Part shown: in pieces, positions 1 to 64,000 of the stretch
How the letters are laid out: each line of letters begins with the position of its first letter
Position numbering within the stretch: the stretch's first letter is position 1
Assembly: GCA_050031695.1 (NCBI GenBank)
Contig: JBNAIC010000029.1
Location: 16,034-80,033 of the forward strand
Source: Pleomorphochaeta sp.
GTDB lineage: Bacteria > Spirochaetota > Spirochaetia > Sphaerochaetales > Sphaerochaetaceae
DNA length: 64,000 nucleotides
Direction of reading: 5' to 3'
Notes under the pieces: model-generated
Told to the model about the DNA's origin: nothing
The model's input: the letters and a program-made list of their open reading frames with translations, nothing else
Database searches by the model: none
Program-made: the position numbers and the translations under genes

Positions 1-404
1 CATTAATTAATGAAGTTTTAACAGAAGTTGGAGATAATTCTATAATAGATTGTCCTCCTGGAAGTGCATGTTCAACAATGGAAGCAATTAAAGGTGCTAA
101 TTATTGTATATTAGTTACAGAACCTACAATTTTTTCATTACATAATATAAAAATGATAGTTGAACTAGTTGAATTATTTAAGATTCCTTACGGATTTGTT
201 ATAAACAAAAGTAATGATAAGTTAGATCATATAATTGAAGATTATGTGAAATCAATTGATAAAGAAATACTTGCTAAAATTCCTTTTTCAAAAGAAATTG
301 CAGAAATTACTTCTGAAGGTAAATTAGCAACTAATGAGATTAGAGAAGTAAATAATATTTTTAACTCATTGTTAAATAATGTTAAAGAGAAGGTATTAAT
401 ATGA
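1..404 (+). CDS. MinD/ParA-type P-loop ATPase, C-terminal part (5' end outside window)
   Basis: Frame 3 is open from nt 3 (LINEVLTEVGDNSIIDCPPGSACSTMEA...), so the 108-aa track ORF is only the tail. DCPPG, LVTEPT and VINK blocks are typical of MinD/CobQ-type ATPases. Its stop overlaps the next start (ATGA at 401-404). Confidence 0.75.
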   Translation, partial: LINEVLTEVGDNSIIDCPPGSACSTMEAIKGANYCILVTEPTIFSLHNIKMIVELVELFKIPYGFVINKSNDKLDHIIEDYVKSIDKEILAKIPFSKEIAEITSEGKLATNEIREVNNIFNSLLNNVKEKVLI

Positions 405-1267
405 AAAAAGTATTAGTTATTTCAGGTAAAGGTGGTACAGGAAAAACTACCATATCTTCAACATTAATAGATATGTTAAATATTAAAGCTTTAGCTGATT
501 GTGATGTTGATGCCCCAAATTTACACTTAGTAAGTTCTTTTGATAGTTCCTCTCTTAAATATGAAGATCAATATAAAGGAATGGATATTTATAAAATAAA
601 TGAAAGTGAATGTATTAAATGTGGTAAATGCCAACAGAGTTGTAAATTTGATTCTATTGATATAGTAGATGGGGTTTTTAAAATCAATCCTTTAGCATGT
701 GAGGGCTGTGGTGTATGTGAATTTGTTTGTCCTGTTAATGCTATATCTCCTGTAGATAATTACGTAGGTGTAACACAAGTTTTTAAAACAGACAAATTAT
801 TTTCTACTGCTCAATTGACTATGGGAAGTGGAAATAGTGGGAAATTGGTATCTCAGGTAAAGAAAAATTTAGATGATAATGTTGAAGATGAAAAAATTGC
901 AATAATTGATGGCTCGCCTGGTATAGGATGCCCTGTTATTGCATCACTAACTGGTGTTGATTTAGCACTAATAGTCACAGAACCTTCTTTATCTGGATTA
1001 AGTGATTTAAAGAGAATTGTAAAAACAGCACAAGTTTTTAAAACAAAAACCGCAATAGTAATAAATAAGGCAGATTTAAATAATGAAGTTAAAGAAATAA
1101 TTGTTAAATATATTAATGATGAAAATTTGTATTTAGCAGGTGAAATTAATTATGATAATAATGTTTCTAAGATAATTAATAGTAAAACTTCTTTAGCAAA
1201 TGTTAATACTCCTGCAGCTAATCAATTAAAACAAATTTCGAAAATTGTGTTATCATTAGTACAGTAG
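401..1267 (+). CDS. MinD-superfamily P-loop ATPase with inserted 2x[4Fe-4S] ferredoxin domain (COG1149-like)
   Basis: Walker A ISGKGGTGKTT. Two Cys clusters: CIKCGKCQQSC and CEGCGVCEFVCP. DGSPGIGCP and VTEPS blocks follow. Translationally coupled to the upstream paralogue. Confidence 0.85.
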   Translation: MKKVLVISGKGGTGKTTISSTLIDMLNIKALADCDVDAPNLHLVSSFDSSSLKYEDQYKGMDIYKINESECIKCGKCQQSCKFDSIDIVDGVFKINPLACEGCGVCEFVCPVNAISPVDNYVGVTQVFKTDKLFSTAQLTMGSGNSGKLVSQVKKNLDDNVEDEKIAIIDGSPGIGCPVIASLTGVDLALIVTEPSLSGLSDLKRIVKTAQVFKTKTAIVINKADLNNEVKEIIVKYINDENLYLAGEINYDNNVSKIINSKTSLANVNTPAANQLKQISKIVLSLVQ

Positions 1268-1450
1268 ATTACAATTTAAACAAAAAATTTTTATTAAACT
1301 AATTTGTTATAATAATAATATATCAAATTGGTTTTTTATTTAATAAAAAAGATAAATTTTGTTTAATATCAATATTTTTAACTTGAAAAAGTCTCATTCT
1401 CAATTTAAACTATTTTAGTTAGTTTTTAAAATCTTAAAGGGGAAACAAAG

Positions 1451-1795
1451 ATGGAAGAAAAACTTATTAAATTAAAGAATTGGGGTTGTGACATTCAAGG
1501 CGCATTAGATCGTTTTTTAAATGATAAAGATTTGTATTATGAATGTCTAACTATGTTTGTTGATGATGACAATTTCATTTCATTAAAATTGCATATTAAT
1601 GATGAAGATCAAAGAGTACCTTTTACATATGTACATACGCTAAAAGGGGTGGCTGGTAATTTAGGTATTAGCCCACTGTTTGAATCATTAAGTGAATTGT
1701 GTGAAGCATTAAGAGCTTCAAAGTATTATTCAAACAGTGGTCTTTATGAAAGAACTGTAGTAGATTATAATATCTTCTTAGAAATTATGAAATAA
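1451..1795 (+). CDS. single-domain histidine phosphotransfer (Hpt) protein
   Basis: Hpt signature VHTLKGVAGNLGI around the phospho-accepting His. 114 aa, helical composition. SD-like AAAGGGGA upstream. Confidence 0.7.
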   Translation: MEEKLIKLKNWGCDIQGALDRFLNDKDLYYECLTMFVDDDNFISLKLHINDEDQRVPFTYVHTLKGVAGNLGISPLFESLSELCEALRASKYYSNSGLYERTVVDYNIFLEIMK

Positions 1796-2768
1796 ATTTT
1801 GTAAGTAGTACTTTTACATTACCACCACAAATCATTCCCAATTTACTTGCCTTAGAATTTGATAAATCATGGTAAAAAAGTTGGGAATTTTTATTTTTAT
1901 TATTAAGCAATTCTTTTGAGTCTTTTATTACTTGATATTCAATAGCTCCACCACCTATAGTGCCTTCAGTTTTACCATTACTAAAAACAGCTAAAAAAGA
2001 ACCTTGTTCTCTAGGTGCAGAACCATGTTTTTCAATTATTCTTGCAACAACAAAAGGATTATTTTCTTTAGCTAATTTTCTCAATAATTCAACATCTAAT
2101 TCTATTTGATTTTTATCCATTTTTGTAGCTTTAATAATTTCTGCTACAATAGATATAGCAATTTCTTGAGGAGTTTGAGCATTAATATTTATTCCAATTG
2201 GAGAGTAAATAGAATTTAATTCTTCTTCACTACAGTCTAGTTTATTATTTTTTATTTCGTTTAATATTTCATTTTTTGTTGCAGCTACTTTACTTTTAGA
2301 TCCAATCATTCCTAAATATTTATAATTTTTCTTACTAAGTGCTGTTTCAAGACATGTTTTATCATGTTTATGCCCTCTTGTTGCAATGACTATTGCACAG
2401 TTTGATAAGTCTAATTTGTTTAATTCTTCACTATAATCACCTAGAATTAAATTTGCTTTTGGATATAATTCAGGTGTACAAAAATCAGATCTATCTTCAA
2501 TTATTGTAATTTTATAATCTAGCATAAGTGCTAATTTATATATTGCATTACCGATATGACCACCACCACACATTACAAGTTCTAATTTTCCAGAAATGAA
2601 TTCGCATAAATATTCACCGTCATTAATTAAATCTTCACTATTTTTAGCAAGTAAGTTATTTTTAGTATCATATATAGCTTCGTTTCCTAGATTGTTTTCA
2701 TCAATTCTAGTTCTTCTCTCTATTTTTTTATTCAAGTTTTTGGTTATAGTATTAAAATAGGTATTCAT
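1785..2768 (-). CDS. XdhC/CoxI-family molybdenum-hydroxylase maturation factor, domain order swapped
   Basis: Rossmann-like XdhC_C block (LVMCGGGHIGN...IATRGHKHD...GMIGSKSK...PIGININAQTPQEIAISI) precedes the XdhC_CoxI block (VARIIEKHGSAPREQG...GTIGGGAIE...GMICGGNVKVLL). Strong SD TAAGGAGA before the ATG. Confidence 0.75.
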   Translation of the reverse strand: MNTYFNTITKNLNKKIERRTRIDENNLGNEAIYDTKNNLLAKNSEDLINDGEYLCEFISGKLELVMCGGGHIGNAIYKLALMLDYKITIIEDRSDFCTPELYPKANLILGDYSEELNKLDLSNCAIVIATRGHKHDKTCLETALSKKNYKYLGMIGSKSKVAATKNEILNEIKNNKLDCSEEELNSIYSPIGININAQTPQEIAISIVAEIIKATKMDKNQIELDVELLRKLAKENNPFVVARIIEKHGSAPREQGSFLAVFSNGKTEGTIGGGAIEYQVIKDSKELLNNKNKNSQLFYHDLSNSKASKLGMICGGNVKVLLTKFIS

Positions 2769-2895
2769 AAAATCTCCTTATTCGATGATTAAATTATATA
2801 ATACTTTGTTTGTTTTTGCTATTTATCAGTAATTAAAATTACAAATATGTAAAATAATAATTTTCTTTTTTAGAGAATCAGTGTAAAGTAAAAAT

Positions 2896-4122
2896 ATGGA
2901 ATCAATACGTGAATTATATAAAATTGGATATGGCCCTTCTAGTAGTCATACAATGGGGCCAAGATTAGCTACAAAATTGTTTTTAAAGGATTATCCTAAT
3001 GCAGATAATTATTCTGTAGAATTGTTTGGTTCTTTAGCTGCTACAGGTAAAGGTCATTTAACAAATGTTGCAATAGAAAGTGTTTTTCAAAAGATTAATA
3101 AAAAAATAAATGTTATTTGGAAACCAGAAGAATTTAAAATATATCATCCTAATGCTTTAACTTTTTATTCATATGATAAAAAGAACAACCTTTTAGGAAG
3201 TAAAACCTATTATAGTGTAGGGGGTGGAACTGTAGAAGTTGAAGGTGAAAACAAGATTAATAAAATTGAATTGTATGATGAAAGATTTGATTCTTTAGAT
3301 AAAATTCTTGCATTTTGTGAAGATGAGGGGATGCAATTATGGGAATTTGTTTTATATATTGAAGGTGAAAATATTACTGAATATATCAAAGAAATTTGGA
3401 ATGTGATGATTTCTTCAATTCAAAAAGGTCTAGATTCTGAAGGCGTATTACCAGGAGGCTTAAAATTACAAAGAAAAGCTTCAATGTACTATTCTAAAAG
3501 TCAAAATCTTTTCGGTTCTTTAAAGTTTGATAGTGAATTAATTTCATATGCATTAGCTGTAAGCGAAGAAAATGCTAGTGGAAATAAAATTGTTACTGCT
3601 CCAACTTGTGGAAGCTGTGGTATTGTTCCAAGTGTTTTATATTATTTATATAAAAATCATGATTTAAAAGAAAGAAAAATAGTAAATGCTCTTTTAACAG
3701 CAGGATTAATTGGAAATATTGCAAAACAAAATGCTTCAATTAGTGGTGCAGAAGTAGGGTGCCAAGGTGAAGTTGGTGTTGCTTGTGCAATGGCTAGTGC
3801 TGCAGCAACTCAAATTATGGGTGGATCAATTTATCAAATAGAATATGCGGCAGAGATGGGATTAGAGCATCATTTAGGTTTAACTTGTGATCCAATGCTA
3901 GGTTTAGTTCAAATTCCCTGTATTGAAAGAAATGCTATGGGAGCTGTTAGAGCAATAGATCATTGTTCATATGTTTTATTAGGAGATGGAAGACATAAAG
4001 TGTCCTATGATGAAGTTGTTAAAGTAATGAACGAAACTGGGCAAGCTTTACCTCCTCTCTATAGAGAAACATCTCTTGGTGGATTAGCCGTAATAAAAAA
4101 TAAAAAAAATAATCCAAAGTAG
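2896..4122 (+). CDS. sdaA: L-serine dehydratase (L-serine ammonia-lyase), Fe-S dependent, single chain
   Basis: N-terminus ELYKIGYGPSSSHTMGP. Also APTCGSCGIVP, GAEVGCQGEVGVA and LTCDP...QIPCIERNA blocks, characteristic of the SdaA family. Confidence 0.9.
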   Translation: MESIRELYKIGYGPSSSHTMGPRLATKLFLKDYPNADNYSVELFGSLAATGKGHLTNVAIESVFQKINKKINVIWKPEEFKIYHPNALTFYSYDKKNNLLGSKTYYSVGGGTVEVEGENKINKIELYDERFDSLDKILAFCEDEGMQLWEFVLYIEGENITEYIKEIWNVMISSIQKGLDSEGVLPGGLKLQRKASMYYSKSQNLFGSLKFDSELISYALAVSEENASGNKIVTAPTCGSCGIVPSVLYYLYKNHDLKERKIVNALLTAGLIGNIAKQNASISGAEVGCQGEVGVACAMASAAATQIMGGSIYQIEYAAEMGLEHHLGLTCDPMLGLVQIPCIERNAMGAVRAIDHCSYVLLGDGRHKVSYDEVVKVMNETGQALPPLYRETSLGGLAVIKNKKNNPK

Positions 4123-4148
4123 GCTATAATTTAATAATCTACTTTGGA
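4113..4148. terminator. hairpin between convergent sdaA and yqeB-like genes
   Basis: TCCAAAGTAG (4113-4122) pairs with CTACTTTGGA (4139-4148) around a 16-nt loop. A T-rich run follows only on the minus strand. Confidence 0.35.
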
Positions 4149-4174
4149 GAGATTTAAAACTATCTTAATAAAAT

Positions 4175-5749
4175 TTACTTATATAAAAACTTATATATTG
4201 CACTTAATACACCACCTGCTATATTTCTTCCCTTATCAGAGACAGTAGTATGGTCTGCTTCTTCTCCTCTAGGGTCTATATCGGCAACTTTAAATCCTTT
4301 TGGAACTTTTATACCTTCGGTTAATAAGCCTCTTATTTTTCCATCAATAGTAGCTTCAATTAAAGTTTCATCAACTTTTGCAATTATATCACCTTGTTTT
4401 ACAATGTCTCCAATTTTACTAAGATTGTACCATGTTCCAGCTACAGGAGAGTGAATTACTCTTTCTTTACCATAACCACCAATTATTCCAGGAATGCCAG
4501 AATTTGCTATAGCTTGTCCTTTATATAAAACGTTACCAACATAATGTCCACGTTTAGTTTCTATGATACAATGACAATCTTTGTTAACTTCAAAACCAGG
4601 GCCTAATGCTATTACTAATGGTGCATCAGTGATTTTTGTACCTAGGTTTTTCTTTGCTAATATAGCATCAACTACAATTAATGGTTTTATTTTTTTAATT
4701 AAAGTTGCATCTTTATCAGAAACTACTACAACTTTTCCATCTGTTAATGTTTTATATATTAAATCTATATTATCTTTATCGCATTTTATTGCAGTTGTAT
4801 CTTCAACAGTATATTGATTATCAAACATAGCTTGCGCAAATGAGACAGTTCTCCTAATTACAGTCGGTTCTTCAACTTCTAGAGCTATAACTTTAAATCC
4901 TGCTCTATGAAGTTTAAGAATTGTTCCTGTTGCTAAGTCTCCAGCACCTCTTACAATAATTGGTCTAAAAATGGTATTCCTCTTTTCTAGAGATTTATTA
5001 TTCTTTTCTCCTAGAACTTCACATACAATGCTAAGTCCAACTTGATAAGGTGTTTGTCCACCAGTATTTAAGCCAATAGGACAGTGTAATTTTAGGTTTT
5101 CTTCAGAATTTATATCAATATTTTCAATAAGAGAATACATGTGTTGATTACTTGTCATAATTCCAACATACCAAGCATTAGATTTTAGTGCACACTGATA
5201 ATCTTCAGTACTTAGCAAAGAATTATTTAAAACTAAAATGGCACTATTGTTAGTGTTAATTTCGTTTAAAGTCTTTGTAATATTAGATGAAAGATAAATA
5301 TTGCTTGCCATTGGAAAATCTTCAGGTTTTGTAAATTCTTCTCTAGTCTCAATAATTTCAATTTCAAATCCAGATTGAGAAGCTATTTGTGCTACACTTT
5401 TTCCAACATGACCTCCTCCAATTATTATCATTTTTGAAGAAGATTCACCAACATCGATAGAAATTTTTATATAATTATCTTTGTTTTCATCATCACGATA
5501 GATAGTAAATAATCCACCTTTTTGTACTTTTAATGCTTCTTTTGCTTTTTCGATTGCCTTATATTCTACTAAGCCACCACCTATGGTGCCATAATATTGG
5601 CCATCATTTTTAACAAGCATTCTTCCACTAGTTCTAGTAACCACACCTTTGTGATCACATAAAGAAACCCATGCAAATGGGATATTTTTGCTTTCTAACT
5701 CATAAGCAATTTTATATGGTGATAAGTTATTATTTTTCATAAATCCCAT
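4175..5749 (-). CDS. yqeB: YqeB-type selenium-dependent molybdenum hydroxylase maturation protein (XdhC-like N-half plus YqeB/EF2563-like C-half)
   Basis: Canonical XdhC order: GTIGGGLVE, then IIIGGGHVGKS. The C-half IVRGAGDLATGTILKLHRAGF...VIRRTVSF matches the YqeB family. The track ORF start (5812) lies inside the ackA terminator hairpin, so I start at Met22 (5749). Met25 (5740) is equally possible. Confidence 0.78.
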   Translation of the reverse strand: MGFMKNNNLSPYKIAYELESKNIPFAWVSLCDHKGVVTRTSGRMLVKNDGQYYGTIGGGLVEYKAIEKAKEALKVQKGGLFTIYRDDENKDNYIKISIDVGESSSKMIIIGGGHVGKSVAQIASQSGFEIEIIETREEFTKPEDFPMASNIYLSSNITKTLNEINTNNSAILVLNNSLLSTEDYQCALKSNAWYVGIMTSNQHMYSLIENIDINSEENLKLHCPIGLNTGGQTPYQVGLSIVCEVLGEKNNKSLEKRNTIFRPIIVRGAGDLATGTILKLHRAGFKVIALEVEEPTVIRRTVSFAQAMFDNQYTVEDTTAIKCDKDNIDLIYKTLTDGKVVVVSDKDATLIKKIKPLIVVDAILAKKNLGTKITDAPLVIALGPGFEVNKDCHCIIETKRGHYVGNVLYKGQAIANSGIPGIIGGYGKERVIHSPVAGTWYNLSKIGDIVKQGDIIAKVDETLIEATIDGKIRGLLTEGIKVPKGFKVADIDPRGEEADHTTVSDKGRNIAGGVLSAIYKFLYK

Positions 5750-5779
5750 TATATCATAAAAAACATAATCATTGAAAGC

Positions 5780-5817
5780 AAAAAAAAGACTATTGTCATT
5801 TTTTTTTGACAATAGTC
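5780..5817 (-). terminator. rho-independent terminator of ackA
   Basis: Perfect 11-bp inverted repeat: GACTATTGTCA (5788-5798) and TGACAATAGTC (5807-5817) with an 8-nt loop. On the minus strand it is followed by T8 (A-run 5780-5787 on plus). Confidence 0.75.
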
Positions 5818-5850
5818 ATAAACTGAAAATAAAATTAAGGTAAACCTAAA

Positions 5851-7197
5851 TTATTTAGTAGCTTTTGGAGCTTTAACTAAAATAGTTTTTAAGAAAGGTT
5901 TATCTTCAATATTTTTTACAAGAGCTCTAGCTCTAGCTTTGTTTTCATAATTAGGATCTTCAAAAGAATATGTAAAATTGGTATGAATATCATAAGTCTT
6001 GTTCATAAGAGCATATGCATCTTCAGTCATTACTAATTCTTCATCTGTAGGTATAACATAAATTCTAGAAGGAGAATTATCTTTAGAGATGTCAAATTCT
6101 CCATTTCTACATCTACAATTATCATTCTTTTCTACATCTACATCGATACCTAAGTTTGCAAGTCCTTCTAGTGCACCTCTTCTAATATGTTCACCCATTT
6201 CACCAACACCTGCAGTAAATACAACAGCATCAACTCTGCCAAGAAGAGCAGCATATGAACCAATATATTTTTTGATTCTATGAGTTTCCATTTTAACAGC
6301 TAGTTGAGCTTTTTCATCACCTTTATCTGCTTGAGTATGGACATCTCTTCTATCAGTTAGTCCACAAATACCTAATAAACCACTTTTTTTATTTAATTCA
6401 GTATCCATTTCAGAAGGACTCATGCCTGTTTTATTCATAACAAAAGGTAAAATTGCAGGGTCTAAATCACCACTTCTTGTACCCATTACTAAACCTTCTA
6501 AAGGAGTTAATCCCATTGAAGTATCAATACAAACACCGTCTTTAACAGCACAAACTGATGCACCATTACCAATATGACAAATAATAACGTTAGTATCTTT
6601 GTTTTCTTTACCTAATAAAACAGCAGCTCTTTTTGCACAATATAGATGTGAAGTACCATGGAAACCGTATCTTCTTACGTTAAAGTCTTCATACCATTTA
6701 TAAGGTACTGCATACATATAAGCTTCTTCAGGCATTGTTTGATGCCAAGCAGTATCCATAACAATTGCATGAGGAACATTAGGCATAACTTTTCTTGCAG
6801 CTTCAATACCCATGATATTAGCTGGCATGTGTAAAGGACCTAAAGGAATTAATTCTTTTAATTCTTCGATAATATGATCATCAACTAAAGCTGATTTTTT
6901 AAATGTTTCACCACCGTGTAGTACTCTATGTCCTACAGCACCAATTTGTGATAAATCATCAATTACTCCATATTCTTTGTCGACAAGCATTTTGATAATT
7001 AGTTCTATTGCTTCTTTGTGAGAAGGAGAAGAGAATCTTTCATTGTATTCATCTTTACCTTTAGCTTTATGTTCAATTGTTGAATATTCAAGTCCGATTC
7101 TTTCTACAACACCTACAGCTAAAACGTCTTTTTGTGTCCAGTCGAAAACTTGATATTTTGCAGAAGAACTTCCGCAATTAAGAGTTAGAATAACCAT
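5851..7197 (-). CDS. ackA: acetate kinase with about 45-50 aa C-terminal extension
   Basis: [59 protein letters not shown] and IPTDEE blocks. SD AAGGAG 8 nt before the ATG. Confidence 0.93.
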
Positions 7198-7321
7198 TTG
7201 TTTGGCTCCTTAAAAATGTCTAAGATTTTTATTTAGAAAAATATGTTATAAATTATCACATAAAATTAAGTGATATTCAACTAAGATAATGCAAAAATAA
7301 TAATATTTTTATTAAGTAAAT

Positions 7322-8386
7322 ATGTACAAAAGAGTTATTATTATTTTTAGTCTATTATTTATATTTTCATGGGGGCTGTTTTCGATAAATGTTAGTATGA
7401 AATACAAAAAAAATGAGAACTCTTTTGATTTAACAATTTATGATAATATCAATAAATTTAACATAAAACTTAAAGATAACAAAATTGATAGTGTAGATAT
7501 CTCAAATTTTCAAGTAAATTCTTTAATTATCAAAAAAGAAGCAAAGTTTATTAATCGTGAAATTTATGTTGATAATTCTATAAATTATTACATAAATATT
7601 ATTAATGATAATTTAGAATTTTTTACGAATTATTCATCATTTGATGTTAGTAAAAATAAAATAAATTCTTTAGTATGTTCATACAAAAAATTAAGGCTAG
7701 AATTTGTGAATTATTCTATAAAAAATGAAGACAATAATTCTTTTTATTATGATTTTTCAAATTTAAATTTCACTAATAATGGCTTTATAAATTATATAGA
7801 CTATTCATTCTATAATTTTGATATTAAGCAAGAAGTCGCTTATTCAAAATTTGGTTTATTATATAGTAGTTTTATTTCCTATAAATTCAAGAAACTATTG
7901 TTGTTTCTTGTAAGAAAAAATATGAATGAAAAATATATATATGGGATAAAATTTAAAGATAAAATAGTTAATTTTAAAATTTCAGATAAAATTTATCCAA
8001 TCTCAATATATGGAGGGCAAGGTGTTAAAAGAAATTTTACAATTGATTCAAAACTTTGTTTTAATTATAAATTTAAAACAATGGATAACAAATTAATAGT
8101 AAAAATACATCATGAAATAGATTATAATAAGTATTTAGAAAGAGAGTATATTAACTATTATAGTGTATCTAATGTTTATCAATATAAAAAAAACACTGTC
8201 CATCTTTTTTTTGAGTATAATAAATTATGCGAGTTTTATATAAAAATTAATAATCTAAAATTATTAGTTAAAAATAAAGAAATAATATTAGAAATTTCAT
8301 ATAATATGAAAAAAGAAAATGTAAATTATAATATTAATCTAACTTCTAATGGTTTATTTGAATTCTCAATTATAATATCTTTATGA
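7322..8386 (+). CDS. hypothetical N/K/Y/F-rich protein with N-terminal hydrophobic segment
   Basis: 354-aa ORF that fills an otherwise empty gap. The N-terminal segment VIIIFSLLFIFSWGLFSINV is a signal peptide or anchor. No recognisable motif. Confidence 0.5.
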   Translation: MYKRVIIIFSLLFIFSWGLFSINVSMKYKKNENSFDLTIYDNINKFNIKLKDNKIDSVDISNFQVNSLIIKKEAKFINREIYVDNSINYYINIINDNLEFFTNYSSFDVSKNKINSLVCSYKKLRLEFVNYSIKNEDNNSFYYDFSNLNFTNNGFINYIDYSFYNFDIKQEVAYSKFGLLYSSFISYKFKKLLLFLVRKNMNEKYIYGIKFKDKIVNFKISDKIYPISIYGGQGVKRNFTIDSKLCFNYKFKTMDNKLIVKIHHEIDYNKYLEREYINYYSVSNVYQYKKNTVHLFFEYNKLCEFYIKINNLKLLVKNKEIILEISYNMKKENVNYNINLTSNGLFEFSIIISL

Positions 8387-9298
8387 AAAATCTCCAATAA
8401 ATTGAACTTCATATTCTAATTCTATATTGAATTTATCTTTTACAGCTTTTTTGCACATTTTACTTAATTCATATATATCCTTACTTGTTGCATTTTTTTT
8501 ATTCATTATGTAGTTGCAATGACTTTCGCAAATAAAAGCATCATTAATATTTTTTATTTTAAGATTACAATCCTCTATTAGTTTTCCTGCAATATATCCA
8601 TCCGGATTTTTAAAAATACTTCCTGCACTTGGGTATTTTAATAAACCTTTATCTATTCTATTTTTTGTATTTTCATCTTTTACAGCTTTAGCATAAGCAC
8701 TATAATTATTTTTATCTAAGAAAAAACCAGCTTCAAAAATAATAGCATTTTCCATATGTTTAAATGGTGAGTCTCTGTAGCCAAAATCTTCTCCATTTCT
8801 ATCCATTCTATGAGTTTTTCCATCAAATGTAATATAGTCAATATATAATAGTCTATCGCTAATAGTATAACCATAAGCTCCAGCATTACCATGAACAGCT
8901 CCACCAATGGATCCCGGGATTCCACTTAATCCCTCTAAGCCTAGCATTCCGTCATTTTGTGTTATATTTATCGCTCTGTCTAACGACATTCCAGTCCGAC
9001 ATGAAAAAATATTTCCTCGAATTGAATATCTGCATAGTTTGTGAGTTCTAATTGTTAAACCTTTGATTTTTTTATCACTTATTATAACATTCGAACCAGC
9101 TCCTAATATATTAATTTTTAAATTATTAATATTAGCAAAATTTAATGCTGTTATTAATTCTTCAAATCTACCAGGTTCGCAATAATATTCAGCAATCCCA
9201 CCAGTTTTAAATGTTGTAAACTTTGATAAAGAAACGTTTTCTTTAATGATTTCTTCAAACTTGATTTTTTCATCTTGATGACTTAAATTAGTATTCAT
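8381..9298 (-). CDS. murB: UDP-N-acetylenolpyruvoylglucosamine reductase
   Basis: FTTFKTGGIAEYY, ILGAGSNVIISD, SGIPGSIGGAVHGNAGAYG and PSAGSIFKNP blocks of MurB. Confidence 0.9.
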   Translation of the reverse strand: MNTNLSHQDEKIKFEEIIKENVSLSKFTTFKTGGIAEYYCEPGRFEELITALNFANINNLKINILGAGSNVIISDKKIKGLTIRTHKLCRYSIRGNIFSCRTGMSLDRAINITQNDGMLGLEGLSGIPGSIGGAVHGNAGAYGYTISDRLLYIDYITFDGKTHRMDRNGEDFGYRDSPFKHMENAIIFEAGFFLDKNNYSAYAKAVKDENTKNRIDKGLLKYPSAGSIFKNPDGYIAGKLIEDCNLKIKNINDAFICESHCNYIMNKKNATSKDIYELSKMCKKAVKDKFNIELEYEVQFIGDFS

Positions 9299-9441
9299 GA
9301 TTAATATATTATCAATGATAGGATATTATAGCAATCAAAAATATGTATTTATGTATTTTCATTATTATAATTTGTAATTATATTTATAATAATACTATTA
9401 TTTGTTATACTATTACGTAACCATATAGAAAGGAAAAATTC

Positions 9442-10851
9442 ATGGCAATAAATTTATACAATACGATGGGAAGAAAAGTAGAAGAGTTTAAACCAATAGA
9501 TGAAAAAGAAGTAGGTTTATATACTTGTGGTCCCACTGTTTACAACTATGCACATATAGGAAATCTTAGAACATTTATTTTTGAAGATATTTTAAAGAGA
9601 GTTTTAACTCATTCAAATTATAAAGTAAAGCATGTTATGAATATTACTGATGTTGGTCATTTAACAGATGATGGAGACTCAGGTGATGATAAAATGACTA
9701 AAAAAGCTAAAGAAAGTGGTAAGAGTGTATGGGAAATTGCTTCTTTTTATACTGATGCTTTTTTATCTGATGCTTCTGATTTAAATTTAGTAATGCCTAA
9801 TGTACTTTGTAAAGCAACTGATCATATTGGTGATATGATTAAATTGATTAAACGGTTAGAAGAAAATGGTCATACTTATATAAGTGGTGGTAATGTATAT
9901 TTTTCTATTGATACTTTTAAAGATTATGGTAAATTAGCTAATCAAAATTTAGATGATTTAAAAACTGCTGTTAGAGATGATGTTAGTATTGATAACAATA
10001 AAAAAAATCCTAAGGATTTTGTTCTATGGTTTACTAATAGTAAATTTGGTGAACAGCAAATGATGTGGGATTCTCCATGGGGTAGAGGATATCCAGGTTG
10101 GCATATTGAATGTTCTGCTATGAGTATGAAATATTTAGGTGAATCATTTGATATTCATTGTGGTGGTATTGATGCTATTCCTGTTCATCATACAAATGAA
10201 ATAGCACAGAGTGAAGCTGCAACTAATCATAAATGGGTTAATTATTGGGTACATGGTGAATTTCTATTAGATGAAACTGGTAAAATGAGTAAATCAAAAG
10301 GTGATTTTTTAACTTTATCCCTATTGAAAACTAAAGGATATGATCCAATGGATTATAGATTCTTTGTTTTAGGTGGTCATTATCGCTCTCAATTAAGATT
10401 TAATTTTGATAATTTAGATACAGCTAGAAAAAATAGATTAACTATTGTATCTAAAATTCAAGAATATTTAGATAATGGAGCAAATAAAATTGAATTATCA
10501 AATGAAAAAGTTGTTGAATTAAAAAATGAATTTGATGATTGTGTTAATAATAATTTAAATATGCCTAAAGCTTTGGCTGTTTTATATAAAACAATTAAGA
10601 GTGATTTGTTTGAAAGTGAAAAGTATTCTCTTATTTTGTATTACGATGAAGTTTTTGGTTTGCGTTTTGATGAAGTGGAAAAAAGTAAGGATGATATTCC
10701 TGAAAATGTTTTAAAATTAGTAGAAAATCGTATAACTGCGAAAAAAGAAAGAGATTTTGCTAAAGCAGATATGATACGTGAAGAAATTAATAAACTTGGA
10801 TATCTTTTAAAAGATACCCCTAAAGGTCCGATTTTATCAAAAAAAATGTAA
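9442..10851 (+). CDS. cysS: cysteine--tRNA ligase
   Basis: Class I motifs YNYAHIGN and KMSKSKG. Also GWHIECSAMS and IHCGGIDAIPVHHTNEIAQSEA. Confidence 0.95.
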   Translation: MAINLYNTMGRKVEEFKPIDEKEVGLYTCGPTVYNYAHIGNLRTFIFEDILKRVLTHSNYKVKHVMNITDVGHLTDDGDSGDDKMTKKAKESGKSVWEIASFYTDAFLSDASDLNLVMPNVLCKATDHIGDMIKLIKRLEENGHTYISGGNVYFSIDTFKDYGKLANQNLDDLKTAVRDDVSIDNNKKNPKDFVLWFTNSKFGEQQMMWDSPWGRGYPGWHIECSAMSMKYLGESFDIHCGGIDAIPVHHTNEIAQSEAATNHKWVNYWVHGEFLLDETGKMSKSKGDFLTLSLLKTKGYDPMDYRFFVLGGHYRSQLRFNFDNLDTARKNRLTIVSKIQEYLDNGANKIELSNEKVVELKNEFDDCVNNNLNMPKALAVLYKTIKSDLFESEKYSLILYYDEVFGLRFDEVEKSKDDIPENVLKLVENRITAKKERDFAKADMIREEINKLGYLLKDTPKGPILSKKM

Positions 10852-10879
10852 CCGAAGTGTAATAGGGTTGTTAACAGTT

Positions 10880-11392
10880 ATGAAGATACAAAGTAATAAT
10901 GAACATGATTTTAGGTTTATGTACGAGAAAACTTTCTCTATGTTATTTCGTGTAGCAAATAATATAGTGAAAAATCCAGACAGAGCTGAAGAATTATGTC
11001 AGGAAGCTTTTACTAGATTCTTTGACCAAGCAAAAGTTTTCCCAAGTGAAAATGATGCTAAATATTGGTTAATCAGAGTGACTAAAAATCTCTCAATTAA
11101 TGTAGTCAAAAGAAAAACTAGGGAGTTAAAAATGATTGATAGGGTGAAAAAAGAACCTCATCATCATGAGAAAACAGGAGAAGAAGTATTAGTTGAAGAT
11201 GTAGTTTGTGAACAAGTTATGGATGCTATTTCACAATTGCCTGAAAAACTAAGATTGGTAATTACATTAAAAACTTATACTGATTTAGATTATAAAGGGA
11301 TAGGTGAGACCCTTAATATATCTGAAAGTAATGTTAAAGTAAGAGTTTTTAGAGCAAGGAAAATGCTTGAAAAAATTCTAAGCCAGGAGTAA
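10880..11392 (+). CDS. ECF-type RNA polymerase sigma factor
   Basis: Region 2 (AEELCQEAFTRFF...WLIRVTKNLSINVVKR) and region 4 HTH (YKGIGETLNISESNVKVRVFRARKML). The track ORF starts at a TTG (10868). ATG 10880 is preferred. Confidence 0.8.
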   Translation: MKIQSNNEHDFRFMYEKTFSMLFRVANNIVKNPDRAEELCQEAFTRFFDQAKVFPSENDAKYWLIRVTKNLSINVVKRKTRELKMIDRVKKEPHHHEKTGEEVLVEDVVCEQVMDAISQLPEKLRLVITLKTYTDLDYKGIGETLNISESNVKVRVFRARKMLEKILSQE

Positions 11393-11399
11393 TTAATTT

Positions 11400-11951
11400 A
11401 TGTGTTTAGACGATGCATTATTAAATTCATATTTAGATGGCGAGTTACAAGAACCATGGAAGACTCAAGTTGAAGAACATCTTTCATATTGTAATGGGTG
11501 TCAGTTACGATTGAATCAACTAAAAGAATTAGATAATAAGTTAAAAAATGCTTCATTTTCTGATGAAGATATTAGAGAACGTTCTGAAAGAGTTATTAAA
11601 TTTTTTGAGAATAATAGATTTAATACTGAAGTTAAAAAAAGTTTTTTTAAAAGAAAGGTCCAAATTAACTTAGTACCTGCTTTATTAACAAGTGCAGCGG
11701 CTGTTGTTGTTGTATTTATTGGTTCTTTTGTATTGTTTGGATCAAATAATAAACAAACAAGTGAAATATTACCTGAAGTAATGATGCCTATTGAATCTAA
11801 TCAAGTTGAACAAGTTAGTGTAAATGAAAAAAGTTCACTAGATGATTATTCTTTATCAGAAATTATACATTATTTAGATTCTCAAGGTTATGCTGTTAAA
11901 TTAGAAGTAAAGGCAGTTAATCCTTTAGAAGATTTATCACAAGATGAGTAA
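11400..11951 (+). CDS. anti-sigma factor, zf-HC2 type, single-pass membrane protein
   Basis: N-terminal H-x3-C-x2-C (EEHLSYCNGCQ) and a central TM segment (LVPALLTSAAAVVVVFIGSFVLF). Starts 7 nt after the sigma gene stop. Confidence 0.65.
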   Translation: MCLDDALLNSYLDGELQEPWKTQVEEHLSYCNGCQLRLNQLKELDNKLKNASFSDEDIRERSERVIKFFENNRFNTEVKKSFFKRKVQINLVPALLTSAAAVVVVFIGSFVLFGSNNKQTSEILPEVMMPIESNQVEQVSVNEKSSLDDYSLSEIIHYLDSQGYAVKLEVKAVNPLEDLSQDE

Positions 11952-11973
11952 ATAATTATTAAATTAAATATAA

Positions 11974-11996
11974 AGGGGCTTATGCTCCTTTTTTTT
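11974..11996 (+). terminator. rho-independent terminator after anti-sigma gene
   Basis: AGGGGC-TTAT-GCTCCT stem-loop (one G-U pair) followed by a T8 run. Confidence 0.6.
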
Positions 11997-12035
11997 GTAT
12001 TTATTTTTTATTTTATAAAAATTTGTTGTAATCTG

Positions 12036-12064
12036 TTGTTAACAAATATACTTTTTGGTAATAT
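12036..12064 (+). promoter_or_regulatory. candidate sigma70-type promoter of valS
   Basis: TTGTTA, 17-nt spacer, TAATAT, with a TGg extended -10. Confidence 0.4.
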
Positions 12065-12097
12065 AGCAAACAGTATATTTTGGTAGGAGGATAGTAG

Positions 12098-14752
12098 ATG
12101 AAGGCCGTTGAATTACAAAAAGCCTATGATCCGAAAGATTTTGAAGAGAGAATTTACCAACAATGGTTAGATAAAGGATTATTTAGTCCACAAGATAGTG
12201 ATAAGGAACACTATTCAATTGTCATGCCCCCACCAAACGTCACTGGTATTTTACATATGGGACATGCTTTAAATAACTCATTACAAGATATTTTAATAAG
12301 ATATAATAGAATGAGAGGTGTTCCATCTTTATGGGTACCTGGTACTGATCATGCAGGTATTGCAACTCAAAATGTAGTTGAAAGACAACTTTTGAAAGAA
12401 GGTAAAAGAAGACAAGATTTAGGAAGAGAAAAATTCTTAGAAAAAACTTGGGAAGTTAAAGATAAACACCATTCAACAATAAAAAAACAATTAGAAACTA
12501 TTGGTGCTTCTTGTGATTGGGATAGAGAAAGATTTACCATGGATGAAGGGTTATCTAAAGCTGTAAGAGAATGTTTTGTAACTTTATATGAGAAAAATTT
12601 AATTTATAAAGGTGAATATCTTGTAAATTATTGTCCACATTGTGGAACAGCTTTAGCTGATGATGAAGTTGAACATGAAGAAACTCCAGGTAAGTTATAT
12701 GATGTAAAATATCCATATGCTGATGGAAGTGGTTCAATTACAGTAGCTACAACAAGACCTGAGACAATGTTCGGTGATATTGCTGTTGCAGTAAATCCTG
12801 AAGATGAAAGATATAAAGATCTAGTTGGAAAAGAATTATTATTACCATTAACTGATAGAGTAATTCCAATAATAGCTGATAGTTTTGTTTCATTAGAATT
12901 TGGTACTGGTATGGTAAAAATAACACCAGCTCATGATCCTAATGACTGGGAATGTGGAAAGAGACATAATTTAGAAATTATTAATGTTTTAAATCCTGAT
13001 GGTACATTAAATGATAATTGTCCTGAAAAATATAGAAATATTGATGCAGCTGAAGCTAGAAAAATTGTTGTTGAAGACTTACGTGAATTAGGTTATTTAA
13101 TTAAAGAAACTGAGCATAATCATGAAGTAGGACATTGTTATAGATGTCATCATGTTGTAGAACCATATTTATCTGAACAATGGTTTGTAAGCATGCAAAG
13201 TATGGCTGATAAAGCATTACAAGCTTGGAAAGATGATAAAATTAGATTCTATCCTAAAAGATGGGAAAATACTTATTCACATTGGTTAACTTCAATTAGA
13301 GACTGGTGTATTTCACGTCAATTATGGTGGGGACACAGAATTCCAGTTTGGTATTGTAAAGATTGTGGTCATATGATGGTTCTTCGTGAAGATCCATGTG
13401 AATGTGAAAAATGTAAATCTAAAAATATATATCAAGAATCTGATGTATTAGATACTTGGTTTAGTTCTTGGTTATGGCCTTTTTCTACTTTAGGATGGCC
13501 TGAAAAGACTGTTGATTTTGATAAGTTTTTCCCAACAACTTCATTAGTATCTGGTTATGATATTATTTTCTTCTGGATTGCTCGTATGGTTATGGCTAGT
13601 CTTGAATTTGTTGGAGAAGTTCCTTTTAGAGATATTTATTTAACAGGTCTTGTTAGAGATAAACAAGGCAGAAAAATGAGTAAGTCTTTAGGTAATGGTA
13701 TTGATCCAATTGATGTTGTAAATCAATATGGTGCAGATGCTATGAAATTTACATTAGCTTATATGGCTACTCAAGGACAAGATATTTTAATTGATATGGA
13801 TTCTTTTAAATTGGGTAGTAGATTTGCCAATAAAGTATGGAATGCAACAAGATACTTATTAATGAACCTAGAAGATAGAAATTTAGTTCCTTTAGAAAAT
13901 ATTGAATTAGATACTATGGATAAGTGGATATATAATAGTCTAAATGAAGCTTCTAAAAAAGTTGCTACATCTATGAAGAATTATCGCTTTAATGATGGTG
14001 CAAGTGCTGTCTATGATTTCTTCTGGAATGATTTCTGTGACTGGTATGTTGAATCTTCTAAAGAAAAATTATATAGCGATGATAATGATGTTAAAGATAA
14101 AGCTATTAGCGTATTAGTTGATTTATTAGCTGAATCAATGAGATTAATGCATCCATATCTTTCTTTCTTAACAGAAGAAATTTATTCTAAATTACCTAAT
14201 GTAGATGATCAATTAATTATTAGTGAATATCCAAGTTTTAGGGAAAATAGGATTCATGAAAAAGATACAAAATTGGTTTATGCATTACAAGATGCAGTTA
14301 GAGGAATTAGAGCTCTAAGAGCAGATTTGCAAATTACTCAAGAAAAGAAAGTTAAAGTAGTTATTAAAGCCTCTAGTGATTTTATAGCTACAGATTTCTT
14401 TGAAGAGAAGAAAAGTTTGTTAATGAATTTTGTAAACGCAAGTAGTGTAGAAATTGATAGAAATGATATTATTGATACCTCAAAAGCTGTTCCTGTTGCT
14501 GGAAGTGGATTTGAATCTTTTGTTTTTGTTGGTGATGCAATAGATGTGGATAAAGAAATTTCTAAACTAGAAAAAGAATTAGTTAAAAGTAAAAAAAGTT
14601 TAGATGGTACTTTAAGAAAATTATCTAATGAAAAGTTTATTAACAATGCTGCAAAAGCTGCTGTAGATAAAGAATATAATAAAAAAGCTGAATTCGAAGA
14701 AAAAATTGAAAAAGCCACTAAACATATTTCTTTATTGAAATCATTAAAATAA
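12098..14752 (+). CDS. valS: valine--tRNA ligase
   Basis: PPPNVTGILHMGHAL (HIGH) and KMSKSLGN motifs, CP1 editing region and C-terminal coiled coil. SD GGAGGA upstream. Confidence 0.97.
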   Translation: MKAVELQKAYDPKDFEERIYQQWLDKGLFSPQDSDKEHYSIVMPPPNVTGILHMGHALNNSLQDILIRYNRMRGVPSLWVPGTDHAGIATQNVVERQLLKEGKRRQDLGREKFLEKTWEVKDKHHSTIKKQLETIGASCDWDRERFTMDEGLSKAVRECFVTLYEKNLIYKGEYLVNYCPHCGTALADDEVEHEETPGKLYDVKYPYADGSGSITVATTRPETMFGDIAVAVNPEDERYKDLVGKELLLPLTDRVIPIIADSFVSLEFGTGMVKITPAHDPNDWECGKRHNLEIINVLNPDGTLNDNCPEKYRNIDAAEARKIVVEDLRELGYLIKETEHNHEVGHCYRCHHVVEPYLSEQWFVSMQSMADKALQAWKDDKIRFYPKRWENTYSHWLTSIRDWCISRQLWWGHRIPVWYCKDCGHMMVLREDPCECEKCKSKNIYQESDVLDTWFSSWLWPFSTLGWPEKTVDFDKFFPTTSLVSGYDIIFFWIARMVMASLEFVGEVPFRDIYLTGLVRDKQGRKMSKSLGNGIDPIDVVNQYGADAMKFTLAYMATQGQDILIDMDSFKLGSRFANKVWNATRYLLMNLEDRNLVPLENIELDTMDKWIYNSLNEASKKVATSMKNYRFNDGASAVYDFFWNDFCDWYVESSKEKLYSDDNDVKDKAISVLVDLLAESMRLMHPYLSFLTEEIYSKLPNVDDQLIISEYPSFRENRIHEKDTKLVYALQDAVRGIRALRADLQITQEKKVKVVIKASSDFIATDFFEEKKSLLMNFVNASSVEIDRNDIIDTSKAVPVAGSGFESFVFVGDAIDVDKEISKLEKELVKSKKSLDGTLRKLSNEKFINNAAKAAVDKEYNKKAEFEEKIEKATKHISLLKSLK

Positions 14753-14772
14753 TTAATATATAAAACTAATCT

Positions 14773-14820
14773 AAAGATCATTGTTTATCTCTAAGATAAT
14801 TAACAATGATCTTTTTTTAT
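14773..14820 (+). terminator. rho-independent terminator of valS
   Basis: Long hairpin: AAAGATCATTGTTTATCT pairs with AGATAA(tta)ACAATGATCTTT across a 3-nt loop. A T7 run follows. Confidence 0.85.
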
Positions 14821-15008
14821 ATTTATTTATACGATTTATTTTTAAGGTAAATATGCGTATTAATAAATTCAAAATGATTATTTCTATTATTAATCAAAAA
14901 TGTAACTAAATTAAAATTTTGTTAGTATAAAATTTTTTTTATTTACAAAATATTAATCTATGTGTTATATTTAAAATCGCTTAGTTTGTGATTAATAAGG
15001 AGTAATTT

Positions 15009-15626
15009 ATGAAAAAAAGATTAATCAGTTTATTTTTAATAGGTATTATTACAATATCTTCAGTTTTTGCAGCGATGAACTTAAATGTTCCATTAGAGGC
15101 TTCTCACGGTGAAAATCAAGTTATAGGTAGTTTATTTTACTTAGGATCAATTGGTAGTGATTTTAAAGCTTCATCAATAGGTGTTGCCGCTTTTTATCAA
15201 AATAAAATGAGTGATAATATTGGAATTTATGCTAATGGAGGAGTTGGTAAGCCTTTATCATTAGAAATAGATAATGTAAGTGATTTTTCAAGTACAACAG
15301 CAGTTTGCATTCAATCTGGACCATATTATATAATTCCAATTCAAGAGAATATGTTAGTAAAAGTAGGTGTAGCTTTAGATCTTTCAGCACTAGCTGGAAA
15401 AGAAACTGTTTCAGGTGATGAAGATATAGTTTTATCTATAGGTGTTGGAGCTTTTGGAGCTTTTGAATACATATTGATGGATAAAATTAATCTTGTAGGA
15501 TCTTTAACTTTAGGATTTGATCCAGTTGTTTGGATGACAAATACAACAACTAATGAATTAGAAAAATTAAGTGGTGGTTGGTTAGTAAATATAATGCCTT
15601 CTGTAGGTGTTAGTTATCATTTTTAA
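15009..15626 (+). CDS. small outer-membrane beta-barrel protein (OmpW/OmpA-barrel-like size)
   Basis: Signal peptide ending SVFA-AM. Alternating hydrophobic pattern, Gly-rich strands and a C-terminal beta-signal VGVSYHF. SD AAGGAG upstream. Confidence 0.6.
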   Translation: MKKRLISLFLIGIITISSVFAAMNLNVPLEASHGENQVIGSLFYLGSIGSDFKASSIGVAAFYQNKMSDNIGIYANGGVGKPLSLEIDNVSDFSSTTAVCIQSGPYYIIPIQENMLVKVGVALDLSALAGKETVSGDEDIVLSIGVGAFGAFEYILMDKINLVGSLTLGFDPVVWMTNTTTNELEKLSGGWLVNIMPSVGVSYHF

Positions 15627-15657
15627 AATTTGAAATTTATGTTGAGCAATAAGTGAC

Positions 15658-15685
15658 AAAAAAAGGCAACTTAGGTTGCCTTTTT
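15658..15685. terminator. bidirectional terminator between convergent genes
   Basis: A7-GGCAAC-ttag-GTTGCC-T5, symmetrical with A/T flanks. Confidence 0.7.
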
Positions 15686-15687
15686 AT

Positions 15688-16977
15688 TTATGTTCTTTCA
15701 GAATTTAATATTCTTGTAGATTTTATTTCTCCATTATTTAATCTTCTAATAATATAACCCTCATTTACAGGTTTATCAGTTTTTAAATATTGAACTTTTC
15801 CATGGTCAATTTGGTCAATTTCTTCAAACTCACTATTTAATAAAGTATAATCGTTATCAATTATGTTTAAAACATCTTTTCCGATATATTCAATAGTTTG
15901 TCCTTTTTTAACTTGGAACCTAACATCTAACTCCCAAATTCCTTTTTTAACTTCTTTATTTATTATACCAATGAATAAGAAATTTCTTTCATATCCATCA
16001 ATTGTTGGAACATTAATATCATCTTCATCTTTGTTATTGAAGAAAAAAGCAGTAGAATATTTTCTATGACTAATATTGAATAAATCTTTTCTGTATTCTT
16101 CTAATAAAGGATCTTTATCAATAGCTTTTCTATACGCTCTTGTAACTACAGCATTATAGTAAAGGCTTTTCATTCTACCTTCTATTTTAAGACTGTTAAC
16201 TCCTGCATCAATTAGCTCATGAACATGATCAATCATGCATAAATCTTTGCTGCTCAATATTGTTGTGAACCCATCTTCTTCACTGATTGGATAGTATTGA
16301 TTAGGTCTTTCATATTCTTCTAAAGCTAATGTTTCGCTTTTTAAGACTTTTTCAAGTCCTTCATTTGCCATAAGCCTATAGTTCCATCTACAAGAATGAG
16401 CACAATCCCCTTGGTTTGCACTTCTTGAAGAGAAATAAGAAGATAATAAACATCTTCCTGAATATGCCATACACATTGCTCCATGAACAAATGTTTCTAA
16501 TTCTAATTCAGGAGCTGATTGTTTTATTCTCTTAATATCTTCTAAAGAAGCTTCTCTTCCTAAAATTATTCTTGAAAAACCTATTTTAGAATAGACTTTA
16601 GCAGCACTTGAATTAATACAACTTGCTTGAGTCGAAAGATGAACTTCTGCATTAGGAATTTCATTTTTTATTATATCCATTGCACCTACATCTGTAACTA
16701 TGTAAGCATCAAAAGGCCAATTGTTTAATTCTTTAGCTTGTTCTCTTAAATCTTTTAATTGGCCTTCATGAAAAATAATATTTAAAGTACAATATAATTT
16801 TTTATTAGGATATAATTCTTTGATCTTAAATAAATCTTCTCGTTGATTTTTATCAATATTTTTAGCATTAGCTCGAAGAGAAAATTTAGGAAGACCCATA
16901 TAAGCTGCATCTGCTCCGAAATCAAATGCAGTCTTAAGTTTTCTAATATCACCTGCAGGGCTTAATAGCTCAACCAC
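15688..16977 (-). CDS. U32-family peptidase-like protein (collagenase/TrhP-RlhA family)
   Basis: ELLSPAGD, ADAAYMG, GAMCMAYSGRCLLS and CAHSCRW blocks. Start reassigned to GTG 16977, preceded by a perfect SD AAGGAGG (6-nt spacer). This start overlaps the lon stop by 8 nt. Confidence 0.85.
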   Translation of the reverse strand: MVELLSPAGDIRKLKTAFDFGADAAYMGLPKFSLRANAKNIDKNQREDLFKIKELYPNKKLYCTLNIIFHEGQLKDLREQAKELNNWPFDAYIVTDVGAMDIIKNEIPNAEVHLSTQASCINSSAAKVYSKIGFSRIILGREASLEDIKRIKQSAPELELETFVHGAMCMAYSGRCLLSSYFSSRSANQGDCAHSCRWNYRLMANEGLEKVLKSETLALEEYERPNQYYPISEEDGFTTILSSKDLCMIDHVHELIDAGVNSLKIEGRMKSLYYNAVVTRAYRKAIDKDPLLEEYRKDLFNISHRKYSTAFFFNNKDEDDINVPTIDGYERNFLFIGIINKEVKKGIWELDVRFQVKKGQTIEYIGKDVLNIIDNDYTLLNSEFEEIDQIDHGKVQYLKTDKPVNEGYIIRRLNNGEIKSTRILNSERT

Positions 16978-19438
16978 GTAAAGCCTCCTTAATTGCCGTT
17001 GAAACAGCATCACTAATTATTTTAGCTTGTTGGGAAGAATTATCATCATACTTGTTTATAATAGGTCTTTCATTAGTTTTATCATTAGGGAAAGCAATCT
17101 CTAAAACTTTAGATACTTCATCAACAATATGGAATTCTATTCCTTTTTTGACTTTATCATCTAGCTTATCAAGATCTTTTTTATTTTGTTTTGGAATAAT
17201 TATTTCTTTAATTTTATTTCTTTTAGCAGCTAATACTTTTTCTTTTAATCCACCAATAGGCATTACTTTACCCATCAATGAAATTTCACCAGTCATTGCA
17301 AGTTTTGGTTTAATAACTTGGTTAGTAATTAAAGAAAAAATTGCAGTTGTCATTGTAACACCAGCGCTAGGTCCATCTTTCTTAATAGCTCCTTCAGGTA
17401 CATGGATATGAATATCATGTAATGTAAAAAAGTCAGGATTGATTCTATATTCTTTTGTATGACATTTAAGATATGTATAAGCAATATTTATACTTTCTTT
17501 CATAACATCACCTAATTGACCAGTTAATTGAAGTTTTCCATTACCTTTAGCAGCTTGTGCTTCAATAGCTAATGTATCTCCTCCCATAGCTGTCCAAGCA
17601 AGCCCAACCGCCATTCCAGGTTTATTTGCAACAATAATGTTATCGCTTGTAAAATATGGGATTCCTAAAAATTCAATAACATCTTGTTCTTGTATTTTTA
17701 TAGGTAATTCTAATTCTGGATTTTCTACAATTTTCATAGCAACTTTTCTGTTAATCTTATTAAGATTCTTTTCAAAGTTTCTAACACCGGCTTCTCTAGA
17801 ATATTCTTCAGCAATTTTTCTTAATATCTTGTTCGAAAAATTTATATCAGATCTCTTTAATCCCATCTTTTTTAAAGATTTTGGGACTAAATACTTTTTA
17901 CCAATTTGAACTTTTTCATCAGAAGTGTAGCCACCAACTTCAATTAATTCCATTCTATCTAATAAAGGACCTGGAATTCCGTTGATGCTATTTGCTGTAG
18001 CTATAAATAGTACATTTGATAAATCAAAAGGTAAATCAAGATAATTATCTCTAAATGAGAAATTTTGTTCAGGGTCTAAAACTTCAAGAAGAGCTGATGC
18101 TGGATCGCCTTGGAAAGATTGGCCCATCTTATCTATTTCATCAATTAAGAAAAGAGGGTTGTTAGTTTTAACCGTTTGTAGACCTTTGATTATTTTACCA
18201 GGAATTGCACCAACATAAGTTCTTCTATGACCTTTTATTTCACTTTCATCTTTCATACCACCAACAGAGAATCTAAAATATTCTTTATGTAATGCTGTTG
18301 CTATAGATCTACCAATACTTGTTTTACCAACACCAGGAGCACCAACAAAACAAATAATTGCACCTTTGTTATCGTTTTTTAGCTCTCTGACAGCAAGATA
18401 TTCTAAAATTCTATTTTTTACATCCATCATTCCATAATGATCTCTGTTTAAAATTTTTCTAGCTGCTGTTATAGAAACATTAGTTTCTTTACTTGGTTTC
18501 CAAGGTAGTTTTAGAATATTTTCTAGATAATTTCTAGTTACATTGAAATCAGGAACAATCATTTCAATTCCTTTAAGTTTTTCAATTTCATCTGCAACTT
18601 TATCTCTAACTTCATCATTGAAATATGGTTCAACTTCTTTAATTTGTTCTTCAAGTTTACTAATTAAAGCCATTTTTGGATCACTTGCCATACCAAGTTC
18701 CATTTGAATAGTTTTTAATTCTTGACGTAAGAAATATTCTCTTTGTTGTCTTTCAACTTTTTTATTTACTTTGAAAAGAATGGATTTTTGTATTCTAGAA
18801 ATTTCTTGTTCATTTTTAATATGAATTAATAATTTTTCAATTCTTTCTCTTATATCAAGACATTCTAATAAAACTTGTTGATCTTCTCCTGAAATTTCTA
18901 AATTAGAAATTAAGAAGTCTGCAAGCTTACCAGGTTCTTCTATATTAATCATATTCAACTTAAGTTGTTCATTTAACATAGGGTCTTGTTCAGCAAGTTT
19001 TTTTATTTCAGTAAATAATTGTCTTGCCCAAGGAATTAAATCTTCTTTATTGTATTCTTCATTTTCTAAATAATTTACTTCTGCTATTAAGTATTTTCCA
19101 CTATTTAAGAATGAAGAGACTTCAAATCTTTTAATAGTTGAAATAAAAACATGTACACCACCTTCAGGTAGCTTGATTTGTTTTATTATTTTTGCAATCG
19201 TACCGACTGTATATAATGACTCATCATCTTCTATTGTTTCATTAGTAGTATCTTTTGATAATAATAATCCAATCATACCACCATGTTTAATTGCTTTATT
19301 TATAACATCTATATCTTGTGCTTCAGTAAACATAAGATGTGTTAATAGGCCAGGGAAAACAGGTACAGGTCCTACAGGTAAAATAAATAGGTTTGAAGGT
19401 AAGTCTTTTTCTTCATCTAATAGATCTATATCTTTCAT
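16970..19438 (-). CDS. lon: ATP-dependent Lon protease (endopeptidase La)
   Basis: Lon N-domain, Walker A GAPGVGKTS, LFLIDEIDK and protease-domain KDGPSAGVTM with the catalytic Ser. SD GGAGGA upstream. Confidence 0.97.
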   Translation of the reverse strand: MKDIDLLDEEKDLPSNLFILPVGPVPVFPGLLTHLMFTEAQDIDVINKAIKHGGMIGLLLSKDTTNETIEDDESLYTVGTIAKIIKQIKLPEGGVHVFISTIKRFEVSSFLNSGKYLIAEVNYLENEEYNKEDLIPWARQLFTEIKKLAEQDPMLNEQLKLNMINIEEPGKLADFLISNLEISGEDQQVLLECLDIRERIEKLLIHIKNEQEISRIQKSILFKVNKKVERQQREYFLRQELKTIQMELGMASDPKMALISKLEEQIKEVEPYFNDEVRDKVADEIEKLKGIEMIVPDFNVTRNYLENILKLPWKPSKETNVSITAARKILNRDHYGMMDVKNRILEYLAVRELKNDNKGAIICFVGAPGVGKTSIGRSIATALHKEYFRFSVGGMKDESEIKGHRRTYVGAIPGKIIKGLQTVKTNNPLFLIDEIDKMGQSFQGDPASALLEVLDPEQNFSFRDNYLDLPFDLSNVLFIATANSINGIPGPLLDRMELIEVGGYTSDEKVQIGKKYLVPKSLKKMGLKRSDINFSNKILRKIAEEYSREAGVRNFEKNLNKINRKVAMKIVENPELELPIKIQEQDVIEFLGIPYFTSDNIIVANKPGMAVGLAWTAMGGDTLAIEAQAAKGNGKLQLTGQLGDVMKESINIAYTYLKCHTKEYRINPDFFTLHDIHIHVPEGAIKKDGPSAGVTMTTAIFSLITNQVIKPKLAMTGEISLMGKVMPIGGLKEKVLAAKRNKIKEIIIPKQNKKDLDKLDDKVKKGIEFHIVDEVSKVLEIAFPNDKTNERPIINKYDDNSSQQAKIISDAVSTAIKEALRG

Positions 19439-19513
19439 ATTTCCTCCAAAAATTTGTAATATCTATGTATATAATAAAAATAATAATAAAGTCACCAAGA
19501 GAATAGTGGTAAT

Positions 19514-20137
19514 TTATTCTTTTTTTAACCATTTTACTCCTAAATAGCAAAAAGGTGTATCTATTAGTGCAAAAATAATTTTAAAAATCCAATATGGTAT
19601 TATTAATGAAATGATAAAAGAAACATTAAATTTAGGAGTAAGATGATAAAATGCTACGAACATAAAAATCGTTGTGTCAAAAAACTGACTTATCATAGTA
19701 GAAACATTGTTTCTTATCCAAAGATGTTTTTCTTTTGTTATTTTTTTTACAAATGAAAAAATAAAAATATCTATATTTTGAGAAATAGCAAAACTAATCA
19801 AAGAAGCGAATGTCATTCTTAGTGTTGATCCAAAAATCTGTTTATATTCTTCATTTAAATGATAACTTGAATGTGGTGGGATAGCAACACATAAAGCAAC
19901 CATAGCAAAAAGAAAAATTAACATTATTATTGATACTCTAACAAAGAAAAGAGCTCTATCTTTTCCTTTAACTTCTCCAATAATGTCAGTTACTAAATAC
20001 AAGGCAGGCATAAAGAATATACCAACAGAAAGTCTAATATCAAATAATGATATAATTTTAGTTCCTACCGTATTTACTAATACCATAGCAGTAATAAAAA
20101 GTGCAAATAAAAAAAGTTCTTTCTTTTCAATATCCAT
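19514..20137 (-). CDS. yhhQ: queuosine-precursor transporter, YhhQ/VUT (DUF165) family
   Basis: Six predicted TM helices and the family-typical SQFFDTTIFMFVAF block. The track start is a TTG. ATG 20137 is preceded by AGGAGAG. Confidence 0.78.
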   Translation of the reverse strand: MDIEKKELFLFALFITAMVLVNTVGTKIISLFDIRLSVGIFFMPALYLVTDIIGEVKGKDRALFFVRVSIIMLIFLFAMVALCVAIPPHSSYHLNEEYKQIFGSTLRMTFASLISFAISQNIDIFIFSFVKKITKEKHLWIRNNVSTMISQFFDTTIFMFVAFYHLTPKFNVSFIISLIIPYWIFKIIFALIDTPFCYLGVKWLKKE

Positions 20138-20409
20138 TGTTACTCTCCTAAAACATTTGTTCAAATTAATAACATGAATAAAGCATAAATAACAATAGAG
20201 TTATATCATTTTTTTTATTTAGAAGGGATAATATATTCTTTATTTATTTTTACAATTTAAAAATCTATTATTTCAGTAGAATTTATATTCTAATTTTATC
20301 TATTTTTAGATTATTCTAAATTTTTACTAAATTTTTTAATGATATATCTTAATATTTATATAGTATTTTTATTAAATTTAAAAAAAATCACAATTTAATA
20401 AAATAAGTG

Positions 20410-20437
20410 TTGCATTTTGTTGCAATTGTGATATTAT
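20410..20437 (+). promoter_or_regulatory. candidate promoter of arcC
   Basis: TTGCAT, 16-nt spacer, TATTAT, with a TGa extended -10. Confidence 0.4.
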
Positions 20438-20497
20438 ACAGACACAAAGATAAAAATTAGAAAAATGATAAAGCTAAAATACTTTAGTGGAGGAATT

Positions 20498-21442
20498 ATG
20501 GATAGTAAATTAATAGTTATTGCAATTGGAGGAAACTCTTTAATTGAAGATTCAAAACATGTAACAGTTGAATCTCAATATGAAGCAGCAAGAAAAACAG
20601 CAGAACATATTGCAAAATTAGTTCAAGATGGACATAGAGTAGTAATTGCACACGGTAATGGACCTCAAGTTGGATTCATTTTATTAAGAGCTGAACATTC
20701 AACAGATATTTTACATTCAGTTCCTTTAGATTCTTGTGTAGCTGACACTCAAGGTGCTATTGGTTACCAATTACAAATGGCTTTAGATAATGAATTTGCA
20801 AAAGTTGGTCTAACTAATAAAGTTGCTACTATTGTTACTCAAGTTGAAGTTGCAGATGATGATCCATCTTTCAATAACCCTTCTAAACCTATTGGTAGTT
20901 TTATGAGTGAAGAAGTTGCAAAAGAAAGAATGGAAAAAAACGGTTGGATTTGTAAAGAAGATTCAGGAAGAGGATGGAGACGTGTTGTTGCTTCACCAAA
21001 ACCACAATCAATTGTTGAAATTGATACTGTTAAAGTATTAGGTGACAATGGAATTACTGTTATTGCTGCAGGTGGTGGTGGTATCCCTGTTGTTAGAGGT
21101 GAAAATGGTAAGCTAAGTGGTAAAGAAGCTGTTATTGATAAAGATTTAGCTGCAGCTCTTATGGCAAAGCAATTAGGTGCTGATTTATTTGTAATTTCTA
21201 CAGCAGTAGAAAAAGTTTGTTTAAACTTCGGTAAACCTAATCAAAAAACATTAGATACTATTTCAACTGATGAAGCAAAACAATATGTAGATGAAGGTCA
21301 TTTTGCTCCAGGTTCAATGCTTCCGAAAGTTCAAGCTATTGTTGATTTTGTAGAAAGTACTGGAAATATGGGCTTAATTACAGATCCATCTAACCTTTAT
21401 GATGCTCTTCATGGAGATCAAGGTACTAAAATTGTAAAATAA
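20498..21442 (+). CDS. arcC: carbamate kinase
   Basis: IVIAIGGNSL, IAHGNGPQVG, IAAGGGGIPV and VIDKDLA blocks. ATG 20498 is preceded by GGAGGA. Confidence 0.9.
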   Translation: MDSKLIVIAIGGNSLIEDSKHVTVESQYEAARKTAEHIAKLVQDGHRVVIAHGNGPQVGFILLRAEHSTDILHSVPLDSCVADTQGAIGYQLQMALDNEFAKVGLTNKVATIVTQVEVADDDPSFNNPSKPIGSFMSEEVAKERMEKNGWICKEDSGRGWRRVVASPKPQSIVEIDTVKVLGDNGITVIAAGGGGIPVVRGENGKLSGKEAVIDKDLAAALMAKQLGADLFVISTAVEKVCLNFGKPNQKTLDTISTDEAKQYVDEGHFAPGSMLPKVQAIVDFVESTGNMGLITDPSNLYDALHGDQGTKIVK

Positions 21443-21496
21443 TTGATTTAATTTAAAATTAAATATATACCCCCCCCAATTTACCTATATTGAATT

Positions 21497-21525
21497 AGTT
21501 GCTCTATTTATAGAGCAACTTTTTT
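21497..21525 (+). terminator. rho-independent terminator of arcC
   Basis: AGTTGCTCTA-ttta-TAGAGCAACT followed by T5. Confidence 0.8.
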
Positions 21526-21530
21526 ATCCT

Positions 21531-21559
21531 AAAAAACCACTATAAATTTTATAGTGGTT
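21531..21559 (-). terminator. terminator of the glycoside hydrolase gene
   Basis: AACCACTATAAA-t-TTTATAGTGGTT perfect 12-bp arms. A T-run follows on the minus strand. Lies 22 nt past the stop. Confidence 0.6.
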
Positions 21560-21580
21560 ATTAAATATATTAAAATATTA

Positions 21581-23110
21581 TTAGAGTGTAATTGATTCTT
21601 TCTTTTTTGTAATATTAAAAGATGAAATTTTATTATCATAAGTAACTTCTAGAATAAAATTATCACTGCTTTCTACTTCTAATGTTAATTTATCGTTTAT
21701 GATACCTTTGCTCTTTAATGAAATAATATTATTCCCAAATGGTAAATTAGAAAGACTGAAACTTTCTTTTAATTTAATATTCCATTTTATCTTATTATTA
21801 GATTTGTCGCAAATAACTCCAAAAATTGATTCAAATAATACTGAAACAGGTATTAATCCAGTCCATCCTATAAAGTCTTTTCTTGCAAATAGTCCTGGAT
21901 CTGCTGTTGTTGGAGAATAGTATTCAAAAAATGTATTTGTTTTATTAAAAACTTGTTCTACTTGTTTTAGACATTTATTAGAAATATCGAAAGCTTCATT
22001 ATAATAACCATTTTTAATTAGACCACTTATAATAGTGTAGGTCATAGGCGCCCAAACTCCACCTTGCCAATAACAACCATCATCTTTAAATTCTTCATGA
22101 GATGGAGGAATTGATGGTACCATATATTTATTATAGAAAGCTCCACCTTTTTTTAATTTACTTACAACTTTATCTAATTGGGATTTGTTTAATATATCGG
22201 TATGTAAAATCCAAAATGCACCAATATGCATTGTGTCAATTTTATTTCCATTTTCGTCAATATCAAATAGAAATCCTTTTTCTTCATCCCACATATTGTT
22301 CAATATGTAATTCTTTAATGATTTCTTTTCATTATTTATATCTAATATTTCTTGCCATCTTTCAAGCTCGTAGCTGAAATCTACTAGTAAAGATACATTT
22401 ATGTATTGTTGAAGAGTTGCATCAACCCAACTTAAAAAACCATGAGAATAACTAATATGGTATTTTTTATCAACTCTAGGTATATTATCCATGCCTGAGC
22501 CCCAACCACTAGACCAATAAGAACCATCTTTCCATCTTCGGTTATTTTTTAACCATTGATGGTATGCAACTAGAGGGGTAAAAACATCATTTAATCTTTC
22601 TTTATTACCGAATAGTTTATAATAATCATTTTCTGCAAATGCTAATATATTTGGACCAGTACTTACAGGATCATATCTATGAAATTCATCTTTTCCACTG
22701 TCATCTATTTCTCTACAAATAAAACCATCAGGATGTTGTGAACTATAAAAGTTATTTAATGTATTTTGAAATGGGAATGCTCTATTTCCATATTTTGCAA
22801 ACATTGTAATAAAGCAAGAGTCCCACATAAAAATATTTTTATTATATGCAGTATCAATATATGCACTAGCAAAAGATGAGCCTTTTTTAGGATAATATAT
22901 ATGCTCAAAAGCTAATTGCCAAACTCTTTCATACATTTTAACAATATTTTCATGTTTGTCCCAAGTTATATTTGGTAATATCCCTTTATTTTCTTCATAA
23001 GTCAAAATATCATGATTATCATCATAATGTTTTGATTTAAAACAATTTTCACTTACAAAAATGTTACCAACGTAAGTTGGTTTGAATCCATCTTTTGTAA
23101 AGCTTGCCAT
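21581..23110 (-). CDS. (alpha/alpha)6-barrel glycoside hydrolase, GH63 / MGH1 / trehalase-like
   Basis: NIFMWDSCFITMF, GWGSGMDNIPR and CYWQGGVWAPMTY resemble the mannosylglycerate/glucosylglycerate hydrolase and GH63 family. No signal peptide. Starts 3 nt after the regulator stop. Confidence 0.65.
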   Translation of the reverse strand: MASFTKDGFKPTYVGNIFVSENCFKSKHYDDNHDILTYEENKGILPNITWDKHENIVKMYERVWQLAFEHIYYPKKGSSFASAYIDTAYNKNIFMWDSCFITMFAKYGNRAFPFQNTLNNFYSSQHPDGFICREIDDSGKDEFHRYDPVSTGPNILAFAENDYYKLFGNKERLNDVFTPLVAYHQWLKNNRRWKDGSYWSSGWGSGMDNIPRVDKKYHISYSHGFLSWVDATLQQYINVSLLVDFSYELERWQEILDINNEKKSLKNYILNNMWDEEKGFLFDIDENGNKIDTMHIGAFWILHTDILNKSQLDKVVSKLKKGGAFYNKYMVPSIPPSHEEFKDDGCYWQGGVWAPMTYTIISGLIKNGYYNEAFDISNKCLKQVEQVFNKTNTFFEYYSPTTADPGLFARKDFIGWTGLIPVSVLFESIFGVICDKSNNKIKWNIKLKESFSLSNLPFGNNIISLKSKGIINDKLTLEVESSDNFILEVTYDNKISSFNITKKKESITL

Positions 23111-23113
23111 AAT

Positions 23114-24187
23114 TTACCTCTCGTGTATTGTTGATTTAATTATTTTAGTAATAAAAACATCATCATTGTTTTTATTAATATTATCGATTAATAGCGAAAC
23201 AGACTCTCTACCCATTTTTGTTAAATGAGGGTCTACATAGCAAATTGAATTAGTATAAGGATCTACAGGTTTATTTAATTCATTGTGTAAGAATAATTTG
23301 ATATTTGATACATCAATATTTAATGACAACATTGCTTTTAAAAAAATGTTTAAGATCCTGTTGTTTAACGCATAAAAGGCATCTATCTTACCGAAAGCGA
23401 TTAATTGTTTTTTTAATTCCTCAAATTCTTTAGAATTGTGAGTTTCATCTATTGGGTAATTTGAATCATTAATAGTAATTATTTGTGAATAATTAAATTT
23501 TTTATCATTGATATTATAAGCATTAACTATTCCTTGAATTCTTTCTTGAATTGAATAACAATAAACGCCACTACCGATTAATACCTTTGTTAGGCCCTTA
23601 TTTAGCATAATATTTGTTATATTATAAGAGCATAATTTATGATCTGTTGTTACTATATTAGAATTAATTGAAGCTACGTTTTGATCAATTAATACATAAT
23701 TTATATTATTTTTTATAAAATATTCTAATATCTTCTTGTTGTTTTTTTCAAATTTATTTTCAATAGCAGGAATATAAATTACACCATCAATACTAGAAAA
23801 ATCTTGACTTTGTATAAATTCTTCTACTTTTATTGAGTTTCTATTTGAATTGCATATTATTGTTTTATATCCATTGATATGTAATTGATCTTCTATCCCC
23901 TTTAGTAAGTTAGAATCATAATGAGATGTAATATCTCCTAAAATAACTAAAATGTATTTATTAATGTTTTCAAATAATGATTTAATAAACATTCCTTTTT
24001 TATTTGGTTTGGAATATATGAATTCTTCTTTTTCTAATTCTTTTAAAACTCTAATGATAGTGATTCTACTAGCATTATACTTTTCTTGAAGTTGTAGTTG
24101 AGAAGGAAGCTTTTCATCAGATTTGAAAATATTATCATTAATGCATTTAATAATATCTTTTTTTATTGATAAGTATTTATATTCCAT
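23114..24187 (-). CDS. GntR-type winged-helix regulator fused to a LacI/PBP-type sugar-binding domain
   Basis: N-terminal LPSQLQLQEKYNASRITIIRVLKELEKEEFIY (GntR HTH). The remaining 280 aa have a periplasmic-binding-protein fold pattern. Confidence 0.8.
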   Translation of the reverse strand: MEYKYLSIKKDIIKCINDNIFKSDEKLPSQLQLQEKYNASRITIIRVLKELEKEEFIYSKPNKKGMFIKSLFENINKYILVILGDITSHYDSNLLKGIEDQLHINGYKTIICNSNRNSIKVEEFIQSQDFSSIDGVIYIPAIENKFEKNNKKILEYFIKNNINYVLIDQNVASINSNIVTTDHKLCSYNITNIMLNKGLTKVLIGSGVYCYSIQERIQGIVNAYNINDKKFNYSQIITINDSNYPIDETHNSKEFEELKKQLIAFGKIDAFYALNNRILNIFLKAMLSLNIDVSNIKLFLHNELNKPVDPYTNSICYVDPHLTKMGRESVSLLIDNINKNNDDVFITKIIKSTIHER

Positions 24188-24210
24188 TTTTAAATCCTTA
24201 ATTAAATTTA

Positions 24211-24222
24211 TTGTTATATCAA
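24211..24222. promoter_or_regulatory. operator-like palindrome TTGTTATATCAA (site A)
   Basis: 11/12 match to TTGATATATCAA. Lies 24 nt upstream of the regulator start codon. Confidence 0.45.
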
Positions 24223-24311
24223 TTATTTATATATCATATATGTTAATAAGTCAAATATTATTACTAATTTTTATTAGGATTAAAAATAATTAAAAAAAAT
24301 AATAAATTTTC

Positions 24312-24339
24312 TTGACATTTTACATTTTTGAAATAATAT
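24312..24339 (+). promoter_or_regulatory. candidate promoter of the ABC operon
   Basis: TTGACA, 16-nt spacer, TAATAT. Confidence 0.5.
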
Positions 24340-24381
24340 ATAGTCACATTAATAAATATTAGATATATATAAAAAATATTA

Positions 24382-24393
24382 TTGATATATCAT
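24382..24393. promoter_or_regulatory. operator-like palindrome TTGATATATCAT (site B)
   Basis: 11/12 match to TTGATATATCAA. Lies between the candidate promoter and the SD of the first permease gene. Confidence 0.45.
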
Positions 24394-24415
24394 TGATAAA
24401 CAAAAGGAGACCATA

Positions 24416-25291
24416 TTGCTTAAAACAAAACATAATCAAACCTTAATTTGGTATTCTTTCTTGCTTCCGACCATATTAGCGTTAGCATTTTTTATGGCGT
24501 ACCCGATATTAGAAGCATTGAGACTTAGTTTTTTTAAATCCAATGGAACAATAGAAAATTTTGTAGGTTTAAGAAATTACAAAATAATTCTTACTAATAA
24601 AACTTTTTGGAACGCTGTATATACAACAATCTATTTAAGTTTTTTTAAATTATTAATTTCTATACCACTTGGATTTGTTATTGCTTACTGTATAAATGAA
24701 TTATCTTCATTTTTTCAAACCTTATTTAAAATAGTATATTTTATTCCATATGTAACATCAGTTGTTGCTGCTGGTATGATATTTATATTTGTTTTACATC
24801 CTGAAGAAGGATTATTAAATTCATTTATAGGAATATTTGGATTTGAACCGATTCAATATTTAGCTCATGCTAGATCTGCTAGATGGGGAACTATTTTATT
24901 GATGGTTTGGCACTGGCTTGGTTTTGTAATAATTATATTTATTGCTAATTTACAAACTATTTCTAAAGATATATATGAAGCAGCATTAATAGATGGTGCA
25001 AAAAAAATTCATACATTCTTTTATATAACAGTCCCTTTAATGAGAAATTCTTTTATTTTCCTTCTAATCCTTGGAACTATTGAAGGTTTAAAAACATTTA
25101 CAGAACCTTACATTTTAGGAAGAGGGAATGGGTCTCCAGGTGGAGCATTAACAACAATGACAGCGTATATTTATAATCGTGGATTTATGGGAAATGAATT
25201 TGGAGTTGCATCAGCTGCAGCTTATGTTCAATTTGCTTTAATATTTATTATCACATTTATAAATATTAAGTCATCGAAAATGAAATTATAG
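24416..25291 (+). CDS. CUT1-family ABC transporter permease (UgpA/MalF-like)
   Basis: Six TM helices and an EAA loop (EAALIDGAKKIHTFFYITVPLM). TTG start 5 nt after SD AAGGAGA. Confidence 0.88.
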   Translation: MLKTKHNQTLIWYSFLLPTILALAFFMAYPILEALRLSFFKSNGTIENFVGLRNYKIILTNKTFWNAVYTTIYLSFFKLLISIPLGFVIAYCINELSSFFQTLFKIVYFIPYVTSVVAAGMIFIFVLHPEEGLLNSFIGIFGFEPIQYLAHARSARWGTILLMVWHWLGFVIIIFIANLQTISKDIYEAALIDGAKKIHTFFYITVPLMRNSFIFLLILGTIEGLKTFTEPYILGRGNGSPGGALTTMTAYIYNRGFMGNEFGVASAAAYVQFALIFIITFINIKSSKMKL

Positions 25292-25303
25292 TAGGGGATT
25301 TAA

Positions 25304-26143
25304 ATGAGTAAAAAAAATAATTTAAGCTTTAATATATTTGCAATTACTTTATTAATTGCCTTTTCAATACTATTAATTGCACCATTTATTTGGATGATAA
25401 GTGTTTCATTAGAAAGATATGCAAATTTACAGCCACCATTTCCACCAAGTTTGATTCCACAAGAACCATCCATGTTTAATTATAAGTTAGTAATTGAAAA
25501 TGGAACTTTATTTAAAGCCTATGCTAATTCGTTTATAATTGCATTTTTTACTGTTTTAACAACATTATTTACTGCTTTATTAGGTGGTTATGCATTTTCA
25601 AAGGGAACATTTAAAGGTAAAAAAATATTATTCTTTTTAGTTTTAGGGACTATGATGATACCTTTAGAAAGTCGATTAATACCAATGTATATGATGTTTA
25701 GTGCTTGGAATATGTCAAACACATTCTTTCCACTAGTTTTAACTATGCCACAATTAGGATTTGCTGTTTTATTATCAAAACAATATTTTGATAATTTACC
25801 AAATACTATTAGAGAAGCTGCATGGATTGATGGAGCTACAGAGTATAAAATATTTAATAAAATATTTTTACCATTAAGTGGTCCAATGATTGCTACCTTA
25901 ATTATTTTGATATTTATGGGATCTTGGAATGATTTCTTATGGCCATTAATTGTATTAACTAGCCAGAAGTTACAAACAATACCTATATATTTATCAAAAT
26001 TCTCACTAGAAGATGGAACTGCATATGCTGGACTTTCAATGGCATTGTCTGCTTCAAGTATTGTTCCAGTTATTATCGTATTCTTAATTTTCCAAAGATA
26101 TATTATAGAAAGTGTCGCTATGAGTGGCATTAAAGGCGAATAG
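25304..26143 (+). CDS. CUT1-family ABC transporter permease (UgpE/MalG-like)
   Basis: EAA loop EAAWIDGATEYKIFNKIFLPL. Six TM helices. Confidence 0.9.
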   Translation: MSKKNNLSFNIFAITLLIAFSILLIAPFIWMISVSLERYANLQPPFPPSLIPQEPSMFNYKLVIENGTLFKAYANSFIIAFFTVLTTLFTALLGGYAFSKGTFKGKKILFFLVLGTMMIPLESRLIPMYMMFSAWNMSNTFFPLVLTMPQLGFAVLLSKQYFDNLPNTIREAAWIDGATEYKIFNKIFLPLSGPMIATLIILIFMGSWNDFLWPLIVLTSQKLQTIPIYLSKFSLEDGTAYAGLSMALSASSIVPVIIVFLIFQRYIIESVAMSGIKGE

Positions 26144-26152
26144 GAGGTTCGT

Positions 26153-27493
26153 ATGAAAAAGAAGTTTTTAACTCTTTCAATGATATTATTAGTATTAATA
26201 TCTAATTCAATTTTCTCTTCAGGTAGTTCTGAAGAAAGTCAAACAGCAAAGGTTGAAAAAACACCTTTACGTATTCAATTAATCGGTTCTTTTAAAGAAG
26301 AAGACACAACAGATCCAATTAGTGGTAAAAAAATAGTTGGTGTTCATTACCTAGAAGAAGAATTTGAGAAACTTCATCCTGAAGTTGATGTTGAGTTTGT
26401 AATTATGGGTTGGGATAGTTATACACAAAAAACTATTGCTATGCTACAGAATAACGATTCTGACGTATATCAAGTTCCTGGTATCGCATCAATTGCAGCA
26501 ATGGGTTTATTAGAACCATTGACTCCATACATTGAAAAAGATAATTTTGATTTAAATAAATATATTGGTAACCAAGTAAAAGGTTGGGAAGCAATTGGAC
26601 CTAATGATGATGATTTAAGTATATATGGTTTACCTTTTATTGGTGATACAAGATATATTTCTTATGATAAAAAATTATTTGATGACTGGGGTGTAGAATA
26701 CTTATCACAATATCCAACTTTAGAAGAAATTGAAACAAAAGCAGCTATGATGACTGGTATTAACCCAAAAACTGGTGAACAAAACTATGGTCTTAGATAT
26801 TTCGGTGGTAGTTATTTAGCTGATACAGCTATGAATATTAGTGAAGGTTTAGGTAATACATGGGGTTCTGGTTTTTCTTGGGATGATATGAGTGTAAACT
26901 TTAATACTGACGAAATGGTTGCTGCTGTTGATTGGATGAGAGAAAATCTAAAATATTGCCCACCTGGAAATGTTTCAAGACAAGGTGATGAAAAACTTTA
27001 TACTCCTGACAATAATATTGCAATTAACTTAAGAGATGATCCAAAAAGTTTATCAAAAATTGAAGCTTTAAATTGGGATGATAGAATTGGTATTTCACAT
27101 CTTTTTGTTAATCCTGAATATAATATGGGTAATATGTTTGCAGGTTCTCCTTGTGCTATTGGTAGCTCATCTGAAGTTAAAGATATTGCTTGGGAATGGA
27201 TTAAATTCTCATCAAGTGAAACTTTCCAAAGATATTTCTGGGAAGAATATAGATCACTTCCAACAATTAATAGCGCTTTAGATTGGGATTCTATCAATGT
27301 AATTCCTCAAATTTCTGAAGTATTAAAAACTATGGAAAATTTATGGGTACCACGTTATCCATATAGAGCAAGTGAACCAAGATCAATTTTCGCTATTCAA
27401 GTTGAAAAAGCATTATTAGGTGAACAAACTCCAATGGAAGCAATGGATCAAGCTCAAAACGATACAGACGCTTGGATTCAACAACAAAGATAA
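26153..27493 (+). CDS. extracellular/periplasmic solute-binding protein, family 1 (sugar or glycerophosphodiester type)
   Basis: Signal peptide without a lipobox Cys (LISNSIFS-SGSS). 446 aa. Operon position and SD AGGAGG. Confidence 0.85.
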   Translation: MKKKFLTLSMILLVLISNSIFSSGSSEESQTAKVEKTPLRIQLIGSFKEEDTTDPISGKKIVGVHYLEEEFEKLHPEVDVEFVIMGWDSYTQKTIAMLQNNDSDVYQVPGIASIAAMGLLEPLTPYIEKDNFDLNKYIGNQVKGWEAIGPNDDDLSIYGLPFIGDTRYISYDKKLFDDWGVEYLSQYPTLEEIETKAAMMTGINPKTGEQNYGLRYFGGSYLADTAMNISEGLGNTWGSGFSWDDMSVNFNTDEMVAAVDWMRENLKYCPPGNVSRQGDEKLYTPDNNIAINLRDDPKSLSKIEALNWDDRIGISHLFVNPEYNMGNMFAGSPCAIGSSSEVKDIAWEWIKFSSSETFQRYFWEEYRSLPTINSALDWDSINVIPQISEVLKTMENLWVPRYPYRASEPRSIFAIQVEKALLGEQTPMEAMDQAQNDTDAWIQQQR

Positions 27494-27503
27494 TTAATTC
27501 AAT

Positions 27504-27535
27504 ATCTACCTATTTATTTAATTAAATAGGTAGAT
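27504..27535 (+). promoter_or_regulatory. intercistronic hairpin after the binding-protein gene
   Basis: Perfect 13-bp arms: ATCTACCTATTTA and TAAATAGGTAGAT with a 6-nt loop. No T-run follows, so it is more likely an mRNA-stabilising or attenuating hairpin than a full terminator. Confidence 0.5.
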
Positions 27536-27555
27536 GTCTTGATAGGGAAATATTA

Positions 27556-28266
27556 ATGCACTTATATATTATTAGACATGCAGATCCAAGCTATAATCCA
27601 GATGGATTAACTGAAAATGGATATAAAGAAAGTAAAGTTTTAGCTAACAGATTAAAAGATTATGGCGTAAATAAAATATATAGCTCAAATATGGTTAGAG
27701 CAAAATTAACAGCAGAACCTACATCAAAGCTATTAAATATTGATGTAAATATTCATAAATGGCTAATGGAACCTGAAGAATTAAAGATAGTTCAATCTAA
27801 TCAAGAATATTGTATTTGGGATACATATGGTGAAACAATTAGACAATATGATCAGATGCCAACAAAAAATGATTGGTATACAAAGCATCCATTCGATAAT
27901 CCGAGAGTAAAAGAAAGCTGGGAAAAATTTGTTGTAAATTGTGATGAGTTTTTATTATCTCTAGGTTATAAAAGAGTGAATGGTAGATTTGAAGTTATCA
28001 AAGAAAATAATGATAGAATTGCTATTTTCACTCATAATGGAACTTGTTTATATTTCTTATCGTATTTGTTAGAAATACCTTTACCATTAGTTTTCAGTGG
28101 TTTTTATTGTTGGCCATCTTCACTTACTGATATTTATTTTGACCAAAGATCTTCTAAATGGGCAATCCCTAGAGCTTTATGTGTTGCAGATACATCGCAT
28201 TTAGCTAGTGAAAAATTAAAGCCACAAGCAAGAGGTATGGGAGATTATTGTCCTGAGTATTATTAA
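27556..28266 (+). CDS. histidine phosphatase superfamily protein (PGM-like branch)
   Basis: LYIIRHADP (RH motif with catalytic His), SSNMVRAKLTAEP and a second His in IFTHNGT. Confidence 0.8.
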   Translation: MHLYIIRHADPSYNPDGLTENGYKESKVLANRLKDYGVNKIYSSNMVRAKLTAEPTSKLLNIDVNIHKWLMEPEELKIVQSNQEYCIWDTYGETIRQYDQMPTKNDWYTKHPFDNPRVKESWEKFVVNCDEFLLSLGYKRVNGRFEVIKENNDRIAIFTHNGTCLYFLSYLLEIPLPLVFSGFYCWPSSLTDIYFDQRSSKWAIPRALCVADTSHLASEKLKPQARGMGDYCPEYY

Positions 28267-28285
28267 TATTTTTGTATTGTGAATA

Positions 28286-28320
28286 AAAAGTTAAAGTTGT
28301 AATAACTTTAACTTTTTTTT
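28286..28320 (+). terminator. rho-independent terminator of the ABC/phosphatase operon
   Basis: AAAAGTTAAAGTT-gtaat-AACTTTAACTTTT followed by a T-run. Confidence 0.8.
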
Positions 28321-28498
28321 ATACTCTTCTAAAGCTAAAAAGAAATAGTGAGGTGAAATTAAATTAAGTTATAAAGAAATTATCCAAAAAGGTTGGATGC
28401 TTTTTTAATGAGATATTGATGTGATATAATACTAATAAGTATATAAAGATTATTGGTGAAATATTAATTATATACTTACATATATAGATTAGTTTTAA

Positions 28499-29155
28499 TT
28501 AATAAAATAGATTTGGATAATTTGTTGTAATATTAAATACTTCATTTCTTTTACATATCTCAAAATCTTTCAAATTATCTACTGTCCACGTAAAAATTGG
28601 AAAATTCAATTCTCTTAGTTTAAAAAATAAAGGTGAATCTAATAATAGATAATTTATATTAATTCCAAAAAGAATAATTTTTTTATATTCATTTACATAA
28701 TATTCAATATTGTCATAGTATTCTTCTTCAAAATTGATAATTATTCTAATGTTCTTATTAATTTTATTAATAAGTTTAGCACCTTCAAGATGAGTACCTG
28801 ATATAACACAATTATTAACAAAATCATTTTCTTCAATACAAGATATGATTTTTTCTATATATTTGTCATCTTTTATATCTATATTTAACTTAGTATTATA
28901 TTTTTTAGCAAAACTAATTGCTTGATCAAGTGTAATTAACTGTTCATCATAAATTTTTGCATCATTAAAATTAAGTGAATCTAGTTCAATGTTATTTATA
29001 AGATTATCGTGGGCCAAAAAACAAATGTTATCTAAGCTAACTCTAACATCAACTTCTATATATGAATGTTTAAAATTAATTGCACATAATAAGTATTCAA
29101 TAGAGTTAGCTTTAGTATTATTTGCACCGCTGTGAATTGTTAATTTGTTAATCAT
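28499..29155 (-). CDS. glycerophosphodiester phosphodiesterase (GDPD) family protein, cytosolic, divergent N-terminal motif
   Basis: IHSGAN...IEVDVRVSLDNICFLAHD aligns with UgpQ-type HRG...IEFD...LLHD. No signal peptide. SD GAGGA upstream. Confidence 0.7.
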   Translation of the reverse strand: MINKLTIHSGANNTKANSIEYLLCAINFKHSYIEVDVRVSLDNICFLAHDNLINNIELDSLNFNDAKIYDEQLITLDQAISFAKKYNTKLNIDIKDDKYIEKIISCIEENDFVNNCVISGTHLEGAKLINKINKNIRIIINFEEEYYDNIEYYVNEYKKIILFGININYLLLDSPLFFKLRELNFPIFTWTVDNLKDFEICKRNEVFNITTNYPNLFY

Positions 29156-29208
29156 TTGTATCCTCAGATTTATTATAAAAGATAAAAAGCAAATTTTAAA
29201 TAAAATCT

Positions 29209-30078
29209 TTAATTAAAAGTTTTTATTCTTTCAATTACATCATTATATGTACCTTTAAAAGGTCCAGGTGTCTCCATTTTTATTGAACATAAAGCAGCAG
29301 CATAATTTACAGAATCTTGAATTGAAGAGTCTAATCTTTTTGATAGATAAGCCGCGAAAGTTGTATCGCCTCTACCTGTTCTGCCACTTAAATTATTAGG
29401 ATTAAATGGTGCTGTGTAGAACTTACCATCACTGTAAATAAGAACTTCGGTATTGTGAGTAACCATAACTTCTCTTATCCCTTTGTCCCCTAAAATTTTA
29501 GCTGCTTTTTTTCTATCTTTTTCACCGGTTAATATTTCAGCTTCAGCTGCATCTGTTTTTAAATATGTAATATATTTACTATATTCATCAAGATTGTCCC
29601 AATTCTTAAATAATAAATCATTGTTTGTACTTGCTCTTAATAGTCCTTGAGCATCAATTGCAACTTCAGCTTTTTTTGAATAAAATTCAATAAAACTATC
29701 AGGTATTTCATCTTTGAACAAACCTGCAAGATGTACTATTTTTGCGTCAAAATCAATCATATTATCTATAGAGAAATTGGTTGCTCTTGAAAGTAATGTT
29801 ACTTTTCTTTTTTCTTTGTCAGCAGAAAAATAAATATTTTCAATACTTGTTGTTTTTTCTGAGTCAAGTCTTGTAACATCAACACCATTATCACTCATAA
29901 CCATTAAATCGCTTTCAGCTTCTTTGTTTGCAACTGTGATTACTTTTATATTCTTATTATTAGTAGTTGCAGCAATTGAAGAATAAATTACAGGTCCACC
30001 TAAAAATTTCTGAACACTATCTTTGTAAATCATTATATCTTTTGATACATGACCTATCATTACAATATCATAAACCAT
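29209..30078 (-). CDS. PfkB/ribokinase-family carbohydrate kinase
   Basis: LGGPVIYSS N-terminal block and C-terminal GRTGRGDTTFAAYL (the DTxGAGD-type motif). ATG 30078 is preceded by AGGAGAG. Confidence 0.85.
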   Translation of the reverse strand: MVYDIVMIGHVSKDIMIYKDSVQKFLGGPVIYSSIAATTNNKNIKVITVANKEAESDLMVMSDNGVDVTRLDSEKTTSIENIYFSADKEKRKVTLLSRATNFSIDNMIDFDAKIVHLAGLFKDEIPDSFIEFYSKKAEVAIDAQGLLRASTNNDLLFKNWDNLDEYSKYITYLKTDAAEAEILTGEKDRKKAAKILGDKGIREVMVTHNTEVLIYSDGKFYTAPFNPNNLSGRTGRGDTTFAAYLSKRLDSSIQDSVNYAAALCSIKMETPGPFKGTYNDVIERIKTFN

Positions 30079-30102
30079 TATAACTCTCCTAATCAAAATA
30101 TT

Positions 30103-30132
30103 AAATTATAATTGATATATCAATTATAATTT
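30103..30132. promoter_or_regulatory. perfect 30-bp palindrome with core TTGATATATCAA (site C)
   Basis: AAATTATAATTGATATATCAATTATAATTT equals its own reverse complement. Lies between the candidate promoter and the SD of the PfkB gene. Confidence 0.6.
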
Positions 30133-30158
30133 AATATTCATTGCACATTGATGTAAAT

Positions 30159-30187
30159 ATGATATTATCAAATAATTGGTATGTCAA
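30159..30187 (-). promoter_or_regulatory. candidate promoter of the pfkB-GDPD operon
   Basis: Minus strand reads TTGACA, 17-nt spacer, TATCAT. Confidence 0.5.
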
Positions 30188-30218
30188 TATTTTTAATTTA
30201 TTATAGTAGTTATTATTT

Positions 30219-30230
30219 ATGATATATCAA
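30219..30230. promoter_or_regulatory. operator-like palindrome ATGATATATCAA (site D)
   Basis: 11/12 match to TTGATATATCAA. Lies about 32 nt upstream of the candidate -35. Confidence 0.45.
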
Positions 30231-30467
30231 TTTTTCTATATAATTAAATTGATTATTCATATAATTTGATTGAGTTATATAATATTAAAGATAACTTATT
30301 ATGGACGCTAACAAAGATTGTGAGTATAATAAATAAAAAATTATTATATAGCATTTAAATGAATGCCTTAACTAAAAGTGATTTTCTATTTAATGTATTT
30401 TGAATAAAATAATTTAATTATTGTTTATTCTTTTTGTAGCTTTGTTATATATTTAATAAGAGGTTGT

Positions 30468-31484
30468 ATGTCAAATAATATTACAATAAAAGATATTGCA
30501 GCTATTGCTGGAGTTAGTTATTCAACAGTATCTAGATGTTTAAATGATAGTCCTTTAGTTTCTGAAAAAACAAAATATAAAGTTAATAAAATTGCAAAAG
30601 AACTTGATTTTGAGTTTAATGCAAATGCAAGAGGTTTAATAACTTCTAAAGCTAATACAATTGCAATTGTTTTACCTGAGGGTTTTTCAAAAATTAATAT
30701 TAGTGCATATCATAATATATTATTAAATTCATTACGAACAAATTTAGAAAAAAGAGATGTAGATTTAATAGTAACTTATCAAATTAATCATTATACAAAT
30801 CATAATAATATTATTAGATTGATTAATAGAAAAAAAATTGATGGATTAATATTATTAATTGAAGATCCTAATGAGGAAACTATAGATTTTATTAAAAATA
30901 GGGATGTTCCATCTGTTTTTGTTCACTATCCTCCAATTGAAAAAACTGAAAATTTTGATATTGTTTATACAGACCATTATGAAGGTGGTAAAATAGTTGC
31001 TAAACATTTATTAAAAAAGGGACATAAACATTTTACTGTTCTAGCTGTTGATGATTACCATAAGGAATTTAAATTAAGGGAAACAGCTTTTTGTGACGAA
31101 ATTATAAAAAATGGTGGTACAATAAATAAATTATTTTGTTCCTTAGATTATTGGAGTGGAAAAGAATGTGTTGAATCTAATATAGATTCAATATTAAAAA
31201 CTACTGCTATATTTGGTTTAAATGATTTAATTGCTTTAGGAGCAATGAGAGCATTGAATAAATTAAATGTAAAAATCCCTCATGATATTTCTATAGTAGG
31301 TTATGATAATAGTGAATTTAGTGAATATGCAAATCCATCTCTTACTACTATACACCAACCAAGAGAAGAATTAGCTCTTTTTGCTGTTGACAAGTTATTT
31401 AGGCAAATAAATAATGAAGGATCATTAGATAACACTAATAAAATAAGTATCAAGCCTGTACTTATTGAAAGAGACTCTACTTAA
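30468..31484 (+). CDS. LacI-family transcriptional regulator (probable iol repressor)
   Basis: HTH IKDIAAIAGVSYSTVSRCLN plus a PBP-type effector domain. Sits directly upstream of the iol operon. Confidence 0.9.
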   Translation: MSNNITIKDIAAIAGVSYSTVSRCLNDSPLVSEKTKYKVNKIAKELDFEFNANARGLITSKANTIAIVLPEGFSKINISAYHNILLNSLRTNLEKRDVDLIVTYQINHYTNHNNIIRLINRKKIDGLILLIEDPNEETIDFIKNRDVPSVFVHYPPIEKTENFDIVYTDHYEGGKIVAKHLLKKGHKHFTVLAVDDYHKEFKLRETAFCDEIIKNGGTINKLFCSLDYWSGKECVESNIDSILKTTAIFGLNDLIALGAMRALNKLNVKIPHDISIVGYDNSEFSEYANPSLTTIHQPREELALFAVDKLFRQINNEGSLDNTNKISIKPVLIERDST

Positions 31485-31537
31485 TTAATTATCACACTCA
31501 AAAAGTGTAAAATTTTATATATTAATTCATTTTTTTC

Positions 31538-31566
31538 TTGACTAATTTAATATATGTTTTTAAAGT
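31538..31566 (+). promoter_or_regulatory. promoter of the iol operon
   Basis: TTGACT (31538-31543), 17-nt spacer, TAAAGT (31561-31566). Confidence 0.55.
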
Positions 31567-31573
31567 ATAGTTA

Positions 31574-31587
31574 TGAAAACGTTTGCA
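31574..31587. promoter_or_regulatory. LacI-type operator 1, TGAAAACGTTTGCA
   Basis: Fits the LacI-family half-site pattern centred on CG. Starts 8 nt after the -10. Shares the 14-mer AAACGTTTGCAAAA with operator 2. Confidence 0.6.
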
Positions 31588-31629
31588 AAATAATAAATAA
31601 ATATCATTTATTTTTTATTTATATAAAAA

Positions 31630-31643
31630 TACAAACGTTTGCA
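31630..31643. promoter_or_regulatory. LacI-type operator 2, TACAAACGTTTGCA
   Basis: Contains the perfect 10-bp palindrome CAAACGTTTG. Lies 56 bp downstream of operator 1 and just upstream of the iolB SD. Confidence 0.6.
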
Positions 31644-31665
31644 AAAACAAATAGGAATTTATATT

Positions 31666-32472
31666 ATGATTGTTAAAAGAAACGAAGAATTTAAATGTGG
31701 GTATACCACCATTACTGAATTAAATGGCACAAATAAAGAAATGTTATTAGACTTTGGAATATTAAAATTAGATACAGATGATATTTTTGAATCTGATAGC
31801 AATTTAGAAAGAGCTTATTTATTAATAAGTGGAAAAATCGAATTTATTTATGAAGATAAAAAATATATTGCAGAAAGGTATTCTTGTTTTGATGAAGAAC
31901 CTATAGTTTTACATGTTTCTAAAGATGTAAAAATAAAAATTATTGCACTAAATGATAGTGAAATATGTATTGAAAGATGTCAAAACGAAACCATATTCCC
32001 TTCAAAGATATATAACAAAGATAATGTTAGGACAGATATTTTTGGTAAAGATGTTCTTAATAATACTTCAATTAGAAGTGTTAGAACTATTTTTGATGGT
32101 GAAATTGCACCATATTCTAATATGGTTATGGGTGAAGTTATAAATCATCCTGGTAAATTCTCAAGTTATCCACCTCACGATCATCCTCAACCTGAAATTT
32201 ATCATTATAAATTTTTCCCAAAACAAGGTTTTGGAGTTTCCATGTTAGACGATGATGCCTTTGTTGTAAAAGATGGTGATACTTCATTAATAAAACCAGA
32301 TACAACTCATTCTCAAGTTGCAGCTCCTGGGTACGCAATGTATTACATTTGGATGATTCCTCATTTAGAAGATGATAGATGGTTGCCAACTACAAGATAT
32401 TATAGGGATGAGCATAAATGGTTATTAGATAAAGATGTCAAAATCTGGCCAGAAAAAAAATTCGAAAAATAA
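31666..32472 (+). CDS. iolB: 5-deoxy-glucuronate isomerase
   Basis: Cupin-type KFSSYPPHDHPQPEIYHYKF...QGFG block typical of IolB. About 268 aa counting from ATG 31666. Confidence 0.85.
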   Translation: MIVKRNEEFKCGYTTITELNGTNKEMLLDFGILKLDTDDIFESDSNLERAYLLISGKIEFIYEDKKYIAERYSCFDEEPIVLHVSKDVKIKIIALNDSEICIERCQNETIFPSKIYNKDNVRTDIFGKDVLNNTSIRSVRTIFDGEIAPYSNMVMGEVINHPGKFSSYPPHDHPQPEIYHYKFFPKQGFGVSMLDDDAFVVKDGDTSLIKPDTTHSQVAAPGYAMYYIWMIPHLEDDRWLPTTRYYRDEHKWLLDKDVKIWPEKKFEK

Positions 32473-32496
32473 AAAGATAAATGGAGAAAGATAATT

Positions 32497-34377
32497 ATGA
32501 AATCTACAATAAAGTTAACAACAGCTCAGGCAATAGTTAAATTTTTAGATAATCAATATATAAATTTTGATAATAGAGAAGAAAAGTTTGTAAATGGTGT
32601 TTTTGGTATTTTCGGGCATGGTTGTGTAGTAGGGCTAGGAGAAGCTTTAGAAGAAAATAATCATAACTTAAAATTCTATAAAGGTTCTAATGAGCAAGGA
32701 ATGGCACATAGTGCTATCGCATATGCTAAACAAAATAATAGAAAAAAAATTATGGCAGTTACAACTTCAATAGGACCTGGGGCTATGAATTTAGTTACAG
32801 CAGCAGCCTTAGCTACAACTAATAGAATTCCAGTTTTATTATTACCTGGTGATACTTTTGCATGTAGACAACCAGATCCTGTTTTACAACAGTTAGAGCA
32901 GTTTAATGATTTTGGAATTACATCAAATGATGCCTTTAAACCAGTTTGTAGATATTTTGATAGAGTTAATAGACCTGAGCAAGTTATGACTGCACTACTT
33001 AATGCAATGAGAGTTTTAGTTTCTCCAGTTAATACAGGAGCGGTATGTTTAGCTTTACCTCAAGATGTTCAAGGTGAATCATATGATTATCCAATTGAAT
33101 TTTTTGAAAAAAGAATTCATTACATTAGTAGAGTTAGTGCTAATGAAGTTGTTGTTGATAAAGCTGTTGAATTAATAAAAGATAGTAAAAAACCCTTAAT
33201 GATTTGTGGGGGTGGTGTAAGATACAGTGAATGTGGCAGTGAATTTGCCTCTTTTGCAATGAAATATAATATTCCATTTGGTGAAACTCAAGCTGGAAAA
33301 AGTGCTGTTGAATTTGCACATCCTATGAATTTGGGCGGAATTGGTGTAACCGGTAATTCAGCTTCTAATAATATAGCAAAAGAAGCAGATTTAATTATTT
33401 CTGTTGGTTCTAGAATGTCTGATTTTACTACATCAAGTAAATGGTTGTTTGACTTTGATAAAGCTAAAATTATTTCTATAAATGTTAATGATTTTGATGC
33501 TATAAAAATGGACTCCTTGCCATTAGTTTGTGATGCAAAAAAAGGATTAGATGCTTTAGATTCAAAGCTAAGTAAATTGAACTATAAATCAAACTATAAA
33601 CAAGAAATACTAGTCGAAAAATTAAAATGGGATGAAGAAGTAAATAGATTATATACTACTGAATTAGGCCCAAATAATAGATATTCACAACTTAGAGCAC
33701 TTGGCATTATGAATGATGAGTTATTTGATAAAAACAGTATAGTTGTAGGTGCTTCAGGATCTCTTCCTGGTGATATGCAAAGAGTCTGGAGAGCATATGA
33801 AAGAAATACTTATCATATGGAATATGGTTATTCATGTATGGGATATGAAGTTAGTGGTGCTCTTGGAGTAAAATTAGCTAAAGAAGATGTAGAAGTTTAT
33901 TCAATGGTTGGAGATGCTTCTTTTGTAATGTTACATTCAGAGCTTCTTACTGCTTTAGAAAATAATATCAAAATTAATATTATGTTATTTGATAATAATG
34001 GTTTTGGTTGTATTGATAATCTTCAAAGATCTCAAGGAATTCCTAAATTTGGTTGTGAATTAGTTTATAGAGGAAAAGAATCTAATAGATTAGATTCTAC
34101 GGGTTCAAAATTGAAAGTTTCTTATGCAACTATTGCAAAAGGCTATGGCTGTGATGTTTGGACAGTTACTAATAGCGACGAATTAAAACAAGCTATAAAA
34201 GAATCAAAGAATAGTAATAAATCAACTCTTATTGATATAAAAGTTGATGAAGATTCTATGAGTGGCTCTTATGGAAGTTGGTGGAGAGTTGGTACTGCAG
34301 AAATTTCAGAAAAAGATAGTGTAGTACAAGCTTCAAATAATCTAAAAAAAGAAATTAAAAAAGTAAAACAATACTAA
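32497..34377 (+). CDS. iolD: 3D-(3,5/4)-trihydroxycyclohexane-1,2-dione acylhydrolase (decyclizing), ThDP-dependent
   Basis: N-terminus IKLTTAQAIVKFLDNQYI...FGIFGHGCVVGLGEALEE closely parallels Bacillus subtilis IolD. The ThDP motif GDASF...NNGFG is present. Confidence 0.93.
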   Translation: MKSTIKLTTAQAIVKFLDNQYINFDNREEKFVNGVFGIFGHGCVVGLGEALEENNHNLKFYKGSNEQGMAHSAIAYAKQNNRKKIMAVTTSIGPGAMNLVTAAALATTNRIPVLLLPGDTFACRQPDPVLQQLEQFNDFGITSNDAFKPVCRYFDRVNRPEQVMTALLNAMRVLVSPVNTGAVCLALPQDVQGESYDYPIEFFEKRIHYISRVSANEVVVDKAVELIKDSKKPLMICGGGVRYSECGSEFASFAMKYNIPFGETQAGKSAVEFAHPMNLGGIGVTGNSASNNIAKEADLIISVGSRMSDFTTSSKWLFDFDKAKIISINVNDFDAIKMDSLPLVCDAKKGLDALDSKLSKLNYKSNYKQEILVEKLKWDEEVNRLYTTELGPNNRYSQLRALGIMNDELFDKNSIVVGASGSLPGDMQRVWRAYERNTYHMEYGYSCMGYEVSGALGVKLAKEDVEVYSMVGDASFVMLHSELLTALENNIKINIMLFDNNGFGCIDNLQRSQGIPKFGCELVYRGKESNRLDSTGSKLKVSYATIAKGYGCDVWTVTNSDELKQAIKESKNSNKSTLIDIKVDEDSMSGSYGSWWRVGTAEISEKDSVVQASNNLKKEIKKVKQY

Positions 34378-34394
34378 AAGTTTGAGGTTTATAA

Positions 34395-35285
34395 ATGGAT
34401 AATAAGAAAGTTAAATTAGCAATTGCTCCAATAGCTTGGACAAATGATGATATGCCTGATTTAGGAAGTGAAAATACATTTGAACAATGTGTAAGTGAAA
34501 TGGCTTTAGCAGGTTTTAGAGGTAGTGAAGTTGGAAATAAATATCCAAAAAATCCAGAAGTTTTAAAACCAATGTTGGATTTAAGAGGAATTTCAATTTG
34601 TAATCAATGGTTCAGCTCATTTTTAACAACACAAAGTCTTGATGAAGTAATATCCGATTTTAATAAACAATTAGATTTTTTAGAGGCTGTGGGAGCTAAA
34701 TTAATTGGACCTGCTGAACAAGGTAATTCTATTCAAGGTAAAAATTTGAGTGTTTTCGATGAAAAACCAATCTTTAGTGATAAAGAATGGGAACTTGTAG
34801 CTAATGGGTTAAATACTCTTGGAAAAATTGCAAAAGATAGAGGTTTTAAACTTTGCTACCACCATCATATGGGTACAGGTTGTCAAACTATCAAAGAGAC
34901 TCAAAAATTAATGGATATGACAAATAAAGATTATGTTTATTTAACATTTGATTCAGGACATTTTGCTTTCTCTGGTGAAGATCCTGTTAAAGCTTTGTCT
35001 TTATTTATTGATAGAGTTGCTCATGTTCATTTAAAAGATATTCGTCAAGAAATTGTAAAACAAGTTAAAGAACAAAAATTAAGTTTTTTAGAAGCTGTTA
35101 GATTAGGTGCATTTACAATTCCTGGCGATGGTTCTATTGATTTTCCAGCCATTTTTAAAATTTTAGAAGAAAATGATTACCAAGGTTGGATGGTTGTAGA
35201 AGCTGAACAAGATCCAGCAAAAGCTAACCCATTAGAATATGCTATTAAAGCAAGAAAATATATTAGAGAAAATACAGGATTATAG
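34395..35285 (+). CDS. iolE: myo-inosose-2 dehydratase
   Basis: [45 protein letters not shown] is near-identical in pattern to the B. subtilis IolE N-terminus. Xylose-isomerase-like TIM barrel. Confidence 0.92.
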
Positions 35286-35295
35286 GAGAATTTTT

Positions 35296-36324
35296 ATGAA
35301 GAATATAAATATTGGAATCATTGGTGGAGGTAGAATTGGACAAGTTCATGCAAAAAGCATAACTAATTTAGTTCCTAACGCAACAATAGTTGCATTAGCT
35401 GATCCTTTTATGAGTGAAAAGTTAGAAACATGGGCAAAAAGTATTGGAATTAAAGAAACTTATAAAGATCCATATAAAATCATTAATCACGAAAATATTG
35501 AAGCTGTATTAATTTGTTCACCAACAGATACTCATACAGAGTTAATACAAGCAGCTGCAAAAGCTAAAAAACATATTTTCTGTGAAAAGCCTGTTGATAC
35601 AGATTTAAATAGAATTAACGAAACTATGAATGTAGTTAAAGAAAATGATGTTTTATTCCAAATTGGTTTTAATAGAAGATATGATCATAATCATAATGCT
35701 GTTAGAAATGCAGTAATAAATAATGAAGTTGGAGATGTTCATGTTATTAAAATTACATCAAGAGATCCTGAGCCACCAAATCCAGAATATGTAAAAGTTT
35801 CAGGTGGAATTTTCTTAGACATGATGATTCATGATTTCGACATGGTTAGATTTTTAAGTAATAGTGAAGTTGAAGAAGTATATGCTTCAGGTGCAGTTCT
35901 AATAGATCCAGAAATTGGAAAAGCTGGTGATGTTGATACAGCAATGGTAATGTTAACTATGAAAAATGGGTCATTAGCTATTATTGATAATTCAAGACAA
36001 GCTGTATATGGATATGATCAAAGAACAGAAGTGTTTGGATCAAAAGGTTGTGCTAAAGTTGAAAATGATAGAAATAGTTTAGTTGAAATTAGTTCAAAGA
36101 CAGGTGTTAAATCTGAGAAACCTTTATATTTCTTCTTAGATAGATATATTGATTCATATGCAAATGAAATAATTGAATTTATAGATGCAGTTCAAAGTGG
36201 AAAAGAAATTACTTGTGGAATAGACGATGCTATTAGACCTGTTGAAATTGCTCTTGCAGCAACTAAATCATTAAAAGAACATCGCCCTGTATTAATCAGT
36301 GAAATAACAAACGATATTAAATAA
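35296..36324 (+). CDS. iolG: Gfo/Idh/MocA oxidoreductase, probable myo-inositol 2-dehydrogenase
   Basis: IGIIGGGRIGQVHA Rossmann motif, CEKPV and GFNRRYD blocks, plus operon context. ATG 35296 is preceded by AGGAGA. The track N-extension overlaps iolE. Confidence 0.8.
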   Translation: MKNINIGIIGGGRIGQVHAKSITNLVPNATIVALADPFMSEKLETWAKSIGIKETYKDPYKIINHENIEAVLICSPTDTHTELIQAAAKAKKHIFCEKPVDTDLNRINETMNVVKENDVLFQIGFNRRYDHNHNAVRNAVINNEVGDVHVIKITSRDPEPPNPEYVKVSGGIFLDMMIHDFDMVRFLSNSEVEEVYASGAVLIDPEIGKAGDVDTAMVMLTMKNGSLAIIDNSRQAVYGYDQRTEVFGSKGCAKVENDRNSLVEISSKTGVKSEKPLYFFLDRYIDSYANEIIEFIDAVQSGKEITCGIDDAIRPVEIALAATKSLKEHRPVLISEITNDIK

Positions 36325-36349
36325 GAATAGAAAAGTAGGAGAATACAAT

Positions 36350-37369
36350 ATGAAAAAAGTAAAAGTAGGTGTTGCTGGATACGGTACAATTGGACAAAGA
36401 TTAGCTGACGGTGTAGCTCTTCAAGAAGATATGGAATTAGTAGGAGTTGCTGATGTTGCACCAACACTACCTGTTCAAGCATTATATGAAAAAGGTATGC
36501 CTTATAAACTATTTACTGCAGTACCTGAAAAAAAGCATCTATTAACAGATAGAGGTATTCCTGTAAGTGGTACATTAGAAGAATTAGTTCAACAAGTAGA
36601 TATTATGCTTGATGCAACCAATGCAGGTGTTGGGGCTATGAATAAAAAATTATATGAAAAATATAATACAAAAGCAATTTTCCAAGGTGGAGAAAAAAAT
36701 GATGTAGCAGATATTTTCTTCCATGGTTATGCTAACTATGAAAAAGGAATAGGTGCTGATTTTTTAAAGTTAACTTCATGTAATACAACAGGTTTAATAA
36801 GAGCTATCGATTCTATTGATAGAGCAGTTGGTGTTGAAAAAACAGCAATTACTATAATAAGAAGAGTTGCAGATCCAGGTGATTACCATAGAGGCTTAAC
36901 TAATGCTTTAGAAGTTGCTCCAGCTCCAAACCATCAAGCTTTAGATTTAATGACAATTATGCCACACATTGATGCTACAGGTATTTTAGTACACACACCT
37001 GTAACTCATGGACACATTATTACATCAGTAGTATCAACTAAAGATAAAATTAGTAAAGATGAATTATTAGAAATTTTTAATGCTCATCCAAGAATTCGTG
37101 TTGTAAGCTTAGAAGATGGCTTTAAAGGGAATGCTTCATTATTTAAATATGCTAGAGATTTAGGTCATCCAAGAGGTGATATGTATGAAATTGCAGTGTT
37201 TAAGGAGTCTATTGTAAATAGTGGTGATGATATTATGTTCGCAATTAATATTCCACAAGAAGCTGTAGTAATTCCTGAAAATATAGATGCAATTAGAGCA
37301 GCTCTTAAAATGCAAGATACTAGAGAAGAAGGAACAAAAGAAACTAATAAATATTTAGGAATGAAATAA
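36350..37369 (+). CDS. type II (archaeal-type) glyceraldehyde-3-phosphate dehydrogenase homologue
   Basis: VGVAGYGTIGQRLADG, AIFQGGEK, SCNTTGL (catalytic Cys), IIRRVADP, YEIAVFKESI and QEAVVIPENIDAIRA. These are collinear with archaeal GAPDH as I recall the Methanothermus sequence. SD AGGAGA upstream. Confidence 0.88.
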   Translation: MKKVKVGVAGYGTIGQRLADGVALQEDMELVGVADVAPTLPVQALYEKGMPYKLFTAVPEKKHLLTDRGIPVSGTLEELVQQVDIMLDATNAGVGAMNKKLYEKYNTKAIFQGGEKNDVADIFFHGYANYEKGIGADFLKLTSCNTTGLIRAIDSIDRAVGVEKTAITIIRRVADPGDYHRGLTNALEVAPAPNHQALDLMTIMPHIDATGILVHTPVTHGHIITSVVSTKDKISKDELLEIFNAHPRIRVVSLEDGFKGNASLFKYARDLGHPRGDMYEIAVFKESIVNSGDDIMFAINIPQEAVVIPENIDAIRAALKMQDTREEGTKETNKYLGMK

Positions 37370-38613
37370 TGAATAGTAATTTAGGGTTTAAATCTATTGA
37401 AGAAATAGATGTTAAAAATAAAAAAGTATTACTTAGATTAGATATTAATTCACCTATTGATGTGAATACTAAAAGAATTGTAAATACTAATAGAATTGAT
37501 AAATCCCTAAGAACTTTAAATTATTTAAAAGAAAATGGTGCAAAAGTTGCCATAATTGCTCATCAAGGAGATACTTTAGATTATCAAAATCTAATATCTC
37601 TGAGTGAGCATGCTAGTATATTATCAAAAAAAATGAATGTAAATGTTGATTATATTGATGATGTATGTGGACCTGCAGCAATTGAAAAAGTAAATAATTT
37701 AAAAAGTGGTGAATTTATTATTTTAGGTAATTTAAGATATTTAGGAGAAGAGTTATCTACATTTGAAAATAGTGTAAAGTTGAGTGATGAACAATTATTA
37801 AGTAATTATTTAGTTAGATCATTAACACCTCATTTTGATTTATATGTAAATGATGCATTTTCTGCAGCACATAGATTTGCTCCAAGTATGGTTGCTTTTC
37901 AACGAGTATTACCAAGTGCTGCTGGATATCTGTTCTTTGATGAAATTTCAACACTTAAAAAAATAAAAGATAATCCTATCTCTCCTTGTATTTTCGTTCT
38001 AGGTGGGGCAAAAATTTCTGATGCATTTTCTATGATGGAAGAAGTTTTAAGTAAAAATATTGCTGATAAAATTCTAACATGTGGTGTAACTGGAGAAGTT
38101 TTTCTACTTGCTAAAGGAATCTATCTTGGTAAAAAAGTTGAAGAATTTATAAAAGATAGAGGCTTAGAAAACTTTATAAAAGAAGCTAAAAAACTATTAG
38201 ATAAATATGAAGATAAAATAGTTGTTCCAAAAGATTTAGCCTATGAAGAAGATAATCAAAGAAAAGAGCTATTAGTAAATGGTGAACTTTTAGATTATTT
38301 ATATGCAGATATTGGTGAAAATACGATATCAACTTATAAAAAAATCATATTTGAAGCTAAAACCATTTTTGTAAATGGGCCAGCTGGAATGTATGAAAAT
38401 CCAATATTAGAAAACGGTACTAAAGAACTGCTTATAGCAATATCAAATTCAAATGGATTTAGTGTAGTAGGTGGTGGAGATAGTGTTAGTGCAACTACTA
38501 AATTTACTGATTTAAACAAAATGGATTACATCTGTACTGCAGGTGGAGCAATGGTTAGATATTTATCTGGTAAAAAATTACCCCTAATAACAGCAATGGA
38601 AAATTCAAAATAA
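37369..38613 (+). CDS. archaeal-type phosphoglycerate kinase homologue
   Basis: LLRLDINSPID, IIAHQG, LGNLRY, NDAFSAAHR, FVLGGAKISD and VVGGGDS blocks, collinear with archaeal PGK. Its start overlaps the GAPDH-like stop (TAATG). Confidence 0.85.
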   Translation: MNSNLGFKSIEEIDVKNKKVLLRLDINSPIDVNTKRIVNTNRIDKSLRTLNYLKENGAKVAIIAHQGDTLDYQNLISLSEHASILSKKMNVNVDYIDDVCGPAAIEKVNNLKSGEFIILGNLRYLGEELSTFENSVKLSDEQLLSNYLVRSLTPHFDLYVNDAFSAAHRFAPSMVAFQRVLPSAAGYLFFDEISTLKKIKDNPISPCIFVLGGAKISDAFSMMEEVLSKNIADKILTCGVTGEVFLLAKGIYLGKKVEEFIKDRGLENFIKEAKKLLDKYEDKIVVPKDLAYEEDNQRKELLVNGELLDYLYADIGENTISTYKKIIFEAKTIFVNGPAGMYENPILENGTKELLIAISNSNGFSVVGGGDSVSATTKFTDLNKMDYICTAGGAMVRYLSGKKLPLITAMENSK

Positions 38614-38636
38614 TAATTAAGATAAATAAACATTAA

Positions 38637-38668
38637 GGGGTGAGATTAATTTTTCACTCCTTTTTTTT
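38637..38668 (+). terminator. rho-independent terminator after the PGK-like gene
   Basis: GGGGTGA...TCACTCC 7-bp stem (one G-U pair), 10-nt loop, then T8. Confidence 0.7.
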
Positions 38669-38677
38669 GAGGTTAAA

Positions 38678-39919
38678 ATGAAATTTAAAGTTAACTATAA
38701 TAAAGAAATAGTAAATATAACAATAAAAGATGATACTAAAATTATTTCACCAAAAGATGTTCTTGTAAAAAATCAAGAAAGTATAATCACTAAAAGTTTA
38801 AATAATCCTATAAACAGTAAATCATTAAATGATTTTATATATAATAAAGATAAAATTTTAATAATAGTAAATGATGGAACACGCCCAACACCTACTGCAA
38901 AAGTTTTGGAAACTATTTTTCCAATAATAAAGAAAAAACAAATTACTATAATGATTGCTACAGGTGTCCATCGTATAGCAAATGAAAATGAATTGATTCA
39001 TATACTAGGAAATACATATGATAATTTAAAAGATAAAGTTATTTCTCATGAAGCAAGAAAAGCAGAAGATTTACAATATATTGGAACAAGTCGTAATGGT
39101 ACACCTTTAGAAATTAATAAAGAAGTATTAAATAATGAGGCCTTAATAGTAATTGGTAGTGTGGAACCACATTATTTTGCAGGATATACAGGTGGTAGAA
39201 AAGCTATAATGCCAGGTGTTGCGTCATTTAAATCTATAGAAGCAAATCATAAACATGCATTAGATTATAGAGCTAAAGCATTAAACCTAAAAGACAATCC
39301 AGTTCATTTAGATATGGTAGATGTATTATCTCTTTTAGGTGATAAACCGATATATTCAATTATGAGTGTTATGGATAGAAACCATAATATTTATGAAATT
39401 ACATCTGGTAATATAATTGATAGTTTTGATCAAGCAATAAAATATGCTAATGAAGTATTTACACAAGAAATAAATGAAAAATATGATATTGTAATAAGTG
39501 TAGCAACATCTCCTATGGATATAGATTTATATCAATCTCAAAAAGCTATAGATAATGGTAAATTAGCACTAAAAGATAATGGGATATTAATATTAGTGTC
39601 TGCTTGTTTAGAAGGAGTAGGGGAAAAAGCATTTTACGATTTATTAAAATCTTGTAGTACACCTGAAGAAGTTTTAGAAAATATTTCTAATAATTATAAA
39701 TTAGGGTACCATAAAGCTGGAAAAATGGCTGAAGTAATGACTTGGGCAAATATTTATGTAGTTAGCGAATTAGAGAATAAACTATGGGAAGATATTTTTA
39801 TTCAACCTTTTGGTTCTATTCAAGATGCAATAAATTGTGCAACTAAAATTAAAGGGAAAAATGCTACCTTTTGCTTACTTACAGATGGTTGTATTACTGT
39901 ACCTTTATTAACAAAATAG
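38678..39919 (+). CDS. LarA-family nickel-pincer-cofactor-dependent 2-hydroxyacid racemase/epimerase homologue (DUF2088)
   Basis: NDGTRPTP, ATGVHR and EPHYFAGYTGGRKAIMPGV (the GGRK Lys is the cofactor-tethering position in LarA), plus ANHKHAL. Confidence 0.85.
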   Translation: MKFKVNYNKEIVNITIKDDTKIISPKDVLVKNQESIITKSLNNPINSKSLNDFIYNKDKILIIVNDGTRPTPTAKVLETIFPIIKKKQITIMIATGVHRIANENELIHILGNTYDNLKDKVISHEARKAEDLQYIGTSRNGTPLEINKEVLNNEALIVIGSVEPHYFAGYTGGRKAIMPGVASFKSIEANHKHALDYRAKALNLKDNPVHLDMVDVLSLLGDKPIYSIMSVMDRNHNIYEITSGNIIDSFDQAIKYANEVFTQEINEKYDIVISVATSPMDIDLYQSQKAIDNGKLALKDNGILILVSACLEGVGEKAFYDLLKSCSTPEEVLENISNNYKLGYHKAGKMAEVMTWANIYVVSELENKLWEDIFIQPFGSIQDAINCATKIKGKNATFCLLTDGCITVPLLTK

Positions 39920-40159
39920 TTTTTATTTGAATTTTAAGAAAAAACATTAAGCAAATTTTACACAATATGTTATAATTAAGTGTAGGATATCACAGGGTAC
40001 ATTATTGTTTGTGTACAAATACTGTGTTTAGATAAATTATTTTAATGATTAGAGATATTTCATTAATGAAGACTAAATTAAAAAATTATCTATTATAGTT
40101 ATGCTGAAATTTATTTCTAATTAGTAAAAAGCTTAATTACTCAATGCATGGAGGTATAA

Positions 40160-40819
40160 ATGGGCGTTATTACAATTTCAAGAAAAATGGGAAGTGAAGG
40201 AACTTATATTGGTAGAAAAGTTGCAAAAAGATTAAACATGGCTTATGCAGATAAAGCTTTTATTTCAAAAATTATGAGAGAGTATGGTTTTAGTGCATTT
40301 AAGGAAGTTTATGATGAAACACCTACATTTTGGGATAAGTTTTTAACAATTAGAGAGCAAACAATAGATTTCTTAGCTAAAACAGAACAAGCTATTGGTA
40401 AAGCTGATAATGTAGTAATTGTTGGTAGAGGTGGTTTTGGTATTTTTGAAAATTATAATGATGTATTAAATATTAGAACAAAGGCCCCATTAGAAATTAG
40501 AGTTAAGAGACAAATGGCTGAGCATGATATAAGTTATGAAGAAGCTTATACCCATGTTTTAGAAAATGATAAAGTACGTAAAAATTTTGTAGAGTCTGAT
40601 TTTAGATTTGATTATCAAAATACAAATAGTTTTGATATGATAATTAATACTGCAATTATTGATCCTGATAAATCAGTAGACTATATTTGTGAAGTATATG
40701 ATTCTTTGATAAAAAATGGTAGATCTAGCACATCAAAAAATTTAAAAGATTTAGAAGTTGATCCAATTTTATTAAAGTATGTTAGAGAAGAATTAGATAA
40801 AACTAAAGATGCTTTATAA
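40160..40819 (+). CDS. cytidylate-kinase-like family protein
   Basis: VITISRKMGSEGTYIGRKVAKRLNM and VIVGRGG blocks of the AAA/cytidylate-kinase-like family. SD GGAGG upstream. Confidence 0.72.
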   Translation: MGVITISRKMGSEGTYIGRKVAKRLNMAYADKAFISKIMREYGFSAFKEVYDETPTFWDKFLTIREQTIDFLAKTEQAIGKADNVVIVGRGGFGIFENYNDVLNIRTKAPLEIRVKRQMAEHDISYEEAYTHVLENDKVRKNFVESDFRFDYQNTNSFDMIINTAIIDPDKSVDYICEVYDSLIKNGRSSTSKNLKDLEVDPILLKYVREELDKTKDAL

Positions 40820-40831
40820 TTTACTTATTAA

Positions 40832-41611
40832 CTAAATGATGTTATTAACAAATAACATTATTGCAATATAATAAACACTTAATATCACAACAAAATTATA
40901 AATTTTTTGTGGTATTATTTTTATTAAATATATTGATGCTAATATTCCTAAAAATAAACCTGGAAGCATAGCTAATGTTATTTTTAAAGTTTCAAAAGTA
41001 ATATTTTTCCAAAAGAAAATAAAAATTATTACTTTAGTTATATTTAGTGAAAAAAAGAAAAGGGCAGTAGATCCTACAAATTCTTTTTTTTCTTTAGTTT
41101 GTCTAAAAAAATAAATACAAGTGATAGCACCAGCTGCATTTGAAACTGTAGTAATCCCAGATAACAATGATAAAAACAATGTAAATGGTTTATTTAAAGG
41201 CTTATTTATTTTATCTTCAATCCTACCACTTTTATCTTTAATTTTAGTAATTTCTCCAATTGTTATCATAATTACCATTAATAATAAAAAAAATGAGATA
41301 AAAATAGTGAATAATCTATCATCAATAAATGATGCAAAAAAACTTGTAATTATAATACCAATAATTGCTAATGGTACAAAATTAAAAACAGCTTTATAAT
41401 TAATTTGATTTCTGTATATGTATATTGGAATTATATCTCCTAGTAGGTAAATAGGGGCTAAAATTCCAATAACTTGTTTAGAAGGGATGATATTTAACAT
41501 TAAATACATACATATAACAGATAAATTTCTAAACCCTCCTTTATCTAAACCTAAAAAAAAGGCAGCTATTGTTAAGATGGTTATATTAGAAATAATTAAT
41601 TGATTTGCCAT
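40832..41611 (-). CDS. TauE/SafE-family anion exporter membrane protein
   Basis: 259 aa with about 8 TM helices and a central hydrophilic loop. GLDKGGF N-terminal motif typical of TauE. Confidence 0.7.
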   Translation of the reverse strand: MANQLIISNITILTIAAFFLGLDKGGFRNLSVICMYLMLNIIPSKQVIGILAPIYLLGDIIPIYIYRNQINYKAVFNFVPLAIIGIIITSFFASFIDDRLFTIFISFFLLLMVIMITIGEITKIKDKSGRIEDKINKPLNKPFTLFLSLLSGITTVSNAAGAITCIYFFRQTKEKKEFVGSTALFFFSLNITKVIIFIFFWKNITFETLKITLAMLPGLFLGILASIYLIKIIPQKIYNFVVILSVYYIAIMLFVNNII

Positions 41612-41619
41612 AAATTACC

Positions 41620-42921
41620 TTAATTCTTAGTTTTAAGAAGTGCACCTTGCAACACATAAAACAAAAAAAGTGGGACAATGATTATATAATTATCTTGAAT
41701 TAGTGTTTCAGGAATAATATTTTTTATAATTATAAATACTACTAAATAAAAGCTATATATTGAACAAAATATTTCATATAAAATAACTCTATGCATTGAA
41801 AATTCTTTTTTTGATAAAGTTAATATTGAAAGAATTAATGGAAAAATAAATATTATTGGATTTAGAAAAAATATGTTTTCATTATTCCATGCAGCCGTAA
41901 TATTCGAATAAAAAACAAAAAAAGTAATTACTAAGGATATTATGAATAAAAATAAATTGATAATAATATTGTAAATTCCAAAAAAGGGTAATTCTTTATC
42001 TTGTTTTAATACTTTAAAGAATAATCCTAGAAGCCCTAAAATCAAGCCTATTAATGTATATAAAATTAAATGATTTTTAAACCTTGAAAAAGAATTGAAA
42101 GTAGAAGTACTGTTAGTTTCATTAATTATTGTTTGAGTTGAATTAAATTCTTGAAAATCAATTGTTGCTGATTCTAAATATTCAGGTAGAAACATGCTTT
42201 CCCACAGTGTAATATCCACATCACTATTTTCACCTAAAAAAGAATTTAATACCCAATTTACAAAATAAGATCTTGATAATTCGTTTGAAGATAAATACCT
42301 ATAAGAATAATGGGAGTTTTGAGTAGTTGCCCATTCTTTAAATTCTCCATCACTAGCCCAATTTAAAATATCTCTTATTCTCGTAGCACAATTGTCTAAA
42401 TAAAAATCATATAAATAAGTTCTATTTTCTTTTTGTGCATTATAATTTAAGAAATTAACAATATCGAGTTTTTTATTATTAGGAATATTTAATTCAACTT
42501 TACTAATTGCTCTATTATCTTCAATAGGTTGTTCAAATCTAACTGAAGCTTCAGATGGTAAAAGTAAATAATACATTTTTCCGAACATAAAGTTTTCAAC
42601 AAAATTTTCACTTGAAAAATTAAATATACCATAATCATAAACTATGGAGATATTATCATCTTGTTCTACCATAATAGCTGAATGACCAAACCATGAATAA
42701 ACTGGTTTGCCTGGTGTTATTGTAATTAAAGATACTTTAATTTTATCAAGTTCTAATGTGTCATATAAGTCAATGTTAGTAATTTTTTCAAAAGAGGATA
42801 AATTTTCTTCACTGGGAAAGGGATTAGGTAGTGGCTCTTTTTCAATATTTAGAGAAAAAATATTGTTAGTGATACATAATAATAGAACTAGTAGTGCAAC
42901 AAATTTGTAATTAATTTTCAT
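41620..42921 (-). CDS. DUF4105 (Lnb N-terminal domain) protein with C-terminal polytopic membrane region
   Basis: Signal peptide, then WFGHSAIMV...VYDYGIFNF (DUF4105-like). The C-terminal third has several TM helices. Confidence 0.55.
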   Translation of the reverse strand: MKINYKFVALLVLLLCITNNIFSLNIEKEPLPNPFPSEENLSSFEKITNIDLYDTLELDKIKVSLITITPGKPVYSWFGHSAIMVEQDDNISIVYDYGIFNFSSENFVENFMFGKMYYLLLPSEASVRFEQPIEDNRAISKVELNIPNNKKLDIVNFLNYNAQKENRTYLYDFYLDNCATRIRDILNWASDGEFKEWATTQNSHYSYRYLSSNELSRSYFVNWVLNSFLGENSDVDITLWESMFLPEYLESATIDFQEFNSTQTIINETNSTSTFNSFSRFKNHLILYTLIGLILGLLGLFFKVLKQDKELPFFGIYNIIINLFLFIISLVITFFVFYSNITAAWNNENIFFLNPIIFIFPLILSILTLSKKEFSMHRVILYEIFCSIYSFYLVVFIIIKNIIPETLIQDNYIIIVPLFLFYVLQGALLKTKN

Positions 42922-43166
42922 AACTTAGTTAGTTTACCATATGACTAAATAGATTTCTATATTTTTTTTTTAAATATAATAGTTAGGAAGTATAAAATAG
43001 TAAATAATTTAAATTTTAATACGAAATAGTCTTATTATATTATAAACAAAAGTTTTAAAATTAATAATAATTTTAAATTATTCTAACTTATATCTGTTTG
43101 AATATTTAATCTATATTTTATTGACTAAAATATGTTTTTAATCTTATTCTTATATGAGGAGATTTT

Positions 43167-43898
43167 ATGGAAAGGAATATTGTTACTCAAGCTATCGCGC
43201 TTCATTCTAGAAGAGATGGTGTAAACAATGTTAATATTTCCCTATTAAGTATAGATTTAGGAGTAATAACTATTAGGGCTTTTGGCGCTAAAACAAGCAA
43301 AAAAGCTCCAAAAGCTTTTAGATTTCAAGAAGGACAGTTTTTTATATATTTTAATCCAACTAAAAAACAATACATTTTAAAAGATGTTAATTTAATTGCA
43401 ACACATGATGGATTATTAAATGATTATTCAAATATATCTATTGCATCAATTATGAGTGAAATCATATTAAAAACATATAGTGATGATTCTGCATATGTAT
43501 ATAATTTGTTTACTAAATCATTAGATTTTTTAGAAGATGATTCTATTAATAAGGATATTATTCTAATTCAATTTATTCTAAGGTTTATTAAAAATCATGG
43601 TTTTTTTGAAAATTTTACAAATTGTCCAAATTGTGAAAAAAAATATAGTGATGAAGAAATATTATATTTTTCAAACACTTTAAGTGTTCCTAGTTGTAAA
43701 AACTGTTCTAATTCTTCTAATATGTTATTGCCTCCTAAAGCAAGAAAGTATTTATCTATTACATTAAATATGTCTATAGAAGATGCAATTAATATTAAAT
43801 TATATGAGACTACTGCCACTAGGATAAAATCTTATATGATTAGATGGATAACAAATATAATAGGTTATCCATTAAAAAGTGTAACTGTATTAAATTAA
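43167..43898 (+). CDS. recO: DNA repair protein RecO
   Basis: N-terminal OB-fold pattern (AIALHSRRDGVNNVNISLLS...IRAFGAK) and a C4 zinc finger (CPNC...CKNC). Adjacent to recJ. Confidence 0.8.
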   Translation: MERNIVTQAIALHSRRDGVNNVNISLLSIDLGVITIRAFGAKTSKKAPKAFRFQEGQFFIYFNPTKKQYILKDVNLIATHDGLLNDYSNISIASIMSEIILKTYSDDSAYVYNLFTKSLDFLEDDSINKDIILIQFILRFIKNHGFFENFTNCPNCEKKYSDEEILYFSNTLSVPSCKNCSNSSNMLLPPKARKYLSITLNMSIEDAINIKLYETTATRIKSYMIRWITNIIGYPLKSVTVLN

Positions 43899-43911
43899 CA
43901 AAAGGTAAAAT

Positions 43912-46068
43912 ATGAATTGGATAAGAAAAAGTATTGATATTGAAGAAGTAAAACAACTTTCTAATAGATATAAAGTTGATTTATTAACATGCTCAATTCT
44001 TGCTAGAAGAAGAATAGTTGAAAGAGAAAAAGTTAAGTTTTATTTAGAAAATGATTTATTATTTTTGCATAGTCCCTTTGAATTTAAAGATATGTCAAAT
44101 GCAATTGAAAGAGTACTAGATGCTATTGAATCTGAAGAAAAGATCAGGGTTTTTGGTGATAAAGATGTAGATGGAATTACTAGTACTGTTTTAATAGTAA
44201 ATGAACTAAATAGATTAGGAGCTAATGTAAGTTATACGGTACCAGATGGAGATGATCCATATGGAATGACGAAAGAAAAAGTAAAAAAAGCTAAAGAAGA
44301 TGGAGTTAGTTTGTTTATAACAGTAGACTGTGGAATTAGTGAAATTGATGAAATCAATTATGCTAATGATTTATATATTGACACAATAGTCTTAGATCAT
44401 CATTTAAGCGGTGAAGTCTTACCTAATGCTTACTCTATTATTGATCCAAAGAAAAAGGGCTCAACATATCCTTTTGAACATTTAGCGGGATGTGGTGTAA
44501 CAGCTAAATTTATATGGGCACTACGTTTTTCTCAAACTGATTATTTTAATGAAGATTATATATTATTACATGCACAACCAGGCAATGATACAGTAATTAT
44601 TCAAGCTATGAAAGTGAGAAATCTTGTAGTTGTTGATAGGGTTATTGAGATAATTAACCCAGGCTTAGTAAAAATAGAACAAAGTAAAATAATAGAATTT
44701 ATCAATTGTGGTGTACCTATAATTGTTCTTGATGAAGATGTTGAAAAGAAACAATTAAGTAAAGCTTTTAATTCTAAAATTGATATATATTTACAAGATA
44801 TGAGACCTATCTTAAATGAAGTTTTTCCATCATTAAAAACCAAAAGTCTCTTTTCATTATCTGAAATATCTAAAAGTGGAAAATACAGTGAAATAGTTAG
44901 AGATGAGTTAGATGTTTTAATGGGTATTTTTAACTCAATAATTTATTCTTCAAATAAATTGTTATCTACAGGATTTGATAAAGTATTAGATTTGGTTGCC
45001 ATTGGTACTGTTGCTGATATGATGCCTATGGTTGATGAAAATAGAATCATTGTTAGAAGAGGCTTGAAACAACTAACTCAAAATCCTAGAAGATCTTTAT
45101 TGCCATTATTAGCAAATGCTAAACTGATAAATAAAAGTATTACTACAACAAATATTGGTTGGAATATATCACCAATAATTAATTCTTCAGGACGATTAGG
45201 GAAGCCGCAAGTAGCTATTGATATGTTATTAGCACAAGAGGATTCTAAAATAGAAGAACATGCCTTAGCTCTCTTAGAATTAAATAAGGAACGTCAAAAA
45301 TTAGGTGATGATTCTTGGGATAAACTACAAAAGGAAGCTAAAGATAATTTTGAAAAATTTGGTTCAAAGCTTGTTTTAGTTAAAAATACTAAAGTCCCAA
45401 GAGGTATAACAGGTTTAATGGCTTCAAGATTAATGAATAATTATAAAAGTCCTAGTATGGTTTTATCAAAAAATGATGATTCAACTTATACAGGAAGTAT
45501 GAGATCTCCTAAGGGATTTCATATTACTAAATTCTTAAAATCTTTTGATTCTTTATTATTGAATTTTGGTGGTCATGCAAATGCAGGTGGGTTTTCACTT
45601 AAAGAAGAAAATCTTGATGAATTTATAATTAGTATTGAAGAAAAATTATATAGTATGGATGATGTTGAAGTTGAAGATCAAAATGATGTTGAAATTGATT
45701 GTACGATAAATGAGAAAGATTTTTCACCAAAATTAATGAAAATTGTAGAATTATTCGAGCCTTATGGGCAATTAAATAATCCTCTTGTTTTTCATATAGA
45801 AAAAGCACAATTAAGTAATTATTTTTTTATTAATGGTGGTTCAAATGGAAGTCGAAATATTAAGTTAGAATTATCATTTAATAATTATAAATGGCCATGT
45901 ATTTTCTGGAATGGTGGAAAACAAATAGATGAAGGTTTTGAAATTGGAGATTTTGTTGATGTTGTATTTAAAATGAGCTTAAATAATTATAAAAATAACG
46001 AAATGATTCAACTATCTATAATTGATATTAAGCAAAGTGAAAATACTTTAAATGTAAATACAAAATAA
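43912..46068 (+). CDS. recJ: single-stranded-DNA-specific exonuclease RecJ
   Basis: DHH motifs (GDKDVDGITS, TVDCG, LDHH) and the DHHA1 motif GGHANAGG. Confidence 0.92.
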   Translation: MNWIRKSIDIEEVKQLSNRYKVDLLTCSILARRRIVEREKVKFYLENDLLFLHSPFEFKDMSNAIERVLDAIESEEKIRVFGDKDVDGITSTVLIVNELNRLGANVSYTVPDGDDPYGMTKEKVKKAKEDGVSLFITVDCGISEIDEINYANDLYIDTIVLDHHLSGEVLPNAYSIIDPKKKGSTYPFEHLAGCGVTAKFIWALRFSQTDYFNEDYILLHAQPGNDTVIIQAMKVRNLVVVDRVIEIINPGLVKIEQSKIIEFINCGVPIIVLDEDVEKKQLSKAFNSKIDIYLQDMRPILNEVFPSLKTKSLFSLSEISKSGKYSEIVRDELDVLMGIFNSIIYSSNKLLSTGFDKVLDLVAIGTVADMMPMVDENRIIVRRGLKQLTQNPRRSLLPLLANAKLINKSITTTNIGWNISPIINSSGRLGKPQVAIDMLLAQEDSKIEEHALALLELNKERQKLGDDSWDKLQKEAKDNFEKFGSKLVLVKNTKVPRGITGLMASRLMNNYKSPSMVLSKNDDSTYTGSMRSPKGFHITKFLKSFDSLLLNFGGHANAGGFSLKEENLDEFIISIEEKLYSMDDVEVEDQNDVEIDCTINEKDFSPKLMKIVELFEPYGQLNNPLVFHIEKAQLSNYFFINGGSNGSRNIKLELSFNNYKWPCIFWNGGKQIDEGFEIGDFVDVVFKMSLNNYKNNEMIQLSIIDIKQSENTLNVNTK

Positions 46069-46206
46069 ATTGAAATAAAGTTAAATAATATAAATAAAGG
46101 TGTTGAATAAACTTATAATATTCTATATATTCATCTTTGTGATTAATTAAATTTAATCAGTTAAATACGTCCCAATGCATATAAAGAGGGAAGGAGGTGA
46201 TTTTGA

Positions 46207-46416
46207 ATGGCATATATTAAAGTAGATGATAACGAACCTTTAGAAAAATCAATTAAACGTTTTAAACGTTTAGTAGAAAAAGAAGGCATTATTCGTGAGT
46301 ACAAAAAAAGAGAATACTTCGAAAAACCATCAACCATTCTTAATAGAAAGAAAAAAGCTAATGCTCGTAAGCAATTAAAAAAAGCTAGAAAATTACACGC
46401 TTCAAAATCATATTAA
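46207..46416 (+). CDS. rpsU: 30S ribosomal protein S21
   Basis: [22 protein letters not shown]...YFEKPS...KK basic tail. SD GAAGGAGGTGA upstream. Confidence 0.95.
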
Positions 46417-46425
46417 GATAACTTC

Positions 46426-46455
46426 CCGCTTAGTAAACAACTAGGCGGTTTTTTT
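46426..46455 (+). terminator. rho-independent terminator of rpsU
   Basis: CCGCTTAG-taaacaa-CTAGGCGG (one G-U pair) followed by T7. Confidence 0.8.
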
Positions 46456-46561
46456 ATGAAATAAATCTAATTCAAAAAAATAAAAATTCTTATATTAAAG
46501 AAAGTAAATAATAAAAAAATCATATTTTTTTTTAGTAATAGCAAAAAAAATCAAAAAAAAA

Positions 46562-46590
46562 TTGACAAATTCACCAATATATTTTATTCT
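46562..46590 (+). promoter_or_regulatory. promoter of serA-serC-lrp operon
   Basis: Consensus TTGACA, 17-nt spacer, TATTCT. Preceded by long A-tracts (UP-element-like). Confidence 0.55.
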
Positions 46591-46638
46591 AAAGTCAAAA
46601 AATAAGATGTTTAAAATATCTAATTAAAGAGGTTAATT

Positions 46639-47526
46639 ATGTTAATTCTAATTTCTGATGCTTTTGATGATTCATTAGCTGACAAATTATCAGTATTTGG
46701 CGAAGTAACTGATGATAAAGCTAGACTCAGTGAAGCTAATGTAGTTCTTGTAAGATCTAAGACTACATGTACAAAAGAGTATATCGACCAAGCACCAAAT
46801 TTGAAACTTATTATTAGAGGTGGTGTTGGTATCGATAATATCGATAAAGAATATGCTGAATCAAAAGGTATTACAGTTCGTAATACACCTAAAGCATCTT
46901 CTGTTGCTGTAGCTGAATTAGTTATGGCTCATTTAATCGCTGCTCCTTCTCATTTAATTGAATACAATAATGGTATGAAAGAAGGCAAATGGTTAAAGAA
47001 ACAAATAAAGAGAACTGAACTTTATGGAAAAACTTTATGTTTGTTTGGTATCGGTAATATTGCTCAAAAAGTTGCTGAAAGAGCTGCTGCATTTGGTATG
47101 AAAGTTGTTGCATATGATAAATATGTTTCACAAAGCGATAAAGCTGAAATGAAAGCAACTCCTGAAGAAGCAATTAAAGATGCTGATTATGTATCTCTAC
47201 ACATGCCTTTAACAGATGAAACACGTGGTATGATTTGTGAAAAAATGTTATCTAATTGTTCAAAAGTACCTGTTGTTATTAATACATGTCGTGGTCCTGT
47301 AGTTGATGCAGATGATATGTGTGCAGCTTTAGAAAACGGTAAAGTAGCATTATATTGTACTGATGTATACCCAAGTGATCCACCAAGTGAAGATTACCCA
47401 ATCTTAAAACAAGAAAAAGTTATTTTAACACCTCATGCAGGTGCTAATACTAAAGAAAATTTATTGCGTATTGGTGAAGAAGCTTATGCAATTATCGATG
47501 AACTTTCTAAGGGAGGAAAGCTTTAA
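46639..47526 (+). CDS. serA: D-3-phosphoglycerate dehydrogenase, short form without ACT domain
   Basis: D-2-hydroxyacid dehydrogenase blocks GIGNIAQKVA, NTCRGPVVD and TPHAG. Translationally coupled (TAATG) to serC. Confidence 0.82.
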   Translation: MLILISDAFDDSLADKLSVFGEVTDDKARLSEANVVLVRSKTTCTKEYIDQAPNLKLIIRGGVGIDNIDKEYAESKGITVRNTPKASSVAVAELVMAHLIAAPSHLIEYNNGMKEGKWLKKQIKRTELYGKTLCLFGIGNIAQKVAERAAAFGMKVVAYDKYVSQSDKAEMKATPEEAIKDADYVSLHMPLTDETRGMICEKMLSNCSKVPVVINTCRGPVVDADDMCAALENGKVALYCTDVYPSDPPSEDYPILKQEKVILTPHAGANTKENLLRIGEEAYAIIDELSKGGKL

Positions 47527-48608
47527 TGTCACGTAAACATAATTATTTTGCAGGTCCATCAGTATTACCTATGGATGTTTTAAATACTTTAGAAAAAGAA
47601 ATAAAAGATTACCAAGGTAATGGTCAATCAATGATTGAAACTTCACACCGTGGAGCAATGTTTGCTAACATGTATGCTGATTGTCAAAACTTATTTAGAG
47701 AATTATTAGGTATTGGTGATGATTATGATGTATATTTCTTAGGTGGTGGAGCAACTTTACAATTTTCAATGATTCCAATGAACTTCTTACGTCCTAACAC
47801 TGTTGCTGATTATATCAAGAGTGGTACTTGGGCAAATGGTGCATGTGCTGATGCTGAAAAATACGGTAAAGTTAATTATTACTTTGATGGTACAGATTCA
47901 AAATTCACAACTCTTCCTGATCCAAAGACAGTAAAACCTTCAGAAAATTCTTCATACCTATATCTTTGTTCTAATGAAACAATTGGTGGTATAGAATGGC
48001 AAGATTTCCCTGAAACAGGTGATGTTCCTTTAATTGCTGATATGTCTTCTGATATTTTATCTCGTCCTGTAGATGTTAATAAGTTCTCAATGATTTATGG
48101 TGGTGTTCAAAAAAATCTTGGACCAGCTGGTGCAACTTTTATTATCATGAAAAAAGATATGCTTGATAGAAGAAATTCTAACTTAGCAAAATATTTTGAT
48201 TACTCAAAACATGCAGGTGCTAATGGTTTATTAAATACTCCTCCAGTATTCTCAATTTGGGGTGTAAAATTAGTACTCGAATGGGTAAAAAATAACGGTG
48301 GTGCTCAAGGAATGCTTGACAGAGCTAATAAAAAGAGTGGTATAATTTACGATGTACTTGATTCTTCTGATTTCTATAGATCTCCAGTTGACCCAAATTA
48401 TAGATCAAGAATGAATATTGTATTTAGAGCTCCTAATGAAGAATTAGAAAAGAAATTCTTAGAAGAAGCTGCTAAAGAAGATATGTTAGGATTAAAAGGA
48501 CATAGAAGTGTTGGTGGCTTAAGAGCAAGCTTATATAATGCATGTCCAATTGAAGATGTTAATGTATTAGCTCAATTTATGAAAGAATTTGAAAGGAAAA
48601 ATGGTTAA
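47526..48608 (+). CDS. serC: phosphoserine aminotransferase
   Basis: NYFAGPSVLP, SHRG and GGVQKNLGPAG (PLP Lys), with a 360-aa SerC layout. Confidence 0.95.
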   Translation: MSRKHNYFAGPSVLPMDVLNTLEKEIKDYQGNGQSMIETSHRGAMFANMYADCQNLFRELLGIGDDYDVYFLGGGATLQFSMIPMNFLRPNTVADYIKSGTWANGACADAEKYGKVNYYFDGTDSKFTTLPDPKTVKPSENSSYLYLCSNETIGGIEWQDFPETGDVPLIADMSSDILSRPVDVNKFSMIYGGVQKNLGPAGATFIIMKKDMLDRRNSNLAKYFDYSKHAGANGLLNTPPVFSIWGVKLVLEWVKNNGGAQGMLDRANKKSGIIYDVLDSSDFYRSPVDPNYRSRMNIVFRAPNEELEKKFLEEAAKEDMLGLKGHRSVGGLRASLYNACPIEDVNVLAQFMKEFERKNG

Positions 48609-48613
48609 TAAAA

Positions 48614-49069
48614 ATGATTAAAAAAGTAGATGATACCAATAAGCAAATAATTCGTGATTTAATTGATGGCAGAAAACCTTTTAGTGCTATTGCTGATAAT
48701 CAAGGGATAACAGAAAATACTGTACGCTCTAGAGTTAATAAGCTTATTGAAGAAGGTATCCTTTCAGTAACTGGTTTAGTTGATCCTGAATTAATTCCTG
48801 GATTACAAGTTGTAATGATGGGTGTTAAATTAAATACTCTTGACTTAGATAAAAAAGCAATAGAATTTGCTGAACTCAGAGGCGTTGTCTCTGTAGCTGT
48901 AGTTACCGGTCGTTATGATTTAATGGTTCAATTAATTTTAAACGAAGATGATGATATGACATTATTAGACTTCTTTAAAAATGAAATTGGAAAAATTGAA
49001 GAAGTTGCTGATGTTGAAACTTTTATTGTCTATCAATCTCATAATTTAAAAGTACCATACGTTTTATAA
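48614..49069 (+). CDS. Lrp/AsnC-family transcriptional regulator
   Basis: HTH (FSAIADNQGITENTVRSRVNKL) followed by a RAM/ligand-binding domain. Confidence 0.88.
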   Translation: MIKKVDDTNKQIIRDLIDGRKPFSAIADNQGITENTVRSRVNKLIEEGILSVTGLVDPELIPGLQVVMMGVKLNTLDLDKKAIEFAELRGVVSVAVVTGRYDLMVQLILNEDDDMTLLDFFKNEIGKIEEVADVETFIVYQSHNLKVPYVL

Positions 49070-49091
49070 AGTTTTATAAAATATTTGAATA

Positions 49092-49129
49092 AATCTACTG
49101 TATCTTAATTGGTATAGTAGATTTTTTTT
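49092..49129 (+). terminator. terminator of serA operon
   Basis: AATCTACT...AGTAGATT stem followed by T8. Confidence 0.65.
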
Positions 49130-49402
49130 ATTATTTTTTTGTGGTTTAATTGAGGGATAATGATATAATGAATAATAGGTTAATAATCTAAATTTCTAAT
49201 AAATCTAATAATATTTATTTTAATATTCTTGATTATTAGAATAATCTACTATTTTATTATAAAATCCTAAAATAAAATACTAAGTGTTTAATTAAGTAGT
49301 GTATAAGTATTTTTATTAAGGTTGATTTTTTGTGTTTCTTTTAATATTGTTACTAATGAAAGTTAGATGTTTTTAACTTATCTTAATTTATAGGGGTTAT
49401 TG

Positions 49403-51466
49403 ATGAAAGAAATAAATCCTTGGAGAAATTTTTCTGGTTATAATTGGAAAAATGAAGTAGATGTTAGAGATTTTATTCAAAATAACTATACACCATATTT
49501 AGGTGATGATAGTTTTTTAGAAAGTGCTACCCTTGATACAAAAGAATTATGGTCTAATATTTTAGATTTAGAGAAAAAGGAAAAAGAAAAAGGTGGCGTT
49601 TTAGATATGGATACAGATATCATATCTACAATAGTCAGCCATGGCCCATCATATATAGACAAGGAAAAAGAAAAAATAGTTGGTTTTCAAACTGATAAAC
49701 CATTTAAAAGATCACTACAACCTAATGGTGGTATAAGAATGGCTGAAAAAGCATTATCTGATAATGACTATAAAATAAATCCCTTTATCAAAGATTTTTA
49801 TACTAATCATAGAAAAACACATAATGCTGGAGTTTTTGATGTTTATACACAAGAAATGAGAGATTGTAGAAGATCTCATATTATCACTGGTTTACCTGAT
49901 GCATATGGTAGAGGTAGAATCATAGGAGATTATCGTCGAGTAGCTCTATATGGTTTAGATTATTTAATTAATGATAAGATTGCTCAAAAAGATTCAACAT
50001 CTACTATCATGAATAGTGATAATATTAGAGATAGAGAAGAATTAAGTGAACAAATTAGAGCACTAAAGGAGCTTAAAGAGTTAGGAATACTTTATGGTTT
50101 TGACATTAGTAAACCTGCTAAAAATACTCAAGAAGCTTTACAATGGTTATATTTTGGTTATTTAGCTGCTGTAAAAGAACAAAATGGTGCAGCAATGAGT
50201 TTAGGTAGAACTTCAACTTTTATTGATATTTATGTTACACGAGATTTAGAAGAAAAAACTTTCAGTGAAAAAGAAGTTCAAGAATTAATTGATCATTTCG
50301 TAATGAAATTAAGGTTAGTTAAATTTGCTAGAACTCCTGAATATAATGAATTATTTTCTGGTGATCCAACTTGGGTTACTGAAGCAATTGGTGGAATGGG
50401 AGTAGATGGAAGAACTCTAGTTACTAAAACAAGTTTTAGATATTTACATACATTAGAAAACCTTGGAGCTGCACCAGAACCTAATTTAACTGTACTTTGG
50501 AGTATAAACTTACCAATTGGATTTAAAAGATTTTGTGCTAAAACATCAATTAATTCTTCTTCTATACAATATGAGAATGATGATTTAATGAGAGTTAATA
50601 ATGGTGATGATTATGCAATTGCTTGTTGTGTCTCTTCAATGAAAGTTGGTAAAGAAATGCAATTTTTTGGTGCTAGAGCTAATTTAGCTAAGTGTTTACT
50701 ATATGCTATAAATGGTGGAATTGATGAAAAAAGTAAAATTCAAGTTGGTCCAAGTTATAAGCCAATAGATTCTATCTATTTGGATTATGATGAAGTAATA
50801 AATAAATATAATGATATGTTAAAATGGTTAGCAAGTGTTTATGTTAATACATTGAATATAATACATTATATGCATGATAAATACTCCTATGAAAGAATCC
50901 AAATGGCATTACACGATAAAGAAGTAAAAAGATATTTCGCAACTGGTATTGCTGGTTTATCAGTTGTAGCTGATTCTCTTTCTGCTATTAAGTATGCAAA
51001 AGTTAAAGTAATTAGAGATAATGATGGTTTAGCAATTGATTATGAAATAGATGGTGAATTCCCAAAATTTGGTAATGATGATGATAGAGTTGATAGTATC
51101 GCAAATCAAATAGTTAAAACTTTTATGAAATATGTAAGGCAGAATGATACTTATAGAAATAGTGTTGCTACAACGTCATTATTAACAATAACAAGTAATG
51201 TCGTTTATGGTAAAGCAACTGGTTCAACACCTGATGGAAGAAAAGAAGGTGTACCTTTTGCCCCTGGAGCTAATCCAATGCATCATAGAGATAAAAAAGG
51301 TGCGATAGCATCATTAAGCTCAGTTGCAAAACTACCATTTGGTGATGCTCAAGATGGAATATCTAATACTTTTTCTATAATTCCAGAAGCTTTAGGAAAA
51401 GATGATGATATATCTTTTGCAAATAAACCGCTTTGCGCATGTGAAATACCTAATATTGAATTATAA
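49403..51466 (+). CDS. pflB: pyruvate formate-lyase (formate C-acetyltransferase), large catalytic piece lacking the glycyl-radical tail
   Basis: Collinear with PflB through the active-site IACCVS and TPDGR...GANPMH...[16 protein letters not shown]. It then diverges into 19 unrelated residues and a stop. The RVSGY domain is absent. Confidence 0.93.
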
Positions 51467-51480
51467 TTGGAGGAAATAGT

Positions 51481-51723
51481 ATGAAAGTAAATAATGCAAA
51501 AATAGATAATTTGGTTACAATGTTAGATGCTTATGTTAAAAAAGGTGGGCATCATCTAAATGTTAATGTTTTTAGTAAAGACACATTATTAAATGCACAA
51601 AAACATCCAGAATTATATCCTCAATTAACAGTTAGAGTATCTGGATATGCTGTAAACTTTAATAAATTAACAAAAGAACAACAAGATGAAGTTATTTCTA
51701 GAACTTTTCATGAGGAAATATAA
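51481..51723 (+). CDS. glycyl-radical domain subunit (severed C-terminal tail of PFL, GrcA-like in function)
   Basis: [10 protein letters not shown]...[37 protein letters not shown] equals the PflB C-terminus including the radical Gly. It has its own SD GGAGGA and ATG. Confidence 0.9.
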
Positions 51724-51725
51724 AA

Positions 51726-52484
51726 TTGGGTAAAATTCATTCAATAGAAAGTTTTGGTACCGTAGATGGTCCTGGTATTAGATTTGTAATATTTTTTCAA
51801 GGGTGTCCACTTAGATGTAAATATTGTCATAATCCTGATTCGTGGAAAACTAATGCAGGCAAAGAAATGAGTGTCAAAACTTTATTGGATGAATATGAAA
51901 GAAACAAAGAATTTTATAAAAATGGTGGTATAACAGCAACTGGCGGTGAGCCTTTATATCAGTTAGAATTTTTAACTAAATTATTTACTGAAGCTAAAAA
52001 ACGTAATATTCATACTTGCTTAGACACCTCAGCTGGCTGTTTTGACTATAAAAACAAAGAAAAATATAACGATTTACTACTTAATACAGATTTAGTTCTT
52101 TTAGATATTAAACACAGCAATGAAAAAGCTCATAAAGATTTAGTTGGTATTAATATGGATCGACCCCTACAATTTCTAAAAGAATTGGATAAGAATAGAA
52201 TAAAAGTTATAATACGACATGTTTTAGTTCCAACAATAAGTGATTCTGAAGATCACTTAATTATGCTTGGTAAAATATTATCACCTTTTTCTAATATTTA
52301 TGGAATTGATGTATTACCTTATCATAAGATGGGAATTAAAAAATATGAAGAATTAAATATTAGTTATCCATTATTAAATATTGAAAATGCTACAGCTACT
52401 CAAGCAAGTGAAGCTAAAAAAATTATTATAGATTCTTATTATGAAAACAGAAAAATGTTTAAAAGAGACAAATATAAAGTATGA
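51726..52484 (+). CDS. pflA: pyruvate formate-lyase activating enzyme (radical SAM)
   Basis: GKIHSIESFGTVDGPGIRFVIFFQGCPLRCKYCHNPD, the canonical PflA N-terminus. TTG start preceded by GAGGA. Confidence 0.93.
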   Translation: MGKIHSIESFGTVDGPGIRFVIFFQGCPLRCKYCHNPDSWKTNAGKEMSVKTLLDEYERNKEFYKNGGITATGGEPLYQLEFLTKLFTEAKKRNIHTCLDTSAGCFDYKNKEKYNDLLLNTDLVLLDIKHSNEKAHKDLVGINMDRPLQFLKELDKNRIKVIIRHVLVPTISDSEDHLIMLGKILSPFSNIYGIDVLPYHKMGIKKYEELNISYPLLNIENATATQASEAKKIIIDSYYENRKMFKRDKYKV

Positions 52485-52717
52485 ATGTTTATGTATGTTT
52501 CATTCTTTTTTTTCATAATTATATTAATCAATGACCATTTAACATAAAAAAATGTTAATAAGAAAAAAACTCATACTATTAATTTAGCTATATATTATAA
52601 TATTTACAAAATTCCTTTAATTATTTTCTAAAATAGATTATTATAATAAAAGTTGTAATATTAATAAGTAAAATTTTTACAATAAAAATGTATTTATATA
52701 AATTTTGGAGTTTTATA

Positions 52718-53701
52718 ATGGCAAATTTAGAAACTAGTTTTATGGGCTTAAAGTTAAAGAACCCAATTATTGCTGCAAGTAGTCCTCTAACATCTAATTT
52801 AGATTCAATTAAAAAGTTAGAAGATTCTGGGGTAGGTGCAATAGTATTAAAATCTATATTTCAAGAGCAAATAGATAAAGACGCAGATTCAAATGTTGAT
52901 ATAGAGCAATCTTTTCTAAATCATGCAGATGCGTATGGTTTTTTAAGAGGTGCAAGTGAAGATCACTTTATTGATATGTATTTGACTTTAGTTGAAGATG
53001 CAAAAAAAGCATGTAGTGTTCCTATAATTGCTTCTTTAAATGGAGTAGGAAGTGGATCATGGATTAAAGAATATGCACCTAGATTTGCTTATTGTGGAGC
53101 TGATGCAATTGAAATTAATCATTATGAAATTGGATCAAACGCTAATTTAGATGGGAAAAAAATGGAAAAAGATTTTATAAAATTTGCTAAGATAGCAAGA
53201 AATGAAATTAAATTACCTTTATCAATTAAACTTGGTTCTAATTTTTCTTCTCCAGCAAATATTATTCGAGAATTAGATTTTTTAAAATATGATGGTATGG
53301 TTTTATTCAATCGTTTCTATAATCCTGATATCGATATTAATACAATTTCTATAAAAAGAGGTGAAGTTACATCAACAAATAATGAGTTTTATAGAAGCTT
53401 AAGATGGGTAGGCTTGATGAGCGAAGAAATTAATGCAGATATTTGTGCAAATACAGGTATTCATAATGGTGAGACATTAATTAAAATGATTTTAGCTGGT
53501 GCTTCTGCTGTTGAAATTTGTTCTGTCTTAATGCTAAACGATTTTGATTCAATAAATCTAATGCTTGAGCAATTAAATAATTGGATGGAAATGAAGAAAT
53601 ATTCTTCTATTAATGACTTTAAAGGAATTTTAGCACAAGAAAGAATGAGTGATCCAACACTTTGGGAAAGAACTCAATATATTAAATCATTACACGGTTA
53701 G
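52718..53701 (+). CDS. dihydroorotate-dehydrogenase-like flavoprotein (PyrD-like family)
   Basis: FMGLKLKNPIIAASSPLT, GAIVLKSIF and the TIM-barrel layout of DHOD-like proteins. ATG 52718 preferred. Confidence 0.78.
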   Translation: MANLETSFMGLKLKNPIIAASSPLTSNLDSIKKLEDSGVGAIVLKSIFQEQIDKDADSNVDIEQSFLNHADAYGFLRGASEDHFIDMYLTLVEDAKKACSVPIIASLNGVGSGSWIKEYAPRFAYCGADAIEINHYEIGSNANLDGKKMEKDFIKFAKIARNEIKLPLSIKLGSNFSSPANIIRELDFLKYDGMVLFNRFYNPDIDINTISIKRGEVTSTNNEFYRSLRWVGLMSEEINADICANTGIHNGETLIKMILAGASAVEICSVLMLNDFDSINLMLEQLNNWMEMKKYSSINDFKGILAQERMSDPTLWERTQYIKSLHG

Positions 53702-53710
53702 GGGAAATAA

Positions 53711-54853
53711 ATGGATTTAGAATCATATAGTGATATTTCTCCATTGTCAGGAGAACCCGCAAGAAAAGGGGTTAAATTACTTCAAAATAATTCTGATTAT
53801 ATAAAAAAATTATTAGCTATCTTATTAGACAATAGAAGCCCTGATTATTATCAACAAATAGCTATTCAAACAGAAGAAATAATTAAAGAACTTGATAAAG
53901 TATATAATTATGATGATTTTCAACGATATATTACATCAGGATATTTAATTCCAACATTACTAGATAGATCTGTTACTGAACTGACTTTTTCAGGTATGGA
54001 TAATTTAGCTGATAATGGTTCATATTTATTTTTTTCAAACCATAGAGATATTGTTTTAGATTGTGCATTACTAGATTATGTTTTATTAGAAAATAATAAA
54101 CAAATGTGTGAAATGGCATTTGGTGATAACTTAATGAGTAGCCAGGTTGCTGAAACTTTATTTAGATTAAATGGTGGTATTGTTGTAAAGCGTTCATTAC
54201 CATTGCGTGAAAAATATAAAGAATCTATTAGATTAAGTAAATATTTTTGTGAAACAATATTAGATAGAGATAAAAGTATTTGGGTTGCTCAAAAAAGTGG
54301 TAGATCTAAAGATGGGATAGATGTTACAAGTCCTGCAATAATTAAAATGTTATATCTTTCTATGAGAAAAAGTAAACTAACTTTTCCTGAATTAGTAAAT
54401 AAATGTAGAATTACACCTGTTGCAGTTTCTTATGAATATGACCCTTGTGATATAAATAAGAGTAGGGAGGAGATTTCTAAATTAATTAATGAAGGTAATT
54501 ATAACAAAAAGAAATATGAAGATATTATTTCATTAGTAAAAGGGTTGAGACAATTTAAAGGTAGAATACATGTACATGTTGGAAAGCCATTAACTGAAAA
54601 AGATTATTTAGATCACAATGAAGTTGCAAAAGAAATAGATAGACAAATACATTTAAATTATAAATTATGGCCTACTAATTTTTTTGCTTATGATTATTTA
54701 GAAAACTCATCTAGATTTAAAGATGAATATAAAGATTTTGACACAGAGAAATTTTTATCAAGATATTCACATTTAAAAGATGATGTTAAATTATATGCTT
54801 TAAATGCTTATGCTAATCCTGTTAGATCATATTTACAAGAAATTGAGAAATAA
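53711..54853 (+). CDS. PlsC-type lysophospholipid/glycerol acyltransferase family protein
   Basis: HX4D motif in FFSNHRDIVLD and a downstream GGIVVKR block. Confidence 0.72.
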   Translation: MDLESYSDISPLSGEPARKGVKLLQNNSDYIKKLLAILLDNRSPDYYQQIAIQTEEIIKELDKVYNYDDFQRYITSGYLIPTLLDRSVTELTFSGMDNLADNGSYLFFSNHRDIVLDCALLDYVLLENNKQMCEMAFGDNLMSSQVAETLFRLNGGIVVKRSLPLREKYKESIRLSKYFCETILDRDKSIWVAQKSGRSKDGIDVTSPAIIKMLYLSMRKSKLTFPELVNKCRITPVAVSYEYDPCDINKSREEISKLINEGNYNKKKYEDIISLVKGLRQFKGRIHVHVGKPLTEKDYLDHNEVAKEIDRQIHLNYKLWPTNFFAYDYLENSSRFKDEYKDFDTEKFLSRYSHLKDDVKLYALNAYANPVRSYLQEIEK

Positions 54854-54863
54854 AAAATCATAT

Positions 54864-55589
54864 ATGGCCCTATTATTAGGGCTATTATTGTTTCTAGTTT
54901 CTTGTGAATCTAAAGACTTTAGTATTTCTGATATTAATACAGAAATTCAAAATATATATGTCTTTTCAAAAGATTCAAATCTAGAAAATAATCAACTTAA
55001 ATTAGTTCTAAACTATCCAAGCTTAGCAATAGGTGTTCAAACTGTTGAAGATGAAGTTACTATAACAAATATTGTGATAGAAAATAAAACTAAGACTTTA
55101 TTATGGGATTTTGAACCTAAAAAACTTATAATTGATGAATTTACTTATTGGGGATCTAATAATATAAATTTGTCTTCATATAATTTTGATGATGGTGAAT
55201 ATAATATAAAAATATTAAATGATAAAGGAAAAACTGTTAATTCAAAGTTTTTTATTAGCAATAATATTAATGATTTATATAATTTTTATTGTTTTTATTA
55301 TGATAATAAAATAATAATTTCAAATCAAATAAATGATTATTCTAGATTTAAATTTAATCAAATTATATCCGAAGATAAAAAAATAGAAGTATCTTTTTAT
55401 GATACTTCTGATAATTTAATTAAAACTAGTTTTATTGATAATTATATTATAAATGATAGTTTTCCATTTATGATAGAATTAGATATGGATATAAATAATT
55501 TAAAATATATAACATTAGAATTTATTGATAATAATAGTGTTAAAAATTTAATTTCTATTAATTTAAGTTCTTCCAACAGCTTTTTTTAA
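54864..55589 (+). CDS. hypothetical lipoprotein
   Basis: MALLLGLLLFLVSC lipobox when started at ATG 54864. The earlier track start overlaps the acyltransferase gene. No recognisable domain. Confidence 0.55.
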   Translation: MALLLGLLLFLVSCESKDFSISDINTEIQNIYVFSKDSNLENNQLKLVLNYPSLAIGVQTVEDEVTITNIVIENKTKTLLWDFEPKKLIIDEFTYWGSNNINLSSYNFDDGEYNIKILNDKGKTVNSKFFISNNINDLYNFYCFYYDNKIIISNQINDYSRFKFNQIISEDKKIEVSFYDTSDNLIKTSFIDNYIINDSFPFMIELDMDINNLKYITLEFIDNNSVKNLISINLSSSNSFF

Positions 55590-57377
55590 TTCTTCTGAAT
55601 CAAATCTAATTAAAAAAGTTCGACCATGAGGACAAACTGGCTCCTCTAATTCAAAAACCTTTTTTATTATATTAATAGCTGTGCTTTCATCAACAATATC
55701 TCCTTGTCTTATTGCACTATGACATGCTAAAACTGCAAATATTCCAGCTTCAATAGCCATAGAATCTCCTGTGTTATTTTTTATATAATTTACTATTTTA
55801 TCTTCAATTGGTTTATATACAGTAGGTATTGAACATAGTTGCCATAACATTGGTTCTATTTTTTTTATTTTTATACCTAAATTCATATATATATCTATAT
55901 TTGAATCTAAATAATTGTCAACATCTCTATCTACTTCAAATTCCAACGGTATTAATAGTTTTTGGACACTTTGTCTCTCTTTAATCTGATCAAAAAGTAT
56001 TCTTTCATGAGCAGCGTGTTGATCAATCAAATATAGCTGATTGTCCTTTTCTACAATAAGAAATAAATTAAAGGCTTGTCCAATATACTTAAAATCGTTT
56101 TCTTTTGTTTCTCTCCATATTGATGTTTCTACTATTTCCTCTTCATTTATTATACTTGTCGTTTCATTTGATAATATTTCTTTAGCTTTAGAAAACCAAT
56201 CTGGGTTTTTGGGCTTAGCATTTTCTCCTATTGAAGTTTCACTAACTTTTGTTGGTGTTTTGTTTATAAAAAATGAATTTGGTTTACTATAATTATTAAA
56301 TTTCAGTGGTATATTTGAAGATTCTTTGTCATTTGCTATTGGTAAATCTGATTGAAAGTATGTATTTTCTAATGAAGGAATTGGTCTATCCATTTGTTTT
56401 TGAATCATTGTAACAATACTATGATGTATTTCAGATTGTATTCTTATTTTAGCTTCCCTTTTTGATGGATGAATATTAAAATCAACTAAGGTTGGATCAA
56501 TATTAATAAATAGATAACAATAGGGGAAACTTCCACCTGGAAGTAATTCTCCATAACCATATGTAACAGCTTGAACAAGTGCATAATTTTGAATAGGTCT
56601 ATTGTTTATATATATTTTTATATTTGATCTATCACTTCTTTTTATATAAGGTAGAGCAGCAACTGCATAAAGTGAATATCTTTCATATTTTGATGCTAAC
56701 TCAAGAGTATCTTTTAATAGTATTTTATTTTTAGAAGTCATTGAATTAACGATTCTTTCTTGTTTAGTAGTTTTAGGAAAATGTAATACTAATTTATCAT
56801 CAACATAATATCTAAATTCAATTTCATTAAATGCTAGTGCTTTTTCAATTAAAACATTTTTGCACATAGTTGCTTCAGTTGAAGGTCTTTTTAAGAATTG
56901 TCTTCTAGCTGGTATTTCAGCAAATAAATCTTCTACAATAATTCTTGAACCTTTATTTATTTCACTAGAAATTATCTTACTTTTCTTCCCATTATCTACA
57001 ATAATCGAATAAGCTTGTTCACCTTGGTAACTACTAGCAATAGTTAATTTGCTTACAGCTGAAATGGAATATAAAGCTTCACCTCTAAAACCCATACTAT
57101 TTAGATGGTATAAGTCTTCTAAGCTATTTACTTTGCTTGTAGTATGACTATCTGTACATATTAATAAATCTTCTTTATTTATACCTATGCCATCATCAAT
57201 TAATACAATTTCATCTAAACCACCATTTTTTAATTTTAATGTTATATTTTGTGCTTTAGCATCAATTGAATTATCTATTAACTCTCTGACAACTGATGCA
57301 GGTCTTTCAATAACTTCTCCTGCTGCTATTCTTTGAGCAACTAATTTATTTAATTCATGTATTCTCATAATATTCAT
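55563..57377 (-). CDS. mutL: DNA mismatch repair protein MutL
   Basis: QRIAAGEVIERPASVVRELIDNSIDA, GFRGEAL and C-terminal dimerisation domain blocks. Either ATG (57377 or 57368) could be the start. Confidence 0.95.
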   Translation of the reverse strand: MNIMRIHELNKLVAQRIAAGEVIERPASVVRELIDNSIDAKAQNITLKLKNGGLDEIVLIDDGIGINKEDLLICTDSHTTSKVNSLEDLYHLNSMGFRGEALYSISAVSKLTIASSYQGEQAYSIIVDNGKKSKIISSEINKGSRIIVEDLFAEIPARRQFLKRPSTEATMCKNVLIEKALAFNEIEFRYYVDDKLVLHFPKTTKQERIVNSMTSKNKILLKDTLELASKYERYSLYAVAALPYIKRSDRSNIKIYINNRPIQNYALVQAVTYGYGELLPGGSFPYCYLFINIDPTLVDFNIHPSKREAKIRIQSEIHHSIVTMIQKQMDRPIPSLENTYFQSDLPIANDKESSNIPLKFNNYSKPNSFFINKTPTKVSETSIGENAKPKNPDWFSKAKEILSNETTSIINEEEIVETSIWRETKENDFKYIGQAFNLFLIVEKDNQLYLIDQHAAHERILFDQIKERQSVQKLLIPLEFEVDRDVDNYLDSNIDIYMNLGIKIKKIEPMLWQLCSIPTVYKPIEDKIVNYIKNNTGDSMAIEAGIFAVLACHSAIRQGDIVDESTAINIIKKVFELEEPVCPHGRTFLIRFDSEELKKAVGRT

Positions 57378-57501
57378 AATTATAGCATAATTAATTAAAT
57401 TAGTTATAAAAAAATATTATGACTATAGAGTAATATTAGACTTGTTACAATATTGTAAAGGATTAATGTTATACTAGCTATTTTTAATACATCATTTTAA
57501 G

Positions 57502-57538
57502 TAAAAATCTCCTAATGAAATTTAATTCACTAGGAGAT
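57502..57538 (-). terminator. terminator of the outer-membrane-protein operon
   Basis: ATCTCCTAATGAA and TTCACTAGGAGAT arms (one mismatch). A T5 run follows on the minus strand. Lies about 25 nt past the stop. Confidence 0.6.
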
Positions 57539-57561
57539 ATATTATTAAATTAAAATAATTT

Positions 57562-60500
57562 TTAAAATTCAAAATCTAATTTGTAATTCAAGTAAAAACT
57601 AAGTTTTAATGGTGTAGTAGTAGATTCTGGAACTGTTACTGATGTGGTTAAGGATAAATTATTTAAATCATAAGTAATATATCCACCATATTCTGCATCT
57701 GCATTATAAATAAATGAACTTATATCAGAAATGCTTTTAACATGTTCAATAAAATCATTGTACAATAAATATCCACCAAGAGTGAAATTATCTATTATAA
57801 ATGATAAATCTAAATCTAATAAATCATTATCATAACTAAAATCAGAAGCATCAAAAGGTATTGTATAATATAATGATAAATCTATTTTATCATTTTCATA
57901 TCCTAAGTTAGCTAAAAATGAAAGTGTATTTGTATCCACTGCGTAGAATATTGTCCTTGTAGTAGCTTTATGTATCATATTAGTTGTAAACTCATCTGAG
58001 TCTTCGGTAACTAAATAGTTTGCACCTAAAGATAAACTTAAGGTTTCAGAACTAACAGCTATTGAAGTATTAGCTAAATAATTAGGAATTAAATTAGTAC
58101 TTGATGGATTTAAGATGGTTTGAAAATTAACAGTAGGGGATGCGCTAAAGTATGTAGTTGCACCTAAATTTAATTTTAATTGAATATCTTTATTATTTAC
58201 AGGTATAAAATCAAAATTTAATGAAGGATAAACATTAATACTAGATGAGTTGCCAATACCAATTGCACCTAGTTTTATTTTAAATATGTCAACTGGATTA
58301 AAGTCCACATTTATTGAAACATTTTCTTCAGTAGTGTCATTTAAAGGATCATAAATATTTACATTTGATAAAGAAGTGTAAATTGATGTAGTATCAAATG
58401 CAAACTTTAAGTTGAAATGTAAAGTGTCCCCACCTAGTTCATTATATGAAATTGCTGAATCATAAGTGTTATTAAATTCATCTCTATTTAAATCTAAATT
58501 TAATTTATCACTATCAGTATACCATTTGAAATGATCAACAATATCAATTACATATTCAGTTATTTCTTCAGTAGTTGATGGGAAAGGATATAAATCAGTT
58601 GAAATCGCAAATGAATCATCCATATCAGCACTTAATTGTAGAGCAAAAGAGAATCCCCCATGAGATATATATGGATATATTGTTAAATTACCATAGTAAT
58701 CATTATTAACAAAAGTAGAATCTTTTACATCAGCATTAATATTTAGAGAAGTATCAAGACCTACATGTGTTTTAATTTTTAAATCTTCACCTGTATAAAT
58801 ATTAGCTTTTTTTACAACTACTGTACTTTCATCTTGTTCAGTTTCATCTTCTTTTTCTAAAGTAGATTCTTCTTCTTGTGTAACTGCTTCTTCATCTACA
58901 ATCAACATTTCTTGTTTTTTAACTTTATAAGAAATTGGTTTGAATTTAGGTTTTGCAATATTATTGATTTCTTCAACTTTTACTTCAGCTTTAAATTGTG
59001 GCTGATTTGGAACTTCCGATATATTTGTTTTATCATTTATAGAAGTTTCAATAAAACTAGGTATTTCAGGAACTGTTGGATACTCAAGTGATATTTTATT
59101 TGTTATTTGTACATTGTTAAGTGTTGTTGATGCACTTGTGAATAATGGAGATATTAAGAATTCTGATAAATTATCAGGTATTTTAATTAAGCTTAAGTAA
59201 TTTTGTAAATTAACATCTCTTTCAAAAGTTTCTAAATTTAATGAAGTTAATAGACCATTGTCTATTTCATTTAAATTAGAAGAATATGTTTTAGCATAAT
59301 GAGTTGAAATAATTTCAGTATCTCTAACATTTAATTTATAATTTTGTATTTCAGAATATCCAACACCCGTTGTTAAAGTTGGAACACCGTTTATTTTAAC
59401 TAAATGTGCATCATTATTATTTCCATCAATAAACAAATTTATTCCAGTTAAATTATTTAAAATATATTCAGAATTATATTCATAACAACGTAAATTAGAA
59501 ACTAGAATAACATAATCAGCTACTTCATTAGCTTCATTTATTGCTTTTTGTGCATTATTAATAACTATTTCATCAGTTAGTTTTACACCATTAATACTAG
59601 TTAAATCTGAAGGAGAAGAAAGGCCTAAAACAGCAATTTTAAAATTGTCATATAAATAGAGGCCAAAAGGATTGAAATAGAAAAGATCTTCTTCATTCAT
59701 AGCATTACTACTAATAAAGTTGATGTTTGATTTCATATCATATTGTTGAAGATTATTAATTCCATTACTAAAATCTACTGCACCAGGTACAAAAATATCA
59801 TAACCAATCATATCTAAAATTTGTGATGCAGTTTTACCATTATCAAAATTAACAAATGTAGATCCTCTTAAAGTATTACCAGCATCAATTAATAAGATAT
59901 TTTCATTATTCTTTTTTGCTGAATTAATAATTCCAGATAAACTTGGTAAATCTAAATTAGAAACATTTCCTTGTCCATTTCCAGTAACGATAAAGTTAAT
60001 AGTTGTAATATCATCAAAATTATTACTTTTTTGAATAGGTTTTATTCCTAATAAATAATTTGCATTTAAGAAATCTGTCCTTAGTTGTTCGCTTAATGTT
60101 TTATATTCTTTTAACAGATTTTGTTCTTTATAGGCATATTCTGCTCTAATTAAATTTACAAGATCATCATTTGATTCTAAATTTATACTAGCATTTAGAT
60201 AATCACTTGGAATGTCAATTTTGATATTATTTTTATTCTTCATATCAATAAATTGTGCACTTTCCATATTTGTTGTTTGATTTGTTAATGCATTATATGA
60301 GGTACCATAACCTTGATAAAAAACACCATATTCTAAATCCTCATTACTTATTACATTAATTTTTGCAGGAGAATTAAATTCATATTTACTAACTGGAGAT
60401 AATATTTGATATTTTTCTACAAATAACGAGTCGGTTTCTAAAGTAATTTGGCCATCAATTAAATAAATGATTGGTTCAGATTCAAATGGGTTAATTACGA

Positions 60501-60765
60501 CAATACTATTATCAAAAATTTCTAAAGTGCCATATTCATAATCAATAGTTACGTTCTTATCTTTAGTTCTAAAAATAGTTTTTCCATTCAAAGGAATGTT
60601 GCTATTAGAAGTAATAAGCATTTTTTTACCAAATTCATTATATATAGATAATGAATTTATGTCACCTTTAGAAATATTAAATGATACCGTTTGTGCTAGT
60701 AAACTAGATAAACTTATAAGTAATGTCATCAATATTAGTATAATTTTTTTTCTAAATTTATTCAT
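57562..60765 (-). CDS. large secreted multidomain protein: FecR-like domain, catalytically degenerate 5'-nucleotidase/metallophosphatase-like domain, acidic linker, C-terminal beta-barrel-like region
   Basis: Signal peptide ending LLA-QT. Residues 255-480 are collinear with the UshA-type N-domain but lack the metal ligands. The C-terminus YLNYKLDFEF is a classical OMP beta-signal. Confidence 0.62.
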   Translation of the reverse strand: MNKFRKKIILILMTLLISLSSLLAQTVSFNISKGDINSLSIYNEFGKKMLITSNSNIPLNGKTIFRTKDKNVTIDYEYGTLEIFDNSIVVINPFESEPIIYLIDGQITLETDSLFVEKYQILSPVSKYEFNSPAKINVISNEDLEYGVFYQGYGTSYNALTNQTTNMESAQFIDMKNKNNIKIDIPSDYLNASINLESNDDLVNLIRAEYAYKEQNLLKEYKTLSEQLRTDFLNANYLLGIKPIQKSNNFDDITTINFIVTGNGQGNVSNLDLPSLSGIINSAKKNNENILLIDAGNTLRGSTFVNFDNGKTASQILDMIGYDIFVPGAVDFSNGINNLQQYDMKSNINFISSNAMNEEDLFYFNPFGLYLYDNFKIAVLGLSSPSDLTSINGVKLTDEIVINNAQKAINEANEVADYVILVSNLRCYEYNSEYILNNLTGINLFIDGNNNDAHLVKINGVPTLTTGVGYSEIQNYKLNVRDTEIISTHYAKTYSSNLNEIDNGLLTSLNLETFERDVNLQNYLSLIKIPDNLSEFLISPLFTSASTTLNNVQITNKISLEYPTVPEIPSFIETSINDKTNISEVPNQPQFKAEVKVEEINNIAKPKFKPISYKVKKQEMLIVDEEAVTQEEESTLEKEDETEQDESTVVVKKANIYTGEDLKIKTHVGLDTSLNINADVKDSTFVNNDYYGNLTIYPYISHGGFSFALQLSADMDDSFAISTDLYPFPSTTEEITEYVIDIVDHFKWYTDSDKLNLDLNRDEFNNTYDSAISYNELGGDTLHFNLKFAFDTTSIYTSLSNVNIYDPLNDTTEENVSINVDFNPVDIFKIKLGAIGIGNSSSINVYPSLNFDFIPVNNKDIQLKLNLGATTYFSASPTVNFQTILNPSSTNLIPNYLANTSIAVSSETLSLSLGANYLVTEDSDEFTTNMIHKATTRTIFYAVDTNTLSFLANLGYENDKIDLSLYYTIPFDASDFSYDNDLLDLDLSFIIDNFTLGGYLLYNDFIEHVKSISDISSFIYNADAEYGGYITYDLNNLSLTTSVTVPESTTTPLKLSFYLNYKLDFEF

Positions 60766-60780
60766 AATCCAATCCTTTAT

Positions 60781-62121
60781 CTATAAAATAGAAAACATAT
60801 AACCTAAGGAGTAGGTAGGCTCTATGTTTCCATCTTCATCACCAATAATAGAAACATTAACAATTATTTCATTGACTTGATAGAAAACAATGTTTGCTGA
60901 AAGAGTAGCTTCAATATTTTTCAAAGTAGTAAATCCATCAAAGAACGATTCACTAAATTGATTAGTTGTAGTATCTTTTATAAAATTCTTTTCAGCATAA
61001 ACAGCTAAGTTTGAAATTGGCCCGATTGCTTTTTCACTACTTAAAGTTAAGCCAAAATTATAAGACTCTAAACTAACATCTTCAAATTCTAATTCAGAAG
61101 ATAAAATAATATCAGATAAACCATTATTAGAATAATATCCAGTATTACCAGAAATAATAAAATCAGGCTTAAATTGTGGAATAATAGTTTTAGCTAATAA
61201 ATCAAGGTTACCACTTCCAAAATCATCAAATGAAGCATCTGATTCTACAATATTTTTAACATGAATATCATAAGTATAAGTTGTAAAATACCAACCATAT
61301 AGTCCAGCTCTTTGTGACAACTGTCTACTATATGAATCGTCATCTTCATCATAAATAACTTCACTAATTAAGTCATAATAAGGAATTAAGCTTGAAGAAG
61401 TTGATTTAAAGACTGGTAACTGAATATCATAGGCTAAATCAAACCAATTTGTATCTGAATTATTATATTCAGTTCTATATAATACTGTATAACCTAATGA
61501 TATATTATTTACAAAGTTGTTATTTATAAAGAATAAAGGATTAACGCCAACTCTACCACCTAATAGATCTGGATTAAACATATCAGTTGTAATTAATTCT
61601 AATGAAATAGGTATATTAAATTTATTAGCATCAATTTTAATTTGTGCCCCAGCTCTTGTTTCAAATGTTAAAACATTTTCATCTTCATAGTGATATAGTA
61701 ATGCACCATCTCCAATTGTACTATTTGTAATTTTTCCAATTCGAAGGGCAAGTTCATTATTAAAATTACCTAGTTGAATATAATTTAAAAAACTTAAAAA
61801 GAACTTAGTATATGAAATAGAATCTGCTACGATATCATTTTCACTTTCTGGCAATTCATAAGTAGAATAATCAAAAGTAATAATAGAAGATGTATCAATT
61901 TTAAAGTACAAAGGAACATTTAATTCTATTGAAAAATTTTCGCTTGTATAGGAAGGAAGAGCAACGAAACTTAAAGGATATTCTCTATCTACTTCTGCTC
62001 CACTCTCATCTATTTCTGTCGAACTATAATTCAGCCCAAAATCAAAACCAATACCGGCAAAAGTGGATAAGTTAAATGCAAATAAAATTAATAATGATAG
62101 AAATATTCGTTTATTCTTCAC
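60781..62121 (-). CDS. putative outer-membrane beta-barrel protein
   Basis: Start reassigned to GTG 62121, 6 nt after SD AAGGAG, giving signal peptide VKNKRIFLSLLILFAFNLSTFA. Alternating beta-strand pattern with aromatic-rich strand ends. Confidence 0.55.
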   Translation of the reverse strand: MKNKRIFLSLLILFAFNLSTFAGIGFDFGLNYSSTEIDESGAEVDREYPLSFVALPSYTSENFSIELNVPLYFKIDTSSIITFDYSTYELPESENDIVADSISYTKFFLSFLNYIQLGNFNNELALRIGKITNSTIGDGALLYHYEDENVLTFETRAGAQIKIDANKFNIPISLELITTDMFNPDLLGGRVGVNPLFFINNNFVNNISLGYTVLYRTEYNNSDTNWFDLAYDIQLPVFKSTSSSLIPYYDLISEVIYDEDDDSYSRQLSQRAGLYGWYFTTYTYDIHVKNIVESDASFDDFGSGNLDLLAKTIIPQFKPDFIISGNTGYYSNNGLSDIILSSELEFEDVSLESYNFGLTLSSEKAIGPISNLAVYAEKNFIKDTTTNQFSESFFDGFTTLKNIEATLSANIVFYQVNEIIVNVSIIGDEDGNIEPTYSLGYMFSIL

Positions 62122-62247
62122 AATAAGCTCCTTTAATTCATGAATAACAACTAAATTATACATTATAAATGGTCATGTTAAAAGTACTTTATTTTAACTA
62201 ATAACAAAAACTTGTGAAAATGAAGATATATTACATAAATTAAGTAA

Positions 62248-63009
62248 CTAATCCCTAGAGATTTTATCTGAAAAATTGTGAGCTTTAAAAATATGTTCTC
62301 TTGTTAATTTATCAATATGGCATAAAGATGAAATTATTGGTTTTAATTTTGATCTAATATTTGTTTTATCATATGGACAAACTGGTTTAACTACAGGTAA
62401 ATCATAATTATTAACTAATCGTATTAATACATTTTCATGAACTTCAATCATAGGCCTAATTATAAACAAAGTTGAGCTAAAAAATTCTTGTACTGGTAAC
62501 ATTGTTGAAAAATTACCTCGAAAACAAGTGTTTATTAATGTTGTTTCAACCAAATCATCTAAGTGATGTCCTAATGCAATTATTTTCATATTATTATCTT
62601 TTGCGTAATTGAATAATATTCTCCTTCTATTTCTAGAACAAAGATAGCAATTAAATTCACCTTTAAAAGAGACGGGATACTGAGGTTCATCAAATATTTC
62701 AAAGTCTATTTCTAAATCTTTAAAAAACTGAATTAATCTTTCTTTTGCATCATCACTTATTGGGTGTTCAATCCAATTTATCATTATTGCCTTTAAATTA
62801 TAGTTAATGGGTAACCATTTTTTTCTCAAAGAGAGTGCTAAAGCTAGAGCTAATGAGTCTTTGCCTCCCGAAACAGAAAGTAAAATAGTTTCTTTATCTT
62901 TTATCATATCAAACTTATTTATTGTTCTTCCTGTTTGTTTTATATATCTTCTAATCCAAGGTGGAATATCTCCTTTAATTAGTTTTTTATAACTTATTTT
63001 TTCACACAT
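62248..63009 (-). CDS. ttcA: tRNA 2-thiocytidine biosynthesis protein TtcA (PP-loop ATPase)
   Basis: PP-loop SVSGGKDS, CYLCSRNRRR and a second Cys pair (CPYD), as in TtcA. Confidence 0.83.
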   Translation of the reverse strand: MCEKISYKKLIKGDIPPWIRRYIKQTGRTINKFDMIKDKETILLSVSGGKDSLALALALSLRKKWLPINYNLKAIMINWIEHPISDDAKERLIQFFKDLEIDFEIFDEPQYPVSFKGEFNCYLCSRNRRRILFNYAKDNNMKIIALGHHLDDLVETTLINTCFRGNFSTMLPVQEFFSSTLFIIRPMIEVHENVLIRLVNNYDLPVVKPVCPYDKTNIRSKLKPIISSLCHIDKLTREHIFKAHNFSDKISRD

Positions 63010-64000
63010 ATTTTTATTGCCTTATTAACTTCCTCTATTGTAATTTCATTTATGGTGAATATTCGCATTTTTCTTAAAGATCTTTCAAACCCTTTTATTA
63101 CATTTTGATTAAAAATATCATCAATTTGTTTAAAAGATTCTATTTTACCTGTTTTAAAAAGAATTGGTATGTCTATTTCAAAAGAAATAGGTTCTGGAAT
63201 ATCTATAATTACTTGATCATGTCTTAAAGTTGGATGATTTTTTTTAAGTTCATTATATATTATATTTTCATATTTATTTCTAAGTCCTAAATCTAGGCAA
63301 TTTTTATGAAAAGTAGTAGAAGAATCAAAATTTTCTTCTAATATAGTATTTAATAATTTATTATCTCTAACATCTAATACATTTTGGAAACTATTTTTAT
63401 TTTCTATAGCTAATGAATTAAAACTATAATCATCTAAATTATATAATTGATTATCTTTAATAATATTATTATTAAGATTATATATTAAACATTTTTTTAT
63501 CATAGCTGTTGCGCATCTAACTCTTTTATGCCAATAAACAGTTTTATACATTTGATATTTCGAAAAAATTAAATTTTCTAATGATAATTTTGCGCTTTCT
63601 AAAATAGTATTGTAACCATCATGGATTGTTAAATGCGATATAATATATGAACTATCTTGTATCCCATATGTTACTCCTGCAAAAAAAGCATCTCTATTTA
63701 AATAATCTAATTTATCAGGGTCTAATGCACCAGATAATAATGATTTATAAAGTTTTATTTCATTATTTATTGGCTTTTCATTAAAGTTTAATATATTGCA
63801 AATTTTTAAAATATCAAAGTTCTTGTTAATTAATATTTTATTTAATTCAGTATCTTTATCACTAATTATATTAGTTGCTAAAACTTCATGATCAATTAAT
63901 GGTAATTCTTTTAAAGAATGTGTATAAGGAAAATGTCCAATATCATGTAATAACGCAGCTAGTAAAAAAGAATTTACGCCATCAAGAGTAAAGAACATAT
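62994..64000 (-). CDS. HD-domain phosphohydrolase (COG1078/SAMHD1-like), N-terminus outside window
   Basis: AALLHDIGHFPYTHS and LDPDKLDYLNRD blocks. The frame is open to the window edge and the usual upstream H...HSLGV segment is missing. Confidence 0.82.
   Translation of the reverse strand, partial: MFFTLDGVNSFLLAALLHDIGHFPYTHSLKELPLIDHEVLATNIISDKDTELNKILINKNFDILKICNILNFNEKPINNEIKLYKSLLSGALDPDKLDYLNRDAFFAGVTYGIQDSSYIISHLTIHDGYNTILESAKLSLENLIFSKYQMYKTVYWHKRVRCATAMIKKCLIYNLNNNIIKDNQLYNLDDYSFNSLAIENKNSFQNVLDVRDNKLLNTILEENFDSSTTFHKNCLDLGLRNKYENIIYNELKKNHPTLRHDQVIIDIPEPISFEIDIPILFKTGKIESFKQIDDIFNQNVIKGFERSLRKMRIFTINEITIEEVNKAIKICVKK

Follow-up and report, generated by a model that had tools for sequence, protein, structure and literature searches.

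A Pleomorphochaeta inositol operon with archaeal-type GAPDH and PGK homologues: a possible fermentation route through D-malate

The window analysed here, a stretch of 64,000 nucleotides from a Pleomorphochaeta MAG, includes a gene for a LacI-type regulator, two AAACGTTTGCAAAA sites, iolB-iolD-iolE-iolG, genes for archaeal-type GAPDH and PGK homologues, a hairpin, and a gene for a LarA homologue, in that order (Table 1). The first-pass annotation had described these packed genes, and they were found where it placed them. It had also reported that IolC, IolJ and IolA are missing from the operon, and indeed no match to IolC, IolJ or IolA/MmsA was obtained among the 54 scanned ORFs of at least 110 aa in the 64 kb. 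How, then, is the product of IolB degraded, and what is the role of the two glycolytic look-alikes? Comparative genomics, i.e. gene context and conserved residues, makes it on balance probable that the operon specifies a variant of myo-inositol fermentation, which proceeds through D-malate and dispenses with IolC, IolJ and IolA. If true, this would probably be an undescribed, ATP-yielding inositol fermentation that replaces the textbook kinase/aldolase route.

Table 1. Features of the iol locus and its surroundings (positions in the window).
Feature	Coordinates	Strand	Support
PfkB-family kinase	29209-30096	-	no match to IolC model
LacI-family transcriptional regulator	30468-31484	+	Pfam LacI + Peripla_BP_3
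Promoter-like TTGACT-17-TAAAGT, candidate	31538-31566	+	consensus scan
Operator copy 1, AAACGTTTGCAAAA	31577-31590	+	exact match
Operator copy 2, AAACGTTTGCAAAA	31633-31646	+	exact match
IolB-like 5-deoxyglucuronate isomerase (KduI/IolB family)	31667-32472	+	PF04962, 163 bits
IolD, ring-opening ThDP hydrolase	32497-34377	+	TIGR04377, 903 bits (cut-off 715)
IolE, inosose dehydratase	34395-35285	+	TIGR04379, 414 bits (cut-off 290)
IolG, inositol 2-dehydrogenase	35297-36324	+	TIGR04380, 471 bits (cut-off 355)
Type II (class II, archaeal-type) GAPDH homologue	36350-37369	+	NF003251, 419 bits (cut-off 185)
Archaeal-type PGK homologue	37369-38613	+	PF00162, 349 bits
Terminator-like hairpin + T-run, between PGK and LarA homologues	38635-38670 (hairpin 38635-38662)	+	11-bp stem, 4 GC pairs, T8 tail
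LarA-superfamily enzyme	38678-39919	+	LarAH6 malate racemase, 391 bits (cut-off 500), best NCBIfam model
Cytidylate_kin2-family P-loop kinase	40160-40819	+	PF13189, 116 bits
TauE/SafE-family permease, convergent on cluster	40832-41611	-	PF01925

The most likely start of iolB is the ATG at 31667, because the TTG at 31639 chosen by the ORF tool falls within the second operator. The start of iolG was corrected to the ATG at 35297, which is preceded by AGGAG. After these revisions the gaps from iolB to the GAPDH homologue gene are 24, 17, 11 and 25 nt, and the GAPDH and PGK homologue ORFs overlap by 1 nt. With the IolB equivalog model TIGR04378 the IolB-like protein scores 84 bits, below the cut-off of 205. 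Homology assigns to IolG, IolE, IolD and the IolB-like isomerase the steps from myo-inositol to 2-deoxy-5-keto-D-gluconate (DKG), an unphosphorylated ketose.

Both operators noted in the first-pass annotation were recovered. The exact AAACGTTTGCAAAA sequence occurs twice in the whole 64 kb, each time ahead of iolB, and the second copy lies 21 nt upstream of the likely iolB start. When up to two mismatches were allowed, four matches were found in the 64 kb, a number reached in 9 of 100 shuffles. The operator core CAAACGTTTGC is kept upstream of iol genes in five related spirochaete loci (L002-L004, L032 and L048). The closest NCBIfam model of the regulator is RbsR-like (222 bits, below the cut-off), and L001, L014 and L046 also have a LacI homologue beside the cluster. 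The LacI-family protein is the probable repressor of the operon, which would be inducible through the two CAAACGTTTG operators. Promoter-like and terminator-like sites show no excess over shuffles in this AT-rich region.

The archaeal type of the two glycolytic look-alikes was confirmed by their best PDB scores, which are to archaeal structures: archaeal GAPDHs at ~259 bits for the first, and the P. horikoshii PGK for the second (Pyrococcus PGK 279 bits versus 184 for Thermotoga). The GAPDH homologue of the window is 72-93% identical to relatives in five phyla, and 82 sources (81 loci and the window) with such a protein were surveyed, partners being counted within ~10 kb. They span Spirochaetota, Bacillota, Atribacterota, Kiritimatiellia and Planctomycetota. 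Identity is at least 62% within this GAPDH-like subfamily and at most 44% to archaeal GAPDH. The PGK homologue is encoded immediately downstream in 77 of the 82 sources. By sequence comparison, the pair is a sharply separate, horizontally spread bacterial subfamily.

The GAPDH homologue keeps Cys139, His219, Arg166/167 and His192. Three histidines conserved in the archaeal enzymes are replaced in 78/78 homologues (His193 by Gln, His221 by Ile and His299 by Pro). The PGK homologue retains Asp23, Asn25, Arg38, His62, Arg122 and Arg170. At Arg65, which binds the 3-phosphate in PGK (PMC7729029), 75/75 PGK homologues have Asp or Ser, so that one of the three 3-phosphate-binding arginines is lost. 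Both active sites thus appear remodelled and catalytically intact. The retained Arg166/167 and His192 of the one protein and Arg122, Arg170 and His62 of the other would be compatible with GAP and 3-phosphoglycerate.

It is unlikely that the pair is a true GAPDH and PGK, whether as housekeeping copies behind iolG or as the inducible extra pair for triose-phosphate flux that the first-pass annotation offered as its conservative alternative. The scores well above, or close to, the type II GAPDH and PGK family models and the retention of the catalytic and most substrate-binding residues agree with that reading. So does the high conservation expected of a central enzyme: at 75% identity to its Clostridium magnum counterpart, the GAPDH homologue exceeds all its neighbours in the cluster (35-60%). 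The alternative is weakened, however, by the separate clade with its patchy distribution over the five phyla, by the loss of the Arg65 equivalent from all PGK homologues and, less surely, by the histidine replacements. Furthermore, the pair sits in a catabolic operon controlled by LacI and operators, C. magnum has two copies (L028 and L029), and in L073 a class I GAPDH is encoded directly upstream of it. What recurs beside the pair is not tpi, gpm or eno but genes for malate racemase, malic enzyme, D-malate/tartrate dehydrogenase and transketolase. Nor is there extra triose flux to boost, since no DHAP is released without IolC and IolJ. The pair is most likely a phosphorylating aldehyde dehydrogenase and an acyl-phosphate:ADP kinase acting on a substrate other than GAP; the substrate-level phosphorylation proposed earlier for the pair is supported by the comparative genomics.

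In the survey of neighbourhoods, a check that the first-pass annotation had proposed, iol genes recur beside the pair, IolD in 31 and IolB in 28 of the 82 sources, and IolB lies beside IolD in 25. About 30 genomes, from several phyla, share the arrangement of iolBDEG with the GAPDH-like/PGK-like pair. A LarA homologue is present in 53 sources, malic enzyme in 26 (24 of them with LarA), and the N-terminal subunit of a split transketolase in 28. In C. magnum L029, a complete and co-directional operon has the order ABC transporter - malic enzyme - GAPDH-like - PGK-like - TK-N - TK-C - IolB - IolD - IolE - IolG - LarA. L030, L046 and L061 are alike, but L030 is without malic enzyme. LarA, malic enzyme and split transketolase, together with a tartrate/D-malate dehydrogenase found in some loci (see below), suggest that a transketolase cleaves the IolB product and that a sequence ending in D-malate follows.

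Counted from C6, the 3',4' configuration of DKG is D-threo, as in transketolase donors. The C1-C4 fragment would therefore have the D configuration, and the acid formed would be D-malate. Transketolase is proposed to move the C6-C5 ketol unit of DKG to a sugar-phosphate acceptor, which would leave (3R)-3-hydroxy-4-oxobutanoate (D-malate semialdehyde). There is precedent in an earlier proposal that transketolase splits 5-keto-D-gluconate and thereby yields a C4 acid semialdehyde (PMC7970118). The GAPDH homologue would then act as a phosphorylating D-malate-semialdehyde dehydrogenase forming D-malyl phosphate from the aldehyde and phosphate, and the PGK homologue as a D-malyl-phosphate:ADP phosphotransferase yielding D-malate and ATP. 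LarA would convert D-malate to L-malate, and malic enzyme would decarboxylate L-malate to pyruvate. In each of the preceding compounds a carboxylate stands in for a phosphate: DKG mimics xylulose-5-P, D-malate semialdehyde mimics GAP, D-malyl phosphate mimics 1,3-bisphosphoglycerate, and D-malate mimics 3-phosphoglycerate.

Against the D-malate route, neither transketolase nor malic enzyme is encoded within the 64-kb window. Both are in the cluster in many relatives, the transketolase as a split enzyme, and here would be supplied from elsewhere in the genome. Adjacent transketolase genes are also lacking in 15 of the 31 IolD loci, mostly those of spirochaetes; thus, the key cleavage step would be imported from outside here.

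If D-malate is the product, its further use would call for a racemase or a D-malate dehydrogenase. The best PDB match of the LarA homologue is Mar2 (6d6z). The catalytic His108, His174 and Lys184 and a His-Lys signature, which marks malate racemases (PMC11770544), are present in 50/50 LarA homologues of the clusters. The protein is accordingly predicted to be a nickel-pincer malate racemase interconverting D-malate and L-malate. A tartrate/D-malate dehydrogenase (TIGR02089, 521 bits, above the cut-off) is encoded in five loci, in C. ganghwense L055 between IolD and IolE. All five lack LarA (hypergeometric p ~0.004, calculated by hand with phylogeny ignored), which suggests that the dehydrogenase may be a non-orthologous replacement of LarA. 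Neither enzyme is within reach in 24 of the 82 sources, partly through contig ends. The terminator-like hairpin, which also speaks against the D-malate route, parts the PGK homologue gene from that of LarA in the window; its T-run tail overlaps the LarA ribosome-binding site.

Tartrate dehydrogenase accepts both tartrate and D-malate. Malate racemases epimerise tartrate too (PMC11770544). Together with these activities and the ~50 of 82 sources in which the pair occurs without iol genes, often with transketolase alone (12 sources) or with TRAP/ABC transporters, the GarL/HpaI-type aldolase and IolN-like hydrolase beside the pair in L007 and L010 would suit a general substrate-level-phosphorylation module for acidic 2-hydroxy-aldehydes. 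Its substrates might include erythrose-4-P, tartrate semialdehyde derived from 5-keto-gluconate, or tartronate semialdehyde supplied by an aldolase. That the main substrate here is something other than inositol-derived D-malate semialdehyde is nevertheless improbable: the pair lies downstream of the iol operators, with junctions of 25 nt and 1 nt that make it part of the iolBDEG operon, and the sole aldehyde precursor made by the operon itself derives from DKG.

Two other substrates had been suggested in the first-pass annotation, malonate semialdehyde (giving malonyl phosphate, then malonate and ATP) and the C1 aldehyde of 5-deoxyglucuronate; this is very unlikely. The former requires IolC and IolJ, which are absent from the window, unless the P-loop or PfkB kinase phosphorylated DKG and a housekeeping class II aldolase split it, or a transaldolase cleaved DKG. 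The lack of transketolase in the window would fit such a scheme. Recruited housekeeping class II aldolases have been proposed for the IolJ step in Dysosmobacter (PMC13311982), the Cytidylate_kin2 kinase is in the cluster in six sources, and PfkB is nearby in three. However, most clusters of iol and GAPDH-like genes are kinase-free (e.g. L027, L029, L030 and L032), and malonate decarboxylase and transaldolase are not recurrent in the loci. Oxidation of 5-deoxyglucuronate would make IolB superfluous, yet IolB is conserved. Malonate or 5-deoxyglucarate as products would also leave the 2-hydroxyacid racemase with its malate signature, malic enzyme and D-malate dehydrogenase without a task. Aldehyde dehydrogenase (Aldedh) and class II aldolase are not listed among the families matched by at least two of 119 other iol-locus ORFs, and the window has neither. 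The recurrence of the arrangement favours a lower pathway that is replaced, and not one merely encoded elsewhere, the other option left by the first reading.

PfkB, taken earlier as the only nearby kinase, does lie on the minus strand, but the Cytidylate_kin2 kinase had been overlooked. The latter belongs to the cluster: in related loci it is encoded between IolG and the GAPDH homologue (L001-L004) or between IolG and IolB (L014). Its closest structures are uncharacterised proteins, and it has no part in the D-malate model. The TauE/SafE permease is tentatively included in the cluster as a possible anion transporter; the family adjoins LarA in nine loci, including those of Alkalibaculum (L053 and L054).

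The genes of the operon are arranged in the order LacI-family regulator, IolB-like protein, IolD, IolE, IolG, type II GAPDH homologue, PGK homologue and LarA homologue, and the G+C content of the window is ~27%. IolG, IolE and IolD gave 471, 414 and 903 bits, respectively, all above the equivalog cut-offs, and the IolB-like protein matched the KduI/IolB Pfam family with 163 bits and TIGR04378 with 84 bits (cut-off 205). From a reading of the DNA the starts of IolB and IolG were shifted, after which the intergenic gaps are 24, 17, 11 and 25 nt and the GAPDH and PGK genes overlap by 1 nt. The operator of the iol operon (motif CAAACGTTTG; AAACGTTTGCAAAA) is present in exactly two copies in the window, both listed in the table, and its core was found upstream of iol genes in five related spirochaete loci.

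Positions of features in the window and in related loci (L numbers denote fetched loci that carry a relative of the window GAPDH homologue)
Source	Feature	Position	Strand	Remark
Window	Molybdenum-hydroxylase maturation and fermentation genes	1785-7197; 20465-21442
Window	Second sugar locus	21581-30096		upstream of the iol operon
Window	LacI-family regulator	30468-31484		first gene of the described order
Window	Operator copies	31577; 31633
Window	IolB-like protein, revised start	31667	+	ATG
Window	IolG, revised start	35297	+	ATG
Window	GAPDH homologue	36350-37369	+
Window	PGK homologue	37369-38613	+
Window	Terminator-like hairpin	38635-38662
Window	TauE/SafE permease	40832-41611	-	also L002-L004, L006, L008, L050, L053, L054
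Window	SerA-like dehydrogenase and SerC	46639-48608		after recO-recJ
Window	Pyruvate formate-lyase, 688-aa ORF	49400-51466		model positions 2-669 of 744
Window	80-aa ORF	51481-51723		glycyl-radical motif RVSGY
Window	Activase PflA	51726-52484		after split PFL
L007	Genes preceding the pair, and the pair	1324-6915		spirochaete MAG
L010	Genes preceding the pair, and the pair	2127-9900		spirochaete MAG
L029	Split transketolase	12291-14107
L073	Class I GAPDH	8596-9654		53% identity to E. coli GapA; Gp_dh_N + Gp_dh_C

The gene order and family assignments of the first-pass annotation are borne out by the family-model matches in the window, and its description of the GAPDH and PGK homologues as archaeal in type agrees with their best PDB matches, which are archaeal GAPDHs and the PGK of Pyrococcus, respectively. 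Its claim that IolC, IolJ and IolA are missing also held: a scan of 54 window ORFs of 110 aa or longer gave no match to IolC, an IolJ (or DUF2090) aldolase or IolA, and none of these three recurs in ~28 related iol loci. The families listed as matched by at least two of the 119 other ORFs of the iol-containing loci include neither Aldedh nor class II aldolase families; PfkB occurs twice among these ORFs.

We judge it slightly the more probable case that in this locus the lower inositol pathway is replaced by a route in which D-malate semialdehyde made by a transketolase is the substrate of the GAPDH-like/PGK-like pair and the LarA homologue is a malate racemase. Replacement by a phosphorylating dehydrogenase and an acyl-phosphate kinase with a gain of ATP had been proposed in the first-pass annotation and is retained here, but with D-malate semialdehyde as the favoured substrate rather than malonate semialdehyde or the C1 aldehyde of 5-deoxyglucuronate. 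We rate the upper half as the classical iol pathway and the whole as inositol catabolism with neofunctionalised glycolytic paralogues.

The IolB product, 2-deoxy-5-keto-D-gluconate (DKG), would enter this route as a free, unphosphorylated ketose which, when read from C6, has the D-threo configuration at positions 3' and 4', as in fructose and xylulose. We infer this configuration from the known structure of DKG and from IolJ being a homologue of FBP aldolase. A transketolase would take C6 and C5 off DKG to leave the aldehyde OHC-CHOH-CH2-COO- of D configuration, and its oxidation would give D-malate, not L-malate. D-Malate as the product would account for the clusters carrying either a malate racemase with an L-malate-specific malic enzyme or a D-malate-oxidising dehydrogenase. 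Among the enzymes encoded in the clusters, only the GAPDH homologue is of an aldehyde-oxidising kind, and the PGK homologue as its constant, often overlapping partner implies an acyl-phosphate intermediate and formation of ATP. The four intermediates would be analogues of xylulose 5-phosphate, GAP, 1,3-bisphosphoglycerate and 3-phosphoglycerate with a carboxylate in place of a phosphate.

By our bookkeeping, the C4 branch would gain one ATP with no kinase investment, and three transferred C2 units would give two triose phosphates at a cost of two ATP at phosphofructokinase. The estimated yield per inositol would be ~5/3 ATP and 5/3 pyruvate before acetate formation; the canonical inositol route nets one ATP, one pyruvate and one acetyl-CoA.

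The partners of the GAPDH homologue were counted by tblastn against all fetched DNA, comprising 82 sources (81 loci and the window). ORFs were clustered as well, but long antisense ORFs made the gene counts of GC-rich loci too low, and the partner counts were redone with tblastn. The PGK homologue lies directly downstream of the GAPDH homologue in 77 of the 82 sources, the rest being mostly contig ends. A LarA homologue is present in 53/82 sources, a short malic enzyme (~400 aa) in 26/82, of which 24 also have LarA, and the N- and C-terminal subunits of a split transketolase in 28/82 and 27/82, respectively. A survey of the neighbourhoods of bacterial type II GAPDHs for iol genes, which the first-pass annotation had called for, revealed IolD in 31/82 sources, with similar counts for IolE (31/82), IolG (29/82) and IolB (28/82). 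In several Clostridia, a single co-directional operon includes genes for an ABC transporter, malic enzyme, the GAPDH-like and PGK-like proteins, both transketolase subunits (N- then C-terminal), IolB, IolD, IolE, IolG and LarA, in this order. Five of the 82 sources have a member of the tartrate dehydrogenase family (TIGR02089, 521 bits, above the cut-off), a family that also performs oxidative decarboxylation of D-malate. LarA is present in none of these five loci, and in Clostridium ganghwense the tartrate dehydrogenase gene lies between those for IolD and IolE.

The split transketolase was found in 16 of the 31 sources with IolD. Neither a transketolase nor a malic enzyme is encoded in the 64-kb window, a feature shared by 15 of the 31, mostly from spirochaetes; thus, both activities would be needed from elsewhere, e.g. 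from a housekeeping transketolase. The spirochaete version carries instead a Cytidylate_kin2 P-loop kinase, the closest structures to which are uncharacterised proteins. Its gene follows that for LarA in the window and lies between the IolG and GAPDH homologue genes in L001-L004; in L014, where a transketolase is also present in the locus, it is between the IolG and IolB genes. The split transketolases from 22 cluster loci (e.g. L029) were compared with E. coli TktA as the only reference. Relative to TktA, His461, a phosphate ligand, is replaced by Asp and Asp469 by Asn in 22/22, and Arg358, Arg520 and His473 are kept.

Two other readings of the carbon flow were rejected. A transaldolase-type C3+C3 cleavage was dismissed since no transaldolase recurs in the loci. 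A role in conversion of erythrose 4-phosphate to 4-phosphoerythronate does not agree with an operon that makes no phosphorylated intermediate, and malate is indicated by both the malic enzyme and the signature of the racemase.

Malate racemases form the largest group of the LarA superfamily and are recognised by His/Gln-Lys at the positions of Trp358-Thr359 in LarA1 (PMC11770544). All 50 LarA homologues of the cluster, including that of the window, have His-Lys at the corresponding L. plantarum LarA positions, together with the NPN-binding and catalytic residues His108, His174, Lys184 and Arg75. The nearest structure to the window protein is the malate racemase Mar2. The malate racemases Mar1, Mar2 and LarAH62 (PMC7583248, PMC11770544) share with it the catalytic His108, His174 and Lys184 and the His-Lys substrate signature, whereas the window protein scores below the NCBIfam equivalog cut-off for LarAH6 (391 vs 500 bits), as it does for LarAH5 (293 vs 462 bits). 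No physiological source of D-malate for Mar-type racemases is given in PMC7583248 or PMC11770544. If true, the proposed cluster pathway would be such a source and would provide a concrete physiological role for the malate-racemase group of the superfamily. In nine loci, which belong to spirochaetes and Alkalibaculum, the gene next to that for the LarA homologue encodes a permease of the TauE/SafE family.

The GAPDH homologue matched NF003251 with 419 bits (cut-off 185) and TIGR01546 with 320 bits (cut-off 233). The catalytic Cys139 in the motif SCNTT, His219 and the Arg166/Arg167 pair (S. solfataricus numbering) are kept in 78/78 members of the clade, and His192 is kept in the GAPDH homologue too. 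However, His193, His221, His299, Arg135 and Ser118 are replaced by Gln, Ile, Pro, Lys and Phe, respectively, in 78/78 members, while the original residues occupy these five positions in 27-32 (the three His in 29-31) of 34 outgroup sequences. The clade also has several new invariant histidines. The PGK homologue includes a full-length PF00162 domain (349 bits) and keeps Asp23, Asn25, Arg38, His62, Arg122 and Arg170. Among the catalytic and nucleotide-site residues, Lys215, Asp218, Glu343 and the Gly-rich loops are also conserved. In PGK, the basic patch that binds the 3-phosphate is made up of Arg65, Arg122, Arg170 and His62 (PMC7729029). The equivalent of Arg65 is Asp or Ser in 75/75 PGK homologues, so that this patch is incomplete in them; the residue is Arg in the human and Thermotoga enzymes and Lys in that of Pyrococcus.

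The changes in both proteins fit an altered anion pocket without proving it, and the gene context argues for D-malate semialdehyde over D-glyceraldehyde 3-phosphate as the substrate of the GAPDH homologue. The main rival explanation, that the two proteins are an ordinary GAPDH and PGK, would agree with the retained catalytic residues; we consider it improbable. Direct evidence that the type II homologue can coexist with a canonical GAPDH comes from the Saccharofermentanales MAG L073, in which a class I GAPDH gene is located immediately upstream of those for the type II homologue, the PGK-like protein, LarA and the transketolase. L073 was the only locus with a class I GAPDH when E. coli GapA was searched by tblastn against all fetched DNA. 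C. magnum, which carries the module in duplicate, provides the only other evidence.

The window GAPDH homologue shares 100% identity with a protein of a Pleomorphochaeta sp. MAG (Spirochaetota). When one genome was scanned for each species, 544 relatives of the GAPDH homologue were obtained. The best 80 of the 544 are 72-93% identical to the window protein and span Spirochaetota, many Bacillota, Atribacterota, Kiritimatiellia and Planctomycetota. Carriers among the Bacillota include C. magnum (two copies), C. pascui, C. peptidivorans, C. ganghwense and C. tanneri, as well as Fonticella, Lucifera and Christensenellales. When 50%-identity representatives were searched exhaustively, the identity of full-length relatives was 62-67% and then fell abruptly to 44% or less, and we take the latter group to be archaeal enzymes. 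Within the cluster, conservation is highest for the GAPDH homologue, with 75% identity to its C. magnum counterpart, as compared with 59% for PGK, 48-60% for IolB, IolD, IolE and IolG, and 35% for LarA. The GAPDH-like/PGK-like pair is a distinct, mobile bacterial subfamily. In three GAPDH-II-like proteins (P0129, P0132 and P0141) with 39-44% identity to the window protein, the catalytic cysteine is missing, and QPSLVG, NYNING or PIGMVLG is found in place of the SCNTT motif; these proteins may be pseudoenzymes or may catalyse a different chemistry.

A broader joint reading, which taken whole we regard as evenly poised between right and wrong, would be as follows. The bacterial "type II GAPDH" and its partner "PGK" would be non-glycolytic. 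Neofunctionalised and horizontally mobile, they would make up a module that carries out substrate-level phosphorylation on carboxylate mimics of GAP, namely D-malate semialdehyde and probably tartrate semialdehyde. Such aldehydes would arise from unphosphorylated keto-sugar acids cut by a transketolase or, in some clusters, an aldolase. With a nickel-pincer malate racemase and malic enzyme, or with a D-malate dehydrogenase, the module would constitute a widespread, kinase-free "shadow glycolysis" via natural D-malyl phosphate, by which anaerobes from at least five phyla would use inositol and further substrates.

Two groups of loci have other genes beside the pair. In L007 and L010, the pair is preceded by genes for an Ldh_2-family dehydrogenase, an IolN-like hydrolase (157 bits, below the cut-off), a fucose-isomerase-like protein, a URO-D/MtaA-like protein and a GarL/HpaI-type aldolase, with an additional aldehyde:ferredoxin oxidoreductase in L010; the arrangement resembles another pathway that feeds the same module. 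In L028 (the second C. magnum copy) and L020 (Christensenellaceae), the region upstream of the GAPDH homologue encodes a malic enzyme and an E1alpha-E1beta-E2-E3 set that resembles acetoin/2-oxoacid dehydrogenases.

The sulfo-TK pathway for sulfoquinovose and the apiose/apulose pathway employ a two-subunit transketolase encoded in the catabolic cluster, which shortens a non-standard ketose by C2, feeds the pentose-phosphate pool and spares an ATP-consuming kinase. By analogy, these would be the nearest mechanistic relatives. They differ in that the donor here would be the keto-acid DKG, the leftover aldehyde would be used for ATP by a dedicated GAPDH/PGK-like pair, and the cluster of the window encodes no transketolase.

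The B. subtilis iol pathway has the same four upper enzymes, a single inducible operon and DKG as a product, but also the IolC kinase, the IolJ or DUF2090 aldolase and IolA that the window lacks. In B. subtilis a C3+C3 split follows phosphorylation and leads to acetyl-CoA via malonate semialdehyde, whereas here a C4+C2 split without phosphorylation would lead to pyruvate via D-/L-malate. The archaeal class II GAPDH and PGK resemble the pair in their folds, in their catalytic residues (Cys139 and His219; Asp23, Asn25, Arg38, Arg122 and Arg170 in PGK) and in the proposed conversion of an aldehyde via an acyl phosphate to an acid and ATP. In contrast, the window subfamily is bacterial, with no more than 44% identity to archaeal GAPDH and an invariant loss of three conserved His in GAPDH and of the Arg65 equivalent in PGK; it occurs in catabolic operons with malate-handling enzymes, and its proposed substrate has a carboxylate where GAP has a phosphate.

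Cleavage of 5-keto-D-gluconate by a transketolase to give tartrate semialdehyde was proposed for the formation of tartrate in plants and Gluconobacter (PMC7970118). The substrate there is the 2-hydroxy analogue of DKG, the type of reaction is shared, and the C4 acid semialdehyde is likewise oxidised to a diacid, but by a non-phosphorylating semialdehyde dehydrogenase with neither an acyl phosphate nor a gain of ATP. A synthetic malyl-phosphate pathway to 2,4-dihydroxybutyrate (PMC5481828, PMC12104201), for which no natural pathway exists according to PMC5481828, includes the same pair of malyl phosphate and malate semialdehyde with a kinase and a phosphorylating semialdehyde dehydrogenase. That pathway was engineered from aspartate kinase and aspartate-semialdehyde dehydrogenase, is reductive and involves the C4 carboxyl of L-malate; the route proposed here would be natural and oxidative, would involve the carboxyl beside the hydroxyl of D-malate and would use GAPDH and PGK folds. 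Published inositol variants keep the phosphorylated C3+C3 cleavage, as in IolC-DUF2090 fusions (PMC9007349) and in the canonical-type Anaerostipes and Dysosmobacter routes via 3-oxopropionate (PMC8355322; PMC13311982). In the full-text literature accessible without subscription, no transketolase-dependent inositol route was found, nor any link of inositol to LarA, D-malate or malyl phosphate, or of a bacterial type II GAPDH to inositol, LarA or malate, and malyl phosphate appeared only in the engineered pathway.

If true, the proposal adds a new lower branch of inositol catabolism, in which no ATP is spent before cleavage and ATP is obtained from the C4 fragment, energetics that would suit fermenters in sediments, digesters and guts. 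Malyl phosphate, elsewhere only engineered in the literature retrieved, would then occur naturally, and glycolytic enzymes would clearly have been re-tooled for a carboxylate analogue of their substrate. At least 544 matches in species-representative genomes would be misnamed by the automatic labels "type II GAPDH" and "phosphoglycerate kinase", to the detriment of metabolic reconstructions. Every proposed step involves obtainable proteins, and cultured carriers exist, e.g. C. magnum, C. pascui and Lucifera butyrica.

The window includes further loci of interest. In the second sugar locus, genes for a GH63-like hydrolase and a GntR/LacI-hybrid regulator (- strand) are accompanied by those for two CUT1 ABC permeases, a binding protein and a histidine phosphatase (+ strand), then a GDPD-like phosphodiesterase and a divergent PfkB kinase (- strand); the locus may function to take up and trim a solute that contains inositol or glycerate. 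In L076, a binding protein with 50% identity is encoded immediately before the GAPDH-like/iol operon, and L022 and L056 have similar PfkB genes near the cluster. The SerA-like D-2-hydroxyacid dehydrogenase (257 bits with the PGDH model, below the cut-off) and SerC probably belong to serine biosynthesis, though a 2-hydroxyacid role may apply; a SerA-like gene is near the cluster in several relatives (L001-L004, L006 and L046). Two other stretches have a gene content that is typical for anaerobic fermentation, with maturation factors for molybdenum hydroxylases (XdhC-type and selenium-dependent YqeB) as well as L-serine ammonia-lyase, acetate kinase and carbamate kinase. Pyruvate formate-lyase is split, with the glycyl-radical motif in a separate ORF 14 nt downstream; either the MAG contains a frameshift at this point or the enzyme truly consists of two pieces.

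Follow-up and report, generated by a model that had tools for sequence, protein, structure and literature searches.

A coupled archaeal-type GAPDH/PGK-like gene pair in an inositol operon of Pleomorphochaeta, with a proposed role in the oxidation of malic semialdehyde to D-malate

In a Pleomorphochaeta MAG, a gene for an archaeal-type GAPDH and a gene for a PGK are embedded in an iolB-D-E-G operon, which raises the question of what two enzymes of glycolytic ancestry contribute to the breakdown of inositol in a bacterium. A preliminary description of this DNA, made from its letters, had proposed that the kinase has lost a residue binding the phosphate of its usual substrate, which would fit a non-phosphorylated or otherwise different acid as substrate. 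Here, we examine the operon, the two proteins (GAPDHl and PGKl hereafter) and the neighborhoods of their homologs, and weigh the substrates that these would suit.

Layout of the operon

The window, that is, the whole stretch of DNA analyzed, comprises 64,000 nt (GCA_050031695.1, contig JBNAIC010000029.1, positions 16,034 to 80,033). The features of interest are collected in table 1, and the open reading frames, the TAATG overlap and all motifs quoted in the preliminary description were present as claimed. The overlap indicates translational coupling of the GAPDHl and PGKl genes. Among the inositol genes, iolG probably starts at the ATG at 35299 (MKNINIGIIGG), because the TIGR04380 match begins at residue 23 of the open reading frame. 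The IolB-like isomerase reached 84 bits against TIGR04378, which has a cut-off of 205, and its orthologues (36-52% identity) travel with the GAPDH/PGK-like pair in other phyla. For the regulator at the operon head, the top NCBIfam match was RbsR-like and below cut-off.

Table 1. Features of the operon and its surroundings, in window positions
Feature	Position	Strand	Evidence
LacI-family transcriptional regulator, operon head	30468..31484	+	Pfam LacI + Peripla_BP_3
IolB-like isomerase (KduI/IolB family)	31639..32472	+	PF04962, 163 bits
IolD (trihydroxycyclohexane-1,2-dione hydrolase)	32497..34377	+	TIGR04377, 903 bits (cut-off 715)
IolE (inosose dehydratase)	34395..35285	+	TIGR04379, 414 bits (cut-off 290)
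IolG (inositol 2-dehydrogenase)	35239..36324	+	TIGR04380, 471 bits (cut-off 355)
Type II (archaeal-type) GAPDH-like dehydrogenase, GAPDHl, 339 aa	36350..37369	+	NF003251, 419 bits
TAATG stop/start overlap, one base	37367..37371	+	TAA 37367-37369, ATG 37369-37371
Archaeal-type PGK-like kinase, PGKl, 414 aa	37369..38613	+	Pfam PGK, 349 bits
Terminator-like hairpin and T-run, between the PGKl gene and larA	38635..38662	+	11-bp stem
LarA homologue (nickel-pincer 2-hydroxyacid racemase)	38678..39919	+	Pfam Lar_N + LarA_C
Cytidylate_kin2-family protein	40160..40819	+	PF13189

The larA gene starts 65 nt 3' of the PGKl gene. The hairpin between them has four G-C pairs in its stem and is followed by TTTTTTT; as evidence for a terminator it is weak, because two such sites occur in the region against 2.8 expected. 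The Cytidylate_kin2 gene belongs to the Sphaerochaetaceae version of the operon, with orthologues of 50-88% identity in loci L002, L005-L008, L014 and L038, and in L002 and L014 it lies between iolG and the GAPDHl gene. No IolC, IolJ or IolA was found among the open reading frames screened in the 64-kb window. Transketolase and malic enzyme were likewise found nowhere across the window, and both are also missing from the syntenic Sphaerochaetaceae loci.

Upstream of the operon lies a divergent PfkB kinase gene whose product gave weak ribokinase-like matches only. Its identification as IolC was ruled out, as it matched no IolC model and is missing from the syntenic loci. A 218-aa open reading frame, also upstream, was rejected as a transaldolase or aldolase; it gave a weak match to glycerophosphodiester phosphodiesterase (25 bits, cut-off 264).

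The two genes had also been described as contrasting in base composition. The hand counts behind this claim (26, 22, 11 and 17 G+C in four 60-nt lines) were exact on recount, and whole-gene GC does differ (0.324 for GAPDHl and 0.273 for PGKl), but the contrast is not a meaningful one: GC3 is 0.103 and 0.092, respectively, against a mean of 0.115 (sd 0.018) over 22 window genes. The difference is confined to codon positions 1 and 2 and therefore reflects amino-acid content, and the housekeeping genes ackA (0.327) and arcC (0.333) match the GAPDHl gene in GC. A horizontal transfer inferred from base composition was ruled out, since the GC3 of both genes equals the genome background.

Sequence features of the two proteins

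GAPDHl carries AIFQGGEK at residue 109, SCNTTGL at 143, RRVADP at 171 and PNHQALD at 193. Its PDB matches were archaeal type II structures only (2CZC at 259 bits, 1CF2, 1B7G and 2YYY), and with 2CZC (Pyrococcus horikoshii), 1CF2 (Methanothermus fervidus) and 1B7G (Sulfolobus) it is collinear over the full length at about 40% identity, sharing the SCNTT catalytic Cys, RR-x-A-D-P and the conserved His. Both family cut-offs were exceeded, with 419 bits against NF003251 (cut-off 185) and 320 bits against TIGR01546 (cut-off 233). The residues Cys144, R171, R172, H195, D199 and H222 are retained, the catalytic C144 being found in 37 of 37 GAPDHl members and H222 aligning with a His kept in 61 of 69 archaeal-type representatives.

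In archaeal GAPDH, the SHH motif contributes to the sites for the anion and the phosphate. When the S-H-H motif was used as a test for type II GAPDH, GAPDHl failed at the second His, which is Gln (Q196) in all 37 members and His in 57 of the 69 archaeal-type representatives. The preliminary description had read the whole block as SHHGPD turned into PNHQALD; the exchange of the second His stands as a hallmark of the subfamily, but that of Ser for Asn does not, Asn being found in 20 of the 37 members and Ser in 16. The remaining hallmarks are K140, where archaeal GAPDHs carry Arg (58/69), L213, and two new histidines, H215 and H220. Unlike the archaeal enzymes, the GAPDHl sequences form a separate bacterial clade, which is tight and monophyletic (37/37): identities are 62% or higher inside it and do not exceed 44% to the representatives outside it.

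PGKl reads RLDINSP at residue 23, IIAHQGDTLDYQN at 62, NDAFSAAHR at 161 and GGGDS at 368. Its top PDB match, at 279 bits, is the Pyrococcus horikoshii enzyme 2CUN, while the highest-scoring bacterial PGK reaches 184 bits, so that the earlier assignment of both proteins to archaeal-type families is upheld by their top structural matches. Pfam PGK (PF00162) covers the protein end to end (model positions 1-379), and the hinge and nucleotide region is conserved (K215, E343, D371, GGGD). Out of the human-numbered residues D23, N25, R38, H62, R65, R122, R170, K215, E343 and D374, R65 alone is changed: PGKl keeps D25, N27, R42, H65, R123, R169, K215, E343 and D371, and reads HQGDT in place of HxGRP, with D68 replacing human R65. 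The N-domain basic patch for 3-PG (R38, H62, R65, R122 and R170 in human numbering) is thereby left incomplete, with four of its five residues kept. PGKl further departs from archaeal-type PGKs such as 2CUN in the loop after the Asp, TLDYQNL, which is conserved in the subfamily, and in an extra segment beyond the R122 loop, at about residues 131-136 of the window protein.

The PGK comparison used an 82-sequence alignment together with alignments to 2CUN, 1VPE and 4DG5. At the human R65 position, Asp was found in 34 of 34 subfamily members; the 47 nearest archaeal-type PGKs have Arg in 44, Lys in two and another residue in one. Moreover, HQGD[TS] was present in 120 of the 120 best-matching PGKl homologues. 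Such a change from a basic residue to Asp is far beyond chance, and the loss of the phosphate-binding Arg was thus borne out. A merely shifted Arg was ruled out, as none of the alignments restores one, and so was the sharing of HQGD by archaeal-type PGKs outside the subfamily (0/47). What had been given as the archaeal form, AHQSRPG, proved to be just one variant: HQGR[KPQ]G and HQSRPG both occur among the nearest relatives, and the P. horikoshii enzyme has Lys (HQGKP).

The two proteins also belong together. A GAPDH-like gene lies immediately 5' of the HQGD-type PGK gene in 34 of 36 loci, against one of 33 controls. Both sides of the junction could be located in 24 loci; the genes overlap in 19 of these, lie 1-10 nt apart in four and 90 nt apart in one. 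With the PGKl clade monophyletic as well, the pair most likely represents a bacterial subfamily derived from archaeal-type enzymes and distinct from glycolytic GAPDH and PGK. GAPDHl differs from its archaeal relatives both in this coupling to an HQGD-type kinase and in residing in sugar-acid rather than glycolytic or gluconeogenic clusters. The idea of a different acid substrate is thereby supported, because Asp replaces Arg without exception in a monophyletic subfamily that is always paired with a matching GAPDHl, and because the clusters are sugar-acid catabolic and devoid of glycolytic genes. The pair may offer a clean natural example of a single basic-to-acidic change retuning a phosphate-binding pocket.

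Gene neighborhoods and a proposed route to D-malate

Of the HQGD loci, 24 span 12 kb or more; among these, iol genes were present in 15, a split transketolase in 10 (from lineages other than the Sphaerochaetaceae), LarA in 14, malic enzyme in seven and a D-malate/tartrate dehydrogenase (IsoDH) in L010 and L027; IsoDH was further seen in L026, L030 and L013 (partial). None of these genes occurred in 21 control loci, and the nearest Arg-carrying PGKs have none of the associated neighbors. LarA, often accompanied by malic enzyme, or IsoDH was found in 16 of the 24 long loci, and in no locus did both occur together. Full colinear clusters were observed in Thermoanaerobacterium thermosaccharolyticum, Clostridium ganghwense, Garciella, Victivallales and L018. 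The IolB-like isomerase is kept in all iol-linked clusters, and no PfkB-type kinase, aldolase or ALDH (the IolC, IolJ and IolA families) was found in the Pfam-annotated clusters L001, L010, L011 and L012.

The LarA homologue of the window has malate racemase LarAH6 as its nearest NCBIfam model (NF052593, 391 bits, below the cut-off of 500) and malate racemase Mar2 (6D6Z) as its best PDB match. Its DGTRP, GVHR, EPHY, GGRKA, NHKH, QSQK and GYHK motifs align with their Mar2 counterparts, so that the Asp and Arg of DxxR, two His and two Lys with catalytic or NPN-binding roles, and the Lys of GxHK are retained; the last has been proposed to bind the second (distal) carboxylate (PMC7583248). Unlike in the Mar2/LarAH6 racemases, the catalytic His-Tyr is followed by Phe instead of Lys, and identity to the LarAH6-type enzymes adjoining the pair in Firmicutes reaches only about 35%. 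The LarA proteins encoded beside the pair in L001 and L011 score 584 bits on the malate racemase equivalog, above its cut-off of 500. A LarA of the window type co-occurs with malic enzyme, transketolase and iol genes in L018. We propose on these grounds that the window LarA is a D/L-malate racemase; its low identity to the LarAH6-type enzymes and its score below the equivalog cut-off weigh against this.

Three features that the preliminary description had not noted point to the likely substrate: the placement of the pair among inositol genes, the LarA gene downstream and the link to transketolase elsewhere. On their basis we favor, with a probability of about 0.6, the reading that the pair oxidizes malic semialdehyde to D-malate with formation of ATP. 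IolG, IolE, IolD and the IolB-like isomerase would convert myo-inositol into the free ketose 2-deoxy-5-keto-D-gluconate (DKG), which resembles xylulose 5-phosphate in having its D-threo ketol head but bears -CH2-COO- instead of -CH2-OPO3. A transketolase could then take the C2 ketol unit off DKG, leaving (R)-3-hydroxy-4-oxobutanoate (D-malic semialdehyde), in effect an analogue of glyceraldehyde 3-phosphate in which a carboxylate replaces the phosphate ester. GAPDHl, as a putative phosphorylating D-malic semialdehyde dehydrogenase, would turn this aldehyde, NAD(P)+ and phosphate into D-malyl 1-phosphate, and PGKl, as a putative D-malyl-phosphate:ADP phosphotransferase, would pass the acyl phosphate to ADP, yielding D-malate and ATP. 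LarA downstream would convert D-malate to L-malate, feeding central metabolism. Elsewhere, the LarA gene is followed by one for malic enzyme, or a D-malate/tartrate dehydrogenase takes the place of both. In comparison with the IolC/IolJ/IolA route, no ATP would be spent and one would be gained by substrate-level phosphorylation.

Since transketolase cleavage of DKG would give the D (R) aldehyde, D-malate would be the product, and the mutually exclusive presence of LarA and D-malate/tartrate dehydrogenase in the clusters agrees with this stereochemical prediction, as do the LarA proteins of L001 and L011 and the dehydrogenase of L010, which pass their equivalog cut-offs. A separate entry is suggested by L015, which has no iol or transketolase genes but carries the GAPDHl and PGKl genes with those for malic enzyme and LarA, a TRAP transporter and a class III aminotransferase. 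This locus fits the conversion of an omega-amino-hydroxy acid, such as 4-amino-3-hydroxybutyrate, to what would be the same malic semialdehyde. The sequence features, the marker residues of the subfamily and the gene associations are observed directly; the substrate identities, the reaction directions and the supply of transketolase in trans are what we infer from them. Several points weigh against the proposal. As the window and the syntenic loci are devoid of transketolase and malic enzyme, the cleavage step would have to be supplied from elsewhere in the genome; the Arg-to-Asp change offers no obvious means of binding a carboxylate; and the cut-off of NF003251, an equivalog of true type II GAPDH, is far exceeded by GAPDHl.

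That score, together with the Pfam PGK match, the intact catalytic residues and the divergent PfkB gene upstream, would suit a GAPDH and PGK of the ordinary kind, archaeal in origin, that hasten the conversion of triose phosphate from the IolC/IolJ route. We regard this as very unlikely, as the invariant Asp eliminates a ligand of the phosphate for which 46 of the 47 nearest relatives have Arg or Lys, neither IolJ nor IolA is found in the window, nor an aldolase or ALDH in the Pfam-annotated clusters, and the PfkB protein lacks both an IolC match and syntenic counterparts. Such a role would also leave the association with transketolase, LarA, malic enzyme and D-malate dehydrogenase unaccounted for. 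In addition, Thermoanaerobacterium and Sphaerochaeta presumably have a bacterial-type gap and pgk, which we count against it.

The gene content of the clusters bears likewise on malonic semialdehyde, the product of classical IolJ and the aldehyde known from iol catabolism (PMC8355322), which the pair might convert through malonyl phosphate to malonate and ATP. Bearing a carboxylate and no phosphate group, this compound agrees with the lost phosphate ligand. However, its formation needs IolC and IolJ, whose PfkB and aldolase families do not occur in the Pfam-annotated clusters; malonate is achiral, the malonate decarboxylase needed was not seen, and transketolase, the 2-hydroxyacid racemase, malic enzyme and D-malate dehydrogenase would again go unexplained, which makes this substrate highly improbable. 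It also mismatches the context of L015.

Other contexts widen the range of conceivable substrates. In L003, the pair and transketolase lie with genes for UxaE (tagaturonate/fructuronate epimerase) and Zn-ADHs, without iol genes, and in L013, L020 and L035 the pair stands alone, so that the lineages concerned may use a wider range of substrates or another one, which counts against the proposal. The pair could then act on a related aldehyde-acid, with D-malate not being the product here. One candidate is 'tartaric semialdehyde', a C4 2,3-dihydroxy aldehyde-acid that transketolase cleavage of a keto-uronate would give; besides L003, it is favored by the dehydrogenase of L010, which passes the tartrate dehydrogenase equivalog TIGR02089 (521 bits, cut-off 470), and by the epimerization of tartrate by malate racemases (PMC11770544). 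The other is 5-deoxy-D-glucuronate, a 2-hydroxy aldehyde with a distal carboxylate, which would be available because the window lacks transketolase; its direct oxidation would render pointless the IolB-like isomerase found in every iol-linked cluster. As LarA with malic enzyme, or IsoDH, best fits malate, and the aminotransferase context of L015 would yield a C4 mono-hydroxy aldehyde, we consider a related aldehyde-acid unlikely.

Finally, the reactions could run in reverse: the pair would use ATP to activate a hydroxy-dicarboxylate and then reduce it to the aldehyde, either in a biosynthetic role or to provide an electron sink. Gluconeogenesis is the typical role of archaeal type II GAPDH/PGK pairs, and the LarA and aminotransferase reactions are reversible. 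The pair nevertheless lies in catabolic, transporter-linked and repressor-controlled operons, and an ATP-consuming step downstream of inositol ring cleavage would serve no evident end; hence, we deem this direction extremely improbable.

Relation to known systems

As in the classical inositol route of Bacillus subtilis and Anaerostipes, IolG, IolE, IolD and IolB-like steps would lead to DKG, in line with the established initial steps of myo-inositol catabolism (PMC8355322). The two diverge thereafter: IolC, IolJ and IolA were not found here, a C2 + C4 transketolase split is proposed in place of the C3 + C3 aldol split, and D-malate and ATP would arise in place of DHAP and malonic semialdehyde. 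A dedicated transketolase that cleaves a non-phosphorylated ketose whose distal anion stands for phosphate recalls the sulfo-transketolase pathway of sulfoquinovose degradation, reportedly described by Liu et al. in ACS Catal in 2021. The anion there is a sulfonate and in our proposal a carboxylate; that pathway also starts from another substrate and has no GAPDH/PGK-like energy-conserving step. The conversion of malic semialdehyde via D-malate to pyruvate, in turn, is established in the carnitine degradation of Acinetobacter: the L-carnitine pathway of Acinetobacter baumannii has a malic semialdehyde dehydrogenase and a D-malate dehydrogenase, D-malate calling for an enzyme of its own there too (PMC11353897). 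There, a non-phosphorylating ALDH performs the oxidation without ATP gain, whereas the pair described here would conserve the energy as ATP.

In the literature searched, we found no published description of this reaction or pathway branch. We see roughly even odds that an undescribed substrate-level phosphorylation, in which a neofunctionalized archaeal-type pair takes D-malic semialdehyde through D-malyl 1-phosphate to D-malate and ATP, concludes a widespread, transketolase-dependent fermentation of inositol and other hydroxy acids that is free of kinase and aldolase, and in which the nickel-pincer malate racemases have their physiological role. The route would range over anaerobic Spirochaetota, Clostridia and Victivallales. 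If this is true, hundreds to thousands of bacterial genes would carry a wrong automatic annotation as 'type II GAPDH' or 'phosphoglycerate kinase', and the metabolic reconstructions of anaerobes relying on these would be in error as well; a new ATP-yielding reaction would join the short list of substrate-level phosphorylations; and bacterial inositol catabolism would gain a third architecture, with a bearing on gut and sediment fermenters. It would also account for the efficient malate racemases of organisms not known to grow on malate, a question left open by their discoverers (PMC7583248).

Two further observations concern the distribution of these genes. A single-protein scan of genome contigs returned, among the matches listed, close Sphaerochaetaceae relatives only. 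LarAH group 4 had previously been reported to neighbor COG0126 'PGK' in 17% of cases.

Residues of the GAPDH-like and PGK-like proteins

Both proteins proved to be of archaeal type, as the preliminary description had proposed: the GAPDH-like protein matched only archaeal type II structures (2CZC, 1CF2, 1B7G and 2YYY), and the top structural relative of the PGK-like protein was the Pyrococcus horikoshii PGK 2CUN, which scored 279 bits, whereas no bacterial PGK scored higher than 184 bits. The sequence motifs quoted in that description were all found in place, the TAATG overlap of the two genes was present, and the four 60-nt G+C counts were exact. The contrasting base composition read from these counts is uninformative, as GC3 is 0.103 in the GAPDH-like and 0.092 in the PGK-like gene, within the window's 0.115 ± 0.018. 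The whole-gene GC difference (0.324 versus 0.273) lies in codon positions 1 and 2, and high whole-gene GC is common to other conserved enzymes, namely ackA (0.327) and arcC (0.333); the composition argument is thus discarded.

The motif HQGD[T/S] was conserved in 120/120 of the best homologs of the PGK-like protein. A metagenome scan provided 80 further loci, which were pooled with those already in hand; throughout this pool, PGKs with 48% or more identity to the query all carried HQGD where the motif region was covered and readable, and every PGK at most 45% identical carried a different motif, nearly always HQGR[KPQ]G or HQSRPG. In an 82-sequence alignment, we inspected the classical positions for substrate binding and catalysis, D23, N25, R38, H62, R65, R122, R170, K215, E343 and D374, in the numbering of human PGK, the register of which agrees with the PDB alignments. 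Among these ten positions only R65 differed, being Asp (Asp68 of the window protein) in all 34 subfamily members and Arg in 44, Lys in two and another residue in one of the 47 outgroup PGKs. The subfamily additionally shares a conserved TLDYQNL loop and an extra segment behind the R122 loop, and was monophyletic in a neighbor-joining tree (34/34).

A comparable pattern emerged when 37 members of the GAPDH-like subfamily were set against 69 full-length sequences representing the family at large. Cys144, R171, R172, H195, D199 and H222 were kept, and invariant changes were found at Q196 (His in 57/69 representatives), K140 (Arg in 58/69), L213, H215 and H220; the Ser-to-Asn change pointed out earlier was no hallmark of the subfamily. 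This group was likewise monophyletic (37/37), and clustering at 50% left just two full-length representatives of it (67% and 62% identity), with the next sequences at 44% or below. Public annotation names the proteins 'type II glyceraldehyde-3-phosphate dehydrogenase' and 'phosphoglycerate kinase', and NCBIfam (June 2026) holds no dedicated model for either. The comparative evidence supports the central proposal of the preliminary description, that the loss of a phosphate ligand would point to a non-phosphorylated or otherwise different acid substrate; the pair is very probably not a glycolytic GAPDH/PGK couple, and would act on a carboxylate-bearing, non-phosphorylated analogue.

Gene neighborhoods across loci

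The GAPDH-like gene lay directly upstream of the HQGD-type PGK gene in 34 of the 36 loci with enough sequence, compared with 1/33 control loci bearing Arg-type PGKs, and of 24 junctions, 19 were overlaps and four others had the genes 1-10 nt apart. Of the 24 HQGD loci that span 12 kb or more, iol genes were found in 15, a split transketolase (TK-N and TK-C) in 10, LarA in 14 and malic enzyme in seven. An Iso_dh-family dehydrogenase was encoded in the HQGD loci L010, L026, L027, L030 and L013. None of these functions was encoded in the 21 control loci, and LarA and Iso_dh occurred together in no locus.

The Thermoanaerobacterium thermosaccharolyticum cluster encodes an ABC transporter, malic enzyme, the pair, TK-N, TK-C, IolB, IolD, IolE, IolG, a second IolG (IolG'), LarA and TAL. 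That of Clostridium ganghwense has the same core plus an Iso_dh enzyme, and neither LarA nor malic enzyme. The Garciella nitratireducens cluster (the pair, TK-N, TK-C, LarA, malic enzyme, IolB, IolD, IolG, IolE), a Victivallales MAG cluster and locus L018 (IolG, IolB, IolD, IolE, the pair, malic enzyme, a LarA of the window type, TK-N, TK-C) are further representatives. The families to which IolC, IolJ and IolA belong (PfkB-type kinase, aldolase and ALDH) had no member in the four Pfam-annotated clusters (L001, L010, L011 and L012). In L001 and L011, LarA scores 584 bits on the malate-racemase equivalog, above its cut-off of 500, and the Iso_dh of L010 passes that of tartrate dehydrogenase (521 bits, cut-off 470), a family which includes the decarboxylating D-malate dehydrogenases.

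A proposed route from inositol to D-malate

The IolB product is 2-deoxy-5-keto-D-gluconate (DKG), which, written from its keto end as CH2OH-CO-CHOH(L)-CHOH(D)-CH2-COO-, equals xylulose 5-phosphate with a carboxylate replacing the phosphate ester, and shows the D-threo configuration needed in a transketolase donor. Cleavage of DKG by transketolase would yield (R)-3-hydroxy-4-oxobutanoate (D-malic semialdehyde), the carboxylate analogue of D-glyceraldehyde 3-phosphate. The GAPDH-type enzyme would convert this to D-malyl 1-phosphate, from which the PGK-type enzyme would form D-malate and ATP. Since the stereocentre would be retained, the product must be D-malate, so that the cell would need either a D-malate dehydrogenase or a malate racemase whose product could pass to malic enzyme or to other enzymes acting on L-malate. 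This expectation predates our inspection of the T. thermosaccharolyticum and C. ganghwense clusters, the gene content of which fits it. A monoanionic carboxylate lying one atom nearer C2 than the phosphate would plausibly need fewer basic ligands, which would rationalize the loss of R65 in the PGK-like protein and of the second His of SHH in the GAPDH-like one. In a variant inositol pathway, the pair would most likely serve as malic-semialdehyde dehydrogenase and D-malyl-phosphate kinase, conserving ATP; we assign a probability of roughly 0.6 to this specific chemistry.

Compared with the classical route through IolC kinase, IolJ aldolase and IolA (PMC8355322), the proposed branch would spend no ATP and gain one. 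Acetate kinase, carbamate kinase and a putative pyruvate formate-lyase-like ORF in the window would fit a fermentative anaerobe, which would profit from an additional substrate-level phosphorylation. The conversion of malic semialdehyde via D-malate to pyruvate has been established experimentally in Acinetobacter carnitine catabolism, where the oxidation step is carried out by a non-phosphorylating ALDH (PMC11353897) rather than by the GAPDH/PGK-type pair proposed here. In the tabulation of Desguin et al., a COG0126 'PGK' neighbors 17% of the genes in LarAH group 4; the authors predicted that this group racemises malate or a close compound, gave the PGK link no interpretation and did not settle what malate racemase does physiologically (PMC7583248). 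Our searches of full-text literature, which took in few subscription journals, brought up no account of inositol breakdown that depends on transketolase, of natural enzymes forming malyl phosphate or of what these paralogs do.

Other contexts of the pair were also observed. Locus L015 (1214-13654) combines a DctPQM TRAP transporter, two sigma-54 activators and a class III aminotransferase with the pair, malic enzyme and LarA, and has no iol or transketolase genes; this suggests the catabolism of an omega-amino hydroxy acid via the same aldehyde, as the aminotransferase could convert an omega-amino-beta-hydroxy acid, for instance 4-amino-3-hydroxybutyrate, to malic semialdehyde. In L003 (1-15105), the pair and a split transketolase accompany UxaE, two Zn-dependent alcohol dehydrogenases, a creatininase-family protein, a sugar-isomerase-like TIM barrel and ABC transporters. 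This context, together with the pair standing alone in L013, L020 and L035, suggests that other C4 aldehyde-acids of this kind, for example tartaric semialdehyde, may also be substrates of the subfamily. The transketolase C-terminal gene of L003 is broken by a DDE transposase. In L027 (8894-14096), an Iso_dh-family gene immediately precedes the HQGD-type PGK gene, which is followed by transketolase; this was the only locus without any detected GAPDH-like gene.

The operon in the window

The genes from the LacI-family regulator to the Cytidylate_kin2-family gene are co-directional and form an operon in an AT-rich window (27% GC) of a Pleomorphochaeta sp. MAG (Spirochaetota, Sphaerochaetaceae); database entries under this name match the GAPDH-like and the PGK-like protein at 100% identity. 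The longest IolG ORF begins within iolE, and the family model aligns only from residue 23, near a downstream ATG (MKNINIGIIGG), which is therefore the more likely start and leaves a 13-nt gap behind iolE.

Features of the window (window positions)
Feature	Position	Strand	Remark
Acetate kinase	5851-7197
Carbamate kinase	20465-21442
Second sugar-type cluster	21581-30096		directly upstream of the iol operon
Glycoside-hydrolase-like ORF	21581-23110	-
GntR/LacI-hybrid regulator	23114-24187	-
Two UgpA/UgpE-like ABC permeases	24416-26143
446-aa ORF	26153-27493		no NCBIfam match
Histidine-phosphatase-family protein	27556-28266
ORF	28499-29155	-	weak, sub-threshold glycerophosphodiester-phosphodiesterase match
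PfkB kinase	29209-30096	-	divergent; absent in syntenic relatives
LacI-family regulator	30468-31484	+
IolB-like isomerase	31639-32472	+
IolD	32497-34377	+	above NCBIfam equivalog cut-off
IolE	34395-35285	+	above NCBIfam equivalog cut-off
IolG	35239/35299-36324	+	above NCBIfam equivalog cut-off; start 35299 more likely
Type II GAPDH-like	36350-37369	+
PGK-like	37369-38613	+
Terminator-like hairpin	38635-38662
LarA homolog, nickel-pincer racemase	38678-39919	+
Cytidylate_kin2-family (PF13189) gene	40160-40819	+
Pyruvate formate-lyase-like ORF	49400-51466		read from synteny with L002 only
Two long ORFs (1067 aa, 460 aa)	57562-62163	-	no Pfam match at E<=1e-5

The ORFs that we screened along the 64-kb window yielded no IolC, IolJ, IolA, transketolase or malic enzyme. 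Transketolase and malic enzyme were likewise absent near the operon in the syntenic Sphaerochaetaceae loci L002, L004-L008 and L014, so the cleavage step would have to come in trans. The window LarA is only about 35% identical to LarAH6-type racemases and scores 391 bits against the cut-off of 500. Three points offset the low identity and score: its best structural relative is Mar2 (6D6Z), the GxHK lysine aligns along with the residues for catalysis and cofactor binding, and LarA of this type occurs with malic enzyme, transketolase and iol genes in L018 and L042. The Cytidylate_kin2 gene is conserved in the Sphaerochaetaceae version of the operon, located behind larA here and between iolG and the GAPDH-like gene in relatives (L002 8319-8969; L014 1639-2274). 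The clusters of Firmicutes and Victivallales lack this gene and have transketolase instead.

The hairpin, an 11-bp stem followed by a T7 run within the 64 nt that separate the PGK-like gene from larA, suggests that larA is perhaps partly insulated or separately transcribed, such terminator-like sites showing no excess over chance expectation in our scan. The sugar-type cluster upstream of the operon could supply inositol from glycerophosphoinositol or inositol phosphates.
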